Positions 1 through 44,489 are shown, counted from the first letter of the stretch. The stretch is 44,489 bases of DNA from Nitrospiraceae bacterium (GCA_011682535.1 JAACEL010000001.1:1-44489); one strand, 5' to 3'. A program made the numbers and translations. The notes: a model not told the origin generated them from the sequence alone.

Positions 1-1143
1 ATGGTGGCGGTGTGGCCGTGGCTGGCGGACTACGGGTGCCGGGTGAGTCCGGACGCGCTGGGCTGCACGCTGTGGTTTACGTCCTTGTGGTGTTTTGCGC
101 GCGCGATGCGCCGCGGAAAATGGTGGACGCTGCTGGCGGCGCTGGCGTTCGGCGGTCTGCATCTGGCCCGGCCCGAGGGCACGGTGCTGTGGGCGGCTTC
201 CGCCGGTCTGGCGCTGATTCTGTGTGTCGGCGCCGACTCGCGCAAGCTGCGGCACTACATTCCATTCGCGGCGTTCAGCGCCGTGCTGCTCGCGCTGTAT
301 TCGCTCTACATGCGCCAGCTCACGGGTGAGGCCACGGTGAATGTACGTGTGGGGATCATCCTGACCGATCTCGAGATTGCCCCCATGATTGCAACCGGGA
401 TGCGGGCGGCGTTCGAAGTCCTGCCCATCATGTTGGGCCCGCTTGCCATCCTGTTCTTCGGCCCCGGGCTGTTCGTAGCCGATCCGGGCACGTCCACGGA
501 CCCGCCGGTGCGCCGCGACCTGCGGCTCGAACTGTGCGTATTCGCCCTGTGCGGCATTCAGTGGTCGCTGTCGGCGTTCGTGTTGTCGGCGGAGCCGCGC
601 TACCTGATGTCGGTGGTGGTGGCGTGCAGCCTGTGGACAGCGCGCGGCATTGTGATTGCGGGGCGTTGGGCGCGTCCGCTGCCGTGGGGGCGGTGGCTGC
701 GGTGGGCGCCGGTGGCCTGCATGTTGGGCCTGCTGCTGTCGGGCGTGGCGGTCGACCTGGCGCGCCAGCAGATCAACAAGCGCCCCAACGAACCACTGGA
801 ATATCAGCAGGTGGGCCGGTGGATGCGCCAGCACTTGCAGCCGGGCCTGATCATGACGCGCAAGCCGCAGATCGGCTACTACGCCGGCATGCCGACGACG
901 GGGCCGCACGAGTTGGACAGCCTGGAGCAGGCGGTTGCCCGCGCCAAGAACGCGGGGGCAGAGTACATGGTGATCGATGAGCGCTACACGGCGTCGATGA
1001 TCCCGGGTGTCGCGCCGTTGCTCGATCCCAAGAACGCCCCGCCCGACCTGTTGCCCGTCAAGCTGTTCGAGTTGTATCCAGGTTGCCGCGTGATGGTGTA
1101 TCAAGTGGTCGGCGCCGCCGCGCCTGCCGAACCGGCGTCCTGA
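1..1143 (+). CDS. Polytopic membrane glycosyltransferase, GT39/ArnT-like. The N-terminus probably lies outside the window.
   Basis: The ORF is open from base 1. The product has several hydrophobic helices (e.g. LLAALAFGGLHLARPEG, LLALYSLYM) followed by a soluble C-terminal domain (YQQVGRWMRQHL...EYMVIDERY), which is the ArnT/PMT family layout. A GT9 gene follows 8 nt downstream. Confidence 0.5.
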   Translation: MVAVWPWLADYGCRVSPDALGCTLWFTSLWCFARAMRRGKWWTLLAALAFGGLHLARPEGTVLWAASAGLALILCVGADSRKLRHYIPFAAFSAVLLALYSLYMRQLTGEATVNVRVGIILTDLEIAPMIATGMRAAFEVLPIMLGPLAILFFGPGLFVADPGTSTDPPVRRDLRLELCVFALCGIQWSLSAFVLSAEPRYLMSVVVACSLWTARGIVIAGRWARPLPWGRWLRWAPVACMLGLLLSGVAVDLARQQINKRPNEPLEYQQVGRWMRQHLQPGLIMTRKPQIGYYAGMPTTGPHELDSLEQAVARAKNAGAEYMVIDERYTASMIPGVAPLLDPKNAPPDLLPVKLFELYPGCRVMVYQVVGAAAPAEPAS

Positions 1144-1150
1144 GGCGGCC

Positions 1151-2029
1151 ATGCCGAACGAACACGCCGCTCAAGCCTCCGATGACGCCACGCGTACGCT
1201 CGTCGTCCACCTCGGCGGGATTGGCGATTTCCTGCTGACCTGCCCCACGCTGCGCCACCTGTCCGGTGTCGAGTTGCTGGGGTGCGCCGATCGCCTCGAA
1301 CTGGCGGTGGCCGGTGGCTTGGCGCAGGCGGCGTACGACACGGGACGCGTCGATTTCCAGTCCCTGTTCGCAACGCCGACGGAACGGTTGCGGCGGTTTC
1401 TGGGGGGCTTCCAGCGATGCATCCTATGGATCCGCGACGACGGGATCCTCCAACGCAATGTCGAAGACTGCGGCGTTGCCGATGTGCAGGCTTTCCCTGG
1501 GTTGCCGCCTCGCGATTGGCGGAGGCACGCGTCGGAATACTATCTGGAATGCCTGGGGATTGCCGGTGCGGACCCGCTACGCTTGGCCATCGAGCCCTTA
1601 TCCACCGTCCACGATGTGGTTATCCATCCCGGGAGTGGGGGCGAGCACAAGAATTGGCCTATCGAGTGCTTCGCGGAGTTGGCGTCTGGATTGGAGGCGA
1701 GGGGGCGGCGTGTGACGTGGTGCATGGGACCGGCCGAGGAAGGTGTTGACGTCGTTCCCACGCTTCAGCGGGCGTCGCTTGTCGACCTCGCGCGGGAACT
1801 GGCGTCGGCACGTTTGTACATCGGTAACGACAGCGGGATCACCCACCTGGCCGCGGCGGTCGGGTGCCCCACGATCGCCATCTTCGGGCCGACCGACCCA
1901 GCCGTCTGGGGGCCTCGGGGGACGCATGTGACCGCCCTGCGCGGTACCCCGTTTCCGCAACCCACGAAGGTGCTGGCCCGAACGTCGGGAGCGTATTGTG
2001 GCGCGCACAAAGCACCTGATGGCGCCTGA
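1151..2029 (+). CDS. Glycosyltransferase family 9 (heptosyltransferase-like)
   Basis: N-terminal LVVHLGGIGDFLLTCP and C-terminal YIGNDSGITHLAAAVGCPTIAIFGPTDPAVWGP are the classic GT9 signatures. Confidence 0.8.
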   Translation: MPNEHAAQASDDATRTLVVHLGGIGDFLLTCPTLRHLSGVELLGCADRLELAVAGGLAQAAYDTGRVDFQSLFATPTERLRRFLGGFQRCILWIRDDGILQRNVEDCGVADVQAFPGLPPRDWRRHASEYYLECLGIAGADPLRLAIEPLSTVHDVVIHPGSGGEHKNWPIECFAELASGLEARGRRVTWCMGPAEEGVDVVPTLQRASLVDLARELASARLYIGNDSGITHLAAAVGCPTIAIFGPTDPAVWGPRGTHVTALRGTPFPQPTKVLARTSGAYCGAHKAPDGA

Positions 2030-2213
2030 ATTACGCTCAGCCACGCCGAAAGCAAACACGGGTGCGTGCGTCGTCTGAAACTAGCACGAGGCTGAGCTTG
2101 CCGCGCGCGCCACGAGGCAGTTGCCGGCGATTAGGATGCTGGATGTGGCGTGCATGAAGCGCGTATAGTACCGCGCCTCGCAAGAAGTCACCCCGCCGTA
2201 GGAGGAAGTACCC

Positions 2214-3317
2214 ATGGAAGGCCCCCGGTCAGTACGAAGGGACGAGATACGATCGTTGTCGCAGCTTGTCGACGCCGTGTTCATGAGCGGGCGCGCGGGC
2301 GCTATGTTCGGCGTGTACCCGCAATACTTCAGCGAAGCCAACAATGAGAACCACTTCGTATTCGTCGACGGCGGACGCGTCGTGAGCCACTTCGGCATGG
2401 ACCAGCGCGACGTGTCCATTGCGGGATGCCGCCTGCGCGTGGGGTGTGTGGGGGCCGTGGCGACGTACGAGGAATACCGCGGTAAGGGATTGGCGACGCG
2501 CCTGTTCGATGCCACGCGCGACAAGGCAATCGCGGATGGTGTGGACTTTCTGCTGATCTCGGGCGGCCGGGGACTCTACCGGCGCGCGGGGGCGGCGGAT
2601 GTCGGGTGCGACGCCATGACGGTGTTGTCTGGCGAGTGCGCCGCGCGCCTGCCCGGGCGGGAGGCAGAGTTGCGCAAGCTGTCCGCGGCCGACTTGGCGG
2701 GTTGTGCCGCGGCGTATGATCGGAAACCCACCCGGTTTGTGCGGCCCGAAGGGGATTGGACGTCGCTGCTGGAGTCGGGCAAGGCCATGGGGCGCGGTGC
2801 GGACGTCACGGTTGTGTGTGACGGTGGAACGTGCCTGGGATACTTCGCCCTGTCGAAGACGAAAGAAGACGGCGTCCTCCGCGTGGACGAATTCGCGGGT
2901 GAACCCGATGTGTTGGTTGGGGCTTTGGCGCAGTTGATGGCGCAACGGGACTGCCGCGGTCTGGAGATGCGTCTCCAGGTGGGCGACGCTGAACTACGGG
3001 CCCTGATCGAAGCGGCCGGGGCGAGTTTCAAGACCGTGGCGACCGGAGGCACGCTGCTGGTGCTGCGCTTCGCGCACCTGGTTGAACGGCTGCGTCCGCA
3101 CTTCGAGGCGCGGGTGGATGCGGCGCGCGCGGCCACGCTATGGGTGGCGGAAGACGACGGGAAGTTCACGTTCGGCGCTGGTGACGACACGTTCACCGTC
3201 GATCGGGCCGGCGCCGCTACCGCCATTTTCGGGCATCCCGAGGCGAAGCCGGCGCTGGGCGTATGGGGCGAGGTATTGCCGGCGCCAACGTTGTGGTACG
3301 GGCTCAACTACACGTAG
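2214..3317 (+). CDS. GNAT family N-acetyltransferase with a C-terminal extension (Eis-like architecture)
   Basis: Acetyl-CoA binding motif VGAVATYEEYRGKGLATRLF. At 367 aa it is longer than a minimal GNAT. Strong RBS GGAGGA lies 7 nt upstream of the ATG. Confidence 0.7.
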   Translation: MEGPRSVRRDEIRSLSQLVDAVFMSGRAGAMFGVYPQYFSEANNENHFVFVDGGRVVSHFGMDQRDVSIAGCRLRVGCVGAVATYEEYRGKGLATRLFDATRDKAIADGVDFLLISGGRGLYRRAGAADVGCDAMTVLSGECAARLPGREAELRKLSAADLAGCAAAYDRKPTRFVRPEGDWTSLLESGKAMGRGADVTVVCDGGTCLGYFALSKTKEDGVLRVDEFAGEPDVLVGALAQLMAQRDCRGLEMRLQVGDAELRALIEAAGASFKTVATGGTLLVLRFAHLVERLRPHFEARVDAARAATLWVAEDDGKFTFGAGDDTFTVDRAGAATAIFGHPEAKPALGVWGEVLPAPTLWYGLNYT

Positions 3318-3382
3318 CAAAGGCAGGCTAGCGGTGTGCGCCGGAGTTGATGTTCAATATCGTCATTTTCTGCTGTTTTTCC

Positions 3383-3493
3383 TGTTATTTCGAGCGTAGC
3401 GAGAAATCTAGTGCCACCCATGTCGTTGTCCGCAAGCGCGCAGAAGCCAGAGCAACGGGGACTTCGAGATCTCTCCCTTCGGTCGAGATGACA
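3383..3493. repeat. Imperfect inverted-repeat pair (27-nt arms, 21/27 matches, 57-nt spacer). Each arm can itself fold as a hairpin.
   Basis: The arm at 3383-3409 is tgttatttcgagcgtagcgagaaatct. The reverse complement of 3467-3493 is tgtcatctcgaccgaagggagagatct. The pair sits in a convergent intergenic gap of lower GC. Confidence 0.6.
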
Positions 3494-3549
3494 GCTCCCC
3501 CGATTGGGCGGTGCGTCCGCGAAGCGAAACCCGGTTCACAATCAGTGCA

Positions 3550-4769
3550 CTAACCCGTAACCGTGGCAGCGGTCTTGTACAACGCGATCACCTTCTCCGG
3601 CGAGATCTCGGCTAGGATGTTGTGGATCGAGGTGAAGACAAAGCCGCCGCCCTTGCGCATGTAGGCGACGATCTCGCGCACCTCGCGCTCGATGTCGGCG
3701 ACGGTGCCCAGGGGCAGGGTCTGTTGGGCGTTGATTCCCCCGCCCCACAGCGCCGCGCGTCCGCGTACCTTGTCTTTCCATTCCTGATAGGAGTGGCCCC
3801 CGGCAGTCCATTGGACGGGATTGACGATGTCGAACCCGCTGTCCACGATCAAGTCGAGGATGTCGTAGATGGCTCCGCACGAATGGAGGAAAGTCTTCGT
3901 CTTGGGCGCAATGGCGTGGATGGTGTCATTGATGCGGCGGTAGTAGGGCAAGAACAGACGCTCATAGATGGCAGGGGGGCAGAGGGTCTGGGCCTGCGTG
4001 CCCCAGTCGTCGGAGCAGACAAAGTAGATGTCAATGTAGGGATGGATCTCCGTCAGGAGACGGGCGATCTGGCCCGAGGCGCGGTGATGAGGTCGTGAAG
4101 TTCGGCGACATAGTCGGGCTCGAGCATGCACAGCAGCGGGAAAACGGCGATGCCGCCGAATGCGGCGACGCCAATCCCCGCGCCGGGGCCACTGAAGAAG
4201 ATCGCGCGGTCCGTCGACTCGCGCGCGCGCCGGCACAGCGCTACGGCCCGCTCGATGTCCCCGTCGGTGAGTGCGTTGCGCTCGCACTGGGCACGTACCT
4301 CGTCGAGGTCGGGCTTGGGGACGTCGCCGGTCAGCGAAACGGGCTGCCCGCCGTGCTCGGTTTCGAATACGTGGGCCATGGGGGGCATCTTGGCGCCGTT
4401 GGCGGGCTGGATGACGGTTCCGTCGTCGAGGGCCTGAAACATGTCCGGGTTGCGAACCAGTGCGGGCAGGCGGCCGCCGAAGTCGTAGGGGAGCCACAGT
4501 TCGGCCTGGTCGAAGGCATTGGTAATGTCGCCGTGGATGGTGGCCACGTCGCAGTCCAGCGCGTCGAGCACGTCGGCCTCGGGCATCGCCAGCATTTGTC
4601 CGGTGTCGTAAACCCGCGGCAGGCGGTGGGGCAACTCCAACGCCTCGACCAGCTTCGGATACGCAAAGCAACTGATGCCCGTCGAGGGCATCCCGTCCAG
4701 ATCCATCGGTACCCGGTCTGTCTCTTCGAACGACAAAGCCTTCAACACACGTTCACGTCTCGTCAGCAT
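3550..4769 (-). pseudogene. Uroporphyrinogen-decarboxylase (URO-D/MtaA-like) family gene split by a 1-nt frameshift
   Basis: The N-terminal 230 aa are in ORF 4053..4769 (MLTRRERVLKALSFEETDRVPMDL...PDYVAELHDLIT). The C-terminal part continues in the frame of ORF 3550..4671 (ASGQIARLLTEIHPYIDIYFVCSDDWGTQ...FTSIHNI). The junction is at about 4056-4095. Confidence 0.7.
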
Positions 4770-4968
4770 TCACTCAGTTCCTTCTTGCCGCTTCCCATTC
4801 CAGTCCACAGTGGAGTGTCGAAAGTCTAGCATACTGCGCGCGGCAGACAAGATCGCCTGGAGGTCTACGTAAGTCCGACGGGGTTGGGGAACGCGTTAGC
4901 TTTCTGATGCGGGGGACGTTAGAATCACCGGAACGCCGTCCAAAAGAGGACATTCCAGGAGATGTATC

Positions 4969-6063
4969 ATGATCGATCTGTTTAGCGAGTTTCCGAAACT
5001 GGGGGATGCGCTTCCCCATGCTCAACTGGCGGATTTGCCGACTCCGGTGGAGCGCGCCGAGGGGCTGGGAGACGCGGTTGGCGTCGATCAGTTGTATGTG
5101 AAGCGGGATGACGTGAGTGGGAAGCGGTATGGGGGGAACAAGATTCGGAAGTTGGAGTTTCTGCTGGGGCAGGCGTGTGCGGACGGGGCGGCGGAGGTGA
5201 TGACGTTCGGGTGTGCGGGGTCGAACCATGCGACGGCGACGGCGGTGTATGCGCAGCAGGTGGGACTTCGGAGCATCTCGATGCTGCTCCCGCAGCCGAA
5301 CGCGCGGTCGGTGCGGCGCAATCTGTTGCTGAGCTACCATTGCGGGGCGGAGTTGCACGCATTTGAGAAGGTGGCGACGTGCGACGCGAGGGTGCAGGCG
5401 GAACTGAAACGCCACCGCGTGGAGACGGGCAAGGAGCCCGCGGTCATCCCGGCGGGGGGCTCGTCGGCGTTGGGAAGCGTGGGGTATGTGAACGCGGCGC
5501 TGGAATTGGCGGGGCAGGTGGCGCGGGGGGAGATGGCGAAGCCGGACATCGTATACGTGGCGGCGGGGACGTGCGGCACGGCGGCGGGGTTGATGGTGGG
5601 ACTGCGCGCGGCGGGGCTGGACGCGCGGGTGGCGCCGGTGCCGGTGACGGACGCGCGTTTCGTGAACGCGGCGAAAATGGCGGAGCTGGCGACGGAGACG
5701 GCGGCATTGCTGGCGGGGCGGGATCCGGCGTTCCCGGCGATGGTGTTTTCGGCGGATGAAATGGGACTGCGCGAAGGATTCCTGGGCGAGGCGTATGGTC
5801 TCTACACGGAGGAATCGGTGGCGGCGATGCGGCTATTCGAAGATGCGGCGCACATTGGCCTGGACGGCACGTATACGGGTAAGGGGGCGGCGGCCTTGAT
5901 CGCGGATGCGCGTGCGGGTAGGCTGCGCGGCAAGGTCGTGTTGTTCTGGAATACGTACAATTCGCGGGATTTCTCGGAGGAGATTGGGGGGATCGACTAT
6001 CGGAACCTTCCGCGCGCGTTCCATCACTATTTCGAGGAGGAAGTTCAACCATTGGATCGCTGA
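4969..6063 (+). CDS. PLP-dependent enzyme, 1-aminocyclopropane-1-carboxylate deaminase / D-cysteine desulfhydrase family
   Basis: YVKRDDVSGKRYGGNKIRKLEFLLGQA contains the family PLP-lysine motif (GGNK-x-RKLE). AGSNHATATA is the second conserved block. Confidence 0.8.
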   Translation: MIDLFSEFPKLGDALPHAQLADLPTPVERAEGLGDAVGVDQLYVKRDDVSGKRYGGNKIRKLEFLLGQACADGAAEVMTFGCAGSNHATATAVYAQQVGLRSISMLLPQPNARSVRRNLLLSYHCGAELHAFEKVATCDARVQAELKRHRVETGKEPAVIPAGGSSALGSVGYVNAALELAGQVARGEMAKPDIVYVAAGTCGTAAGLMVGLRAAGLDARVAPVPVTDARFVNAAKMAELATETAALLAGRDPAFPAMVFSADEMGLREGFLGEAYGLYTEESVAAMRLFEDAAHIGLDGTYTGKGAAALIADARAGRLRGKVVLFWNTYNSRDFSEEIGGIDYRNLPRAFHHYFEEEVQPLDR

Positions 6064-6091
6064 CGGCGATCGGCACGGGGAGAGATGCGGG

Positions 6092-6841
6092 TTAGGCATG
6101 TCCGTCGAGAAACTGTAAGAAGGCCCGGCGGGTGTCTTCGATGGTTCGGACGCCGGTGTCGCGGCAGGCTTCGAGGAACGAGCGGCATTGGGCCACCCAT
6201 GGGGCCGAGATCTCGCCGACGCCGTTCATGAGTCCCCGGGACGTGTCGTAGACGAGGGCGTGGGGGGCGTGGCCGTCGGAGAGGTACACTTTCTCGATCC
6301 ACCGTTGGGCGTTGCCGTATCCGCCCGACACCCGCAGGAAGACGAGCACGCGGAATGCGTTGAAGTGGGCCTCGGGAACGCCGTTTTCGACACAAACCTG
6401 GTCGCGAGCCTCGGGAAGGTCGTCGGCGTGCAGGTTGGTGGCGAGCGTGTGGCCCCGCTCGGAGAGGGCGCAGTAGGCGCGCAGGTCGCGTCCCCACAGG
6501 TAGGCGAAGAAACGCCCCGCGCCAATCTCGTGACACACGTAGCACCGTTTGGGGGCGCCGGTCACCGGGACCGCGCGTACCGTGCGGGCATCGGCCGCGG
6601 CTAGGTCGAGCCCGGCGGGGGCCAGGTTGATTAGGGCGCACATGACGGTGGTCTTGCCGGCGCCTCCTGGATTCGCGCCCACCATGACGGACGCGCCGCG
6701 CGCTACATGCGCCATCAGGAATGCAGCCAGATCGAGGTCGAGCGTGTCGGCGGCCAGCAGGTCGAGCATGGACAGCATCCGGCCGCCGCGCTGGTTGCAG
6801 CGGTCGAGTTCCCGGCAGTGGCGTACGATGTGGTCGTCCAT
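6092..6841 (-). CDS. Minimal P-loop ATPase resembling the CpaF/VirB11/GspE secretion-ATPase core
   Basis: MLSMLDLLAADTLDLDLAAFLMAHVARGASVMVGANPGGAGKTTVMCALINL matches the CpaF-type region plus Walker A. CHEIGAG resembles the Walker B/Asp-box (GE-x-RG). ERGHTLATNLHADD resembles the His-box. The start was chosen at MDDHIV (6841), which has a GAGGA RBS. The longest ORF extends to 6928. Confidence 0.5.
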   Translation of the reverse strand: MDDHIVRHCRELDRCNQRGGRMLSMLDLLAADTLDLDLAAFLMAHVARGASVMVGANPGGAGKTTVMCALINLAPAGLDLAAADARTVRAVPVTGAPKRCYVCHEIGAGRFFAYLWGRDLRAYCALSERGHTLATNLHADDLPEARDQVCVENGVPEAHFNAFRVLVFLRVSGGYGNAQRWIEKVYLSDGHAPHALVYDTSRGLMNGVGEISAPWVAQCRSFLEACRDTGVRTIEDTRRAFLQFLDGHA

Positions 6842-6954
6842 ATTGGCGTCCTCGGTGCGTGGTCCATTCCAGCATACGTGGGCGATTAGGGGGATCCACG
6901 GACGAACACAGATTAGCACAAATGGCAAGTACCCGTTGCAGGGGTTTTCACCTA

Positions 6955-7013
6955 ATGCGCGAAGCGCATGTCGCTTTTCTTTGCTTCTTTCTTTTCACGA
7001 GAAAAGAAAGAAG
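6955..7013. repeat. Two adjacent hairpins in a divergent intergenic region
   Basis: ATGCGC-GAA-GCGCAT at 6955-6969. A perfect 13-bp stem cttctttcttttc / gaaaagaaagaag with loop acga at 6984-7013. Confidence 0.7.
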
Positions 7014-7023
7014 GGTTTAGCGT

Positions 7024-7875
7024 TTGCCATGGTGGGTTCTTGTGCCGTGGTGGAGTTTGCGTTATCGTGCGCGTATGGAGCTGGATACGGGTGAAATCGG
7101 TGTTGTTGGCCTGTTTGGCGATGCGGCGCAGTTGAGCGAGGCCGCCGTGTTTGCGCGCACACAGCACGCCGCCATGCTGCTGTTCGAAGGCGCGGGACTG
7201 TTCTGGCTACTGGCCGAGATGGCCATCCTGCTGCTGGTGCTTTCCGGGCGGCGTCACGTGTCGTCCGAGCCGCTTCCCGATCGATTCGCGCCGACCGCGC
7301 ACGAGATTCGCCGTGGCGCCGCGTGGCTTGGTGCGTTCGTCGTGTTGACGGCGGTGGTCTGGGGGCGGCACGTTTGGTTGCCGCCGGTGTACGTCACACT
7401 GCAGCGCGCCGCCGAGACGGGGGGGACGGTCGCGGCGGACGCGTTGACGCGGCAGTACACGGTGCGGCTGCACACGCACTTGGCGATTTGGTCGGGATTT
7501 GTGACGCTGTGGGTGGTGTTCGAGACGTTGATCGTGTACCACGGCTGGCGAGGCTACCGGCGGTTGCGCGTAGTATTGGGTGCGGAGGAAAACGCCGGGC
7601 ACGGTCCTGGGCGGCGTGGCGTGGCTGTGGCCATGGTGATGGTGTGCGCGGGGTTGTCGTTGGCCGCGTGGCGGGCGACGGCCGACGAGGGTACCGCGTT
7701 GGGCGTACTCAGGGCCGCCGAGGCGCGGAATGTCGTGCATCGCAACGCCGTGTACCTGTACCTGCGCTTGGCAGGCGCGGTATGGATCTTGGTCGAGTGG
7801 ATCGCCGCTTTGGTGCTGTGGCGTACATACCGGCTGGTGTCGGCCGCGGTGGCCCAGCGGGGGAGGATGGCATGA
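7024..7875 (+). CDS. Hypothetical integral membrane protein with an internally repeated helix-loop-helix unit
   Basis: Multiple hydrophobic helices. Two similar modules end in W-x-x-Y-R-x-L (VYHGWRGYRRLRV and LVLWRTYRLVS). The start is uncertain (ATG 7024 or ATG 7076). The stop overlaps the next start (ATGA). Confidence 0.5.
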   Translation: MPWWVLVPWWSLRYRARMELDTGEIGVVGLFGDAAQLSEAAVFARTQHAAMLLFEGAGLFWLLAEMAILLLVLSGRRHVSSEPLPDRFAPTAHEIRRGAAWLGAFVVLTAVVWGRHVWLPPVYVTLQRAAETGGTVAADALTRQYTVRLHTHLAIWSGFVTLWVVFETLIVYHGWRGYRRLRVVLGAEENAGHGPGRRGVAVAMVMVCAGLSLAAWRATADEGTALGVLRAAEARNVVHRNAVYLYLRLAGAVWILVEWIAALVLWRTYRLVSAAVAQRGRMA

Positions 7876-8237
7876 TCGAGTGGATGGGCGGCCTGTTCAC
7901 GCCGGAGCAGTACGTGCTGTGGACGCGGATTCAGTGTACGGCGTGGACGCTGGCCGACTTCGTGATCGTGTTTGGCCTGTTGCGCATCAGCGACCGCGCG
8001 CGGGCGGTCTGCGGGCGACCGGGGCATGTGTGGGCGTACGGTGTGTTACTGGCGACTGCGCCAGTGGCGGCGGTGATCCCGTTTGCGCGGCGCGGCGGCC
8101 TGATCTTCGTGATCGAGTTGCTGGTGACGGTACCGCACTTCGTGCTGATCCTATGGGTGCTGATTGCCGACGCGGGAACGTTCGCCCGGGCGCTGTCGCG
8201 TCTCGTGGAAGAAAAGGAAAAGCGGCAGGCCGCTTGA
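7872..8237 (+). CDS. Hypothetical small membrane protein (121 aa)
   Basis: In-frame ATG at 7872 forms an ATGA overlap with the upstream stop. The product MIEWMGGLFTPEQYVLWTRIQCTAWTLADFVIVFGLL... has three hydrophobic helices. The upstream part of ORF 7323..8237 is Arg/Gly-rich shadow sequence. Confidence 0.5.
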   Translation: MIEWMGGLFTPEQYVLWTRIQCTAWTLADFVIVFGLLRISDRARAVCGRPGHVWAYGVLLATAPVAAVIPFARRGGLIFVIELLVTVPHFVLILWVLIADAGTFARALSRLVEEKEKRQAA

Positions 8238-8253
8238 ACGGCCTGCCGCTTTG
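8218..8253 (-). terminator. Intrinsic terminator downstream of rplL. It is also a hairpin spanning the stop codon of the convergent + strand gene.
   Basis: Perfect 13-bp stem AAGCGGCAGGCCG (8220-8232) / CGGCCTGCCGCTT (8239-8251) with loop CTTGAA. On the minus strand it is followed by TTTTCCTTTTCTTCC. It lies 37 nt past the rplL stop. Confidence 0.75.
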
Positions 8254-8289
8254 AGTCGTGCCACAATACGCCACCCGGCGTTCGGAGTC

Positions 8290-8685
8290 TCAGGCAGAGC
8301 CCTTGACTTCCATGACCGCGCCAACACCCTCGAGGGCCTCTTTGATCTTGTTGGCTTCGTCTTGGTCGATGCCTTCCTTGACCGGGGTGGGAGCGCCGTC
8401 GACCAGGGCCTTGGCTTCTTTGAGTCCCAGACCCGTGAGGGCGCGGACTTCCTTGATGACCTGGATCTTCTGCGAGCCGATTTCCTTGAGGAGGACATCG
8501 TAGGAACTCGGACCTTCGTCTTCGCCCGCGTCGCCCGCGCCGGCCATCATGGGCATGGCGCCCATCATCATCGGGGCAGCCGCCTCGACGCCGAACTTCT
8601 CTTCGAGGGCCTTGATCAGTTCACTCAGCTCGAGCACGGAAAGCTCTGCAATCTGTTCGATGATCGCGTCCAATTTCTCTGACAT
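8290..8685 (-). CDS. rplL: 50S ribosomal protein L7/L12
   Basis: MSEKLDAIIEQIAELSVLELSELIKALEEKFGV...KIQVIKEVRALTGLGLKEAKALVDGAP...EALEGVGA is unmistakable L7/L12. Confidence 0.97.
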   Translation of the reverse strand: MSEKLDAIIEQIAELSVLELSELIKALEEKFGVEAAAPMMMGAMPMMAGAGDAGEDEGPSSYDVLLKEIGSQKIQVIKEVRALTGLGLKEAKALVDGAPTPVKEGIDQDEANKIKEALEGVGAVMEVKGSA

Positions 8686-8736
8686 GTCTCGTATATCCTT
8701 TCGTTTGAGCGCGGCGCGTGGGCCGCGGGACGCGCG

Positions 8737-9273
8737 CTACGCGGCGGCGCCTTCTTCTTCTTTCTGCTTCTTGATTTGATCCAGCACGTTGACAAAGTTA
8801 CGCGGTACTGCGTTGAGGGTACCCACGAAGTTGCGCAGCGGGGCCGCAATCGTGCCGACGAGCTGGGCAAGGAGCACTTCGCGCGTCGGCAGCGAGGCCA
8901 GCACCTCAATCTGTTCCTTGGAGACGACCTTTCCTTCGAGCACGCCGCCGTTGAGGATGATGGCTTTAGCTTCCTTGGTAAAGTCTTTCAGGATACGGGC
9001 CGGGGTTACGGGGTCTTTGCAGAACGCCCACGCCGTGGGGCCATCCATGAAGGCGGCTGCGTCCAAGAGGTCCAACTCGTCCAGCGCGCGGCGCACCAGT
9101 GTGTTCTTATAGACTTTGAACGTGACTTGTCCGGCGCGGAGCTTGCTCCGAAGTTCAGTCGCCTGGGCCACGTTGATTCCCTTGTACTGTGTGGCGATGG
9201 CGATCGTGTTGTTCTGAATGCGATCCTTCAGTTCCGCGACGGCATCAATCTTTTCCTGTTTAGGCAAACCCAA
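8737..9273 (-). CDS. rplJ: 50S ribosomal protein L10
   Basis: PKQEKIDAVAELKDRIQNNTIAIATQYKGINVAQATELRSKLR...VYKNTLVRRAL is typical L10. The maximal ORF starts at TTG 9273. TTG 9267 is better spaced from the GGAGGTGA RBS. Confidence 0.95.
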   Translation of the reverse strand: MGLPKQEKIDAVAELKDRIQNNTIAIATQYKGINVAQATELRSKLRAGQVTFKVYKNTLVRRALDELDLLDAAAFMDGPTAWAFCKDPVTPARILKDFTKEAKAIILNGGVLEGKVVSKEQIEVLASLPTREVLLAQLVGTIAAPLRNFVGTLNAVPRNFVNVLDQIKKQKEEEGAAA

Positions 9274-9452
9274 TCACCTCCCTTCCGAAATCATTTCACA
9301 AAAAAACTGTCCCGCACCATCGAAGACGGTACGGGACAAGGCAATCCAATCGTAGCTGGCAGCTCAGTCCGCGGTCTCGGCAGGCATCATTAAGGCTCAG
9401 GGTTTCACACCCCCAGCCGCCGGCGGTCTTCGACTCGGCATTTCTGTTGCGA
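9274..9452 (-). promoter_or_regulatory. rplJ 5' leader (candidate L10-leader-type attenuator)
   Basis: A leader of about 175 nt lies between the predicted promoter and rplJ. It ends in an intrinsic terminator. An upstream segment (GTCTTCGA at 9426-9433 on + strand numbering) is complementary to the terminator loop/arm (TCGAAGAC at 9320-9327). Confidence 0.5.
9300..9337 (-). terminator. Intrinsic terminator/attenuator hairpin immediately upstream of rplJ
   Basis: The minus-strand RNA is GUCCCGUACC-GUCUUCGAU-GGUGCGGGAC-AG-UUUUUUU. The stem is 10 bp with one G-U pair, followed by a 7-U tract. It lies about 27 nt upstream of the rplJ start. Confidence 0.7.
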
Positions 9453-9458
9453 GACAAA

Positions 9459-9488
9459 ACATTAGCAAATAACGGCGTAGGAAGTCAA
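9459..9488 (-). promoter_or_regulatory. Sigma-70-type promoter candidate for the rplJ-rplL unit
   Basis: Minus strand: TTGACT (9488-9483), 18-nt spacer, TAATGT (9464-9459). Confidence 0.5.
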
Positions 9489-9898
9489 ACGCGGTACGGA
9501 TTTTGGATTGGCGGCATACGCAGACGTTCACCAATCAGGTGACAGCGGGAAGTACCAAAGAACGAATTTCGTAACGCCACCGGGCAATGTAAGGCTAATC
9601 TTAGCGCATATATTGTAACCGTTCAGGCTGGAACTCTTGCGAGAAACCGCCATTCCCCCATGTTTTCGAAGCGGCGACGCACGCTGTAACTCATTTAGCC
9701 CCAAGCATCGTACGTGGTTCCGCACCGGGAAGCCGCCGCGCAAGACACCAGGGCATGGGGATTAACGTGGAATTGTGACCGCGCTATGTAGTACAATCCC
9801 GCTGCCAAGGGGCGAGATGCGTGGGGGTAACGGATCCGAACGGCCACTGTATAGTACGCAGTTTGATGTCATCTCCTTTGTCATTCTGAAAGGGCAAT

Positions 9899-10798
9899 AT
9901 GGGCGACCCCTACGGTAGCGAGAAAACCGAACAGCGGTATGAGCAAGAATGGACTATTCCCACTATTTCAGCCTGGGGATGGGTGCCGCTGCGCGTGTTC
10001 CGACGGTTCGTGGCAAGTCTGGGTTGGACGATCCTGTGTTATCTGGTCATGCTGTGCGTGACCCCGGTCGCGTGGGTAGCCCCCGCCTACGGCAAGAAGC
10101 TCCGCAAAGCCGTGGCAATGACGTGGCACAAGACGCTTCCCCTCCTGTTCGGGTTGCGAGTGACGACTATCGGCCGCAAGCCCGAGGAGCAGTTCTTCTT
10201 GGTCGGCAACCACATCTCGTGGATCGACCTGTTCGCACTGCCGCCACGTGAGAGCACCCGCTACGTGGCCATGGCGGAAACGGCCAGTTTCCCCATCATC
10301 GGCCGGCTCATGAACGGCTTGGAACCCATCTACGTGCGCCGCAAGCGCGAGGACACGCCTCGCGTTCTCGGCGAGATAATCGCCGCACTCGAACGCGGCG
10401 AGGATGTCCAGATGGCCCCCGAGGCCGTGATCTCCCCCGGACGCCAGGTCAAGTGGTTCCACGCCGCCTTGCTCGAAGCTGCCGTGCAGACCCGGACGCC
10501 CGTCCACTACTGCAGCATCACCTACCGCACCCCCAAGGGCTCGCAGCCGCCTTCCGAAACGATGATCTACGGTCCCGATCCCTACTATCGCTCTCCGAAG
10601 GGAAAGCTCTCCCCCGAGGAGCTCGCCGCGTGGGGCCCCAAGCGTTCCTTCCTCACCCACCTCATCATTCTGCTGGCCCTTCCCTACCAGGAGATCGTCG
10701 TGCGCTTTGGCCGCGACCCCATCTGGCGTGATGACAGAATCACCCTCGCCAACGACCTCCAGAAGGCTATCCAGGACATCTTCACCCCGATTCACTGA
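9899..10798 (+). CDS. Lysophospholipid / 1-acyl-sn-glycerol-3-phosphate acyltransferase family protein
   Basis: HX4D catalytic motif NHISWID, with downstream FPIIGRLM and PEAVISPG blocks. N-terminal hydrophobic anchor. Confidence 0.75.
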   Translation: MGDPYGSEKTEQRYEQEWTIPTISAWGWVPLRVFRRFVASLGWTILCYLVMLCVTPVAWVAPAYGKKLRKAVAMTWHKTLPLLFGLRVTTIGRKPEEQFFLVGNHISWIDLFALPPRESTRYVAMAETASFPIIGRLMNGLEPIYVRRKREDTPRVLGEIIAALERGEDVQMAPEAVISPGRQVKWFHAALLEAAVQTRTPVHYCSITYRTPKGSQPPSETMIYGPDPYYRSPKGKLSPEELAAWGPKRSFLTHLIILLALPYQEIVVRFGRDPIWRDDRITLANDLQKAIQDIFTPIH

Positions 10799-10892
10799 CC
10801 GGTCGAAACCCGAACGCCGGGTGGCATATTGTGGCGCGCCCGCCGCGTGGAAGTTATCCGGGGATTTGCCGCCCTCCGCTTGTTCCGTTGAA

Positions 10893-10997
10893 TCAGTAGA
10901 CGAGTTCGCTTCCCAGAATGGGTGGGGCCATACTCCCTCCGTTGGCGCCGCCCGCGGTGGCCATCACGATCAGCGCGGATATTGCGTGCAATCCCAT
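10893..10997 (-). CDS. Candidate small ORF (34 aa, hydrophobic) downstream of the acyl-CoA ligase
   Basis: ATG at 10997 is preceded by GGAGG (11007-11003) with a 5-nt spacer. The product is MGLHAISALIVMATAGGANGGSMAPPILGSELVY. About 24 of 33 third codon positions are G/C. It lies 25 nt after the ligase stop and is below the length cut-off of the ORF track. Confidence 0.3.
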   Translation of the reverse strand: MGLHAISALIVMATAGGANGGSMAPPILGSELVY

Positions 10998-11022
10998 GCC
11001 GGCCTCCAATCAAGGCCGCGGG

Positions 11023-12612
11023 TCATGGTCCTTTCTTCTCGATCTCCTCGCGCAAGGCACGCTTGCTGATCTTGCCGTTGGCCAACAGCGGCAACTGAGT
11101 GCGGAACTCGAACTGCTTAGGCACCTTGAAATTGGCCAGATGATGGCCGCAGTGCGCGCGCAGGCCAGCCTCGGTAAGCTCACAACCGGGCTTGAGCGCC
11201 ACAAAGGCGCAGCCCACTTCCTGAAACACTTCGTCGGGCACGCCGATGACGGCCGCCGCCAGGACGCTGTCGTGCAACTCGATGATGGCCTCCACTTCGC
11301 GCGGGAACACGTTCTCGCCGCCGGTCTTGAACATCTCCGACTTACGTCCGGAGATGTAGATATAGCCGTCGGCGTCTTTGTAGGCGAGGTCGCTCGTGTA
11401 GAACCAGCCGTCATCGTCGATGACGGCTGCCGTGGCGCGGGGATTGTTCCAGTATTCCTTCATGAGAAACGGACCGCGCACGGCGATCTCGCCGACCGTG
11501 CCGTCGGCGACCTCGTTACGGGTTTCGTTGACGATCCGCAAATCGAATCCATCGGGCGCCTTGCCCGCGCTCTTGACAAGGCGTTCCACCGAGTCGTCGG
11601 GCTCGGTGTAGGTAATGAAGCCCGATGTCTCCGTCATCCCGAATCCCGTCACGAGCAACGCGCCAGTCGACTTGCGGATCTCGACGAGGGCGTCGACGAC
11701 GATCTCGGGAACCCCGGCGCCGCCCCACACGAAGGTGCGAACACGGCTGAAGTCCATGTCCTTGAACATCGGCAGCTTCATCTCGAGTAGATACATCGCC
11801 GGCACTTGGCCGATGAGGGTAATCCGTTCCTCCTTGATTATTTCGAGTGTGTGCGCCGGGTCGAAGTGATCCATGAAGACGAGTGCCGCGCCGGCGTATA
11901 TGGCGGCGAACCCCAATTCGACGTCCGCAGCGACGTGGTTGATGGGGAAGTGGAGCAGCGTCCTGCAATCTTCATCGATCTGGAACCGGGGCGCCTCGAT
12001 GGCGATGTTCTTGATGATGCTGTCGTGTGTGAGTACAACGCCCTTGGGACGTCCAGTGGAACCGGAGGTATACAGCAACAGGGCATTGTCGGCGCTCGAC
12101 ACCTGAGCGGCGCGGTCGGCCAGTGTCTGGTCGAGGTGTTCACGCGGCTGGCCGATACAGTCGGCAAAGCTCATGGCGCCCGCGGGCGCCTGCCCGATGA
12201 TGAGGCACGTCTCAAGCGTGTCAACCGATTCCAGCGCCCGCGCGGCCAAGCCGGCTACGTCGATGCCTGCGTGCTCGTCAAGGGCGATGAGCACCTTCGC
12301 ACCGCAGTCGTCGAGCATGTAGGCCAGCTCTTTGTCGGTGAACTTAGGCGAGAGGCCCAGCCACATGGCGCCAATCTTGTTGGCCGCCATGTAAGAGGTC
12401 ATGAACTCGTTGCGCGCCATCCCCAGAAAAGCGATGCGGTCGCCTTTCGCCACACCGAGTTCGAGGTAGGCCTTGGCCACCAGATCCATCTGGCGGGCGA
12501 ACTCGGCCCAGGTCAGACGTTCGTCCTGGAATACGAGCGCCTCGGCGTCTGGCTTGCGCTCGGCCCACTTCTCCACATACTGCCACGTCAACGGTGATTG
12601 CGGTGTGTGCAT
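11023..12612 (-). CDS. AMP-dependent acyl-CoA synthetase/ligase (FadD-like)
   Basis: AMP-binding signature LLYTSGSTGRPKGVVLTH, then GFGMTETSG, YTSDLAYKDADGYIYISGRKSEMFKTGGENV and the C-terminal LPLLANGKISKRAL. The start was chosen at MHTPQ (12612), 1 nt after the upstream stop. The longest ORF extends to 12654. Confidence 0.85.
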   Translation of the reverse strand: MHTPQSPLTWQYVEKWAERKPDAEALVFQDERLTWAEFARQMDLVAKAYLELGVAKGDRIAFLGMARNEFMTSYMAANKIGAMWLGLSPKFTDKELAYMLDDCGAKVLIALDEHAGIDVAGLAARALESVDTLETCLIIGQAPAGAMSFADCIGQPREHLDQTLADRAAQVSSADNALLLYTSGSTGRPKGVVLTHDSIIKNIAIEAPRFQIDEDCRTLLHFPINHVAADVELGFAAIYAGAALVFMDHFDPAHTLEIIKEERITLIGQVPAMYLLEMKLPMFKDMDFSRVRTFVWGGAGVPEIVVDALVEIRKSTGALLVTGFGMTETSGFITYTEPDDSVERLVKSAGKAPDGFDLRIVNETRNEVADGTVGEIAVRGPFLMKEYWNNPRATAAVIDDDGWFYTSDLAYKDADGYIYISGRKSEMFKTGGENVFPREVEAIIELHDSVLAAAVIGVPDEVFQEVGCAFVALKPGCELTEAGLRAHCGHHLANFKVPKQFEFRTQLPLLANGKISKRALREEIEKKGP

Positions 12613-12613
12613 G

Positions 12614-13504
12614 CTATTCGCCCCTTTCCTGGCCCGCGAGGCCCAGCACACCATCGCGGACTACCCTCTTTCCGGCCTCGTCGGTCACGTCGAAGAACGC
12701 GTCAACTCCGGCGTCTGTTCGCCGCCTTCCCAACAGGCGAATCGTAATCTCGGAACCCGGCTTCACCATACGCGCGAAGCGGGCATTGAGCGAACGGAGG
12801 CGGGCGGGATCGCCGTCCGCTTCCGCTCCCAGGATTTCCCGGACCGCTATCGACAGTGTCACCGAGCCTTGAAGCAATACGCCAGGCAATCCGACGAAGT
12901 GCGCGAACCGCACGGAAGTATGGATCGGAAACACCGTGTTCGTGCAGCCATCGTAGATATGGGCCGCGAGCGAGTCAATGTAGACGGGATTCCGCCATAC
13001 GGGCTGCGAGGTGTCGTCGAACTTGGGGACGGCGGGGAGGGCCCTGGAAGTGTGGGCCTGGTCGTCGCAGGTGACGCCCCGCAGGAGAGCCCCGCTGTAT
13101 TCGTCGAAGACGCGGTTTCCCGCGGCGTTGACGGCGGAGTAGCAGACCGTGAGCACGGTGCCGCTACGGTGGGGCAACAGGCCGACGACCTCGCCCTGGA
13201 TGGTGAGCTTGTCGTTGGGGCGCATGGGCGCGTGCCACACGAGGTATTCAGTGTAGTGTACCTGACGCTGGAGTACCTCCGGCGGAGGAAGGATATCCCA
13301 GAAGTCCTCGCGCCGCTCGCTGAAGGGCCAGGTAAGCGCGACCGCCAACATAGGCGGCGCGACAATACCGCCGCTTCGCTCGTCATCGAGGTAGTGGGGG
13401 TTGTTGTCGCCGGTTGCCGCCGCGAAGTTCATTGTCTGGCGCCACGTCAGGGCGGTTTCCAGACACTTCGAGCGTACGCCAACGAGATCGGAATCGATCT
13501 GCAT
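12614..13504 (-). CDS. MaoC-like (R)-specific hydratase/dehydratase, double hot-dog fold
   Basis: TMNFAAATGDNNPHYLDDE (MaoC N-terminal-type half) plus a C-terminal half with DGCTNTVFPIHTS...FVGLPGVLLQG. The start is at MQIDSD (13504). The upstream extension of the ORF overlaps the divergent sulfatase region and looks non-coding. Confidence 0.7.
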   Translation of the reverse strand: MQIDSDLVGVRSKCLETALTWRQTMNFAAATGDNNPHYLDDERSGGIVAPPMLAVALTWPFSERREDFWDILPPPEVLQRQVHYTEYLVWHAPMRPNDKLTIQGEVVGLLPHRSGTVLTVCYSAVNAAGNRVFDEYSGALLRGVTCDDQAHTSRALPAVPKFDDTSQPVWRNPVYIDSLAAHIYDGCTNTVFPIHTSVRFAHFVGLPGVLLQGSVTLSIAVREILGAEADGDPARLRSLNARFARMVKPGSEITIRLLGRRRTDAGVDAFFDVTDEAGKRVVRDGVLGLAGQERGE

Positions 13505-13599
13505 GCCAAGCCTCCTCAGGCCATTTCCCCATATTCCACAAAGGTAGCATTTTTCGGGAAGCGCGTTCCAGCAGCCGTAGGGCCTGAACCGCAGACCGA

Positions 13600-13628
13600 T
13601 TGACACGCACCAGCAAACGGTATAGGAT
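13600..13628 (+). promoter_or_regulatory. Sigma-70-type promoter candidate for the sulfatase-like gene
   Basis: TTGACA (13600-13605), 17-nt spacer, TAGGAT (13623-13628). About 60 nt upstream of ATG 13689. Confidence 0.4.
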
Positions 13629-13688
13629 CGGCCCGCAAGGGGTCTTCCACCATTGCGAGTCTTCAAGCAAACACCCAAGGAGGGTTCG

Positions 13689-15200
13689 ATGGGAGTATCT
13701 GACGGTTCCGCGCGTTTCCCCACACGGCGCCAAGCTTTGGTTGCGGGCGGGACCGCCCTGCTTGCGGGGACTCTCGGTTTCTCCGCCGGGTGTCGCGTGA
13801 AACGTTCCGCCACGTCGACGCGTGGTTCTAAGGACAAGCCAAACGTCATCGTCTATCTCGCCGATACTCTCCGGGCCGACCACCTGGGATGCTACGGGCA
13901 CAGCGTACCCACCACACCACATATCGATTCCTTCTCGGAGTCGGCTTTTTGGTTTGAGAAGTGTTTCTCCCAGGGCTCCTGGACCAAGCCGTCGATAGGG
14001 TCGCTCTTCACCGGAGTCCTGCCGCGTGTCCATCAGGCGGTGGCGACCGACTTGAACTGGAAAGACACTTGCGAACTGCCCGTTCAGACGCTTCGAAGCC
14101 AGTTCGTCACGCTCGCGGAGACCTTGCGTTCCGCCGGATATCACACGGGCCTGTTCTTGGCCAATCCTCAAGTTCAAAAAGAGTTCGGGTTTGCGCAAGG
14201 CTTCGACCACTATGTGTACAAGAGCGCTCACGAGACCGGGCAGCAGGTCAGCGAAGTCATTGCGTGGATAGCGACAGACAGGCAGTCCCCCTTCTTTGCA
14301 TTTGTCCACGAACTCGATCCCCATGGTCCCTATACGCCGCCCCCCATCGAGTACACGAAGCTCTACGGGGTCTCGATGGAAGAGGACCGGAACAGCCTGT
14401 CCATCGAGGACACCCGCTTACTCGACGCTCACGAGAGCTTCTATCTGCCTGCGAACGATTCAGCACCGAACTGCGATCCGGTTCCGCTGTGGGAGCTGTC
14501 ACCGGGAGGGCTGGCGTTCCTCAAACGACTCTACGATGCCGAAATCGCCCACGTTGACAGACACTTGGGGCGGTTACTCTCCTATCTCGATCGCAAGGGA
14601 TTGGCGCACAATACCGTGGTCGTACTCACCGCCGACCACGGCGAAGCCTTCAACGAACACGGCAAGTTCGGCCATGGAAATTCGATTTTCAATGAAGAGA
14701 TTCACGTGCCCCTTATTGTCCGCATCCCGGGCCAACAACGGGGCGGCCGTGTGCCCTATTCCGTCGCCCTCTACGATCTCTATCCGACACTGACGACGCT
14801 CACTGGTGCTTCCACACCCTCTTACGTACAGGCGAAGACCCTCGTCGATTCTGCCGGCGCCTGTGTCGTTGACAAGCATCGAGCCGTTTTCTCGGAACTG
14901 GATCATTATCGTCCGGACACGGATAGGTGGGACGCATGCGTCCAGCAAGGCTCGTACAAGGTGAGAACCCATCATGGCGGCCAAGGTATGACAGGACATA
15001 TCCTGACTCAGGACCGTGCGGAGGCGGTCGACCTGCTTGAGGGCAATGATGTCCATGGCAGCCATCTACGCGACCTGAGCGAAACATTGCGTACCACCAT
15101 CAAGGCAACCGGGACGCTGGCGGCCTCGTTTGGCGAAGCCGAATGGACCAACGCCGATGAGCATCACCGCGAGGAACTCAACGCGATCGGCTATCTCTAG
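13689..15200 (+). CDS. Sulfatase-like hydrolase/transferase (alkaline-phosphatase superfamily) with a Tat-type signal peptide
   Basis: The start at MGVSDG has an AAGGAGGG RBS. Twin-arginine motif TRRQALVAGG, with SAGC at the end of the signal peptide. Sulfatase N-terminal block KPNVIVYLADTLRADHLGCYG. The position of the C/S-x-P-x-R formylglycine motif reads T-K-P-S-I (SWTKPSIGSLFTG). Confidence 0.75.
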   Translation: MGVSDGSARFPTRRQALVAGGTALLAGTLGFSAGCRVKRSATSTRGSKDKPNVIVYLADTLRADHLGCYGHSVPTTPHIDSFSESAFWFEKCFSQGSWTKPSIGSLFTGVLPRVHQAVATDLNWKDTCELPVQTLRSQFVTLAETLRSAGYHTGLFLANPQVQKEFGFAQGFDHYVYKSAHETGQQVSEVIAWIATDRQSPFFAFVHELDPHGPYTPPPIEYTKLYGVSMEEDRNSLSIEDTRLLDAHESFYLPANDSAPNCDPVPLWELSPGGLAFLKRLYDAEIAHVDRHLGRLLSYLDRKGLAHNTVVVLTADHGEAFNEHGKFGHGNSIFNEEIHVPLIVRIPGQQRGGRVPYSVALYDLYPTLTTLTGASTPSYVQAKTLVDSAGACVVDKHRAVFSELDHYRPDTDRWDACVQQGSYKVRTHHGGQGMTGHILTQDRAEAVDLLEGNDVHGSHLRDLSETLRTTIKATGTLAASFGEAEWTNADEHHREELNAIGYL

Positions 15201-15331
15201 CCCGGCTTGGCGCCGTCCCGCGCGGCACATTCAACGGCATACTCAGCCCATTTAGCCGGTCCATTTGCATCGCGCCGGGGTGATGGGTATGCTTCTGCTT
15301 TCTACCGAACCTATGATCTGAGGAGACAACC

Positions 15332-16396
15332 ATGGTGGACGAACAACCCGGACTGAACTATCGGGCTGCGGGTGTCAATATTGACACCGCCAACCAGGCG
15401 CTGGCGGAAGTCAAGGACGTTGTAAGTAAGACATTTGACGATCGGGTACTGCGCGATATCGGCAGTTTCGGGGCGATGTACAGCCTTGATACCGCGAGTT
15501 TCGAGGAGCCGGTGCTCGTTGCGAGCGTCGATGGTGTCGGCACGAAATTGAAGATCGCATTCATGATGAACAAGCACGACACCGTGGGTGTCGACTTGGT
15601 GTCGCATTGCGTGAACGATATTCTGGTACAGGGCGCGCGCCCGTTGTTTTTCCTGGACTACCTGGCGGCGGGCGTGCTGGACCCGGAGGTGGCGGTCGAG
15701 GTCATTAAGGGCCTGGCGACTGGTTGCCGTTACGCGGGTTGTGCGCTGATCGGCGGCGAAACGGCCGAGATGCCGGGCATGTACAAGGCGGGCGAATACG
15801 ACTTGGCGGGGACGATCGTCGGGATCGTCGATCAGAAGAAGATCGTGGACGGCACGCGGGTGGTGCCGGGCGACGCGGTCATCGGACTGCCTTCGTCGGG
15901 CCTGCACACGAACGGCTACAGTCTGGCACGGAAAATCTGCTTCGAGGTGGCCGGGCTTGATTGCGGCGACCCGATGCCGGGTACCGGCCGCACGGTTGGC
16001 GAGGCGCTGCTGGAACCGCACCGCAGCTATGCGGCGTTGATACAGTTGCTGATGGCGGCGGCGGATGTGAAGGCAATGGCCCATATCACGGGAGGCGGGA
16101 TCACGGAAAATCTGCCGCGGTCGCTGCCGGACGGTGTGGGCGCCGAGATCGATCTGGGCGCGTGGAATGTGCCGCCGGTGTTCTCGTTCATGAAGACGGC
16201 GGGCGGCGTGGCCGATTTTGAGATGCTGCGCACCTTCAACATGGGCATGGGCTACCTGCTCGTGGTGTCCGAAGAGGATGCGGACCAGGCGATGGACGTG
16301 TTGCAGCAGACGGGTGAGGAAGCGGTTAGAATCGGACACACCGTGGCTGGCGCGGGCGAAGTAACCTACGTGGGGGCCTTGAAGTATGGCGAATAG
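15332..16396 (+). CDS. purM: Phosphoribosylformylglycinamidine cyclo-ligase (AIR synthetase)
   Basis: DGVGTKLKIA...GVDLVSHCVNDILVQGARPLFFLDYLA and HITGGGITENLPR are canonical PurM blocks. Confidence 0.95.
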   Translation: MVDEQPGLNYRAAGVNIDTANQALAEVKDVVSKTFDDRVLRDIGSFGAMYSLDTASFEEPVLVASVDGVGTKLKIAFMMNKHDTVGVDLVSHCVNDILVQGARPLFFLDYLAAGVLDPEVAVEVIKGLATGCRYAGCALIGGETAEMPGMYKAGEYDLAGTIVGIVDQKKIVDGTRVVPGDAVIGLPSSGLHTNGYSLARKICFEVAGLDCGDPMPGTGRTVGEALLEPHRSYAALIQLLMAAADVKAMAHITGGGITENLPRSLPDGVGAEIDLGAWNVPPVFSFMKTAGGVADFEMLRTFNMGMGYLLVVSEEDADQAMDVLQQTGEEAVRIGHTVAGAGEVTYVGALKYGE

Positions 16397-19346
16397 GATT
16401 GAGGTCGCGATCAAGCCGGGACAACCGGACCCGGCGGGCCAGAGCGTGCGGGCACGCCTGGTGGAGGACCTGGGCATCGTAGTGGATGACGTACGCGTGA
16501 TCGACGTGTTTACGATCGACGCCGACCTGGACCCCGGGCAGTTGGATCGGGCGCGTCAGGAGTTGTTCACCGACCCGATCATCCAGCACAGCACGGTCAA
16601 CAAGTCGTTAGCGGACGACTTCGACTACGTGATCGAAGTCGGTTTCCTGCCGGGCGTGACGGACAACGCCGGCAAGAGTTCCGCCGAGGGAATCGCCGAC
16701 ACGCTGGACTACACGTTCGCGCCGGGCGAAGCGGTTTACAAAACCACGCAGTATGTGATCAAGGGCGGCCTTGACGGGGATCGGTGTGAGCGTATCGCAC
16801 GCGATTCGTTGGCCAACGCGCTCATCCAGCGATGGAGCGTGAAGTCCGCCGACGAGATGACAGCGCTCTCGGACGAGTCGCTGCTGGGCTTGCCAATCGT
16901 CACGGACATGAGCGACGTGACGGTGCATGAGATTGACTTTGAACGTCCGGACGCGGAACTGGTAGCGTTGAGCAGCGAGATGACCTGGGCGCTCGAGCTG
17001 CACGAGTTGCAGGCGATTCAGGCCTACTACCGCGACGATGCGGTGCAGGCCGCGCGCGCGAAAGCGGGGCTTCCGGCGAAACCAACCGATATCGAGATTG
17101 AAATTCTCGCGCAGACGTGGTCGGAGCACTGCAAGCACAAGATCTTCAACGCCACGATCGAGTATACGGACCCGCAGGGCGAGACGCGCACGATCGACAG
17201 CGTTTTCAAGACCTATGTGAAGGCGACCACGGACGAGGTCGCCAAGAAGGTCGACTGGCTGGTGAGCGTGTTCGATGACGACGCGGGCATCATCAAGTTC
17301 GACGACCACTGGAACTTCGCGCTGAAGGCCGAGACCCACAACAGTCCGTCTGCGCTGGATCCCTACGGCGGCGCCATCACGGGCATCGTGGGCGTCAATC
17401 GTGACGTCTTGGCGGCGGGCCTGGGCTGCCAGTGCATCTTCAACACAGACGTGTTCTGTTTCGCATCGCCCTTCTACGACGGGGCCATCCCGCCGCGTCT
17501 GTTCCACCCCAAGCGCGTATTGCGCCAAGTCCATCAGGGCGTGAAGGACGGCGGCAACCAGAGCGGCATCCCCGACATTAACGGCGCGATCGTGTTCCAC
17601 GAACGCTTCCTCGGCAAGCCGCTGGTATTCTGCGGCACGGGCGGGATTACGCCAGCCGTGACGGCGGGACGTCCGAGTCACAAGAAGAAGGCCAATCCCG
17701 GCGACATCATTGTGATGACAGGCGGCCGGATCGGCAAGGACGGCATCCACGGCGCCACGTTTTCCTCGGAGGAACTCCACGAAGGATCGCCGGCGACGGC
17801 GGTACAGATCGGCGACCCGATTACGCAGAAGAAGATGGCCGATTTTCTGCTCGAAGCGCGGGATTTGGGCCTGTACAGTTGCATAACAGACTGCGGCGCC
17901 GGGGGGCTGTCGTCAAGCGTGGGCGAGATGGCGGAAGGCTCGGGCGGTTGCGACATTCACCTCGACAAGGCGCCGCTGAAGTACGCGGGCCTCGCGCCGT
18001 GGGAGATCTTCCTGTCGGAGGCGCAGGAGCGCATGACGTTGGCGGTGCCGCCGGCGAATCTGGATGCGTTCATGACCTTGGCCAAGCGCCGGGCCGTGGA
18101 AGCGACCGCGCTGGGCACGTACACGGACTCGGGCTATTTGCAGTGTTTCTACGAAGGCAAGCTGATCGGATCGCTGGACATGGCCTTCCTGCACGACGGC
18201 GTGCCGAAGATGTCGCTCAAGGCGACGTGGGATGCGCCGGAGTTGGCGCCGGAAGCGGTGGTTGAAGACACGGACCTGGCCGGAGCCCTCAAGGACGTGC
18301 TGGCCTCGCCGAACGTGTGCAGTAAGGAAACCTTCGTGCGGATGTACGACCACGAAGTGTTGGCCCAGAGCGTGTTGAAGCAGTTCCAGGGCGTGGATCG
18401 CGACGGCCCAGGCGATGCGGGTGTCATCCGCCCAGTACCGGGCTCGAAGAAGGGCATCGCGGTGGCGTGCGGCATCTGCCCGCGCTACAGCGACATCGAC
18501 ACCTACGCAATGACGGCGAACGCGGTGGACGAGGCGGTGCGCAACCTGGTGGCGGTGGGCGCGAAGCTGGGCACGATCGCCGGGTTGGACAACTTCTGTT
18601 GGCCGGATCCGATTCAGAGCGACAAGACGCCCGACGGCGCCCACAAACTGGCGCAGTTGGTGCGGTGCTGCGAGGCGCTGTATGACGTGTGCGTGGAATA
18701 CAGCATCCCGCTCATCAGCGGCAAGGACAGCATGAAGAACGACTACAAGATCGGCGACACGAAGATCTCGATCCCGCCGACGATGCTGTTCACGGCGGCG
18801 GCCGTACTGGAAGACGCGACGAACGTCGTGTCGATGGACGTGAAGCGTCCGGGCGACGTGGTGTACGTCGTGGGTGAGACGAAAGACGAGATGGGCGGCA
18901 GCGAATACCTGGCCCTGAAGGGCCAGTTGGGCGTCAACGTGCCGCAAGTGGATCCGAAGGCGGCGCGCGCGTTGTACGAGAAGTTGTCGGACGCCATCGG
19001 CGGCGGCCTGGTGGCTTCGTGCCACGATTGTTCCGATGGCGGGCTGGGCGTGGCCTTGGCCGAGTCGGCGTTCGCGGGCGGCTACGGCATGGACGTCGAC
19101 ATCTCCGGGATCGCGGTCCCCAACGACGTGACGGCGCTGTTCAGCGAATCGGCGAGCCGGTTCGTGGTCACGGTGTCGCCTGATAAGACCGGCGCCTTCG
19201 AAGCGGCGTTGGCCGGATGTCCGTTGATGAAGCTGGGTGAAGTTGTCGCGGAGCCGGAGTTCCGCGTGGCGGGCCGCGGTGGCGCGGCCGTAAATGTGCC
19301 GCTGGCCGAACTGAAAGAGGCTTGGCAGGCGCCGTTGAGGTGGTAG
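16386..19346 (+). CDS. purL: Phosphoribosylformylglycinamidine synthase subunit PurL with two fused N-terminal PurS-like repeats
   Basis: Residues about 1-80 and about 85-165 each follow the PurS pattern (V-x-V-x-x-K/PG-x-x-DP/N-x-G...N-x-x-I). The PurL core follows (WSEHCKHKIF, ETHNSPSALDPYGGAITG, DCGAGGLSS). It overlaps purM by 11 nt. Confidence 0.9.
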   Translation: MANRIEVAIKPGQPDPAGQSVRARLVEDLGIVVDDVRVIDVFTIDADLDPGQLDRARQELFTDPIIQHSTVNKSLADDFDYVIEVGFLPGVTDNAGKSSAEGIADTLDYTFAPGEAVYKTTQYVIKGGLDGDRCERIARDSLANALIQRWSVKSADEMTALSDESLLGLPIVTDMSDVTVHEIDFERPDAELVALSSEMTWALELHELQAIQAYYRDDAVQAARAKAGLPAKPTDIEIEILAQTWSEHCKHKIFNATIEYTDPQGETRTIDSVFKTYVKATTDEVAKKVDWLVSVFDDDAGIIKFDDHWNFALKAETHNSPSALDPYGGAITGIVGVNRDVLAAGLGCQCIFNTDVFCFASPFYDGAIPPRLFHPKRVLRQVHQGVKDGGNQSGIPDINGAIVFHERFLGKPLVFCGTGGITPAVTAGRPSHKKKANPGDIIVMTGGRIGKDGIHGATFSSEELHEGSPATAVQIGDPITQKKMADFLLEARDLGLYSCITDCGAGGLSSSVGEMAEGSGGCDIHLDKAPLKYAGLAPWEIFLSEAQERMTLAVPPANLDAFMTLAKRRAVEATALGTYTDSGYLQCFYEGKLIGSLDMAFLHDGVPKMSLKATWDAPELAPEAVVEDTDLAGALKDVLASPNVCSKETFVRMYDHEVLAQSVLKQFQGVDRDGPGDAGVIRPVPGSKKGIAVACGICPRYSDIDTYAMTANAVDEAVRNLVAVGAKLGTIAGLDNFCWPDPIQSDKTPDGAHKLAQLVRCCEALYDVCVEYSIPLISGKDSMKNDYKIGDTKISIPPTMLFTAAAVLEDATNVVSMDVKRPGDVVYVVGETKDEMGGSEYLALKGQLGVNVPQVDPKAARALYEKLSDAIGGGLVASCHDCSDGGLGVALAESAFAGGYGMDVDISGIAVPNDVTALFSESASRFVVTVSPDKTGAFEAALAGCPLMKLGEVVAEPEFRVAGRGGAAVNVPLAELKEAWQAPLRW

Positions 19347-19348
19347 GC

Positions 19349-20143
19349 GTGGGCGTACGTGCAATCGTTCTGACGGGATTTGGCATCAACTGCGACGCGG
19401 AAACGCGTACCGCGCTGGAACGGGCGGGGGCCGAAGCGAATCGCGTCCATCTCAACGACATCGCCGAGGATCTATCCATGCTCGAGGGCTACCATATTCT
19501 GGCCATCCCGGGCGGATTCTCGTGGGGCGACGACGTGGCGTCGGGCAAGATCCTGGCGAACCGGCTCCGCTACCGGCTGGGCGACGCCATCAAGCAGTTC
19601 ATCGCCGACGGCAAACTGGCCATCGGCATCTGCAACGGCTTCCAGGTGATGGTGAAGATGGGCATTCTGCCGCTGTTCAACGGCGAATTCGAGCAGGAAG
19701 TCACGCTGACCTGGAACGACTCGGCGCGGTTTGAGAACCGTTGGGTGGATCTCAAGACCGATCCGAACACGAAGTGCGTCTGGCTCAAGGACGTCGCCGG
19801 GTTGCCGCTACCGATACGCCACGGCGAAGGCAAGTTCATCCCGCGCGATGAGGCCGTGCTGAACAAGCTATGCGCCAATGGGCAAGTGGCCCTGCGGTAT
19901 ACGACGCCCGCCGGCACGCCGGCTCGGGGCGTGTTCCCGGCCAACCCGAACGGTTCGACGGACGACATCGCCGCCATCTGCGACCCGAGCGGGCGCGTGC
20001 TGGGCATGATGCCGCATCCCGAGGCCTACGTCGATCGCGAGAACCACCCCAACTGGACGCGCGAAGACGTGCCCGAGGAAGGCGCAGGCCTGCAACTCTT
20101 CCGCAACGGCGTCGAGTACGTGAAGAATACGCTGTTGGCGTAG
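19349..20143 (+). CDS. purQ: Phosphoribosylformylglycinamidine synthase subunit PurQ (glutaminase)
   Basis: VRAIVLTGFGINCD, PGGFSWGDD, GICNGFQVMVKMG (catalytic Cys) and MMPHPE (His/Glu). GTG 19349 follows the RBS GAGGTGG and lies 3 nt after the purL stop. The longest ORF starts at TTG 19322. Confidence 0.9.
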   Translation: MGVRAIVLTGFGINCDAETRTALERAGAEANRVHLNDIAEDLSMLEGYHILAIPGGFSWGDDVASGKILANRLRYRLGDAIKQFIADGKLAIGICNGFQVMVKMGILPLFNGEFEQEVTLTWNDSARFENRWVDLKTDPNTKCVWLKDVAGLPLPIRHGEGKFIPRDEAVLNKLCANGQVALRYTTPAGTPARGVFPANPNGSTDDIAAICDPSGRVLGMMPHPEAYVDRENHPNWTREDVPEEGAGLQLFRNGVEYVKNTLLA

Positions 20144-20170
20144 GGCCGGGGCCTGAGAACCGCCTGCCTC

Positions 20171-20199
20171 GCGCAAAGACGCAAAGAGCGCAAAGAGCG
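20171..20199. repeat. Short tandem repeat GCAAAGA(C/GC) x3
   Basis: gcGCAAAGAC GCAAAGAGC GCAAAGAGC g, in the convergent gap between purQ and the large secreted protein gene. Confidence 0.6.
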
Positions 20200-20246
20200 T
20201 GTTGTGTTCGCCCGGGGTTCCCTCCACGGAGAAGACGCGCCTTCCA

Positions 20247-23200
20247 TCATCGTGTTTCGAGCCGATAGACGAAGGCTTTGCGTTCGCACCGGAGCACGAG
20301 ATCCTGTCCGTCTTTGGCTAGCGATGCGGTACCCAGTTCGTTGCCGTCCTCGTCGAGTGCGACGGCGTGGGTGAAGGATGCGTAGGGACCGGTCAGGCGG
20401 ATGTCGAAGGTGGGGCTGTCGGGTAGTGGGGTGATGAGCAGGGTGTCGCCTTCGGTCGCGATGCGGCATGCGCCGTCGGTGCGGACGTTGCCGAAGTTGA
20501 TCGGCGTACCTTCGGGATTGCTGCGAGCGAGGAGCGGATCGACGTAGGCGGGCGGGGGTGTCCAGGTCAGGCCTTCGATGCGGTCGCCTTCGCCGTCGAT
20601 GGTGACGGTCCCCAGGCGGAGACGAGACCGGTCGTCAAGGGAGCCGGTGAGCGGGGCGACGCCGGCGTCGGGATGCCATAGTCCGGCGCGGAGTCCGACG
20701 GTGTCGCCGGGCTTGAAGTCTTCGGGGATCTTGCCTTTGCCGACGCTGCGCACAACGCCGTCCCATTGGGTGGTGGGAATTGGCGGCGCGTGATCGGCCT
20801 GGAACAGGATGTCGCCTTTGTCGTCGACGAAATGCACGAAGGGCATCAAGTCCGCGAGGAGGGGCTCGTCGGCGTCCCACTTGAAGTCGACTTCGAACTC
20901 GCGATTGCCGAGGTAGCGGATGGTCTCGGGGGTGACGCTGACCGGCAGGGCGTTGCGGATGACGGTGCGGGCGTTGCAGTAGAGGCCGTCGGCGGAGCGG
21001 CTCCATTCGACCACGACGGCCCTGCCGACGCCGGTGCCTTTGCGCTCGACTGCGGCCTCGGTGGCGCCGGCGCGGGCGTAGAAGCCATATTCCGGGAGCA
21101 TGTGGCCTTCGACCTCCCAGTCGGTGGGGCCTCGGTTCACCCACACCTCGCCGCCACCTTCCCACAGTATGTGCTGGCGATGGATGTCGCCGTCGTGGAA
21201 TTCGACGTCCTCGATTCGTTTCAGGGCCAGTTCGCGCATGAGGCCGTGCAAGAGCCAGTACTTGGCCACGACGGCCCGGCTGAATGGGCGGGCGACCATC
21301 GCGGGGTGTCCGGTGAGCACTTCCGTGGCGATGTAGTCATCGCTGTGGATTCCGTGAAGATCGATGTCGAGTCCGGCGCGGTAGCGGGATTCGTATCCGG
21401 CGCCGTGCAGGACGAAGCGGTCGTGGTGGGCCATGTCGAACCATGGGATCCGCTCGGCGTCCTCGCACTCGATGCGCCACACCATCCATTCGTTGTCTTT
21501 GGGCGGATCGCCGACACGCAGATGATTGGCCTGGGCGCCGTCGAGGTAGCCGATGAGTTGGTCGTGGCCGCTCTCGGAGATCTGCGGGGCGTCGCCGCCG
21601 AGGTAGTCGCGGATCCAGGCAAAGGCTTCTCCCCAGTAGGTACGCAAGCTCCGGCGGTCGACGAAGGCGCCGTCGCGCGTCCATGCGTCGTAGGGACCGG
21701 CGGACGACCACACGTCGATGAAGAAAGCCGTGGGGGCGATGTGGGTGCGTATCAACTCGAGGTTGCGTTCGAGGAACGGGCGGAACGCGTTGCCCGACCA
21801 GCGGAAGGCTTGGGCGTCGCGGCCGCGGTTGAACCACGCCCAGACGGGGTCGCCGGTCTCGCGGAAGGCGATGTGGTCGTAGGAGTAGCCCTCGGCGTCG
21901 GGGTAGAAGTCGATGTAGTTGTCGTGCGGGGCGAAGAGCACGCCGTGGTCTTTGCAGACCTGGACGAGGCTCTGGAACTCCCCGAGAGTTCCGTACTGGG
22001 GATTCGGGGGGTAGATGTCGGGAAGGCGGTAATCGTAGCCCCAGCGTTGCCAGTTGTGCCAGACCACAACGGCATCGGTGCAGCCGTAGCGGAAGGCCTG
22101 GCGCAGGTTTTGGGCACTGGGCGCATAGCGCCCGCCCCAGAGATCGAACACGAAACGCCCGGCGAGATTGGGAACGCCGGACGAGGGTTGAAGTCCATTG
22201 ATGTCGCGCCAGACGCGCACGCCGCGCCAGACGTTGCGCGTGGGGATGAAGGTGAGGGTGGGATCGATGGCGGTGTGCAGCGAGTATATTCGCGGGCCGG
22301 GTGTAACTTCGAGGCGCGTCGGCGGCGCGTCGCTGGCCTGGATCATGGAGGGGGCTCCGGCGAAATCGAAACCGACAAATGAGGTGGCGAGTTGATGGCC
22401 GTCGAAATGGAGCGAGAAGGCCTCGGGGTTGACGAGCACGTTGCCGACACCCGCGTAAATGCGGGAAGCGGTGTGGCTCCAGGCGCCGGTGGCGAGGTCT
22501 TCGATGCGGGCGACGCGCCAAGGCTGAGGCGCCGGGGCGTTCTCGAGGGTGAAGCGGGCGCGCAGGGCGCGGCCTTCGTCAATACGAAGTTCGCCCAGTA
22601 GCTCGAAGCCGCCGAATGGTCCTTCGAAGCGGTGGCGCACGAGAACACTCCCCCCCTTCCCGCGCTCATGGGTGACGGCATTGAGCACGCTGGCGATGCC
22701 AGTCTCGTGGAGCGCGTCGCCGAGAACGGTCACGTGGAAACCACGGAAGGACAGGTTCTCGCCGTCCTGACCGCGGAACGCGACCTCGCCATCGAGCAAA
22801 CCACGCGCGCCGAGGCGGAGTTGGACGTCATAGCGCTGGCCTTCGTTCGTGATGGCGCCCAGATTGATCGGTTCGGATGATAGAGGCGCCGGCTCAGTGG
22901 GAGGCGCCCCGGCGGAGACGACGGGATCGCCCCAGTAGGCCGAATCGCAGGTGGTGTCCTTGTTCGGCCCCGGGTGTACTTCGAGTTTCAAGGCAATGGC
23001 CTGCCCCGCAAAGGGCGTGAGGTCGACCTCGGCGTCTTGCCAAGTTTTCGCGTCGGAATGACGCTCGAAGAGGAGCGCGCCGGGTTCGCCCGGGGGCGTG
23101 TCGAACGGCGCAACGCGTACGCGGAAGGTGACTCCATCGCTGGGGGGCTCCTGGGCGGTGTTACGGCGGATGGCGGTGGCGAAACGGAGCCGAATGGGTG

Positions 23201-23972
23201 ACACGTCGGGTAGACGGATGCCGTATTCGGCCGTGGTGGTTCCGGCGAGTCCCCCGAACCAGGGCGGATGCATCGAGAGGCTGCGGCGTGCGTCGGGGAA
23301 ACTGGCCGCGTGGTGCTTCTCGACGGCTGCCCGCGTGCGTGCCGCCGACCCGCGCCACCCTACGGGCAAGGCGACGGGATCTTCGCCGAAGACTTGGACG
23401 ACGGGCCGGTACATGGGTGACGAGAACAGCGACAGGGCGCTGTCGGCGGCAATCGGCGTCGGACGCCAGGTCATGCCGGTGTCCACGCGGGCGGCAAGAG
23501 GCAATTCGGCAAGAACGATGGCGATCGGATGGGCGACGTAGTGGCGGCTATCGACGTCGAAGGCGGCGGTGGCGTGGATGGGATAGTGGGCGTGGTGGCC
23601 GCCCGCGCCGACGGTGGCCGAGTAAACGCGCCGCGCACGGCCGTGCGCGGGAACCACAACGGGGCCGTCCGTCAACTCGCACGCGGGAGCGCCGCCGGGC
23701 TTGGATAGACGCCATTCGTCGATCACGCGCAGGCCGAGGGTAACTTCGAGGGGGCTGTCGCCGTTGTTCCGCAGGATGACGGCCACGGGAACGGGTGTGT
23801 CGATGGCTGTTATCTTGTCCGACACTTCGAGCCGGGCGGTCAGGGGCCCCGCCGTGTCCTCGGGCGGATCAAAAGCGGCGGCGGGGAATGCCGCGGCCGC
23901 GGCTATCGCCAGAACACAAGGAGTAAGAACCCGGAGGGCCCGGGTGTTGCGGTCGAACCGCTGCGTGGCCAT
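20247..23972 (-). CDS. Large secreted protein (about 1240 aa) of unknown function. The central region has a glycoside-hydrolase-like (TIM-barrel) flavour.
   Basis: The start at MATQRF (23972) has a GAGAGGAGA RBS. Signal peptide RALRVLTPCVLAIAAAAAFPAAAF. The central segment WHNWQRWGYDYRLPDIYPP...HGVLFAPHDNYIDFYPD...FFIDVWSS...ISESGHD resembles carbohydrate-active barrels. This is only my impression, and no family is assigned. Confidence 0.6.
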   Translation of the reverse strand: MATQRFDRNTRALRVLTPCVLAIAAAAAFPAAAFDPPEDTAGPLTARLEVSDKITAIDTPVPVAVILRNNGDSPLEVTLGLRVIDEWRLSKPGGAPACELTDGPVVVPAHGRARRVYSATVGAGGHHAHYPIHATAAFDVDSRHYVAHPIAIVLAELPLAARVDTGMTWRPTPIAADSALSLFSSPMYRPVVQVFGEDPVALPVGWRGSAARTRAAVEKHHAASFPDARRSLSMHPPWFGGLAGTTTAEYGIRLPDVSPIRLRFATAIRRNTAQEPPSDGVTFRVRVAPFDTPPGEPGALLFERHSDAKTWQDAEVDLTPFAGQAIALKLEVHPGPNKDTTCDSAYWGDPVVSAGAPPTEPAPLSSEPINLGAITNEGQRYDVQLRLGARGLLDGEVAFRGQDGENLSFRGFHVTVLGDALHETGIASVLNAVTHERGKGGSVLVRHRFEGPFGGFELLGELRIDEGRALRARFTLENAPAPQPWRVARIEDLATGAWSHTASRIYAGVGNVLVNPEAFSLHFDGHQLATSFVGFDFAGAPSMIQASDAPPTRLEVTPGPRIYSLHTAIDPTLTFIPTRNVWRGVRVWRDINGLQPSSGVPNLAGRFVFDLWGGRYAPSAQNLRQAFRYGCTDAVVVWHNWQRWGYDYRLPDIYPPNPQYGTLGEFQSLVQVCKDHGVLFAPHDNYIDFYPDAEGYSYDHIAFRETGDPVWAWFNRGRDAQAFRWSGNAFRPFLERNLELIRTHIAPTAFFIDVWSSAGPYDAWTRDGAFVDRRSLRTYWGEAFAWIRDYLGGDAPQISESGHDQLIGYLDGAQANHLRVGDPPKDNEWMVWRIECEDAERIPWFDMAHHDRFVLHGAGYESRYRAGLDIDLHGIHSDDYIATEVLTGHPAMVARPFSRAVVAKYWLLHGLMRELALKRIEDVEFHDGDIHRQHILWEGGGEVWVNRGPTDWEVEGHMLPEYGFYARAGATEAAVERKGTGVGRAVVVEWSRSADGLYCNARTVIRNALPVSVTPETIRYLGNREFEVDFKWDADEPLLADLMPFVHFVDDKGDILFQADHAPPIPTTQWDGVVRSVGKGKIPEDFKPGDTVGLRAGLWHPDAGVAPLTGSLDDRSRLRLGTVTIDGEGDRIEGLTWTPPPAYVDPLLARSNPEGTPINFGNVRTDGACRIATEGDTLLITPLPDSPTFDIRLTGPYASFTHAVALDEDGNELGTASLAKDGQDLVLRCERKAFVYRLETR

Positions 23973-24133
23973 GCGTTGTCTCCTCTCGATCGCCGGATGT
24001 GGAGGCGCTAGAGAGGCCACCATTCCGCAGTCCCCAGATTCCGCATTCGCACACTCGTTCAAGGAAACCGGGCCCCAAGGAACCCCATTCTACACGACTC
24101 CTTGCTGCCTTGACATTGAGGCCCGTGCAACGT

Positions 24134-24934
24134 TCATGTGTCTTGATGGCTCCGCCATGCGTGGGCCGCAAGGGCCACCACATGCAGTGCATCCTGACTT
24201 CCGTCGGCGATACCCTTCTCGAAATCGCCTTCAACGCGGGCCATCTGGTTCGTGACATGCGCAAGGCAGACCACGGCTTCTTGCCTTGCCTGGGCAAACG
24301 CGTAAAGAGCGGCGGCTTCCATCTCGACGGCCATTATGCCCAAGTCACGGCAGTGCGCAATGGCGCTCGCGGTTTCTCGGAACGGGGCATCGGTCGTCCA
24401 CGTCGCCCCACGGTGCACTGCGACACGTGCGTGCAAGAACGCATCGCCCAGCATCGACAGAAGTTCTGGCGCGATAGGGCTGAAGTCGGCAGGGGGAACA
24501 TAATGATAGCTCGTCCCCTCATCGCGCAGCGCCTTTTCAATGAGAACGAAATAGGGCGGATCGCCGATCCGGGCGATCTGCCCGGCTGACGTTACGCTAA
24601 TGAGCAATTTACAGCCAGATGCGAACAGCTCTTCGGCAACAAGGACGGCAAAGGAGGCGCCCACTGCACACCCGACGATACCGAAGCGAGTATCCTCGTG
24701 CGTGAATGTATACAGGTCAGTGTGATAGCAAGCCCACCCGGCATCGCGCTCGATGCCATCGGTATGAACCAGCCAGCGCACGATGTCGCCGTCGGGGTCA
24801 AGCACACAGACGCGAGGAACCTGCACCCGCGCCAGGGTCTTCTGCCGCCTCGCCTCGCGAAGCAGATTCTCGGCGGTGAATACCGTTGGCTCCGCATAGT
24901 GTTTGTTCAGTACAATCGGTGGTGTTACCGCCAT
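24134..24934 (-). CDS. Nucleoside phosphorylase (PNP_UDP_1 family)
   Basis: FGIVGCAVGASFAVLVAEELFASGCKLLISVTSAGQI and GIMAVEMEAAALYAFA are typical phosphorylase family-1 blocks. The start was chosen at MAVTPP (24934), 17 nt after the upstream stop. Confidence 0.75.
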   Translation of the reverse strand: MAVTPPIVLNKHYAEPTVFTAENLLREARRQKTLARVQVPRVCVLDPDGDIVRWLVHTDGIERDAGWACYHTDLYTFTHEDTRFGIVGCAVGASFAVLVAEELFASGCKLLISVTSAGQIARIGDPPYFVLIEKALRDEGTSYHYVPPADFSPIAPELLSMLGDAFLHARVAVHRGATWTTDAPFRETASAIAHCRDLGIMAVEMEAAALYAFAQARQEAVVCLAHVTNQMARVEGDFEKGIADGSQDALHVVALAAHAWRSHQDT

Positions 24935-24950
24935 CGGACCATGCCTTTCG

Positions 24951-25526
24951 TTAGCGACTCGCAACAATGCCGAAATGGAAGGGGCAGCAATCCTGCAAAT
25001 CGATGACTCGCGTGTTTTGGAACCCCGACGCCTCAATCCAGGCCTTGCACTGTTCGGGAGTTGGCCGGATTTCCAGGGAAGGGCCTCGCGGCGTTGGGAT
25101 ATCACTTCTCCAATGGATGACCGATAGCCTGCCGTTCGGGCCTAGGACGCGCTGGGCTTCTCTGAGAAGGCGGTCGGGGTGATCAATGTGTAGAAGATTG
25201 TAGATCATTGCGTGACTCTGACTCCCAGACCCGAGTCCCGTTCCATTGGCCATGAAATCTCGAGTTGCCGCAACGATATTCGCAATGCCCTCTCGCTTGG
25301 CCCTCATCTGAAGTTCTGCGATCAAGTCCGGTTCGATATCCAAGGCGCACACAGTGCCCGTTGCATGCCTGGCCGCAGGGAATGTGAATGTCCCATACCC
25401 ACATCCAAATTCCACGGCATTGCCCCGACAGCCTGCTTCCCCGAACAGTTTTTCGATCACACATCCCGCATCAAAGAAACTGTTCCAGTAGTCCTCCTCA
25501 GGCATCCCACTTTCACGCCCCTTCAT
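24951..25526 (-). CDS. Class I SAM-dependent methyltransferase
   Basis: Motif I AVEFGCGYGTFTFPAA, followed by the acidic loop VCALDIEPD and post-I/II blocks (LLHIDHPDRLLREAQRVLGPNGRLSV). Confidence 0.8.
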   Translation of the reverse strand: MKGRESGMPEEDYWNSFFDAGCVIEKLFGEAGCRGNAVEFGCGYGTFTFPAARHATGTVCALDIEPDLIAELQMRAKREGIANIVAATRDFMANGTGLGSGSQSHAMIYNLLHIDHPDRLLREAQRVLGPNGRLSVIHWRSDIPTPRGPSLEIRPTPEQCKAWIEASGFQNTRVIDLQDCCPFHFGIVASR

Positions 25527-25786
25527 GCTCTTGTGCCAGCCGTCTGGCCAACGCCCTGTTCACAGATAGAGGCGCGGCTGACGATTTCGAAAAACCGTTC
25601 GAGCCGTCGTTCTTCTCGGGCTTCGAGCGGTTGGGTGACGAAGCCGGTGAGGGAGATGAACCGAACGTGCTTGCCTTGGGCGCACGCGCTGTGGCCGAGT
25701 GCGGTGGCGAGATGGGTCTTGCCGGCGCCGGGGTAGCCCATGAAAAGGATGTTCTCCAAGGTGTCAAGATCGCCGTCGCGCATCAC
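25523..25786 (-). mobile_element. istB: Relic of an IS21-family IstB helper ATPase gene, truncated at both ends
   Basis: The product LENILFMGYPGAGKTHLATALGHSACAQGKHVRFISLTGFVTQPLEAREERRLERF matches the IstB Walker-A region and the following helix. About 90 N-terminal residues and the Walker B/C-terminus are absent. No IstA gene or terminal repeats are visible. Confidence 0.65.
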
Positions 25787-26562
25787 GTGGCTGTGCCGGG
25801 GGCGCCGGCGAAGAGGGCGTCGAGGATAGCGCGCACTTCCTGAGTTTGCCGGTCCGTGCCGGTAAGTGGAGATTGTCCTTCGAGGTCGGCTTCGGCAATA
25901 TCGGGGTCGAGGGAGAGTGTGCCGAGGAGGGGGAGTCCGTCGAGGTAGGGGGTGATGCGGTTAATGTCGAGGCCGGGCGGGATTTTGTTGACGACGACGC
26001 CGAGCCGGGGGACGTGGATTTCGCCCGCGAGGCGGCGGATGGTCTGGGCGGTCTGGAGGCTGCGTTGGCCGGGTTCGACGACGATGATCATCACGGTGAC
26101 GGCTTGTGCGGTGGCCCGGCCGAGGTGTTCGATACCGGCTTCCATGTCGAGGATGACGACTTCGTCGGGGCGGAGAAGCAGGTGGGTTACGAGGGCTTTG
26201 AGTAGGGCGCTCTCGGGGCAAATGCAGCCGCTTCCGCCAGTGGACACGCCGCCGAGGGTCAGGAGGCGTACGCCGTTGACCTCGCGACTGAAGCGTTCGG
26301 GGAGATCGCGCACGTCGGGGTTGATTTTGAAGTAGGAACCGTACCCCTCCCGCGAGTCGGTGCGTTCTCGGATCAATTCGCGCATCTGGCTGATGGGCTT
26401 CGGGGCTTCGCCGGGCGCGAGACCCAGGGCGGACGCCAAGTTGGCATCGGGATCGGCATCAACGGCGATGACGGGGCGCCCTTCGTTGGCCAGTGTGCGC
26501 GCGAGCAGCGCGGCGAGCGTGGTTTTTCCCGTTCCGCCTTTGCCGGAGATAGCGATCTTCAT
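25783..26562 (-). CDS. cooC: CODH nickel-insertion accessory ATPase CooC
   Basis: MKIAISGKGGTGKTTLAALLA (deviant Walker A), VDADPDANL, and the metal-binding Cys-x-Cys motif GCICPES. Divergent from cooS. Confidence 0.9.
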   Translation of the reverse strand: MKIAISGKGGTGKTTLAALLARTLANEGRPVIAVDADPDANLASALGLAPGEAPKPISQMRELIRERTDSREGYGSYFKINPDVRDLPERFSREVNGVRLLTLGGVSTGGSGCICPESALLKALVTHLLLRPDEVVILDMEAGIEHLGRATAQAVTVMIIVVEPGQRSLQTAQTIRRLAGEIHVPRLGVVVNKIPPGLDINRITPYLDGLPLLGTLSLDPDIAEADLEGQSPLTGTDRQTQEVRAILDALFAGAPGTAT

Positions 26563-26837
26563 GTGCGTATCCTTTTTTGGGTTTCGTAGCGGAAACATGC
26601 GGAAGGGGCCGCCCATTCCCACCGGCGTCTCCCGCCCCTTTCGTCATCCTGGCGACGTTGCGTGTTGTCCGCTGTACGTTCCCTTCGTTACATGCTTTTC
26701 TTGACTGATAACAGTGTTCAACGCCGGCGTATCCGCGGCGGAGTGACACCATACCTTGTCCACGTAGGAGAAACCTAACGCGGAGAGGCAAACCACTTGC
26801 ATCAGGCAAGAGATCCTGGTGCGAAATCGCAATCAAC

Positions 26838-26866
26838 TTGACATGGGGTTGGCGCTAATGTACAGT
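26838..26866 (+). promoter_or_regulatory. Strong sigma-70-type promoter candidate for the cooS-acs operon
   Basis: TTGACA (26838-26843), 17-nt spacer, TACAGT (26861-26866). It implies a 5' UTR of about 235 nt before cooS. Confidence 0.6.
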
Positions 26867-27107
26867 ACCTCTGTTTGTCGCAAGAGTACAGTATCTCTAT
26901 AGAGTTGGTCGAGAATATGGGTTTGATGGTGGTAACGCTGAAGCGCCGATGTGGCTTGGGGACCGTGTTCTTGAGTGGTTTCCCGATTCAAAAATCTTGG
27001 GACGCGAATATATCAAGGAAGTTTGGCGTTTAGGACACTAGTCGGCCTTTAGATCTGTCCAAACATTGGTGAATACCTCAATCAATCCAATCTCAGCAGG
27101 AGGATAT

Positions 27108-29084
27108 GTGGTGTCGTCGAAGAAAGAGCGTAGCGTTGATCCGGCAGCCCAAGAGATTCTGGGTATCGCCGCGCAAGAGTCGCAGCAGGTGGCCTATGAC
27201 CGCTACGAGGCCATGCAGCCACAGTGTGGGTACGGGCAACTGGGCATCTGCTGCCACAACTGCAACATGGGGCCTTGCCGCGTCGACCCGTTCGGCGACG
27301 GTCCCCAGGAGGGCATCTGCGGAGCGTCCGCGGACGTGATTGTGGCGCGCAACCTGGCGCGGCGGTCTGCCGTGGGCTCCGCGGCCCATTCCGATCACGG
27401 TCGCGACATTGTGCACCTGCTTCTGTCCACCGCCCGAGGAGAGTCTCAGGGCTATAGCATCAAGGGTGTAGTGAAGCTGCGGAAGCTGGCCCGGGAATGG
27501 GGCATAGGGATCGAGGACGCCACGTCGGCGCAACTGGCGGAGAAGGTGGCCGAGGCGGCCTTGGCGGAGTTCGGCAAGCAGGAAGGCGAACTTCGCTTCG
27601 TCGAGCGGGCTCCCCAGAAGGTGCGCGAGCGGTGGGAGCAGATGGGGGTGACGCCGGGCGGCGTGGACCGCGACATCGTGGGCGTGTTGCACAGCACGAA
27701 CATGGGCGGCTCGAACGAGGCGTTACACCTCCTACGCAACTGCGTTCGCGCGGGTCTGGCCGACGGCTGGGGTGGCTCGATGATCGCCACGGAACTGAGC
27801 GATATCCTCCTGGGTGAGCCCCAACCTCTGGTATCCGAAGCTAACTTGGGCGTGTTGAAGGAAGACCATGTCAACATCCTCGTGCACGGTCACGAACCGG
27901 GCCTGTCCGACGCGCTTGTGACGGCGTCGCAGTCGCCGAAGGTGTTGGCGGCGTGCGAGAAAGCGGGGGCCAAGGGGCTCCAATTGGCCGGGATCTGCTG
28001 TACGGCCAACGAGATCCTGATGCGTCACGGCGTGCCCATCGCGGGGAATTTCCTGCACCAGGAGTTTGCCCTGGTGACTGGGGCCGTGGAGATGATGGTC
28101 GTCGACATCCAGTGCATTTTCCCCGCTCTCAAGGACTTGGCGAGGCACTACCACACCAAAGTGGTCAGCACGTCGCCCAAGGCCCATTTCGAGGGGTTCC
28201 AGCACATTGAGTTCGACGAGAGCAGAGCCCTCGACAGCGCCGAAGAGATCCTGCTGGCGGGCGTGGAGAACTTCGCGAACCGCGACCCGGAGAAGGTCCA
28301 CATTCCGTCCGACAAGTCCCCCCTCGTTGCGGGGTTCACGACCGAAAGCATCTTCGATCACCTGGGCGGTCGCTACCGCCCGTCCTATCGCCCGCTGAAC
28401 AACGGCATTATGGAGGGACGCTTGCGCGGCGTCGTGGGCGTCGTGGGGTGCAACACGGTCAAGCAGTGCCAGGACGAAGGCCATCTGGAGATGGTCAAGG
28501 AGCTTTTGCGGCACGATGTGCTCATCGTGCAGACCGGGTGCTCGGCCATTGCGTGCGGTAAGGCCGGCTTGCTCATGCCCGAAGCGGCGGACCTGTATGC
28601 CGGCCGGGGTCTCAAGGAGATCTGCGACGCAGTCGGTCTGCCGCCGTGTCTGCACCTTGGCTCGTGCGTGGACAACTCCCGCATCCTGACGGCGTGTATC
28701 GAAATCTGCCGCGAGGGCGGGTTGGGCGAGGACTTCGCGGACTTGCCGGTGGCCGGGGCCGCGCCCGAATGGATGAGCGACAAGGCCATCGCTATCGGGT
28801 TCTACGTGGTCGGTTCGGGCGTGTTCACCGTGACGGGCGACCCGTTGCCGGTGCTGGGCAGCCCGATGGTGAAGGAGTACCTGACCGATGGGATGGAGAA
28901 GGACTTCGGCGCTAAGTTCGCTTTCGAGAGTGACCCGGTCAAGGCGGCCCATCTCATCATCGACCATCTGGACAGCAAGCGCGAAGCTCTGCACCTTGAC
29001 TCCATGATGTACGAACCCCGCCCCGTCGAGACCGTCGGCCAACCGTTGCAATTGGAGGCCGCCGAGGCGGTCGCGGCCGGCTAG
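27108..29084 (+). CDS. cooS: Anaerobic Ni,Fe carbon-monoxide dehydrogenase catalytic subunit
   Basis: N-terminal cluster motif CGYGQLGICCHNCNMGPCRV...GICGASADVIVARN, plus CooS-wide similarity and length. The RBS AGGAGG at 27098-27103 favours GTG 27108 or 27111. The longest ORF starts at TTG 27066. Confidence 0.95.
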   Translation: MVSSKKERSVDPAAQEILGIAAQESQQVAYDRYEAMQPQCGYGQLGICCHNCNMGPCRVDPFGDGPQEGICGASADVIVARNLARRSAVGSAAHSDHGRDIVHLLLSTARGESQGYSIKGVVKLRKLAREWGIGIEDATSAQLAEKVAEAALAEFGKQEGELRFVERAPQKVRERWEQMGVTPGGVDRDIVGVLHSTNMGGSNEALHLLRNCVRAGLADGWGGSMIATELSDILLGEPQPLVSEANLGVLKEDHVNILVHGHEPGLSDALVTASQSPKVLAACEKAGAKGLQLAGICCTANEILMRHGVPIAGNFLHQEFALVTGAVEMMVVDIQCIFPALKDLARHYHTKVVSTSPKAHFEGFQHIEFDESRALDSAEEILLAGVENFANRDPEKVHIPSDKSPLVAGFTTESIFDHLGGRYRPSYRPLNNGIMEGRLRGVVGVVGCNTVKQCQDEGHLEMVKELLRHDVLIVQTGCSAIACGKAGLLMPEAADLYAGRGLKEICDAVGLPPCLHLGSCVDNSRILTACIEICREGGLGEDFADLPVAGAAPEWMSDKAIAIGFYVVGSGVFTVTGDPLPVLGSPMVKEYLTDGMEKDFGAKFAFESDPVKAAHLIIDHLDSKREALHLDSMMYEPRPVETVGQPLQLEAAEAVAAG

Positions 29085-29123
29085 CCGGTCGAGGGAACTA
29101 CGGGAACAAGCGAGGTCGGAATC

Positions 29124-29645
29124 GTGAAGCATATGCTCGTTGTCAACGTAAGGAAGTGCTTGGGGTGTAAATCGTGCGAGGTGGCGTGCGCCGTTGAGCA
29201 TTCGGAGTCTCGGGACTTGTTCACGGCTATTCAGGAAAAGCCCGCCCCGCGCACGCGAGTGCGCGTGGGCCAAGGCGAGGGGTTCGCCGTACCCCTGCAA
29301 TGCCGTCATTGCGAAGACGCGCCGTGCATCAAGATCTGCCCGACGGCCGCCCTGTATCGCGCCGATGCCGACAGCCCCGTGGTGTTGAACCAGGACCAAT
29401 GCATCGGCTGCAACTGGTGTGTGCTGGCGTGTCCGTTCGGCGTCATCTCGTTTGACGCCCAAGGCCGGACATTGCTCAAGTGCGACCAGTGCTTCGAGCG
29501 CGTTGAGCGCGGGGAACGTCCCGCGTGCGTCGAAGGCTGTCCTTCGGGCGCGTTGGCGTTCAAGACGGCCGACGAGGTGGTTGCCGGGAAACAGGCCGCT
29601 TCTTTGGTGCAAATTGAGGCCGGATTGGGCGGAGAGGACGCATGA
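29124..29645 (+). CDS. cooF: CooF-type 4x[4Fe-4S] ferredoxin
   Basis: [37 protein letters not shown] and CDQC...CVEGCP are the four cluster motifs of CooF/HycB-type proteins. GTG start with a GAGGT RBS. Confidence 0.9.
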
Positions 29646-32107
29646 GTGTAGTCACGCCGCCCGAGACAGACGCGGTCCTGGACGAGGTGCTTGGGCACTA
29701 CCCGGCCGAGCCGGCGTCGCTGATCTCCGTGTTGCAGGACGTGCAGGGGGCGTTGAACTACCTGCCGCGGGAAGCGCTCGAGCGGATATCCTCCACATTA
29801 GGCGTGCCACGCAACCAGTCCTACCACGTGGCGACGTTTTTCAAGGCATTCACCCTCGAGCCCCGTGGCCAGCACACGATCAAGGTATGCATGGGCACGG
29901 CGTGCCACGTGCGCGGCGCGCCGCGGATCCTCGAGGAGTTGTCGCGGCAACTCGAGATCGGGCCCGGCGAAACGTCGGCGGACGGCGAGTTTACGCTCGA
30001 GACGGTGAATTGTGTCGGGGCCTGCGCGCTGGGTCCGGTAGTGGTGGTGGACGAGCACTGCTACAAGGCGTCGCCCGCGACGGTGGGGAAGCTGATCGCA
30101 AACGCCCGGGAGGGGATTGTCGAGGGGCCTTCGGTGGTTTTTCCGGAGGATTTCGGCGCGAAACCGTGTGCGTGTTCCCGGCTCGATTCGGGGACGGTGA
30201 GCATCTCTGTGTGCGGGGGGACGGGCTGCCAGGCGTACGGATGCGAGGTGGTGGCCTCGGCCGTCGAAGAGGCGCTTGACACGCTGGGTGTCCGGGACCG
30301 CGTGGCGTTTTACAAAACGGGGTGCCACGGTTTTTGCGAGCGTGGACCCATCGCGGTGATTCGTCCAGAACACGTTTTTTATCAGCACGTTCGGCCCGAA
30401 GACGTGGCCGAAATCGTGACCAAGACGGTGGTGGGCGGCGAGGTGATCGACCGCTTGCTGTACCGGGACCCCATCGAGGACAAGCCCGTCGTCAAAGAGA
30501 GCGAGATCCCGTTCTATGCGGGTCAGCAGCGGCTGATCTTTGGGGACAACGGCCTCATCTCGCCCGATAGAATCGACGATTACCTCAAGCGGGGCGGGTA
30601 TGAGGGGTTGCGCAAAGCCCTGACGATGGAGCCCGAGGCCGTCATCGACGAGGTGACGCGGGCGGGATTGCGTGGGCGCGGAGGCGGCGGGTTCTTGACG
30701 GGCCGGAAATGGACGAGTTGCCGCAAGGCCCATGGCGAACCAAAATATGTGATTTGCAATGCGGACGAGGGCGATCCGGGTGCGTATATGGATCGCAGTC
30801 TGCTCGAGGGAAATCCGCACCGCGTACTCGAGGGGATGATCATCGGCGCCCACGCCATCGGGTCGAATGAAGGCTACGTGTACGTGCGCGACGAATATCC
30901 CCTGGCGGTCAAGAACATCAATGTGGCCATCGAACAGGCGCGCGAACGGGGTTTCCTGGGCGAGAACATCCTCGACAGCGGGTTCCGTTTCGACGTGCGG
31001 GTGGTGCGGGGTGGCGGCGCGTTCGTGTGCGGCGAATCGACGGCACTGATGACGTCGCTCGAGGGCCGGGCCGGGGAACCGCGGGCCAAGTACATCCACA
31101 CGGTCGATAGCGGCCTGTGGGGGAAACCTTCGAATCTGAACAACGTCGAGACGTGGGCCAACGTACCGTTGATCATCAGCCAGGGCGCCGAGCAGTATGC
31201 CAAAGTGGGCACGGATGGCTCGAAGGGCACCAAGATCTTCTCGCTGGTAGGGAAGATCGTCAATACCGGCCTGGTCGAAGTGCCCATGGGCGTGACGCTG
31301 CGCCATATCATATTTGACATCGGGGGCGGGATCCCCGGCGGCAGAGGTTTCAAGGCGGTCCAGACCGGCGGTCCTTCGGGCGGCTGCCTCCCGGAATCGC
31401 TGCTGGATCTCGAGGTGGACTTCGACGAACTGACCAAAGCGGGTTCGATGATGGGGTCGGGCGGGATGATCGTTTTAGACGAGGATTCGTGCATGGTCGA
31501 CGTGGCCAAGTACTTCCTCAACTTCCTGATGGAGGAGTCGTGCGGGAAGTGTGTGCCGTGCCGCGAGGGCGTGCGGCGGATGCACGACATCCTGGATCGA
31601 ATGACGAAAGGGGAAGGGCGCGAGGGTGACATCGAACTGCTCGAGGAGCTTTCGGAGGCCGTGATTGACGGGTCGTTGTGCGCGCTAGGCGGCTCGGCGC
31701 CGAATCCGGTGCTGAGCACGCTACGGTACTTCCGTGAGGAGTACGAGGCGCATATCAACGAGCAGCGGTGCCCGGCCGGTGCGTGTAAGGCGCTGATCCT
31801 CTACGTCATCGACGCCGAGAAATGTACGGGATGCCGGGCGTGCGCGAAGAAGTGTCCAGTGGACGCCATCACTGGCGAGCTTAAAGGGCCGCATGAGATC
31901 GATTTCTCGAAGTGCATTAAGTGCGGTATCTGCAAAGATACGTGCAAGTTCGATTCTGTGATTATCGACGTGCAAAAGGACGCCGGGCGGATTGAAAAGG
32001 CCGTGAAGGTGGCCGTGGCGGAGAAGAAGAAGGCGCTGGCAGCAAAGCCTAAAGCGAAGCCCAAAGCAAAAGCAAAGCCCAAAAGAAAGCCCAAGGCCGG
32101 GAAGTGA
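29642..32107 (+). CDS. Fused NuoE-like / HydB-NuoF-like NAD(P)H flavoprotein with a C-terminal 2x[4Fe-4S] domain and a Lys/Pro/Ala tail
   Basis: - NuoE 2Fe-2S: CMGTAC...CVGAC.
- Second thioredoxin-like 2Fe-2S: CGGTGC...CHGFC.
- FMN/NADH motifs: [13 protein letters not shown] and [15 protein letters not shown].
- N3 cluster: [10 protein letters not shown]...CALG.
- Ferredoxin motifs: [12 protein letters not shown] and [11 protein letters not shown].
- Tail: [27 protein letters not shown].
- ATGA overlap with cooF. Confidence 0.85.
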
Positions 32108-32148
32108 CCCGGCAAGAAGATAACGCAACCAGTAGGGAATGGTGGTAG

Positions 32149-32952
32149 GTGTCGGATCAGGCGAGTGAGAATAAGGAAATCCAGTTCACGCTGGACGGAC
32201 AGTCCGTCTACGCGCGGCCCGGCGAGACGGTGTTGGGCGTAGCGAAGCGGATGGGGATCGAGATTCCGGCCCTGTGTCACCATGACGCGGTTTCCCCGTA
32301 TGGGGCCTGCCGTTTGTGCGTGGTTGAAGTGTTCTGGGGCAAGCGCTCGAAACTGGTCACGTCGTGCATCTACACGCCGTGGGAGGGCGATGTCGTCGAG
32401 ACCGGCAGCGACCGAGTGTGTCGGACGCGCCGAATGGTGCTTTCGCTGCTGTTGGCGCGTTGCCCGGAAGTCGAAACGCTCCAGGACATGGCACGCGAAT
32501 ATGGCGCGGCCGCGCCGTTTGACACGGCGGAGGAGGATGGCAGCGAGCGGTGCATTCTGTGCGGTCTGTGCGTGCGCGTGTGCGACGAAGTGGTGGGCCA
32601 ACACGCCATCGGCCACGCGCATCGTGGCATGGAGCGGGCCATTTCCGCGCCGTTTGCGGACCGCTCCGACGACTGTATCGGGTGTGCCGCGTGCGTTTAT
32701 ATCTGCCCGACGGGGGCGTTGCATTATGAGGATGTCGACGGGCGGCGTACGATGGTGGAGCTTCAGACGGACGTGCCCCTTTTTCCCTGCCGGGTGTGCG
32801 GGGCGCATTTCGCGCCTGTGGAGCAGGTTGAACGGGTTCGCGAGTGTCTGAAACTCCCCGAGGCGCTCGCGGAGACGTGTCCGGACTGCCGAGGGCGTGA
32901 GATTAGAGGAATAATGGAAGAGGTCTTGGCCGTGCCGCGGTCGAAGGCCTAA
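32149..32952 (+). CDS. 2Fe-2S plus 2x[4Fe-4S] protein resembling the N-terminus of HydA/NuoG/HylA, with no catalytic domain
   Basis: IQFTLDGQSVYARPGETVL...LCHHD...GACRLCVVEV (plant-type 2Fe-2S fold as in NuoG/HydA). CILCGLCVRVC and CIGCAACVYICP. An extra C-terminal CRVC...CPDC pair. At 267 aa it has no H-cluster or molybdopterin region. Confidence 0.8.
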   Translation: MSDQASENKEIQFTLDGQSVYARPGETVLGVAKRMGIEIPALCHHDAVSPYGACRLCVVEVFWGKRSKLVTSCIYTPWEGDVVETGSDRVCRTRRMVLSLLLARCPEVETLQDMAREYGAAAPFDTAEEDGSERCILCGLCVRVCDEVVGQHAIGHAHRGMERAISAPFADRSDDCIGCAACVYICPTGALHYEDVDGRRTMVELQTDVPLFPCRVCGAHFAPVEQVERVRECLKLPEALAETCPDCRGREIRGIMEEVLAVPRSKA

Positions 32953-32986
32953 ACCTGGAACTAGCGTAAAACGAGGAACAGCAGCC

Positions 32987-35167
32987 ATGAGTCGAGAAGT
33001 GATGTCGGCGGTAATCCGCGGCGCGAGAGGCTTTGTTCGGGAGGCCGAGGAGGCGCTCCAGGCCGCGCTTGAAGCCAAAGGGCCGGAGCAGGAAGTGGGC
33101 TTTCCGGGAACGGCGTTCTATTTGCCCATGGCGTGCGCCCTCATGGGTGTGGAAGCCAAGAAAGTGAAGGATCTGGAAGCCATCGTGGAACACTGCAAGT
33201 CTCTCGTCGGGATGGAGCCGACCGAGAAGATGTGGCTACCGTATCTGGGTCGTGGGCTGGACGGCGGCGTAGCGGCGCTATTGGCGCAGGAGGTAACCTG
33301 CGCCATTCGTTACCTGAACGAGGAGAAGATTGAGGCCGAACATACGGGCTTCATCTCCGACGCGATCCTGCGCGAACTGGGCATCCAGTTGGTGGATGGC
33401 CGCATGCCGGGCTTCGCTGCGATTCTCGGGCCTGCGCCGACGAACAAGATCGCCGTCGACACGGTGCGCGAACTCCAACAACGCAGCATACTCGCGTTCT
33501 TGCTGTGTAACACCGATGGCCGCTCCATGTACGACCAGCTTGTGGAAGAGGGCGTCGAAATGGGATGGAACACCTACATCGTTCCCGTCGGACGCGACAC
33601 GACCTCGGCCATCTACGTACTCAACTGGGCCATGCGGGGCGCGTTGACTTTCGGTGGCCACAAGAAGGGCGATTACGAAAGCTGCCTGAGGTACTGCCGC
33701 GAGCGCATCTTCGCGTTCGGCCTGACCTTCGGTCCGATTCCGGACGACTGGTACGCTGTGGGCGCGGGGGCCATCGTCATGGGCTTCCCGGTGATCTCCG
33801 ACCACGCTTCGACCCCCGAAGTGCGGCCCACGGGCGTGACGACCTATGAGGCTCTGATACGCGAAACCGACCACTCCAAGCTCGTGCCGAGGGCCATCGA
33901 GGTGCGTGGCGTGAAGGTCAAGGTCGAGGAAATCGATATCCCGGTGGCCTACGCGGCGGCCTTCGAGGGCGAGCGCGTGCGGCGCGAGGACATGCAGACC
34001 CAGTACGGCGGGAAGTACTCCAATGCGGTCGAGTTTCTGCGCAGCCGGGAATCCGACGAGGTGGAAGACGGCCGCGTCGAGGTGATCGGTCCGGATCTCG
34101 ATGAGGCGAGTCCGGACGTGTCGTTGGATCTTGGCATTCTCATCGAGGTGGCGGGACGCAAGATGCGGCCCGATTTCGAGGGTATCCTGGAGCGTCAGCT
34201 CCATCGCTATTTGAACAACGCCATGGGCGTGATGCACATTGCCCAGCGCGACCAACTCTGGTTGCGCGTCAGCAAGGACGCCTGCGAGGCCGGGTTCCGC
34301 CTCAAGCATCTGGGCACGATTCTGCACGCCAAGTTCCTGGAGGAGTACGGAGGAATCGTCGACAAAGTTCAGGTGACGGTCTACACGGAGGCCGACAAAG
34401 TGGCGCAGTTGCTCCAAGAAGCCGGTCCGGCGTTCGACGCGCGTGATGCCCGCGTCCGCGGCATGACGGACGAGTCCGTCGACACGTTCTATTCGTGCAC
34501 CATTTGTCAGTCATACGCGCCCAATCACGTGTGCGTCATCACCCCGGAGCGCCTGGGCTTGTGCGGCGCCTACAATTGGCTGGATGGCCAGGCGTCTCAC
34601 GAGATCAATCCCACCGGTCCGAACCAGCCCATCAAGAAGGGCCAACCGATCGATCCCAAGCGGGGTGAGTGGAAGGGCGTCAACGATTTCGTCTACGCGC
34701 ATTCGAACCGGGCCACGGAGCAGTTCTCGGCGTATTCGCTCATGGAGAACCCGATGACGTCGTGTGGGTGCTTCGAGGTCATCGTGGCGATCCTGCCCGA
34801 GTGCAACGGGGTGATCGGCGTAAGTCGTGAATATCAGGGCGAGACGCCCATCGGTATGCCTTTCAGCACCTTGGCGGGGTCCGTGGGCGGAGGGGCGCAG
34901 ACCCCTGGTTTTGTCGGCGTGGGCCGGCTGTATCTGAGTTCGCGGAAGTTTGTGTCCGCGGAAGGCGGGTTGCCGCGCTTGGTGTGGCTGCCCAAGGAAC
35001 TCAAGGAAGCGATTCGCCCTCAGCTCGAAGCGCGGGCGAAGGAGATGGGATTCGAGAACTTCGTGGACAAGATCGCGGACGAGACCATCGCCACGGACAG
35101 CGACGGCGTGATGGCCTTCCTGGAGAAAGTTGAACATCCGGCGTTTACCCTCGACCCGCTCATGTAG
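32987..35167 (+). CDS. acsB: CO-methylating acetyl-CoA synthase (ACS, A-cluster subunit)
   Basis: CTICQSYAPNHVCVITPERLGLCGA ([4Fe-4S] ligands) and TSCGCFE (the Cys-Gly-Cys Ni-Ni site). The 726-aa length is that of a bacterial AcsB. Confidence 0.95.
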   Translation: MSREVMSAVIRGARGFVREAEEALQAALEAKGPEQEVGFPGTAFYLPMACALMGVEAKKVKDLEAIVEHCKSLVGMEPTEKMWLPYLGRGLDGGVAALLAQEVTCAIRYLNEEKIEAEHTGFISDAILRELGIQLVDGRMPGFAAILGPAPTNKIAVDTVRELQQRSILAFLLCNTDGRSMYDQLVEEGVEMGWNTYIVPVGRDTTSAIYVLNWAMRGALTFGGHKKGDYESCLRYCRERIFAFGLTFGPIPDDWYAVGAGAIVMGFPVISDHASTPEVRPTGVTTYEALIRETDHSKLVPRAIEVRGVKVKVEEIDIPVAYAAAFEGERVRREDMQTQYGGKYSNAVEFLRSRESDEVEDGRVEVIGPDLDEASPDVSLDLGILIEVAGRKMRPDFEGILERQLHRYLNNAMGVMHIAQRDQLWLRVSKDACEAGFRLKHLGTILHAKFLEEYGGIVDKVQVTVYTEADKVAQLLQEAGPAFDARDARVRGMTDESVDTFYSCTICQSYAPNHVCVITPERLGLCGAYNWLDGQASHEINPTGPNQPIKKGQPIDPKRGEWKGVNDFVYAHSNRATEQFSAYSLMENPMTSCGCFEVIVAILPECNGVIGVSREYQGETPIGMPFSTLAGSVGGGAQTPGFVGVGRLYLSSRKFVSAEGGLPRLVWLPKELKEAIRPQLEARAKEMGFENFVDKIADETIATDSDGVMAFLEKVEHPAFTLDPLM

Positions 35168-35217
35168 CGTAGGCACGTCGCCATCCCGGGACGGGATAGG
35201 AGAAGGAGACCAGATCC

Positions 35218-36561
35218 ATGGCGCTATCGGGACTCGATATTTACAAACATCTGCCCAAGGAAAACTGTAAGGAGTGTGGCCTGGCCACATGTCTGGCGTT
35301 CGCGATGAAAGTGGCCGGCGGTCAGGCGACGCTGGACGCGTGTCCGCGGCTCGACGACGGCGCGAAAGCTGCCTTGGGCGAGGCCAGTGCGCCTCCGCAG
35401 CAATTGGTCACCATCGGTTCGGGCGACCATGCCGTCAAGATTGGGCAGGAAACGGTGCTGTTCCGTCACGATGACAAGTTCTACCACCCGTGCGCCGTGG
35501 CGATCTGCGTGGACGACACGCTGGACGGCGACGCGATGGGCGAGCGGTGCAAAGCCATCGGCGCGCTGTCGTTCGACCGAATGGGTACCACTTCGGCGGT
35601 CGGGTTGCTCGCCTTGCACAACACGTCGGGCGACGTCCAGCGCTTTGCTCAAGCCGCCAAGGCGGCCGCGGTGGCGTCGGACAAGCCCCTGGTGCTGATA
35701 TCACCTGACGCGGACGCGTTGCGCGCGGCAGGCGAGGCGACGGCCGATGGACGCCCGTTGCTTTGGATCAAGGATGCCGTCGAGAATGGAGACGCAGCCA
35801 TCGCGGTGGCCAAGGATCTCTCCCTGCCGCTTTGTCTTGAAGCGCCTGACTTCGATTCACTGGCGGCGCTGGCGGAGAAGGCCCGCGACGCCGGTCTCAA
35901 GGAGCTGGTGCTGTCGCCGGGACCGGTTGGCGCCGCCGAGGGACTGAGTTTCCTGAGCCAGAGCCGGCGTGCGGCCATCGAGAAGAAGTTCCGCCCCATG
36001 GGGTTCCCCGTGGCCATGGTGGCCATGGGCGAGGATCCTGTGGAAACGACCGTGGACGCATGTTGGTATACCCTGAAATACGCGGGTATCATCGTGACGA
36101 ACCTGTCCAGCCCCGAGCAGTTGCTCGCCGTGCTGACTACGCGCCAGGACATCTACACCAATCCCCAGGTCCCGGTGCAGGTTGAGCCGGGGCTGCACAC
36201 CATCGGCGATCCCGGCGCCGACGCGCCCGTGCTGGTCACCACCAACTTCGCCCTTTCGTACTACTCGGTGGAGTCGGAGGTCGAGTCTTCGCGCATTCCG
36301 GCCTACGTGCTGGCGGTGGACACGGAGGGCACGAGCGTGTTGACGGCGTGGGCCGCTGAGAAACTTACGGCGGCCACGATCACCGAAGCGTTGACTCAGT
36401 GTGGCGTGGGCGGCAAGATTGACCACAAGAAGCTCATTCTCCCCGGGCTTGTGGCCGTCCTGAGCGGGTCCGTTGCCGATGAATCGGGCTGGGAGATCCT
36501 CGTCGGGCCTCGGGAGGCCTCCGGCATTGTGTCTTATCTGAAGAACCAGTGGAAACCCTGA
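35218..36561 (+). CDS. acsC: Corrinoid iron-sulfur protein large subunit
   Basis: N-terminal LPKENCKECGLATCLAFAMKVAGGQATLDACP [4Fe-4S] motif. 447 aa. Position in the acs cluster. Confidence 0.92.
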   Translation: MALSGLDIYKHLPKENCKECGLATCLAFAMKVAGGQATLDACPRLDDGAKAALGEASAPPQQLVTIGSGDHAVKIGQETVLFRHDDKFYHPCAVAICVDDTLDGDAMGERCKAIGALSFDRMGTTSAVGLLALHNTSGDVQRFAQAAKAAAVASDKPLVLISPDADALRAAGEATADGRPLLWIKDAVENGDAAIAVAKDLSLPLCLEAPDFDSLAALAEKARDAGLKELVLSPGPVGAAEGLSFLSQSRRAAIEKKFRPMGFPVAMVAMGEDPVETTVDACWYTLKYAGIIVTNLSSPEQLLAVLTTRQDIYTNPQVPVQVEPGLHTIGDPGADAPVLVTTNFALSYYSVESEVESSRIPAYVLAVDTEGTSVLTAWAAEKLTAATITEALTQCGVGGKIDHKKLILPGLVAVLSGSVADESGWEILVGPREASGIVSYLKNQWKP

Positions 36562-38495
36562 ATGTGACGAATAGCGGCCAGGATAGGACGTGCACCGTAT
36601 CGTTTGCGCCGTCGGGTTCGAAGGCGGAAGTGCCGATTGGGGTCACTATTTTGGCCGCCGCGCGTGAAGCGGGCGTGTACGTGGAGAACCTGTGCGGCGG
36701 CGAAGGCGTGTGCGGTAAGTGCCGCGTTATTGTGCGTAGCGGCATCGTGCGGGGTGAGACCACCAACTACCTGACCCGTGAGGAGATCAAGGAAGGTTAC
36801 GTCCTGGCGTGCGAAGGCCGCGTGGGCGGCGATCTGCTGGTCGACGTGCCCCCTGAATCGCAGTTGTACGGCCGCGTTCGCGAGCCCGACATCGCCGAGT
36901 TGCGTCTGAAGCAGCGCACGGTTCTTGAACGGCAACCGGCGAAGCTCGATCCTCCCGTCAATAAGTACCATTTCACGGTGCCGCCGGCGACACTCGAGAA
37001 CAGCCGGGCCGACATGGAGCGGCTCGAGCATGAGTTGCGTAAGGTGAATGGGGGAGGCCACTACCAGGCGGGACTGAAGGTGGGGCAGCGGCTTCCCGGT
37101 GCGATCCGGGCGTCCAACGGCGAGGTGACGGTCACGGTGGCCCATCGTGGGGCGCTCAACGAGATCGTGGACGTTGTCGGCGGCGACCGGAGTAAGCCGA
37201 ACTTGGCGGTTGCGGTGGATGTGGGCACAACGTCGGTTATTGCCCATCTCGTGGAAGTTTCGACGGGACAGACCCTGGGTACGGACGCCAAGTACAACTC
37301 GCAGGCCGCCTACGGGGCGGATGTGTTGCGCCGCATCATCCATTGTACGGAACATCCCGATGGGCTGGCGCAACTGCACGCGATGGTGACGGACGACATC
37401 AACATCCTGATCCAGGAGTTGCTCAACAAGTTCCGGCTGAGCAAGAACTACGTTACCCAAGTCGTGATAGCGGGGAACACGACGATCTTGCATACGGTTC
37501 TCGGGCTGAATCCCGAGTGGATCCGGCGCGAGCCCTATGTGGGCGTGACCTATTCGCCGCCGCCGTTCCGCGCGGCGGAACTGGGCATCACGATCAGCCC
37601 GCGCGGGCTGGTCTACAGCATGCCGTGCGTCAGTTCTTTCGTGGGTGGCGACATCACGGCCGGCGTGCTGGCCACGGGGCTGCACGAGTCGGACGCGCCC
37701 CGCATGCTGATCGACATCGGCACGAACGGCGAGATTGTCATCGGCAACAAAGACTGGATGGTCTGTGCCAGTGCCTCGGCCGGACCCGCCTTCGAGGGCG
37801 GGGAAACGCGCGACGGCATGCGGGCCACGCGCGGCGCCATCGACCATCTCCGCGGTTGGCGCGTGGGCCATCCGTTCACCTTTTCGACCGTGGGCGACGA
37901 GGCTCCGTGTGGCCTGTGTGGCACTGCTTACGTGGACTTGCTGGTGCAGATGCTGCGTTTGGGCGTCATGGACAAGACGGGGCGCATTAACACAGATAAC
38001 GGCGTCGACCGCATTCGCAAGGGCGTGGATGACGTTCTGGAGTTTGTCGTGCTCGAAGCGGGCGAGAAGGGCGCGACGCGCCAACTGGCCATCACGCAGA
38101 ACGATATCGCCAATCTGCTGCGCGCCAAAGCCGCAGTGTACGCCGCTACGAAGGTGTTGCTCAATTCTCTGGGGCTTCAGATGTCGGACCTGAAGGAAAT
38201 ACTGGTGGCGGGCGCCTTCGGGAACTTCCTCGATCTGGAGAACGCCGTGGCGATTGGCCTATTGCCCGACGTGCCCGGCGAGCGGCTTCGATTCGTGGGC
38301 AACGCTTGCATCATCGGTGCGAAAATGGCCGCATTGAGCCGGGAACGCTATGACGAGGCACAACAAATCGCCAACGCCATGACGTATTTCGAACTGAGCA
38401 CCGACCCGACGTTCATGGAAGCGTTCACGTCGGCATGTTTTTTCCCCCACACGAACATCGAGGAGTTTCCCTCGGTCATGGCGACGATGTCATAG
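36549..38495 (+). CDS. acsV: Reductive activator of corrinoid enzymes (RACo): 2Fe-2S ferredoxin domain plus ASKHA ATPase
   Basis: LCGGEGVCGKCRVIV plant-type 2Fe-2S motif. ASKHA phosphate motifs VDVGTTSVIAH and IDIGTNGEIVIG. GTG 36549 overlaps acsC by 13 nt. GTG 36564 is an alternative start. Confidence 0.88.
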   Translation: METLNVTNSGQDRTCTVSFAPSGSKAEVPIGVTILAAAREAGVYVENLCGGEGVCGKCRVIVRSGIVRGETTNYLTREEIKEGYVLACEGRVGGDLLVDVPPESQLYGRVREPDIAELRLKQRTVLERQPAKLDPPVNKYHFTVPPATLENSRADMERLEHELRKVNGGGHYQAGLKVGQRLPGAIRASNGEVTVTVAHRGALNEIVDVVGGDRSKPNLAVAVDVGTTSVIAHLVEVSTGQTLGTDAKYNSQAAYGADVLRRIIHCTEHPDGLAQLHAMVTDDINILIQELLNKFRLSKNYVTQVVIAGNTTILHTVLGLNPEWIRREPYVGVTYSPPPFRAAELGITISPRGLVYSMPCVSSFVGGDITAGVLATGLHESDAPRMLIDIGTNGEIVIGNKDWMVCASASAGPAFEGGETRDGMRATRGAIDHLRGWRVGHPFTFSTVGDEAPCGLCGTAYVDLLVQMLRLGVMDKTGRINTDNGVDRIRKGVDDVLEFVVLEAGEKGATRQLAITQNDIANLLRAKAAVYAATKVLLNSLGLQMSDLKEILVAGAFGNFLDLENAVAIGLLPDVPGERLRFVGNACIIGAKMAALSRERYDEAQQIANAMTYFELSTDPTFMEAFTSACFFPHTNIEEFPSVMATMS

Positions 38496-38510
38496 GAGCA
38501 AGGCGAGCAC

Positions 38511-39269
38511 ATGGCGTTTTTGGCAGCAGTAACTGGAAAAGGCGGCGTGGGCAAGACGACGTTCACGGCCGCTTTGGTGCGGCTCCTGATCGAGCGGGGT
38601 GTGCGGCCGGTTCTCGCGGTGGACGCGGATCCGAACAGCTCGCTGGGGCCGTTGCTGGGGCTTCCCCCCGCCACGACGATTAGCGATATCCGCCAGGAGT
38701 TGCTCGAAGAGAAGATGAACGTGACGGAGATCTCGAAGGAACGCATCCTCGAGATGAAGCTCGAAGACTGCATCCAGGAGGCGGACGGCTTCGATCTACT
38801 GACGATGGGACGGCCGGAGGGTCCCCATTGCTATTGCTACGTGAATAGCCTGTTGCGCGGAGCCATGGCGAAACTGGAGTCCAACTATCGGGCAACGGTG
38901 GTGGACAACGAAGCGGGCATGGAACACTTGTCACGCATGAACACGAGTCGCGTGGATTGCCTGGCCGTCGTGTGCGAGCCCACGGCGGTGAGCGCGCGTG
39001 CGGCGAGCCGGATCATGGACCTTGCGGGCTCGCTCCCCGTGGATGTGGGCCGCAAGGTGCTGGTGTGGAACAAGGTGGGACCGAAGGGCATTTCGGACAC
39101 GGCCCGCGGCATGCTATCGGAAGCCGCTTTCGACGACGTGCTCTCGCTGCCGTCGGACGATGCGATAGCGGAATTGTCGGTTGAAGAACGAAGTGTCATG
39201 GAAATCACGTTACCGGAGCCTTTTCGCGGGCTGTTGGATGCCTGCATGCCCGGGGCGCCAACCAAGTAG
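38511..39269 (+). CDS. acsF: CooC-family Ni-insertion ATPase embedded in the acs operon (AcsF-type)
   Basis: AAVTGKGGVGKTTFTAAL Walker A, VDADPNSSL, and the Cys-x-Cys motif PHCYCYVNS. Confidence 0.88.
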   Translation: MAFLAAVTGKGGVGKTTFTAALVRLLIERGVRPVLAVDADPNSSLGPLLGLPPATTISDIRQELLEEKMNVTEISKERILEMKLEDCIQEADGFDLLTMGRPEGPHCYCYVNSLLRGAMAKLESNYRATVVDNEAGMEHLSRMNTSRVDCLAVVCEPTAVSARAASRIMDLAGSLPVDVGRKVLVWNKVGPKGISDTARGMLSEAAFDDVLSLPSDDAIAELSVEERSVMEITLPEPFRGLLDACMPGAPTK

Positions 39270-39293
39270 CGCATACGGAGAGATGGAGGAATC

Positions 39294-40274
39294 ATGAACA
39301 TTCAGGACACGGCACAGTCGTGGAGCGCATCCATCAATGAGTTGACCCTCGGCGCAACGTCAGCCGAGGGTGGCACCCGGGCGAAGACCGTCACGATCGG
39401 GGGAGGCAAGTGCATCCCCTGGCTGGCGTATGAAGGCAGCGTGGGCCACCGCCCGGCCATCGCGGTCGAGGTGTGGGACGCTGGGATGGGTGCCTGGCCC
39501 GCCGCCTTGCTCGAACAGTACGGGGACGCGACGTCCGACGCCGCGACTTGGGCGAAAAAGGCCGTGGAGTTGGGCGCGGACATCGTGGCGTTGCGCCTCA
39601 TGGGCACGCACCCCGACATGGGTGATGCCAGCCCCGATGAGGCCGCGGCAACGGTGAAGGCGGTGCTCGATGCCGTCGATGTTCCCCTGATCGTGTGGGG
39701 ATGCGACGTGGAGGAGAAGGACAACACCGTCCTGCCCAAATGCTGCGAGGCGGCCAAGGGCGAGAATTGCCTGTTCGGGACGATCAAGGAGAAGAACTAC
39801 CGGACGCTGGTAGCTTCGTGTCTGGCGGATGGGCATAAGCTCATCGCCGAGTCGCCTCTCGACATCAATATCGCCAAGCAGGTCAACATCCTGGCCCATG
39901 ACGTGGGATTCCCGCTCGAAAACCTGGTGATCTTTCCCACCACGGCTGCGTTGGGATACGGACTCGAGTACGTCTTCAGCATCATGGAGCGAGGGCGGTT
40001 GGCGGCGTTGGGCGGCGACCCGTTGCTGCAACAGCCGGTGCTGTGCGATGTGGGGTTGCAGGCCTGGCGCGCGAAGGAGGCGGTGGCCTCGGAGGAAGCC
40101 CTTCCGGGGTTCGGTCCAGCGGCCGAACGTGGCCCGCTTTGGGAAACCATCTCGGCGACCAACTACCTGCAGGCCGGCGCCGACATTCTTGTTCTCAGAC
40201 ATCCCGCGGCCATCACGACGACGCGCGATGCCATTGACCGGTTAGTGGAGGGAGCGGCCGCCTTGGCCGTCTAG
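39294..40274 (+). CDS. acsD: Corrinoid iron-sulfur protein small subunit
   Basis: A 326-aa TIM-barrel-like protein in the canonical position between acsC/acsF and acsE. The N-terminal SASINELTLGA...VTIGG pattern is typical of AcsD/CdhD. Strong GGAGG RBS. Confidence 0.8.
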   Translation: MNIQDTAQSWSASINELTLGATSAEGGTRAKTVTIGGGKCIPWLAYEGSVGHRPAIAVEVWDAGMGAWPAALLEQYGDATSDAATWAKKAVELGADIVALRLMGTHPDMGDASPDEAAATVKAVLDAVDVPLIVWGCDVEEKDNTVLPKCCEAAKGENCLFGTIKEKNYRTLVASCLADGHKLIAESPLDINIAKQVNILAHDVGFPLENLVIFPTTAALGYGLEYVFSIMERGRLAALGGDPLLQQPVLCDVGLQAWRAKEAVASEEALPGFGPAAERGPLWETISATNYLQAGADILVLRHPAAITTTRDAIDRLVEGAAALAV

Positions 40275-40309
40275 GCCGTACATAGGCGAACGATAAGGAG
40301 AGAAGTATC

Positions 40310-41101
40310 ATGCACGTCATCGGCGAGCGTTTGAATGGTATGTTCAAGGATGTCCGCAAGGCTCTGGAGGAGCAGGATGTGGCGGCGATCCAGGATCTGG
40401 CCAAGGCCCAAGTGAACGCGGGCGCGGGCATTCTGGACCTGAACGTGGGACCGGCCAAGGTCGATCCCCTCGAGGGGATGCGGTGGCTCATCGAAACGGC
40501 GGCGGCCGCGACGGAGGTTCCCCTTGCCATCGACAATCCCAAGTGGGAGATCCAGAAGGCGGTGGTCCCTATGTTGGGCGACCGCGCTATCATCAACTCC
40601 TGCAAGGCCGACGAGGAAGAACTGGACAAATACATGGCCCTGGCGGTCGAAAACAACGCGGGCTTGGTGGCCCTGACCATCGACAAGCAAGGCGTTCCGT
40701 CGGACGTGGATCGCCGGGTGGAGTTGGGCGCGCAGATCGGCGCGAAGGCTATGGAAGCCGGCCTTCCCATGGACAAGCTCTACATTGACCCGATCATCTT
40801 GCCGGTCAACGTGGCGCCCAAACAGCCCGAGAACGTGCTCGCGGCCCTCGAACAGTTGAAGATGCTGAGCGATCCGCCACCGCACTTTGTCTTGGGGCTG
40901 TCGAATGTCTCCCAAGGCTGCAACCATCGCAGTTTGATCAACCGCATTTACCTGGTCATGGCCATGTCGGCGGGGTTGGACTCAGCCATCATGGACCCGA
41001 CGGACAAGGATCTGATGGACGCAGTGATTACAACGGAATTGCTGCAAGAGAAGATGATCTACTGCGACTCCTTCCTCGACGCGCAGCGCATGCGTGGATA
41101 A
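40310..41101 (+). CDS. acsE: Methyltetrahydrofolate:corrinoid/iron-sulfur protein Co-methyltransferase
   Basis: Pterin-binding domain protein. The start MHVIGERLNG, DLNVGPA and LGLSNVSQG are AcsE/MeTr blocks. 263 aa. Confidence 0.9.
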   Translation: MHVIGERLNGMFKDVRKALEEQDVAAIQDLAKAQVNAGAGILDLNVGPAKVDPLEGMRWLIETAAAATEVPLAIDNPKWEIQKAVVPMLGDRAIINSCKADEEELDKYMALAVENNAGLVALTIDKQGVPSDVDRRVELGAQIGAKAMEAGLPMDKLYIDPIILPVNVAPKQPENVLAALEQLKMLSDPPPHFVLGLSNVSQGCNHRSLINRIYLVMAMSAGLDSAIMDPTDKDLMDAVITTELLQEKMIYCDSFLDAQRMRG

Positions 41102-41145
41102 GGCGGCTGAGCGCGGCTGAGCGTTTCTCGGGAGGAAGTGCAACG

Positions 41146-41535
41146 ATGAATAACCTACGCTGTCCTGGACGCAAGGCCAATGAGGCCTTGGATACGGTGG
41201 AGATTCCCTGTCCCGCGTGTGGCGCACAGGTGGAGATCTTCGGCGACGAGGCCCGTGTGCACTGCCGGTGTGGGGAATGGGTGACGCGCGATGCGGTGCC
41301 GTCCTGTGCGGAATGGTGCCCTGAAGCGGAAGCGTGCTTCGGGGCCATCGGCGGGTTCAAGCGGCCTGCCGGCGCAAGTGCCCGTGCGGGCCACCAGGAG
41401 GAACAACTCGAACGGTTTCGCGCATTGCAAAAACGGATTCGAGACGCCTTGTCACAGTGTTCCCGGCCCGACTTGAAAGAGCGGGGTACCACCCCGGAAT
41501 CCGTCGGAACGGAAGAAAGCGATGAAGACTCCTGA
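41146..41535 (+). CDS. Cys-rich zinc-ribbon protein with an acidic C-terminal tail (function unknown)
   Basis: Good RBS (GGAGGA). The product has C-P-x15-CPACG-x13-CRCG followed by SCAEWCPEAEAC. The tail is ESVGTEESDEDS. It overlaps the next gene by 14 nt. Confidence 0.6.
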   Translation: MNNLRCPGRKANEALDTVEIPCPACGAQVEIFGDEARVHCRCGEWVTRDAVPSCAEWCPEAEACFGAIGGFKRPAGASARAGHQEEQLERFRALQKRIRDALSQCSRPDLKERGTTPESVGTEESDEDS

Positions 41536-42139
41536 AAAGCAGGAGAACTACCAGGTGGCTTTTGCCCGCGCCCTTGAAGGAGCGCGGGCGCGCTCTTCCG
41601 ACGACTTGGCCGCGCTTGGCGTTGTCGCGGACGGCGACGGCGTTCCGTGCCTTCCCGTGCTGGACGCCGTTCTTGCCGTGGACCTGAGAGAGGGAAACGT
41701 CCGCTTGGCGGATGGGTCTTGCGAAGTCGGCATTGCGTGGCAGATCCTGGTGCTTCATTATCTGGAAGGCGCCGTTCCATGGCCCCCGGTGGCACGATGG
41801 ATGGGCTTTGCCGATTTTATCGACGCGCGCGGCTATGAATCGGTGCACCGCGGCCGCGTGCTGGCACGGCTTTGCGCAACGGCGGGGCGCGACCGGGACA
41901 CGTTCCTGTCGGCAAGCCGGAGGCTGAAGGGTCAGGCCATCGATTGGGGAGACGAGGGTTTCGAATTCGCGGTCTTTCCACGCGTTTCGCTGCGCGTCGC
42001 CTGGTACGACGGAGATGACGAGTTCCCACCCAATGCGTCCCTCGCCTTTCCCGACAACATCCTGTCGTTTTTTCCCGTGGAGGATGTCGTTGTCGTTTCG
42101 GAGCGACTCGTTAGCCGGTTGCAGGGGAAGGGCTGGTAG
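41522..42139 (+). CDS. DUF3786-like protein, recalled to neighbour acs genes (function unknown)
   Basis: About 205 aa. The W-Q-I-L-V-L-H-Y-L block, F-A-D-F-x-x-A-R-G-Y-x-x-x-x and FPRV...V-A-W-Y-D-G-D-D-E-F-P segments fit my recollection of DUF3786. The family call is from memory only. Confidence 0.5.
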   Translation: MKTPEKQENYQVAFARALEGARARSSDDLAALGVVADGDGVPCLPVLDAVLAVDLREGNVRLADGSCEVGIAWQILVLHYLEGAVPWPPVARWMGFADFIDARGYESVHRGRVLARLCATAGRDRDTFLSASRRLKGQAIDWGDEGFEFAVFPRVSLRVAWYDGDDEFPPNASLAFPDNILSFFPVEDVVVVSERLVSRLQGKGW

Positions 42140-42267
42140 AGGGCAGAAGAAGGACTTATCGCTCGCCTTGACCCAGAGTAGGCGGCATGCTACCGTGCTG
42201 TAGATTCGAGGGGCGGCGGTCGCTCCCCAAAAGACAGGGCGCTACTGTCAGGCGGAAAAGGGGCTCC

Positions 42268-43554
42268 ATGACTCAATCGGGATCCGGCCCCAAAGGCTAC
42301 TATGGCTGGCGCATTGTCGCTCTCATGTTCTTCACCTTGTTCTTCACGGCGGGCCACGGCTTCTACACGTTTTCGGTGTACCTGCCTCGTCTCATCGAAA
42401 CCCTCGAGTGTGACGTGTTCTCGGCGACCATTGCGATCGCTGTGTGGGCCGTCGTGGTAGGCTTGTCCTCGCCCTTCGTCGGGGTCTTCATGCAACGATT
42501 CGGCGCTCGGAAAGTGCTGATAACGGCCACCGCGGCCGCCGGAGCCGTAGCCTTCCTCATGTCCTTTGTCACAGCCCTCTGGCACCTTTACGCAATCATG
42601 GCGCTGTCGGGCGTTGCAGTGGCCGCATCCACACTCGTACCCGCCCAGACCATCGTCACCGTGTGGTTCCGCAAGTATCGCGGGCGCGCCATGGCCCTGA
42701 CGTTGATGGGCATCGGCTTGGGCGGTCTCCTGTTGCCACCCGCCACCTCGTACCTCATCGCTCATTTCGGCTGGCGCGGCGCGTACCGCGGCATGGGCCT
42801 GCTTTTCTACATTGTCGTGCTCCCTCCACTTGCACTGCTCCTACGCAACCGCCCCTCTGACGTTGGCCAGATGCCAGACGGTCTGGCGCTGGAGAAAGAG
42901 GAGGACGCCACAGCCCACGTGCCGTCCGGCGTATCGGCACAGCGCGCCGTTCGCTCGATGGCGTTCTGGCTTATTTCGGGCATTTATGTTCTTCAACTCT
43001 ATGCGATGTCCGCCATCGCCATGAACACCCAGGTCTTCGCCGAACACCAAGGATTCTCGGTGATGGCGGCTCCTTTGTTCATGGCTTTCGCGCTCGGCGT
43101 CACCTTGCCGGGCAGGTTCATCACGGGCGTACTGTGCGATCGTTTCAGTCCCAAGGGACTCATGGCTATCACTGGCCTGTTTATGGCGGCCGGCCCGCTC
43201 GTCCTCGAGGTGTGCGTAATCAAACTCGGTTGGACCGATTTTCGCGCCATCGGCGTATTCGCATTGTTGCAGGGCGGTGCGATCGCCATGAACGCCGTCG
43301 TGCTGCCGGTCCTGATAGGCCGCTGCTTTGGGGAACGCGAATTCAGCAAGATTATGGGCTTGATCATGGTCGGCTTTGCGGTAGGCATTCTATTGGGGCC
43401 TACCTCCGCCGGACGGATCTTCGACAAAACAGGTAGCTATGAAATCGCCTTCTTCGTCTGCGCCGCATGCGCCCTCCTATCCGTCCTACTCGCCCTGCTC
43501 ATCCGGCCCAATGCCCTGCATGCCGAGTTCCAGACGGCCCAAGCGCCGGACTGA
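42268..43554 (+). CDS. MFS transporter (monocarboxylate / oxalate-formate antiporter-like)
   Basis: 12 predicted helices. N-terminal YYGWRIVALMFFTLFFTAGHGFYTFSVYL and the loop FGARKVL are typical of this MFS branch. The start was chosen at MTQSGS (42268). The longest ORF starts at 42187. Confidence 0.75.
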   Translation: MTQSGSGPKGYYGWRIVALMFFTLFFTAGHGFYTFSVYLPRLIETLECDVFSATIAIAVWAVVVGLSSPFVGVFMQRFGARKVLITATAAAGAVAFLMSFVTALWHLYAIMALSGVAVAASTLVPAQTIVTVWFRKYRGRAMALTLMGIGLGGLLLPPATSYLIAHFGWRGAYRGMGLLFYIVVLPPLALLLRNRPSDVGQMPDGLALEKEEDATAHVPSGVSAQRAVRSMAFWLISGIYVLQLYAMSAIAMNTQVFAEHQGFSVMAAPLFMAFALGVTLPGRFITGVLCDRFSPKGLMAITGLFMAAGPLVLEVCVIKLGWTDFRAIGVFALLQGGAIAMNAVVLPVLIGRCFGEREFSKIMGLIMVGFAVGILLGPTSAGRIFDKTGSYEIAFFVCAACALLSVLLALLIRPNALHAEFQTAQAPD

Positions 43555-43562
43555 GCCGCCGC

Positions 43563-44432
43563 ATGCGCCGTGGACACGCCCTCACTGCCATCGCTGTGTG
43601 GCTGGCCGTAATGACCCTCGCCAATTCGAGCTGCCTGTCGCCATCGAGAAACAGCGTTATTGGAGCAGAGAAGATGAATAGCCCCATCCCCGACAAGACG
43701 GTTGTACTCACCTTCGACGATGCCGTGAAATCGCACGTGGCCTTCGTGGCGCCGTTGTTGAAGAAGCATGGCTTTGGGGCGACGTTCTTCGTGTGCAACG
43801 CGTGGATGGACGACACGGAGCATTTCATGTCGTGGGAGGACGCGGCCGCGCTGCACGCGATGGGCTTCGAGATCGGCAACCACTCTTGGACGCACGCAGG
43901 CTTCGTCACCGCGCAGGACGCCGAGAAGCTGCGGGGCGAACTGGCTCAGGTAGAAGAAGCCCTCGCCGCCGTGGGGGTGCCGCGCCCGGTGAGCTTCGGG
44001 TGGCCGGGCAACGGCTTTGGCCCCGAGCCGCTCGCCGTTCTACGCGAAAAGGGCTACCAATTCGCGCGGCGCGGCATGCAGCCCGAGCAACCCTACGGCG
44101 AGATCCGACTGGGCCCGCTGTACGACGTTACGCGACACGACCCGCTCCTCATCCCGACTTCGGGCGACGCGTATCCCGAATGGACGCTGGAACACTTCAA
44201 GAAAGTCGTCGACCGCGCCAGGGACGGCCGGATCGCCATCGTTCAGTTCCACGGCGTGCCCGACATCGCCCATCCCTGGGTCCACACGCCGCCCGAGCAG
44301 TTCCGCAAGTACGTCCAATACCTCGCGGACGGCGGCTTCCACGTGATCGCTCTGCGCGAAGTCGGCCGCTACCTCCCCGCCGCCGGCGAGATCGACGACC
44401 CCATGGCCCGCCGGCGCTGGCCGGAGAAATAG
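43563..44432 (+). CDS. Polysaccharide deacetylase (NodB homology domain), possibly a lipoprotein
   Basis: VVLTFDDAVKSH and EIGNHSWTH NodB motifs. From ATG 43563 the N-terminus MRRGHALTAIAVWLAVMTLANSSC looks like a signal/lipobox. ATG 43674 (MNSPIP), preceded by a GGAG RBS, is an alternative cytoplasmic start. Confidence 0.75.
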   Translation: MRRGHALTAIAVWLAVMTLANSSCLSPSRNSVIGAEKMNSPIPDKTVVLTFDDAVKSHVAFVAPLLKKHGFGATFFVCNAWMDDTEHFMSWEDAAALHAMGFEIGNHSWTHAGFVTAQDAEKLRGELAQVEEALAAVGVPRPVSFGWPGNGFGPEPLAVLREKGYQFARRGMQPEQPYGEIRLGPLYDVTRHDPLLIPTSGDAYPEWTLEHFKKVVDRARDGRIAIVQFHGVPDIAHPWVHTPPEQFRKYVQYLADGGFHVIALREVGRYLPAAGEIDDPMARRRWPEK

Positions 44433-44489
44433 TCGGCTCCGACCCCCGGCAAGCTTTGGGGCTCGTTCCCACGGGGGTTCGTGCCGCCC

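What the first reader, a model, noticed from the sequence alone, without database searches (positions are those of the whole stretch)
27108..32952. A bifurcating-type NuoE/NuoF-HydA-like redox module is wedged between cooS/cooF and acsB
**Seen in sequence.**
- cooS and cooF are followed, with an ATGA overlap, by an 821-aa fusion. It has a NuoE-like 2Fe-2S domain, a second thioredoxin-like 2Fe-2S domain, a NuoF FMN/NADH core and a 2x[4Fe-4S] domain.
- A 267-aa protein follows that carries only the N-terminal Fe-S part of HydA/NuoG, with no H-cluster or molybdopterin domain.

**Established knowledge.** This three-part composition is that of the HydABC/HylABC-type modules used for flavin-based electron bifurcation with hydrogenase or formate dehydrogenase partners.

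**Inference.** Here the catalytic partner would be CODH or CODH/ACS. That suggests CO oxidation or CO2 reduction coupled simultaneously to NAD(P)(H) and ferredoxin. I do not know of a characterised example, but I cannot search.
Basis: partly seen in the sequence, partly recalled or inferred. Interest (0 to 1): 0.72.

Follow-up and report, generated by a model that had tools for sequence, protein, structure and literature searches.

The report
Bifurcating-type NADH module inside CODH/ACS operon
An NADH- and ferredoxin-linked "Bfu" electron-splitting module, of a kind already shown to bifurcate electrons in hydrogenases and aldehyde oxidoreductases, sits between the CO dehydrogenase and acetyl-CoA synthase genes of this bacterium and of relatives in several phyla, which suggests an untested, cheaper way to power CO2 fixation.

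Summary
The operon runs cooS (27108-29084), cooF (29124-29645), an 821-aa NuoE+NuoF-type fusion (29642-32107) that overlaps cooF by ATGA, a 267-aa NuoG/HydA-N-terminal protein (32149-32952), then acsB-acsC-acsV-cooC-acsD-acsE.

- **Family.** The two inserted proteins meet nearly all sequence criteria of the Bfu (HydABC-like) bifurcating family; only the SLBB domain falls below Pfam's cut-off. All cofactor cysteines and the diagnostic His704 site are present.
- **Closest solved enzyme.** This is the bifurcating aldehyde oxidoreductase WorABCSL (PDB 9MQX). BfuB is 60% identical to WorB. The 267-aa protein matches WorA end to end, including its Cys4 zinc finger and C-terminal helix. CooF matches WorS.
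- **Conservation.** All ten related contigs whose gene context I looked up keep cooS-cooF-bfuC/B-bfuA-acsB. The proteins are 52-81% identical. Named members come from Nitrospiraceae, Armatimonadota, Lentisphaerae and Kiritimatiellota.
- **Prior work.** A "Codh-Bfu/CodhABCSF" enzyme was predicted by Schut et al. 2022 and Feng et al. 2025 for monofunctional CODHs of Firmicutes. It has never been purified. I found no paper describing the version embedded in an acs operon.

Verdict: real, non-random, and a new variant of a predicted kind. Physical association and bifurcation are inferred, not shown.

The parts
25783..26622 (-). cooC-like Ni-insertion ATPase, divergent from cooS
   Evidence: PF01656 CbiA, 75 bits. 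In relatives cooC lies upstream of cooS on the same strand.
26838..26866 (+). sigma-70-like promoter candidate in the 440-bp gap upstream of cooS
   Evidence: TTGACA-17-TACAGT, 10 of 12 matches. This is a consensus match only; the number of such sites in the region equals the shuffle expectation.
27108..29084 (+). cooS/acsA, Ni-CODH catalytic subunit
   Evidence: TIGR01702, 611 bits against a cut-off of 478; PF03063. GTG start behind AGGAGG. Called as 658 aa in the public record.
29124..29645 (+). cooF-like polyferredoxin (WorS/HycB3 homologue); proposed wire between CODH and BfuA
   Evidence: PF13247. PDB hits: 9mqx_E WorS at E=3.9e-26 over residues 1-156, and HycB3/HycB4 of HDCR.
29642..32107 (+). 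bfuCB fusion (821 aa): NuoE-like BfuC + BfuB
   Evidence: ATGA overlap with cooF.
29681..30103 (+). BfuC (NuoE-like) domain, residues 14-154; C1 [2Fe-2S] ligands C83/C88/C124/C128
   Evidence: PF01257 best stretch. The four Cys are invariant in 36 of 36 clusters.
30197..30466 (+). N-terminal thioredoxin-like [2Fe-2S] domain of BfuB (B5); C191/C196/C228/C232
   Evidence: Second PF01257 stretch and NF041612. Cys conserved in 35-36 of 36 clusters. Aligns with the N-termini of WorB and HydB.
30569..31756 (+). NuoF-type FMN/NAD(H) core with the B1 [4Fe-4S] (C634/C637/C640/C680) and the B2/Zn site (C617, T655, H704, C710, C715)
   Evidence: TIGR01959 alignment 310-705, PF01512, PF10589. Site mapping onto 7t2r_B. 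Conservation. SLBB is only sub-threshold.
31802..31951 (+). C-terminal 2x[4Fe-4S] ferredoxin-like domain (B3, B4); proposed ferredoxin site
   Evidence: Fer4 x2 at residues 721-770. Eight Cys invariant in 36 of 36 clusters.
31967..32104 (+). Lys/Ala/Pro-rich basic tail, residues 776-821
   Evidence: Present only in the closest relatives; function unknown.
32149..32952 (+). bfuA (267 aa), short Type-2 / WorA-like. It has the A1 [2Fe-2S], two [4Fe-4S], no His-ligated A3 cluster, a Cys4 zinc-finger motif (C214/C217/C244/C247) and a C-terminal helix
   Evidence: PF13510 + Fer4_7. 9mqx_A at E=1e-43 over residues 11-252. 16 invariant Cys in 44 homologues. AF2 helix 245-260 and Foldseek top hit 9mqx_A.
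32987..35167 (+). acsB, acetyl-CoA synthase
   Evidence: NF040764, 988 bits.
35218..36561 (+). [quoted passage not shown]
   Evidence: NF003195, 509 bits.
36549..38495 (+). acsV/RACo, corrinoid reductive activase
   Evidence: RACo domains.
38511..39269 (+). cooC/acsF-like ATPase
   Evidence: PF01656.
39294..40274 (+). acsD, corrinoid Fe-S protein small subunit
   Evidence: NF003376, 379 bits.
40310..41101 (+). acsE, methyltransferase
   Evidence: NF005719, 270 bits.
41522..42139 (+). DUF3786 protein; it follows acsE in two relatives as well
   Evidence: PF12654. Same position in L170 and L171.

Best explanation
The fusion protein and the 267-aa protein form a Bfu-family (HydABC-like) electron-bifurcating module. 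BfuC is fused to BfuB, and there is a short WorA-like BfuA. The module is plugged into the CODH of a bacterial CODH/ACS.

**Proposed wiring.** CooS C-cluster, then B and D clusters, then the CooF polyferredoxin (WorS homologue), then BfuA clusters A4-A2-A1, then the BfuB FMN/Fe-S core. From the core a hydride goes to or comes from NAD(H), and single electrons go to or come from ferredoxin through the C-terminal 2x[4Fe-4S] domain.

**Net reaction.** 2 CO + 2 H2O + NAD+ + 2 Fd(ox) <-> 2 CO2 + NADH + 2 Fd(red) + 3 H+.

**Role in the Wood-Ljungdahl pathway.** In the reductive direction the module would let NADH supply half of the electrons for CO2 reduction, with the reaction pulled by CO consumption at AcsB. 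In the oxidative direction it would recover both NADH and reduced ferredoxin from the carbonyl group of acetyl-CoA.

**Shown:** gene order, domain and ligand content, homology to proven bifurcating enzymes, and conservation of the arrangement.
**Inferred:** physical complex, electron path, bifurcation, and physiological direction.
For: **1. Bfu membership at sequence level.**
- All the expected domains are found, though SLBB scores below Pfam's cut-off.
- The ligand cysteines for clusters C1, B5, B1, B3 and B4 are invariant or nearly so (at least 35 of 36) in 36 homologue clusters.
- The B2/Zn site (C617/T655/H704/C710/C715) maps exactly onto C438/C476/H525/C531/C536 of the A. mobile NiFe-Bfu. 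Schut et al. report that this His is missing from only 8 of 1558 BfuB sequences and is absent from non-bifurcating homologues.

**2. Best solved homologues are all experimentally bifurcating enzymes.**
- WorB (9mqx_B): 806 bits, 60% identity.
- T. kivui HydB: 758 bits.
- A. mobile NiFe HydB: 754 bits.
- NfnB also matches.
- Non-bifurcating NuoF and FdsB score only 340-394 bits and cover only the core.

**3. BfuA is WorA-like.**
- It aligns with WorA end to end, including the Cys4 zinc finger.
- 16 Cys are invariant in 44 homologues.
- A C-terminal helix is predicted, and the Foldseek top hit is 9mqx_A at E=2e-21.
- In WorABCSL this helix recruits WorS.
- CooF matches WorS at E=4e-26.

**4. Synteny.**
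- 10 of 10 related contigs keep cooS-cooF-bfuC/B-bfuA-acsB-acsC-acsV-cooC-acsD.
- Six of them have the 4-bp cooF/bfu overlap.
- Some carry fhs and metF directly upstream.

**5. Different BfuB lineages occupy the same slot.** L170/L171 (unfused, 56% identical to the window) and L122 have BfuB cores whose nearest relatives are glutamate-synthase-linked, benzoyl-CoA-reductase (Bam)-type or pyruvate-oxidoreductase-linked modules. This argues for selection on the architecture.

**6. Published prediction.** An analogous Codh-Bfu/CodhABCSF was proposed by the group that characterised WorABCSL.
Against: - No biochemical, proteomic or transcript data exist for any member. Gene adjacency does not prove a complex.
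- The distance matrices of BfuB and CooS/AcsB are poorly correlated (r = 0.20 and -0.12), whereas CooS-AcsB gives 0.72. The Bfu core has therefore not strictly co-evolved with the CODH.
- At standard potentials CO (-520 mV) can reduce both NAD+ and ferredoxin without bifurcation. Schut et al. raise this point themselves.
- The SLBB domain scores below Pfam's cut-off (18.7 against 27 bits).
- The AF2 model of BfuA is only moderate: pLDDT 77, with the 4Fe-4S region below 50.
- Whether the CODH can bind CooF-Bfu and AcsB at the same time is unknown.
Confidence: 0.6

Rival explanations
1. Non-bifurcating diaphorase. The module is a plain NAD(P)H:CODH oxidoreductase, like HoxEFU or the FdsBG part of NAD-dependent formate dehydrogenase. 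It would link CO/CO2 directly to the pyridine nucleotide without obligatory ferredoxin coupling.
For: CO at -520 mV can reduce NAD+ directly (potential table). The 267-aa protein's best NCBIfam hit is HoxU, and the NuoE part hits HoxE. CODH-FNOR clusters are listed among known CODH gene contexts.
Against: The HoxU and HoxE scores are far below their cut-offs (131.6 against 333; 139.5 against 224). The protein keeps the features Schut et al. tie to bifurcating members: the N-terminal B5 domain, the C-terminal B3/B4 domain and the conserved His. Non-bifurcating solved homologues score less than half as well and cover only the core.
Confidence: 0.2
2. Co-expressed but separate enzyme. BfuCBA is a stand-alone NADH:ferredoxin redox balancer, or it serves another Wood-Ljungdahl step such as methylene-THF reductase. 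It would be housed in the operon only for co-regulation.
For: Several relatives carry metF (MTHFR+DUF5981) and fhs just upstream. BfuB distances do not track CooS or AcsB. From my own knowledge, NuoF-like subunits are known in the A. woodii MTHFR (RnfC2).
Against: The window contig has no metF or fhs, yet it keeps the cooS-cooF-bfu-acsB core. The tight, often overlapping junction is with cooF. BfuA has the WorA-type adaptor, and CooF is a WorS homologue. Characterised Bfu enzymes receive third-substrate electrons through BfuA, and this BfuA has no catalytic domain of its own.
Confidence: 0.15
3. Fortuitous insertion with no functional relation to CODH/ACS.
For: None beyond the general mobility of Bfu modules. 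Relatives pair with pyruvate oxidoreductase, benzoyl-CoA reductase (Bam), a glutamate-synthase-domain protein, formate dehydrogenase or FeFe hydrogenase.
Against: The same arrangement occurs in 10 of 10 contigs, at 52-81% protein identity, in MAGs labelled as different phyla, and with different BfuB lineages in the same slot.
Confidence: 0.03

Closest known systems
WorABCSL, electron-bifurcating tungsten aldehyde oxidoreductase of Acetomicrobium mobile (PDB 9MQX; Feng et al. 2025, PMC12318220)
   Same: It has a BfuBC core plus a short BfuA that lacks A3, carries a Cys4 zinc finger and ends in a C-terminal helix. A CooF-like polyferredoxin (WorS) wires a separate catalytic subunit to BfuA. The window's BfuB, BfuA and CooF each match the corresponding chain: 806 bits at 60% identity, E=1e-43 and E=4e-26.
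   Different: The catalytic partner here is a Ni-CODH (CooS/AcsA) with AcsB downstream, not a tungstopterin WorL. BfuC is fused to BfuB. No biochemistry exists for this system.
Predicted Codh-Bfu / CodhABCSF (Schut et al. 2022, PMC9304861; Feng et al. 2025)
   Same: CooS + CooF + BfuABC in one gene cluster, with CO proposed as the third substrate. It is uncharacterised, like this one.
   Different: The published cases are four Firmicutes sequences placed in BfuB clade 49, with the CODH genes lying between bfuB and bfuA, and no ACS is mentioned. Here the order is cooS-cooF-bfuCB-bfuA-acsB inside a Wood-Ljungdahl operon. The hosts are labelled Nitrospiraceae, Armatimonadota, Lentisphaerae and Kiritimatiellota. 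The nearest BfuB relatives are Wor-, Por- and Bam-type, which the paper places in clades 35, 44 and 45. I could not test clade placement directly against the Firmicutes sequences.
HydABC electron-bifurcating [FeFe] hydrogenases (T. maritima, A. woodii, T. kivui) and NiFe-HydABCSL
   Same: The BfuBC core is homologous, at 55% identity to A. mobile HydB and with the same cofactor ligands.
   Different: BfuA has no H-cluster domain and no A5 domain, and there are no hydrogenase genes in the window.
Canonical bacterial CODH/ACS (Moorella thermoacetica AcsAB with AcsCDE)
   Same: cooS/acsA, acsB, acsC, acsD, acsE, the corrinoid activase acsV and cooC are all present and score as equivalogs.
   Different: From my own knowledge, the canonical enzyme exchanges electrons with free ferredoxin and has no CooF or Bfu genes between acsA and acsB.

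Membership tests
Bfu (BfuABC / HydABC-like) bifurcating family, as defined by Schut et al. 2022 | BfuB has the Nuo51 FMN-binding domain (IPR011538 / PF01512) | tested here: met
   PF01512, 149.5 bits, residues 338-509.
Bfu (BfuABC / HydABC-like) bifurcating family, as defined by Schut et al. 2022 | BfuB has the SLBB domain (IPR019554 / PF10531) | tested here: inconclusive
   Only 18.7 bits against a cut-off of 27 for residues 505-600. The region aligns without gaps to WorB and HydB, and relatives score weak hits.
Bfu (BfuABC / HydABC-like) bifurcating family, as defined by Schut et al. 2022 | BfuB has the Nuo51 [4Fe-4S] domain (IPR019575 / PF10589) | tested here: met
   PF10589, 117 bits. C634/C637/C640/C680 invariant.
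Bfu (BfuABC / HydABC-like) bifurcating family, as defined by Schut et al. 2022 | BfuB has a C-terminal 2x[4Fe-4S] ferredoxin-type domain (IPR017896; clusters B3 and B4) | tested here: met
   Fer4 x2 at residues 721-770. Eight Cys invariant in 36 of 36 clusters.
Bfu (BfuABC / HydABC-like) bifurcating family, as defined by Schut et al. 2022 | The conserved His/Cys B2 (or Zn) site, reported in virtually all BfuB sequences and absent from non-bifurcating homologues | tested here: met
   C617, T655, H704, C710 and C715 align with C438, C476, H525, C531 and C536 of 7t2r_B. His is present in 36 of 36 clusters; residue 655 is Thr or Cys in 35 of 36.
Bfu (BfuABC / HydABC-like) bifurcating family, as defined by Schut et al. 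2022 | BfuC is a NuoE-like [2Fe-2S] subunit (IPR002023 / PF01257) | tested here: met
   PF01257 at residues 14-154, fused to BfuB. Four Cys invariant. In L170 and L171 it is a separate gene.
Bfu (BfuABC / HydABC-like) bifurcating family, as defined by Schut et al. 2022 | BfuA has at least a 2Fe-2S and a 4Fe-4S ferredoxin-type domain | tested here: met
   PF13510 + Fer4_7. 16 invariant Cys.
Bfu (BfuABC / HydABC-like) bifurcating family, as defined by Schut et al. 2022 | Obligately coupled reduction of NAD+ and ferredoxin by a third substrate | not testable with these tools
   Requires enzyme assays.
Type-2 Bfu with WorA-type adaptor (WorABCSL architecture) | BfuA lacks clusters A3 and A5, and has a Cys4 zinc finger followed by a C-terminal alpha-helix | tested here: met
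   There is a single Cys where the His-Cys3 motif would be (LLLARCPEVETL). C214/C217/C244/C247 are invariant. Full-length alignment to 9mqx_A. Helix 245-260 in the AF2 model and Foldseek top hit 9mqx_A.
Type-2 Bfu with WorA-type adaptor (WorABCSL architecture) | A WorS-type polyferredoxin is encoded alongside | tested here: met
   CooF against 9mqx_E at E=3.9e-26 over residues 1-156. Adjacent gene with ATGA overlap.
Type-2 Bfu with WorA-type adaptor (WorABCSL architecture) | Physical contact between the BfuA helix and the polyferredoxin | not testable with these tools
   No multimer prediction was available.
Published Codh-Bfu / CodhABCSF prediction | CooS, CooF and BfuABC in one gene cluster | tested here: met
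   conserved in 10 of 10 contigs.
Published Codh-Bfu / CodhABCSF prediction | CODH genes sandwiched between bfuB and bfuA; BfuB in clade 49; Firmicutes only | tested here: not met
   The gene order is cooS-cooF-bfuCB-bfuA. The hosts are not Firmicutes. Clade placement was judged only indirectly, from neighbours and PDB hits.
HoxEFU diaphorase of bidirectional [NiFe] hydrogenase | Equivalog-level match to HoxE and HoxU, and hoxYH nearby | tested here: not met
   HoxU 131.6 against 333; HoxE 139.5 against 224. No hydrogenase genes in the window.
Respiratory complex I N-module (NuoEFG) | Equivalog-level NuoF and NuoG, and nuoA-N genes nearby | tested here: not met
   NuoF 467.5 against 558.65; NuoG 84.7 against 470. 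No nuo membrane-subunit genes on the contig.

The most novel reading that the evidence does not exclude
A confurcating CODH/ACS. In these Nitrospirota, Armatimonadota, Lentisphaerota, Kiritimatiellota and related lineages, the carbonyl branch of the Wood-Ljungdahl pathway would be driven by NADH plus reduced ferredoxin together, through a CooF-BfuA-BfuBC wire. That would halve the low-potential ferredoxin needed per CO2 reduced. In reverse, it would conserve the energy of acetyl-CoA oxidation as both NADH and reduced ferredoxin. This would be a previously unrecognised energy-saving mode of an ancient carbon-fixation pathway.
Probability: 0.35. Interest if true: 0.8.

Novelty: new variant of a known kind. 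Interest (0 to 1): 0.6.

Why it matters
The CO2/CO step (E0' about -520 mV) is the most reducing step of the Wood-Ljungdahl pathway. It is normally paid for entirely with reduced ferredoxin, which is itself expensive to make.

A Bfu module wired to the ACS-associated CODH would let NADH carry half of that load. By the Nernst equation this is feasible only if CO is kept very low, for example by channelling it to AcsB. That would change energy budgets for acetogenic or acetate-oxidising members of poorly known phyla.

It would also add a physiologically central member to the Bfu family, whose CODH branch is so far only predicted. The clade offers defined targets for expression: a five-gene core, cooS-cooF-bfuC/B-bfuA(-acsB).

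Tried and rejected
- **Truncated database scans.** The GTDB species-representative scan and the metagenome scan used the fusion as query. The 160 loci returned were mostly pyruvate-oxidoreductase-, benzoyl-CoA-reductase (Bam)-, glutamate-synthase-, hydrogenase- or formate-dehydrogenase-linked relatives. None of the 80 GTDB loci, and two of the 80 metagenome loci (plus a possible third, L165, with cooC and cooF only), were CODH-linked. They served as an outgroup census, not as a census of the clade.
- **ORF caller.** My greedy longest-ORF caller mis-called genes in high-GC loci by picking antisense ORFs. Context labels therefore came from tblastn.
- **HoxEFU diaphorase.** Considered because HoxU was the top NCBIfam hit. 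Rejected: sub-threshold scores and no hydrogenase genes.
- **Complex I N-module.** Rejected: sub-threshold scores and no nuo genes.
- **Coupling to MetF.** Considered because metF lies upstream in some relatives. Disfavoured because the window lacks metF and the conserved junction is with cooF.
- **Co-divergence test.** The Mantel-like correlation between Bfu and CODH proteins was weak, so I do not claim co-evolution.
- **Structure model.** The AF2 model of BfuA was only moderately confident, and Foldseek TM-scores were low (0.40-0.42) despite a top hit to WorA.
- **Firmicutes Codh-Bfu sequences.** I could not obtain them, so the claim of a separate origin is indirect.
- **Literature.** Searches for Bfu together with Wood-Ljungdahl and acetyl-CoA synthase returned nothing. 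The closest published hints are a COG-level co-occurrence and the remark "nuoEF close to CODH/ACS" for a MAG of candidate phylum NPL-UPA2.

Full report
**Observation.** The window is a complete 44,489-bp contig of a MAG deposited as "Nitrospiraceae bacterium"; the fusion protein is NIA12454.1. A single plus-strand gene string runs from a 440-bp intergenic region that contains a sigma-70-like site (26838-26866).

| Gene | Coordinates | Evidence |
|---|---|---|
| cooS/acsA | 27108-29084 | TIGR01702, 611 bits against a cut-off of 478 |
| cooF-like | 29124-29645 | Fer4_11 |
| 821-aa fusion ORF | 29642-32107 | domains listed below |
| 267-aa ORF | 32149-32952 | domains listed below |
| acsB | 32987-35167 | NF040764, 988 bits |
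| acsC | 35218-36561 | NF003195, 509 bits |
| acsV/RACo | 36549-38495 | RACo domains |
| cooC | 38511-39269 | PF01656 |
| acsD | 39294-40274 | NF003376, 379 bits |
| acsE | 40310-41101 | NF005719, 270 bits |
| DUF3786 | 41522-42139 | PF12654 |

The cooF stop and the fusion's ATG overlap as ATGA. The other junctions are 34-50 bp. Terminator-like sites in the scanned region are no more frequent than in shuffled sequence.

**The two inserted proteins.** Pfam and NCBIfam resolve the 821-aa protein into five parts:
- a NuoE-like [2Fe-2S] domain (residues 14-154);
- a second thioredoxin-like [2Fe-2S] domain (about 186-275);
- a NuoF-type FMN/NAD(H) core with its [4Fe-4S] (310-705);
- a 2x[4Fe-4S] ferredoxin domain (721-770);
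- a 46-residue Lys/Ala/Pro-rich tail.

The 267-aa protein has a plant-type [2Fe-2S] domain and one 2x[4Fe-4S] domain. It then has a CxxC...CxxC motif and a terminal helix. The scores for genuine NuoF, NuoG, HoxE and HoxU all fall below NCBI's equivalog cut-offs. There are no nuo or hox genes anywhere on the contig. It is therefore neither a complex I N-module nor a Hox diaphorase.

**Family assignment.** Schut et al. 2022 (PMC9304861) define the Bfu family by a BfuBC core plus a BfuA with at least a 2Fe-2S and a 4Fe-4S domain. The core comprises the Nuo51 FMN domain, SLBB, the Nuo51 4Fe-4S domain, a C-terminal ferredoxin domain and a NuoE-like BfuC. They also single out a His/Cys site (B2, or Zn in later structures) found in virtually all BfuB sequences and not in non-bifurcating homologues. 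My tests gave these results:
- All domains are present. SLBB is the exception, scoring sub-threshold (18.7 against 27 bits), although that region aligns gap-free with WorB and HydB.
- C617/T655/H704/C710/C715 map exactly onto C438/C476/H525/C531/C536 of the A. mobile NiFe-Bfu.
- Across 36 homologue clusters, every ligand cysteine of clusters C1, B5, B1, B3 and B4, and the His, is invariant or nearly so, at 35 of 36 or better.
- In the PDB, the best matches to the BfuB part are proven bifurcating enzymes: WorB 9MQX (806 bits, 60% identity), T. kivui HydB (758), A. mobile NiFe-HydB (754, 55.5% identity), plus A. woodii HydB and NfnB.
- Non-bifurcating NuoF and FdsB reach only 340-394 bits and align only to the core.

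**The adaptor.**
- The 267-aa protein's best PDB match is WorA (9mqx_A, 247 aa), aligned from residue 11 to 252 and including the CxxC...CxxC motif.
- Feng et al. 2025 (PMC12318220) show that WorA lacks clusters A3 and A5, carries a Cys4 zinc finger, and ends in a helix that recruits the polyferredoxin WorS.
- The window protein has only one Cys where the His-Cys3 A3 motif would lie.
- Its 16 Cys are invariant in 44 homologues: four for the 2Fe-2S cluster, eight for the two 4Fe-4S clusters and four for the zinc finger.
- AlphaFold2 predicts a confident terminal helix at residues 245-260. The model overall is moderate, with pLDDT 77 and a poor 4Fe-4S region. Foldseek ranks 9mqx_A first, at E=2e-21.
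- The CooF-like protein matches WorS (9mqx_E) at E=3.9e-26 over its whole length. It also matches the filament-forming HycB3/HycB4 subunits of the hydrogen-dependent CO2 reductase.

All three non-catalytic parts of the WorABCSL "plug and wire" therefore have counterparts here, and CooS takes the place of WorL.

**Conservation and context.**
- I looked up the gene neighbourhoods of eight BfuCB homologues (61-76% identical over the full protein) and two BfuA homologues (54-64% identical). All ten show cooS-cooF-bfuC/B-bfuA-acsB, continuing into acsC-acsV-cooC-acsD-acsE wherever the contig extends far enough.
- The MAGs are labelled Armatimonadota, Lentisphaerae and Kiritimatiellota, or are unclassified. 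Close BfuA homologues are also deposited under Sumerlaeia, Planctomycetota and Thermodesulfobacteriota, but I did not check their context.
- Six of the ten have the 4-bp cooF/bfu overlap.
- Three have fhs and metF immediately upstream.
- In two (L170, L171) bfuC and bfuB are separate genes.
- At least 36 BfuCB clusters and at least 120 BfuA clusters (clustered at 90% identity) lie in this similarity range.

More distant relatives attach the same BfuC/BfuB/short-BfuA trio to other partners:
- four-subunit pyruvate oxidoreductase (Por-Bfu);
- BamBCDEF (Bam-Bfu, the benzoyl-CoA reductase type);
- FeFe hydrogenase;
- formate-dehydrogenase-like proteins;
- a 526-aa Glu_synthase-domain protein;
- an OFOR-FAD fusion.

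The module is evidently a portable plug, which is the picture Schut et al. drew.

**How many recruitments.**
- In a neighbour-joining tree without support values, the window and L081-L085 form one clade. Its sister (L063) is a 2-oxoacid:ferredoxin oxidoreductase (OFOR)-linked Bfu with a CooF-like subunit.
- The BfuB cores of L170/L171 and of L122 (cooF-bfuCB-bfuA-acsB) are closer to GltS-, Bam- or Por-type cores than to the window clade.
- L139 is a CooS-CooF...BfuCBA cluster without acsB.
- Pairwise-distance correlations fit core exchange: BfuB-BfuC 0.83 and CooS-AcsB 0.72, but BfuB-CooS 0.20 and BfuB-AcsB -0.12.

I read this as persistence of the architecture despite turnover of the BfuBC core. 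That argues for selection on function. It also means I cannot claim co-evolution of the core with the CODH.

**Mechanism (inferred).** By analogy with WorABCSL, electrons would pass from the C-cluster through the B and D clusters of CooS to CooF, then to BfuA clusters A4-A2-A1, then to the FMN/B1/B5/C1 site of BfuCB. From there a hydride goes to NAD+ and two single electrons leave through B3/B4 to ferredoxin. The process would be reversible.

Using the potentials tabulated by Schut et al.:

| Couple | Potential |
|---|---|
| CO2/CO | -520 mV |
| NAD+/NADH, physiological | about -280 mV |
| Ferredoxin, physiological | about -500 mV |

The NADH-plus-ferredoxin pair averages about -390 mV. By the Nernst equation (about 30 mV per decade for two electrons), CO2 reduction from that pair becomes feasible when CO/CO2 is held near 1e-4 or below. 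That is plausible if CO is channelled to AcsB. This step is my inference. In the oxidative direction the same logic is the one Schut et al. give for scavenging very low CO.

**Comparison with the literature.**
- Codh-Bfu was predicted from four Firmicutes gene clusters, with the CODH genes between bfuB and bfuA and BfuB in clade 49. It was renamed CodhABCSF in 2025 and is explicitly stated to be unpurified.
- Inoue et al. 2019 noted at COG level that NuoE, NuoF and NuoG-like proteins co-occur with Wood-Ljungdahl-context CODHs.
- A paper on a MAG of candidate phylum NPL-UPA2 remarked that nuoEF lies near its CODH/ACS cluster.
- A 2026 CODH genomic-context study does not mention NADH, Nuo or bifurcation.
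- No paper in the searchable library combines Bfu with the Wood-Ljungdahl pathway and acetyl-CoA synthase.

The concept of a bifurcating CODH is therefore known but untested. Its insertion between acsA and acsB, in phyla outside the Firmicutes, with a fused BfuCB and BfuB cores nearest to the Wor, Por and Bam types, appears undescribed.

**Verdict.** This is a real, conserved feature. It meets the sequence definition of the Bfu family except for a sub-threshold SLBB domain, and it has Type-2, WorA-like architecture. It is best classed as a new variant of the predicted Codh-Bfu kind. I give 0.6 to the full mechanistic statement. Functional linkage to CODH is more likely than that, and true bifurcation somewhat less. 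I rate interest at 0.6. A specialist would not be shocked that a Bfu module meets a CODH. A Bfu-wired CODH/ACS would nevertheless bear directly on the energetics of the Wood-Ljungdahl pathway, and it is readily testable.

Noticed in passing
window 31967-32104 (residues 776-821 of the fusion): A Lys/Ala/Pro-rich, histone-H1-like basic tail (…[29 protein letters not shown]). Comparable 73-119-aa tails occur only in the closest relatives (P0002, P0005, P0007, P0015, P0016). Most other clade members end 8 residues after the last Cys motif, and three end after 16-17. Function unknown.
   Followed up: partly
L023, L036, L041, L052, L064, L065, L086, L087, L108, L127, L133, L137, L138 (e.g. L086 4268-5848): Many relatives pair BfuC/BfuB/short BfuA with a 526-aa protein carrying only the PF01645 Glu_synthase (GltB FMN) domain. 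"Glutamate synthase" is not mentioned in the main text of the Bfu family paper, so this may be an undescribed Bfu partner class.
   Followed up: partly
L047 12394-17533 (also L074, L089): A BfuA fused to a glycine-cleavage H-protein (lipoyl carrier) domain, followed by a 1170-aa fusion of POR_N + TPP_C + Fer4_20 + Pyr_redox_2. This is an unusual Bfu-linked 2-oxoacid oxidoreductase / FAD-oxidoreductase chimera.
   Followed up: no
window 25783-26622 (- strand): A cooC-like ATPase is transcribed divergently from cooS. In relatives it lies upstream of cooS on the same strand, and in three of them fhs and metF (MTHFR+DUF5981) precede it.
   Followed up: partly
L170 7607-9999; L171 6286-8669: In these two contigs the same operon slot holds unfused bfuC and bfuB. 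Their BfuB is only 56% identical to the window's and is nearer to GltS-, Bam- and Por-type cores, while BfuA, CooF, CooS and AcsB are as similar as in the fused clade. This suggests exchange of the BfuBC core within a conserved operon.
   Followed up: partly
L139 1505-9234: CooS-CooF, then an unannotated 193-aa ORF, then a SpoIIE/PP2C phosphatase, then BfuC-BfuB-BfuA, with no acsB following. This is a looser, possibly monofunctional, CODH-Bfu cluster from a metagenome.
   Followed up: partly
L081 8823-9540: A nucleotidyltransferase/HEPN pair (a toxin-antitoxin-like module) is inserted between acsB and acsC in the closest relative of the window operon.
   Followed up: no
window 20247-24062 (- strand): A 1271-aa ORF with only faint DUF5696/DUF6259 matches. 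It is otherwise unannotated and lies between the purine-biosynthesis genes (purM/purL/purQ-like, 15332-20143) and the CODH operon.
   Followed up: no
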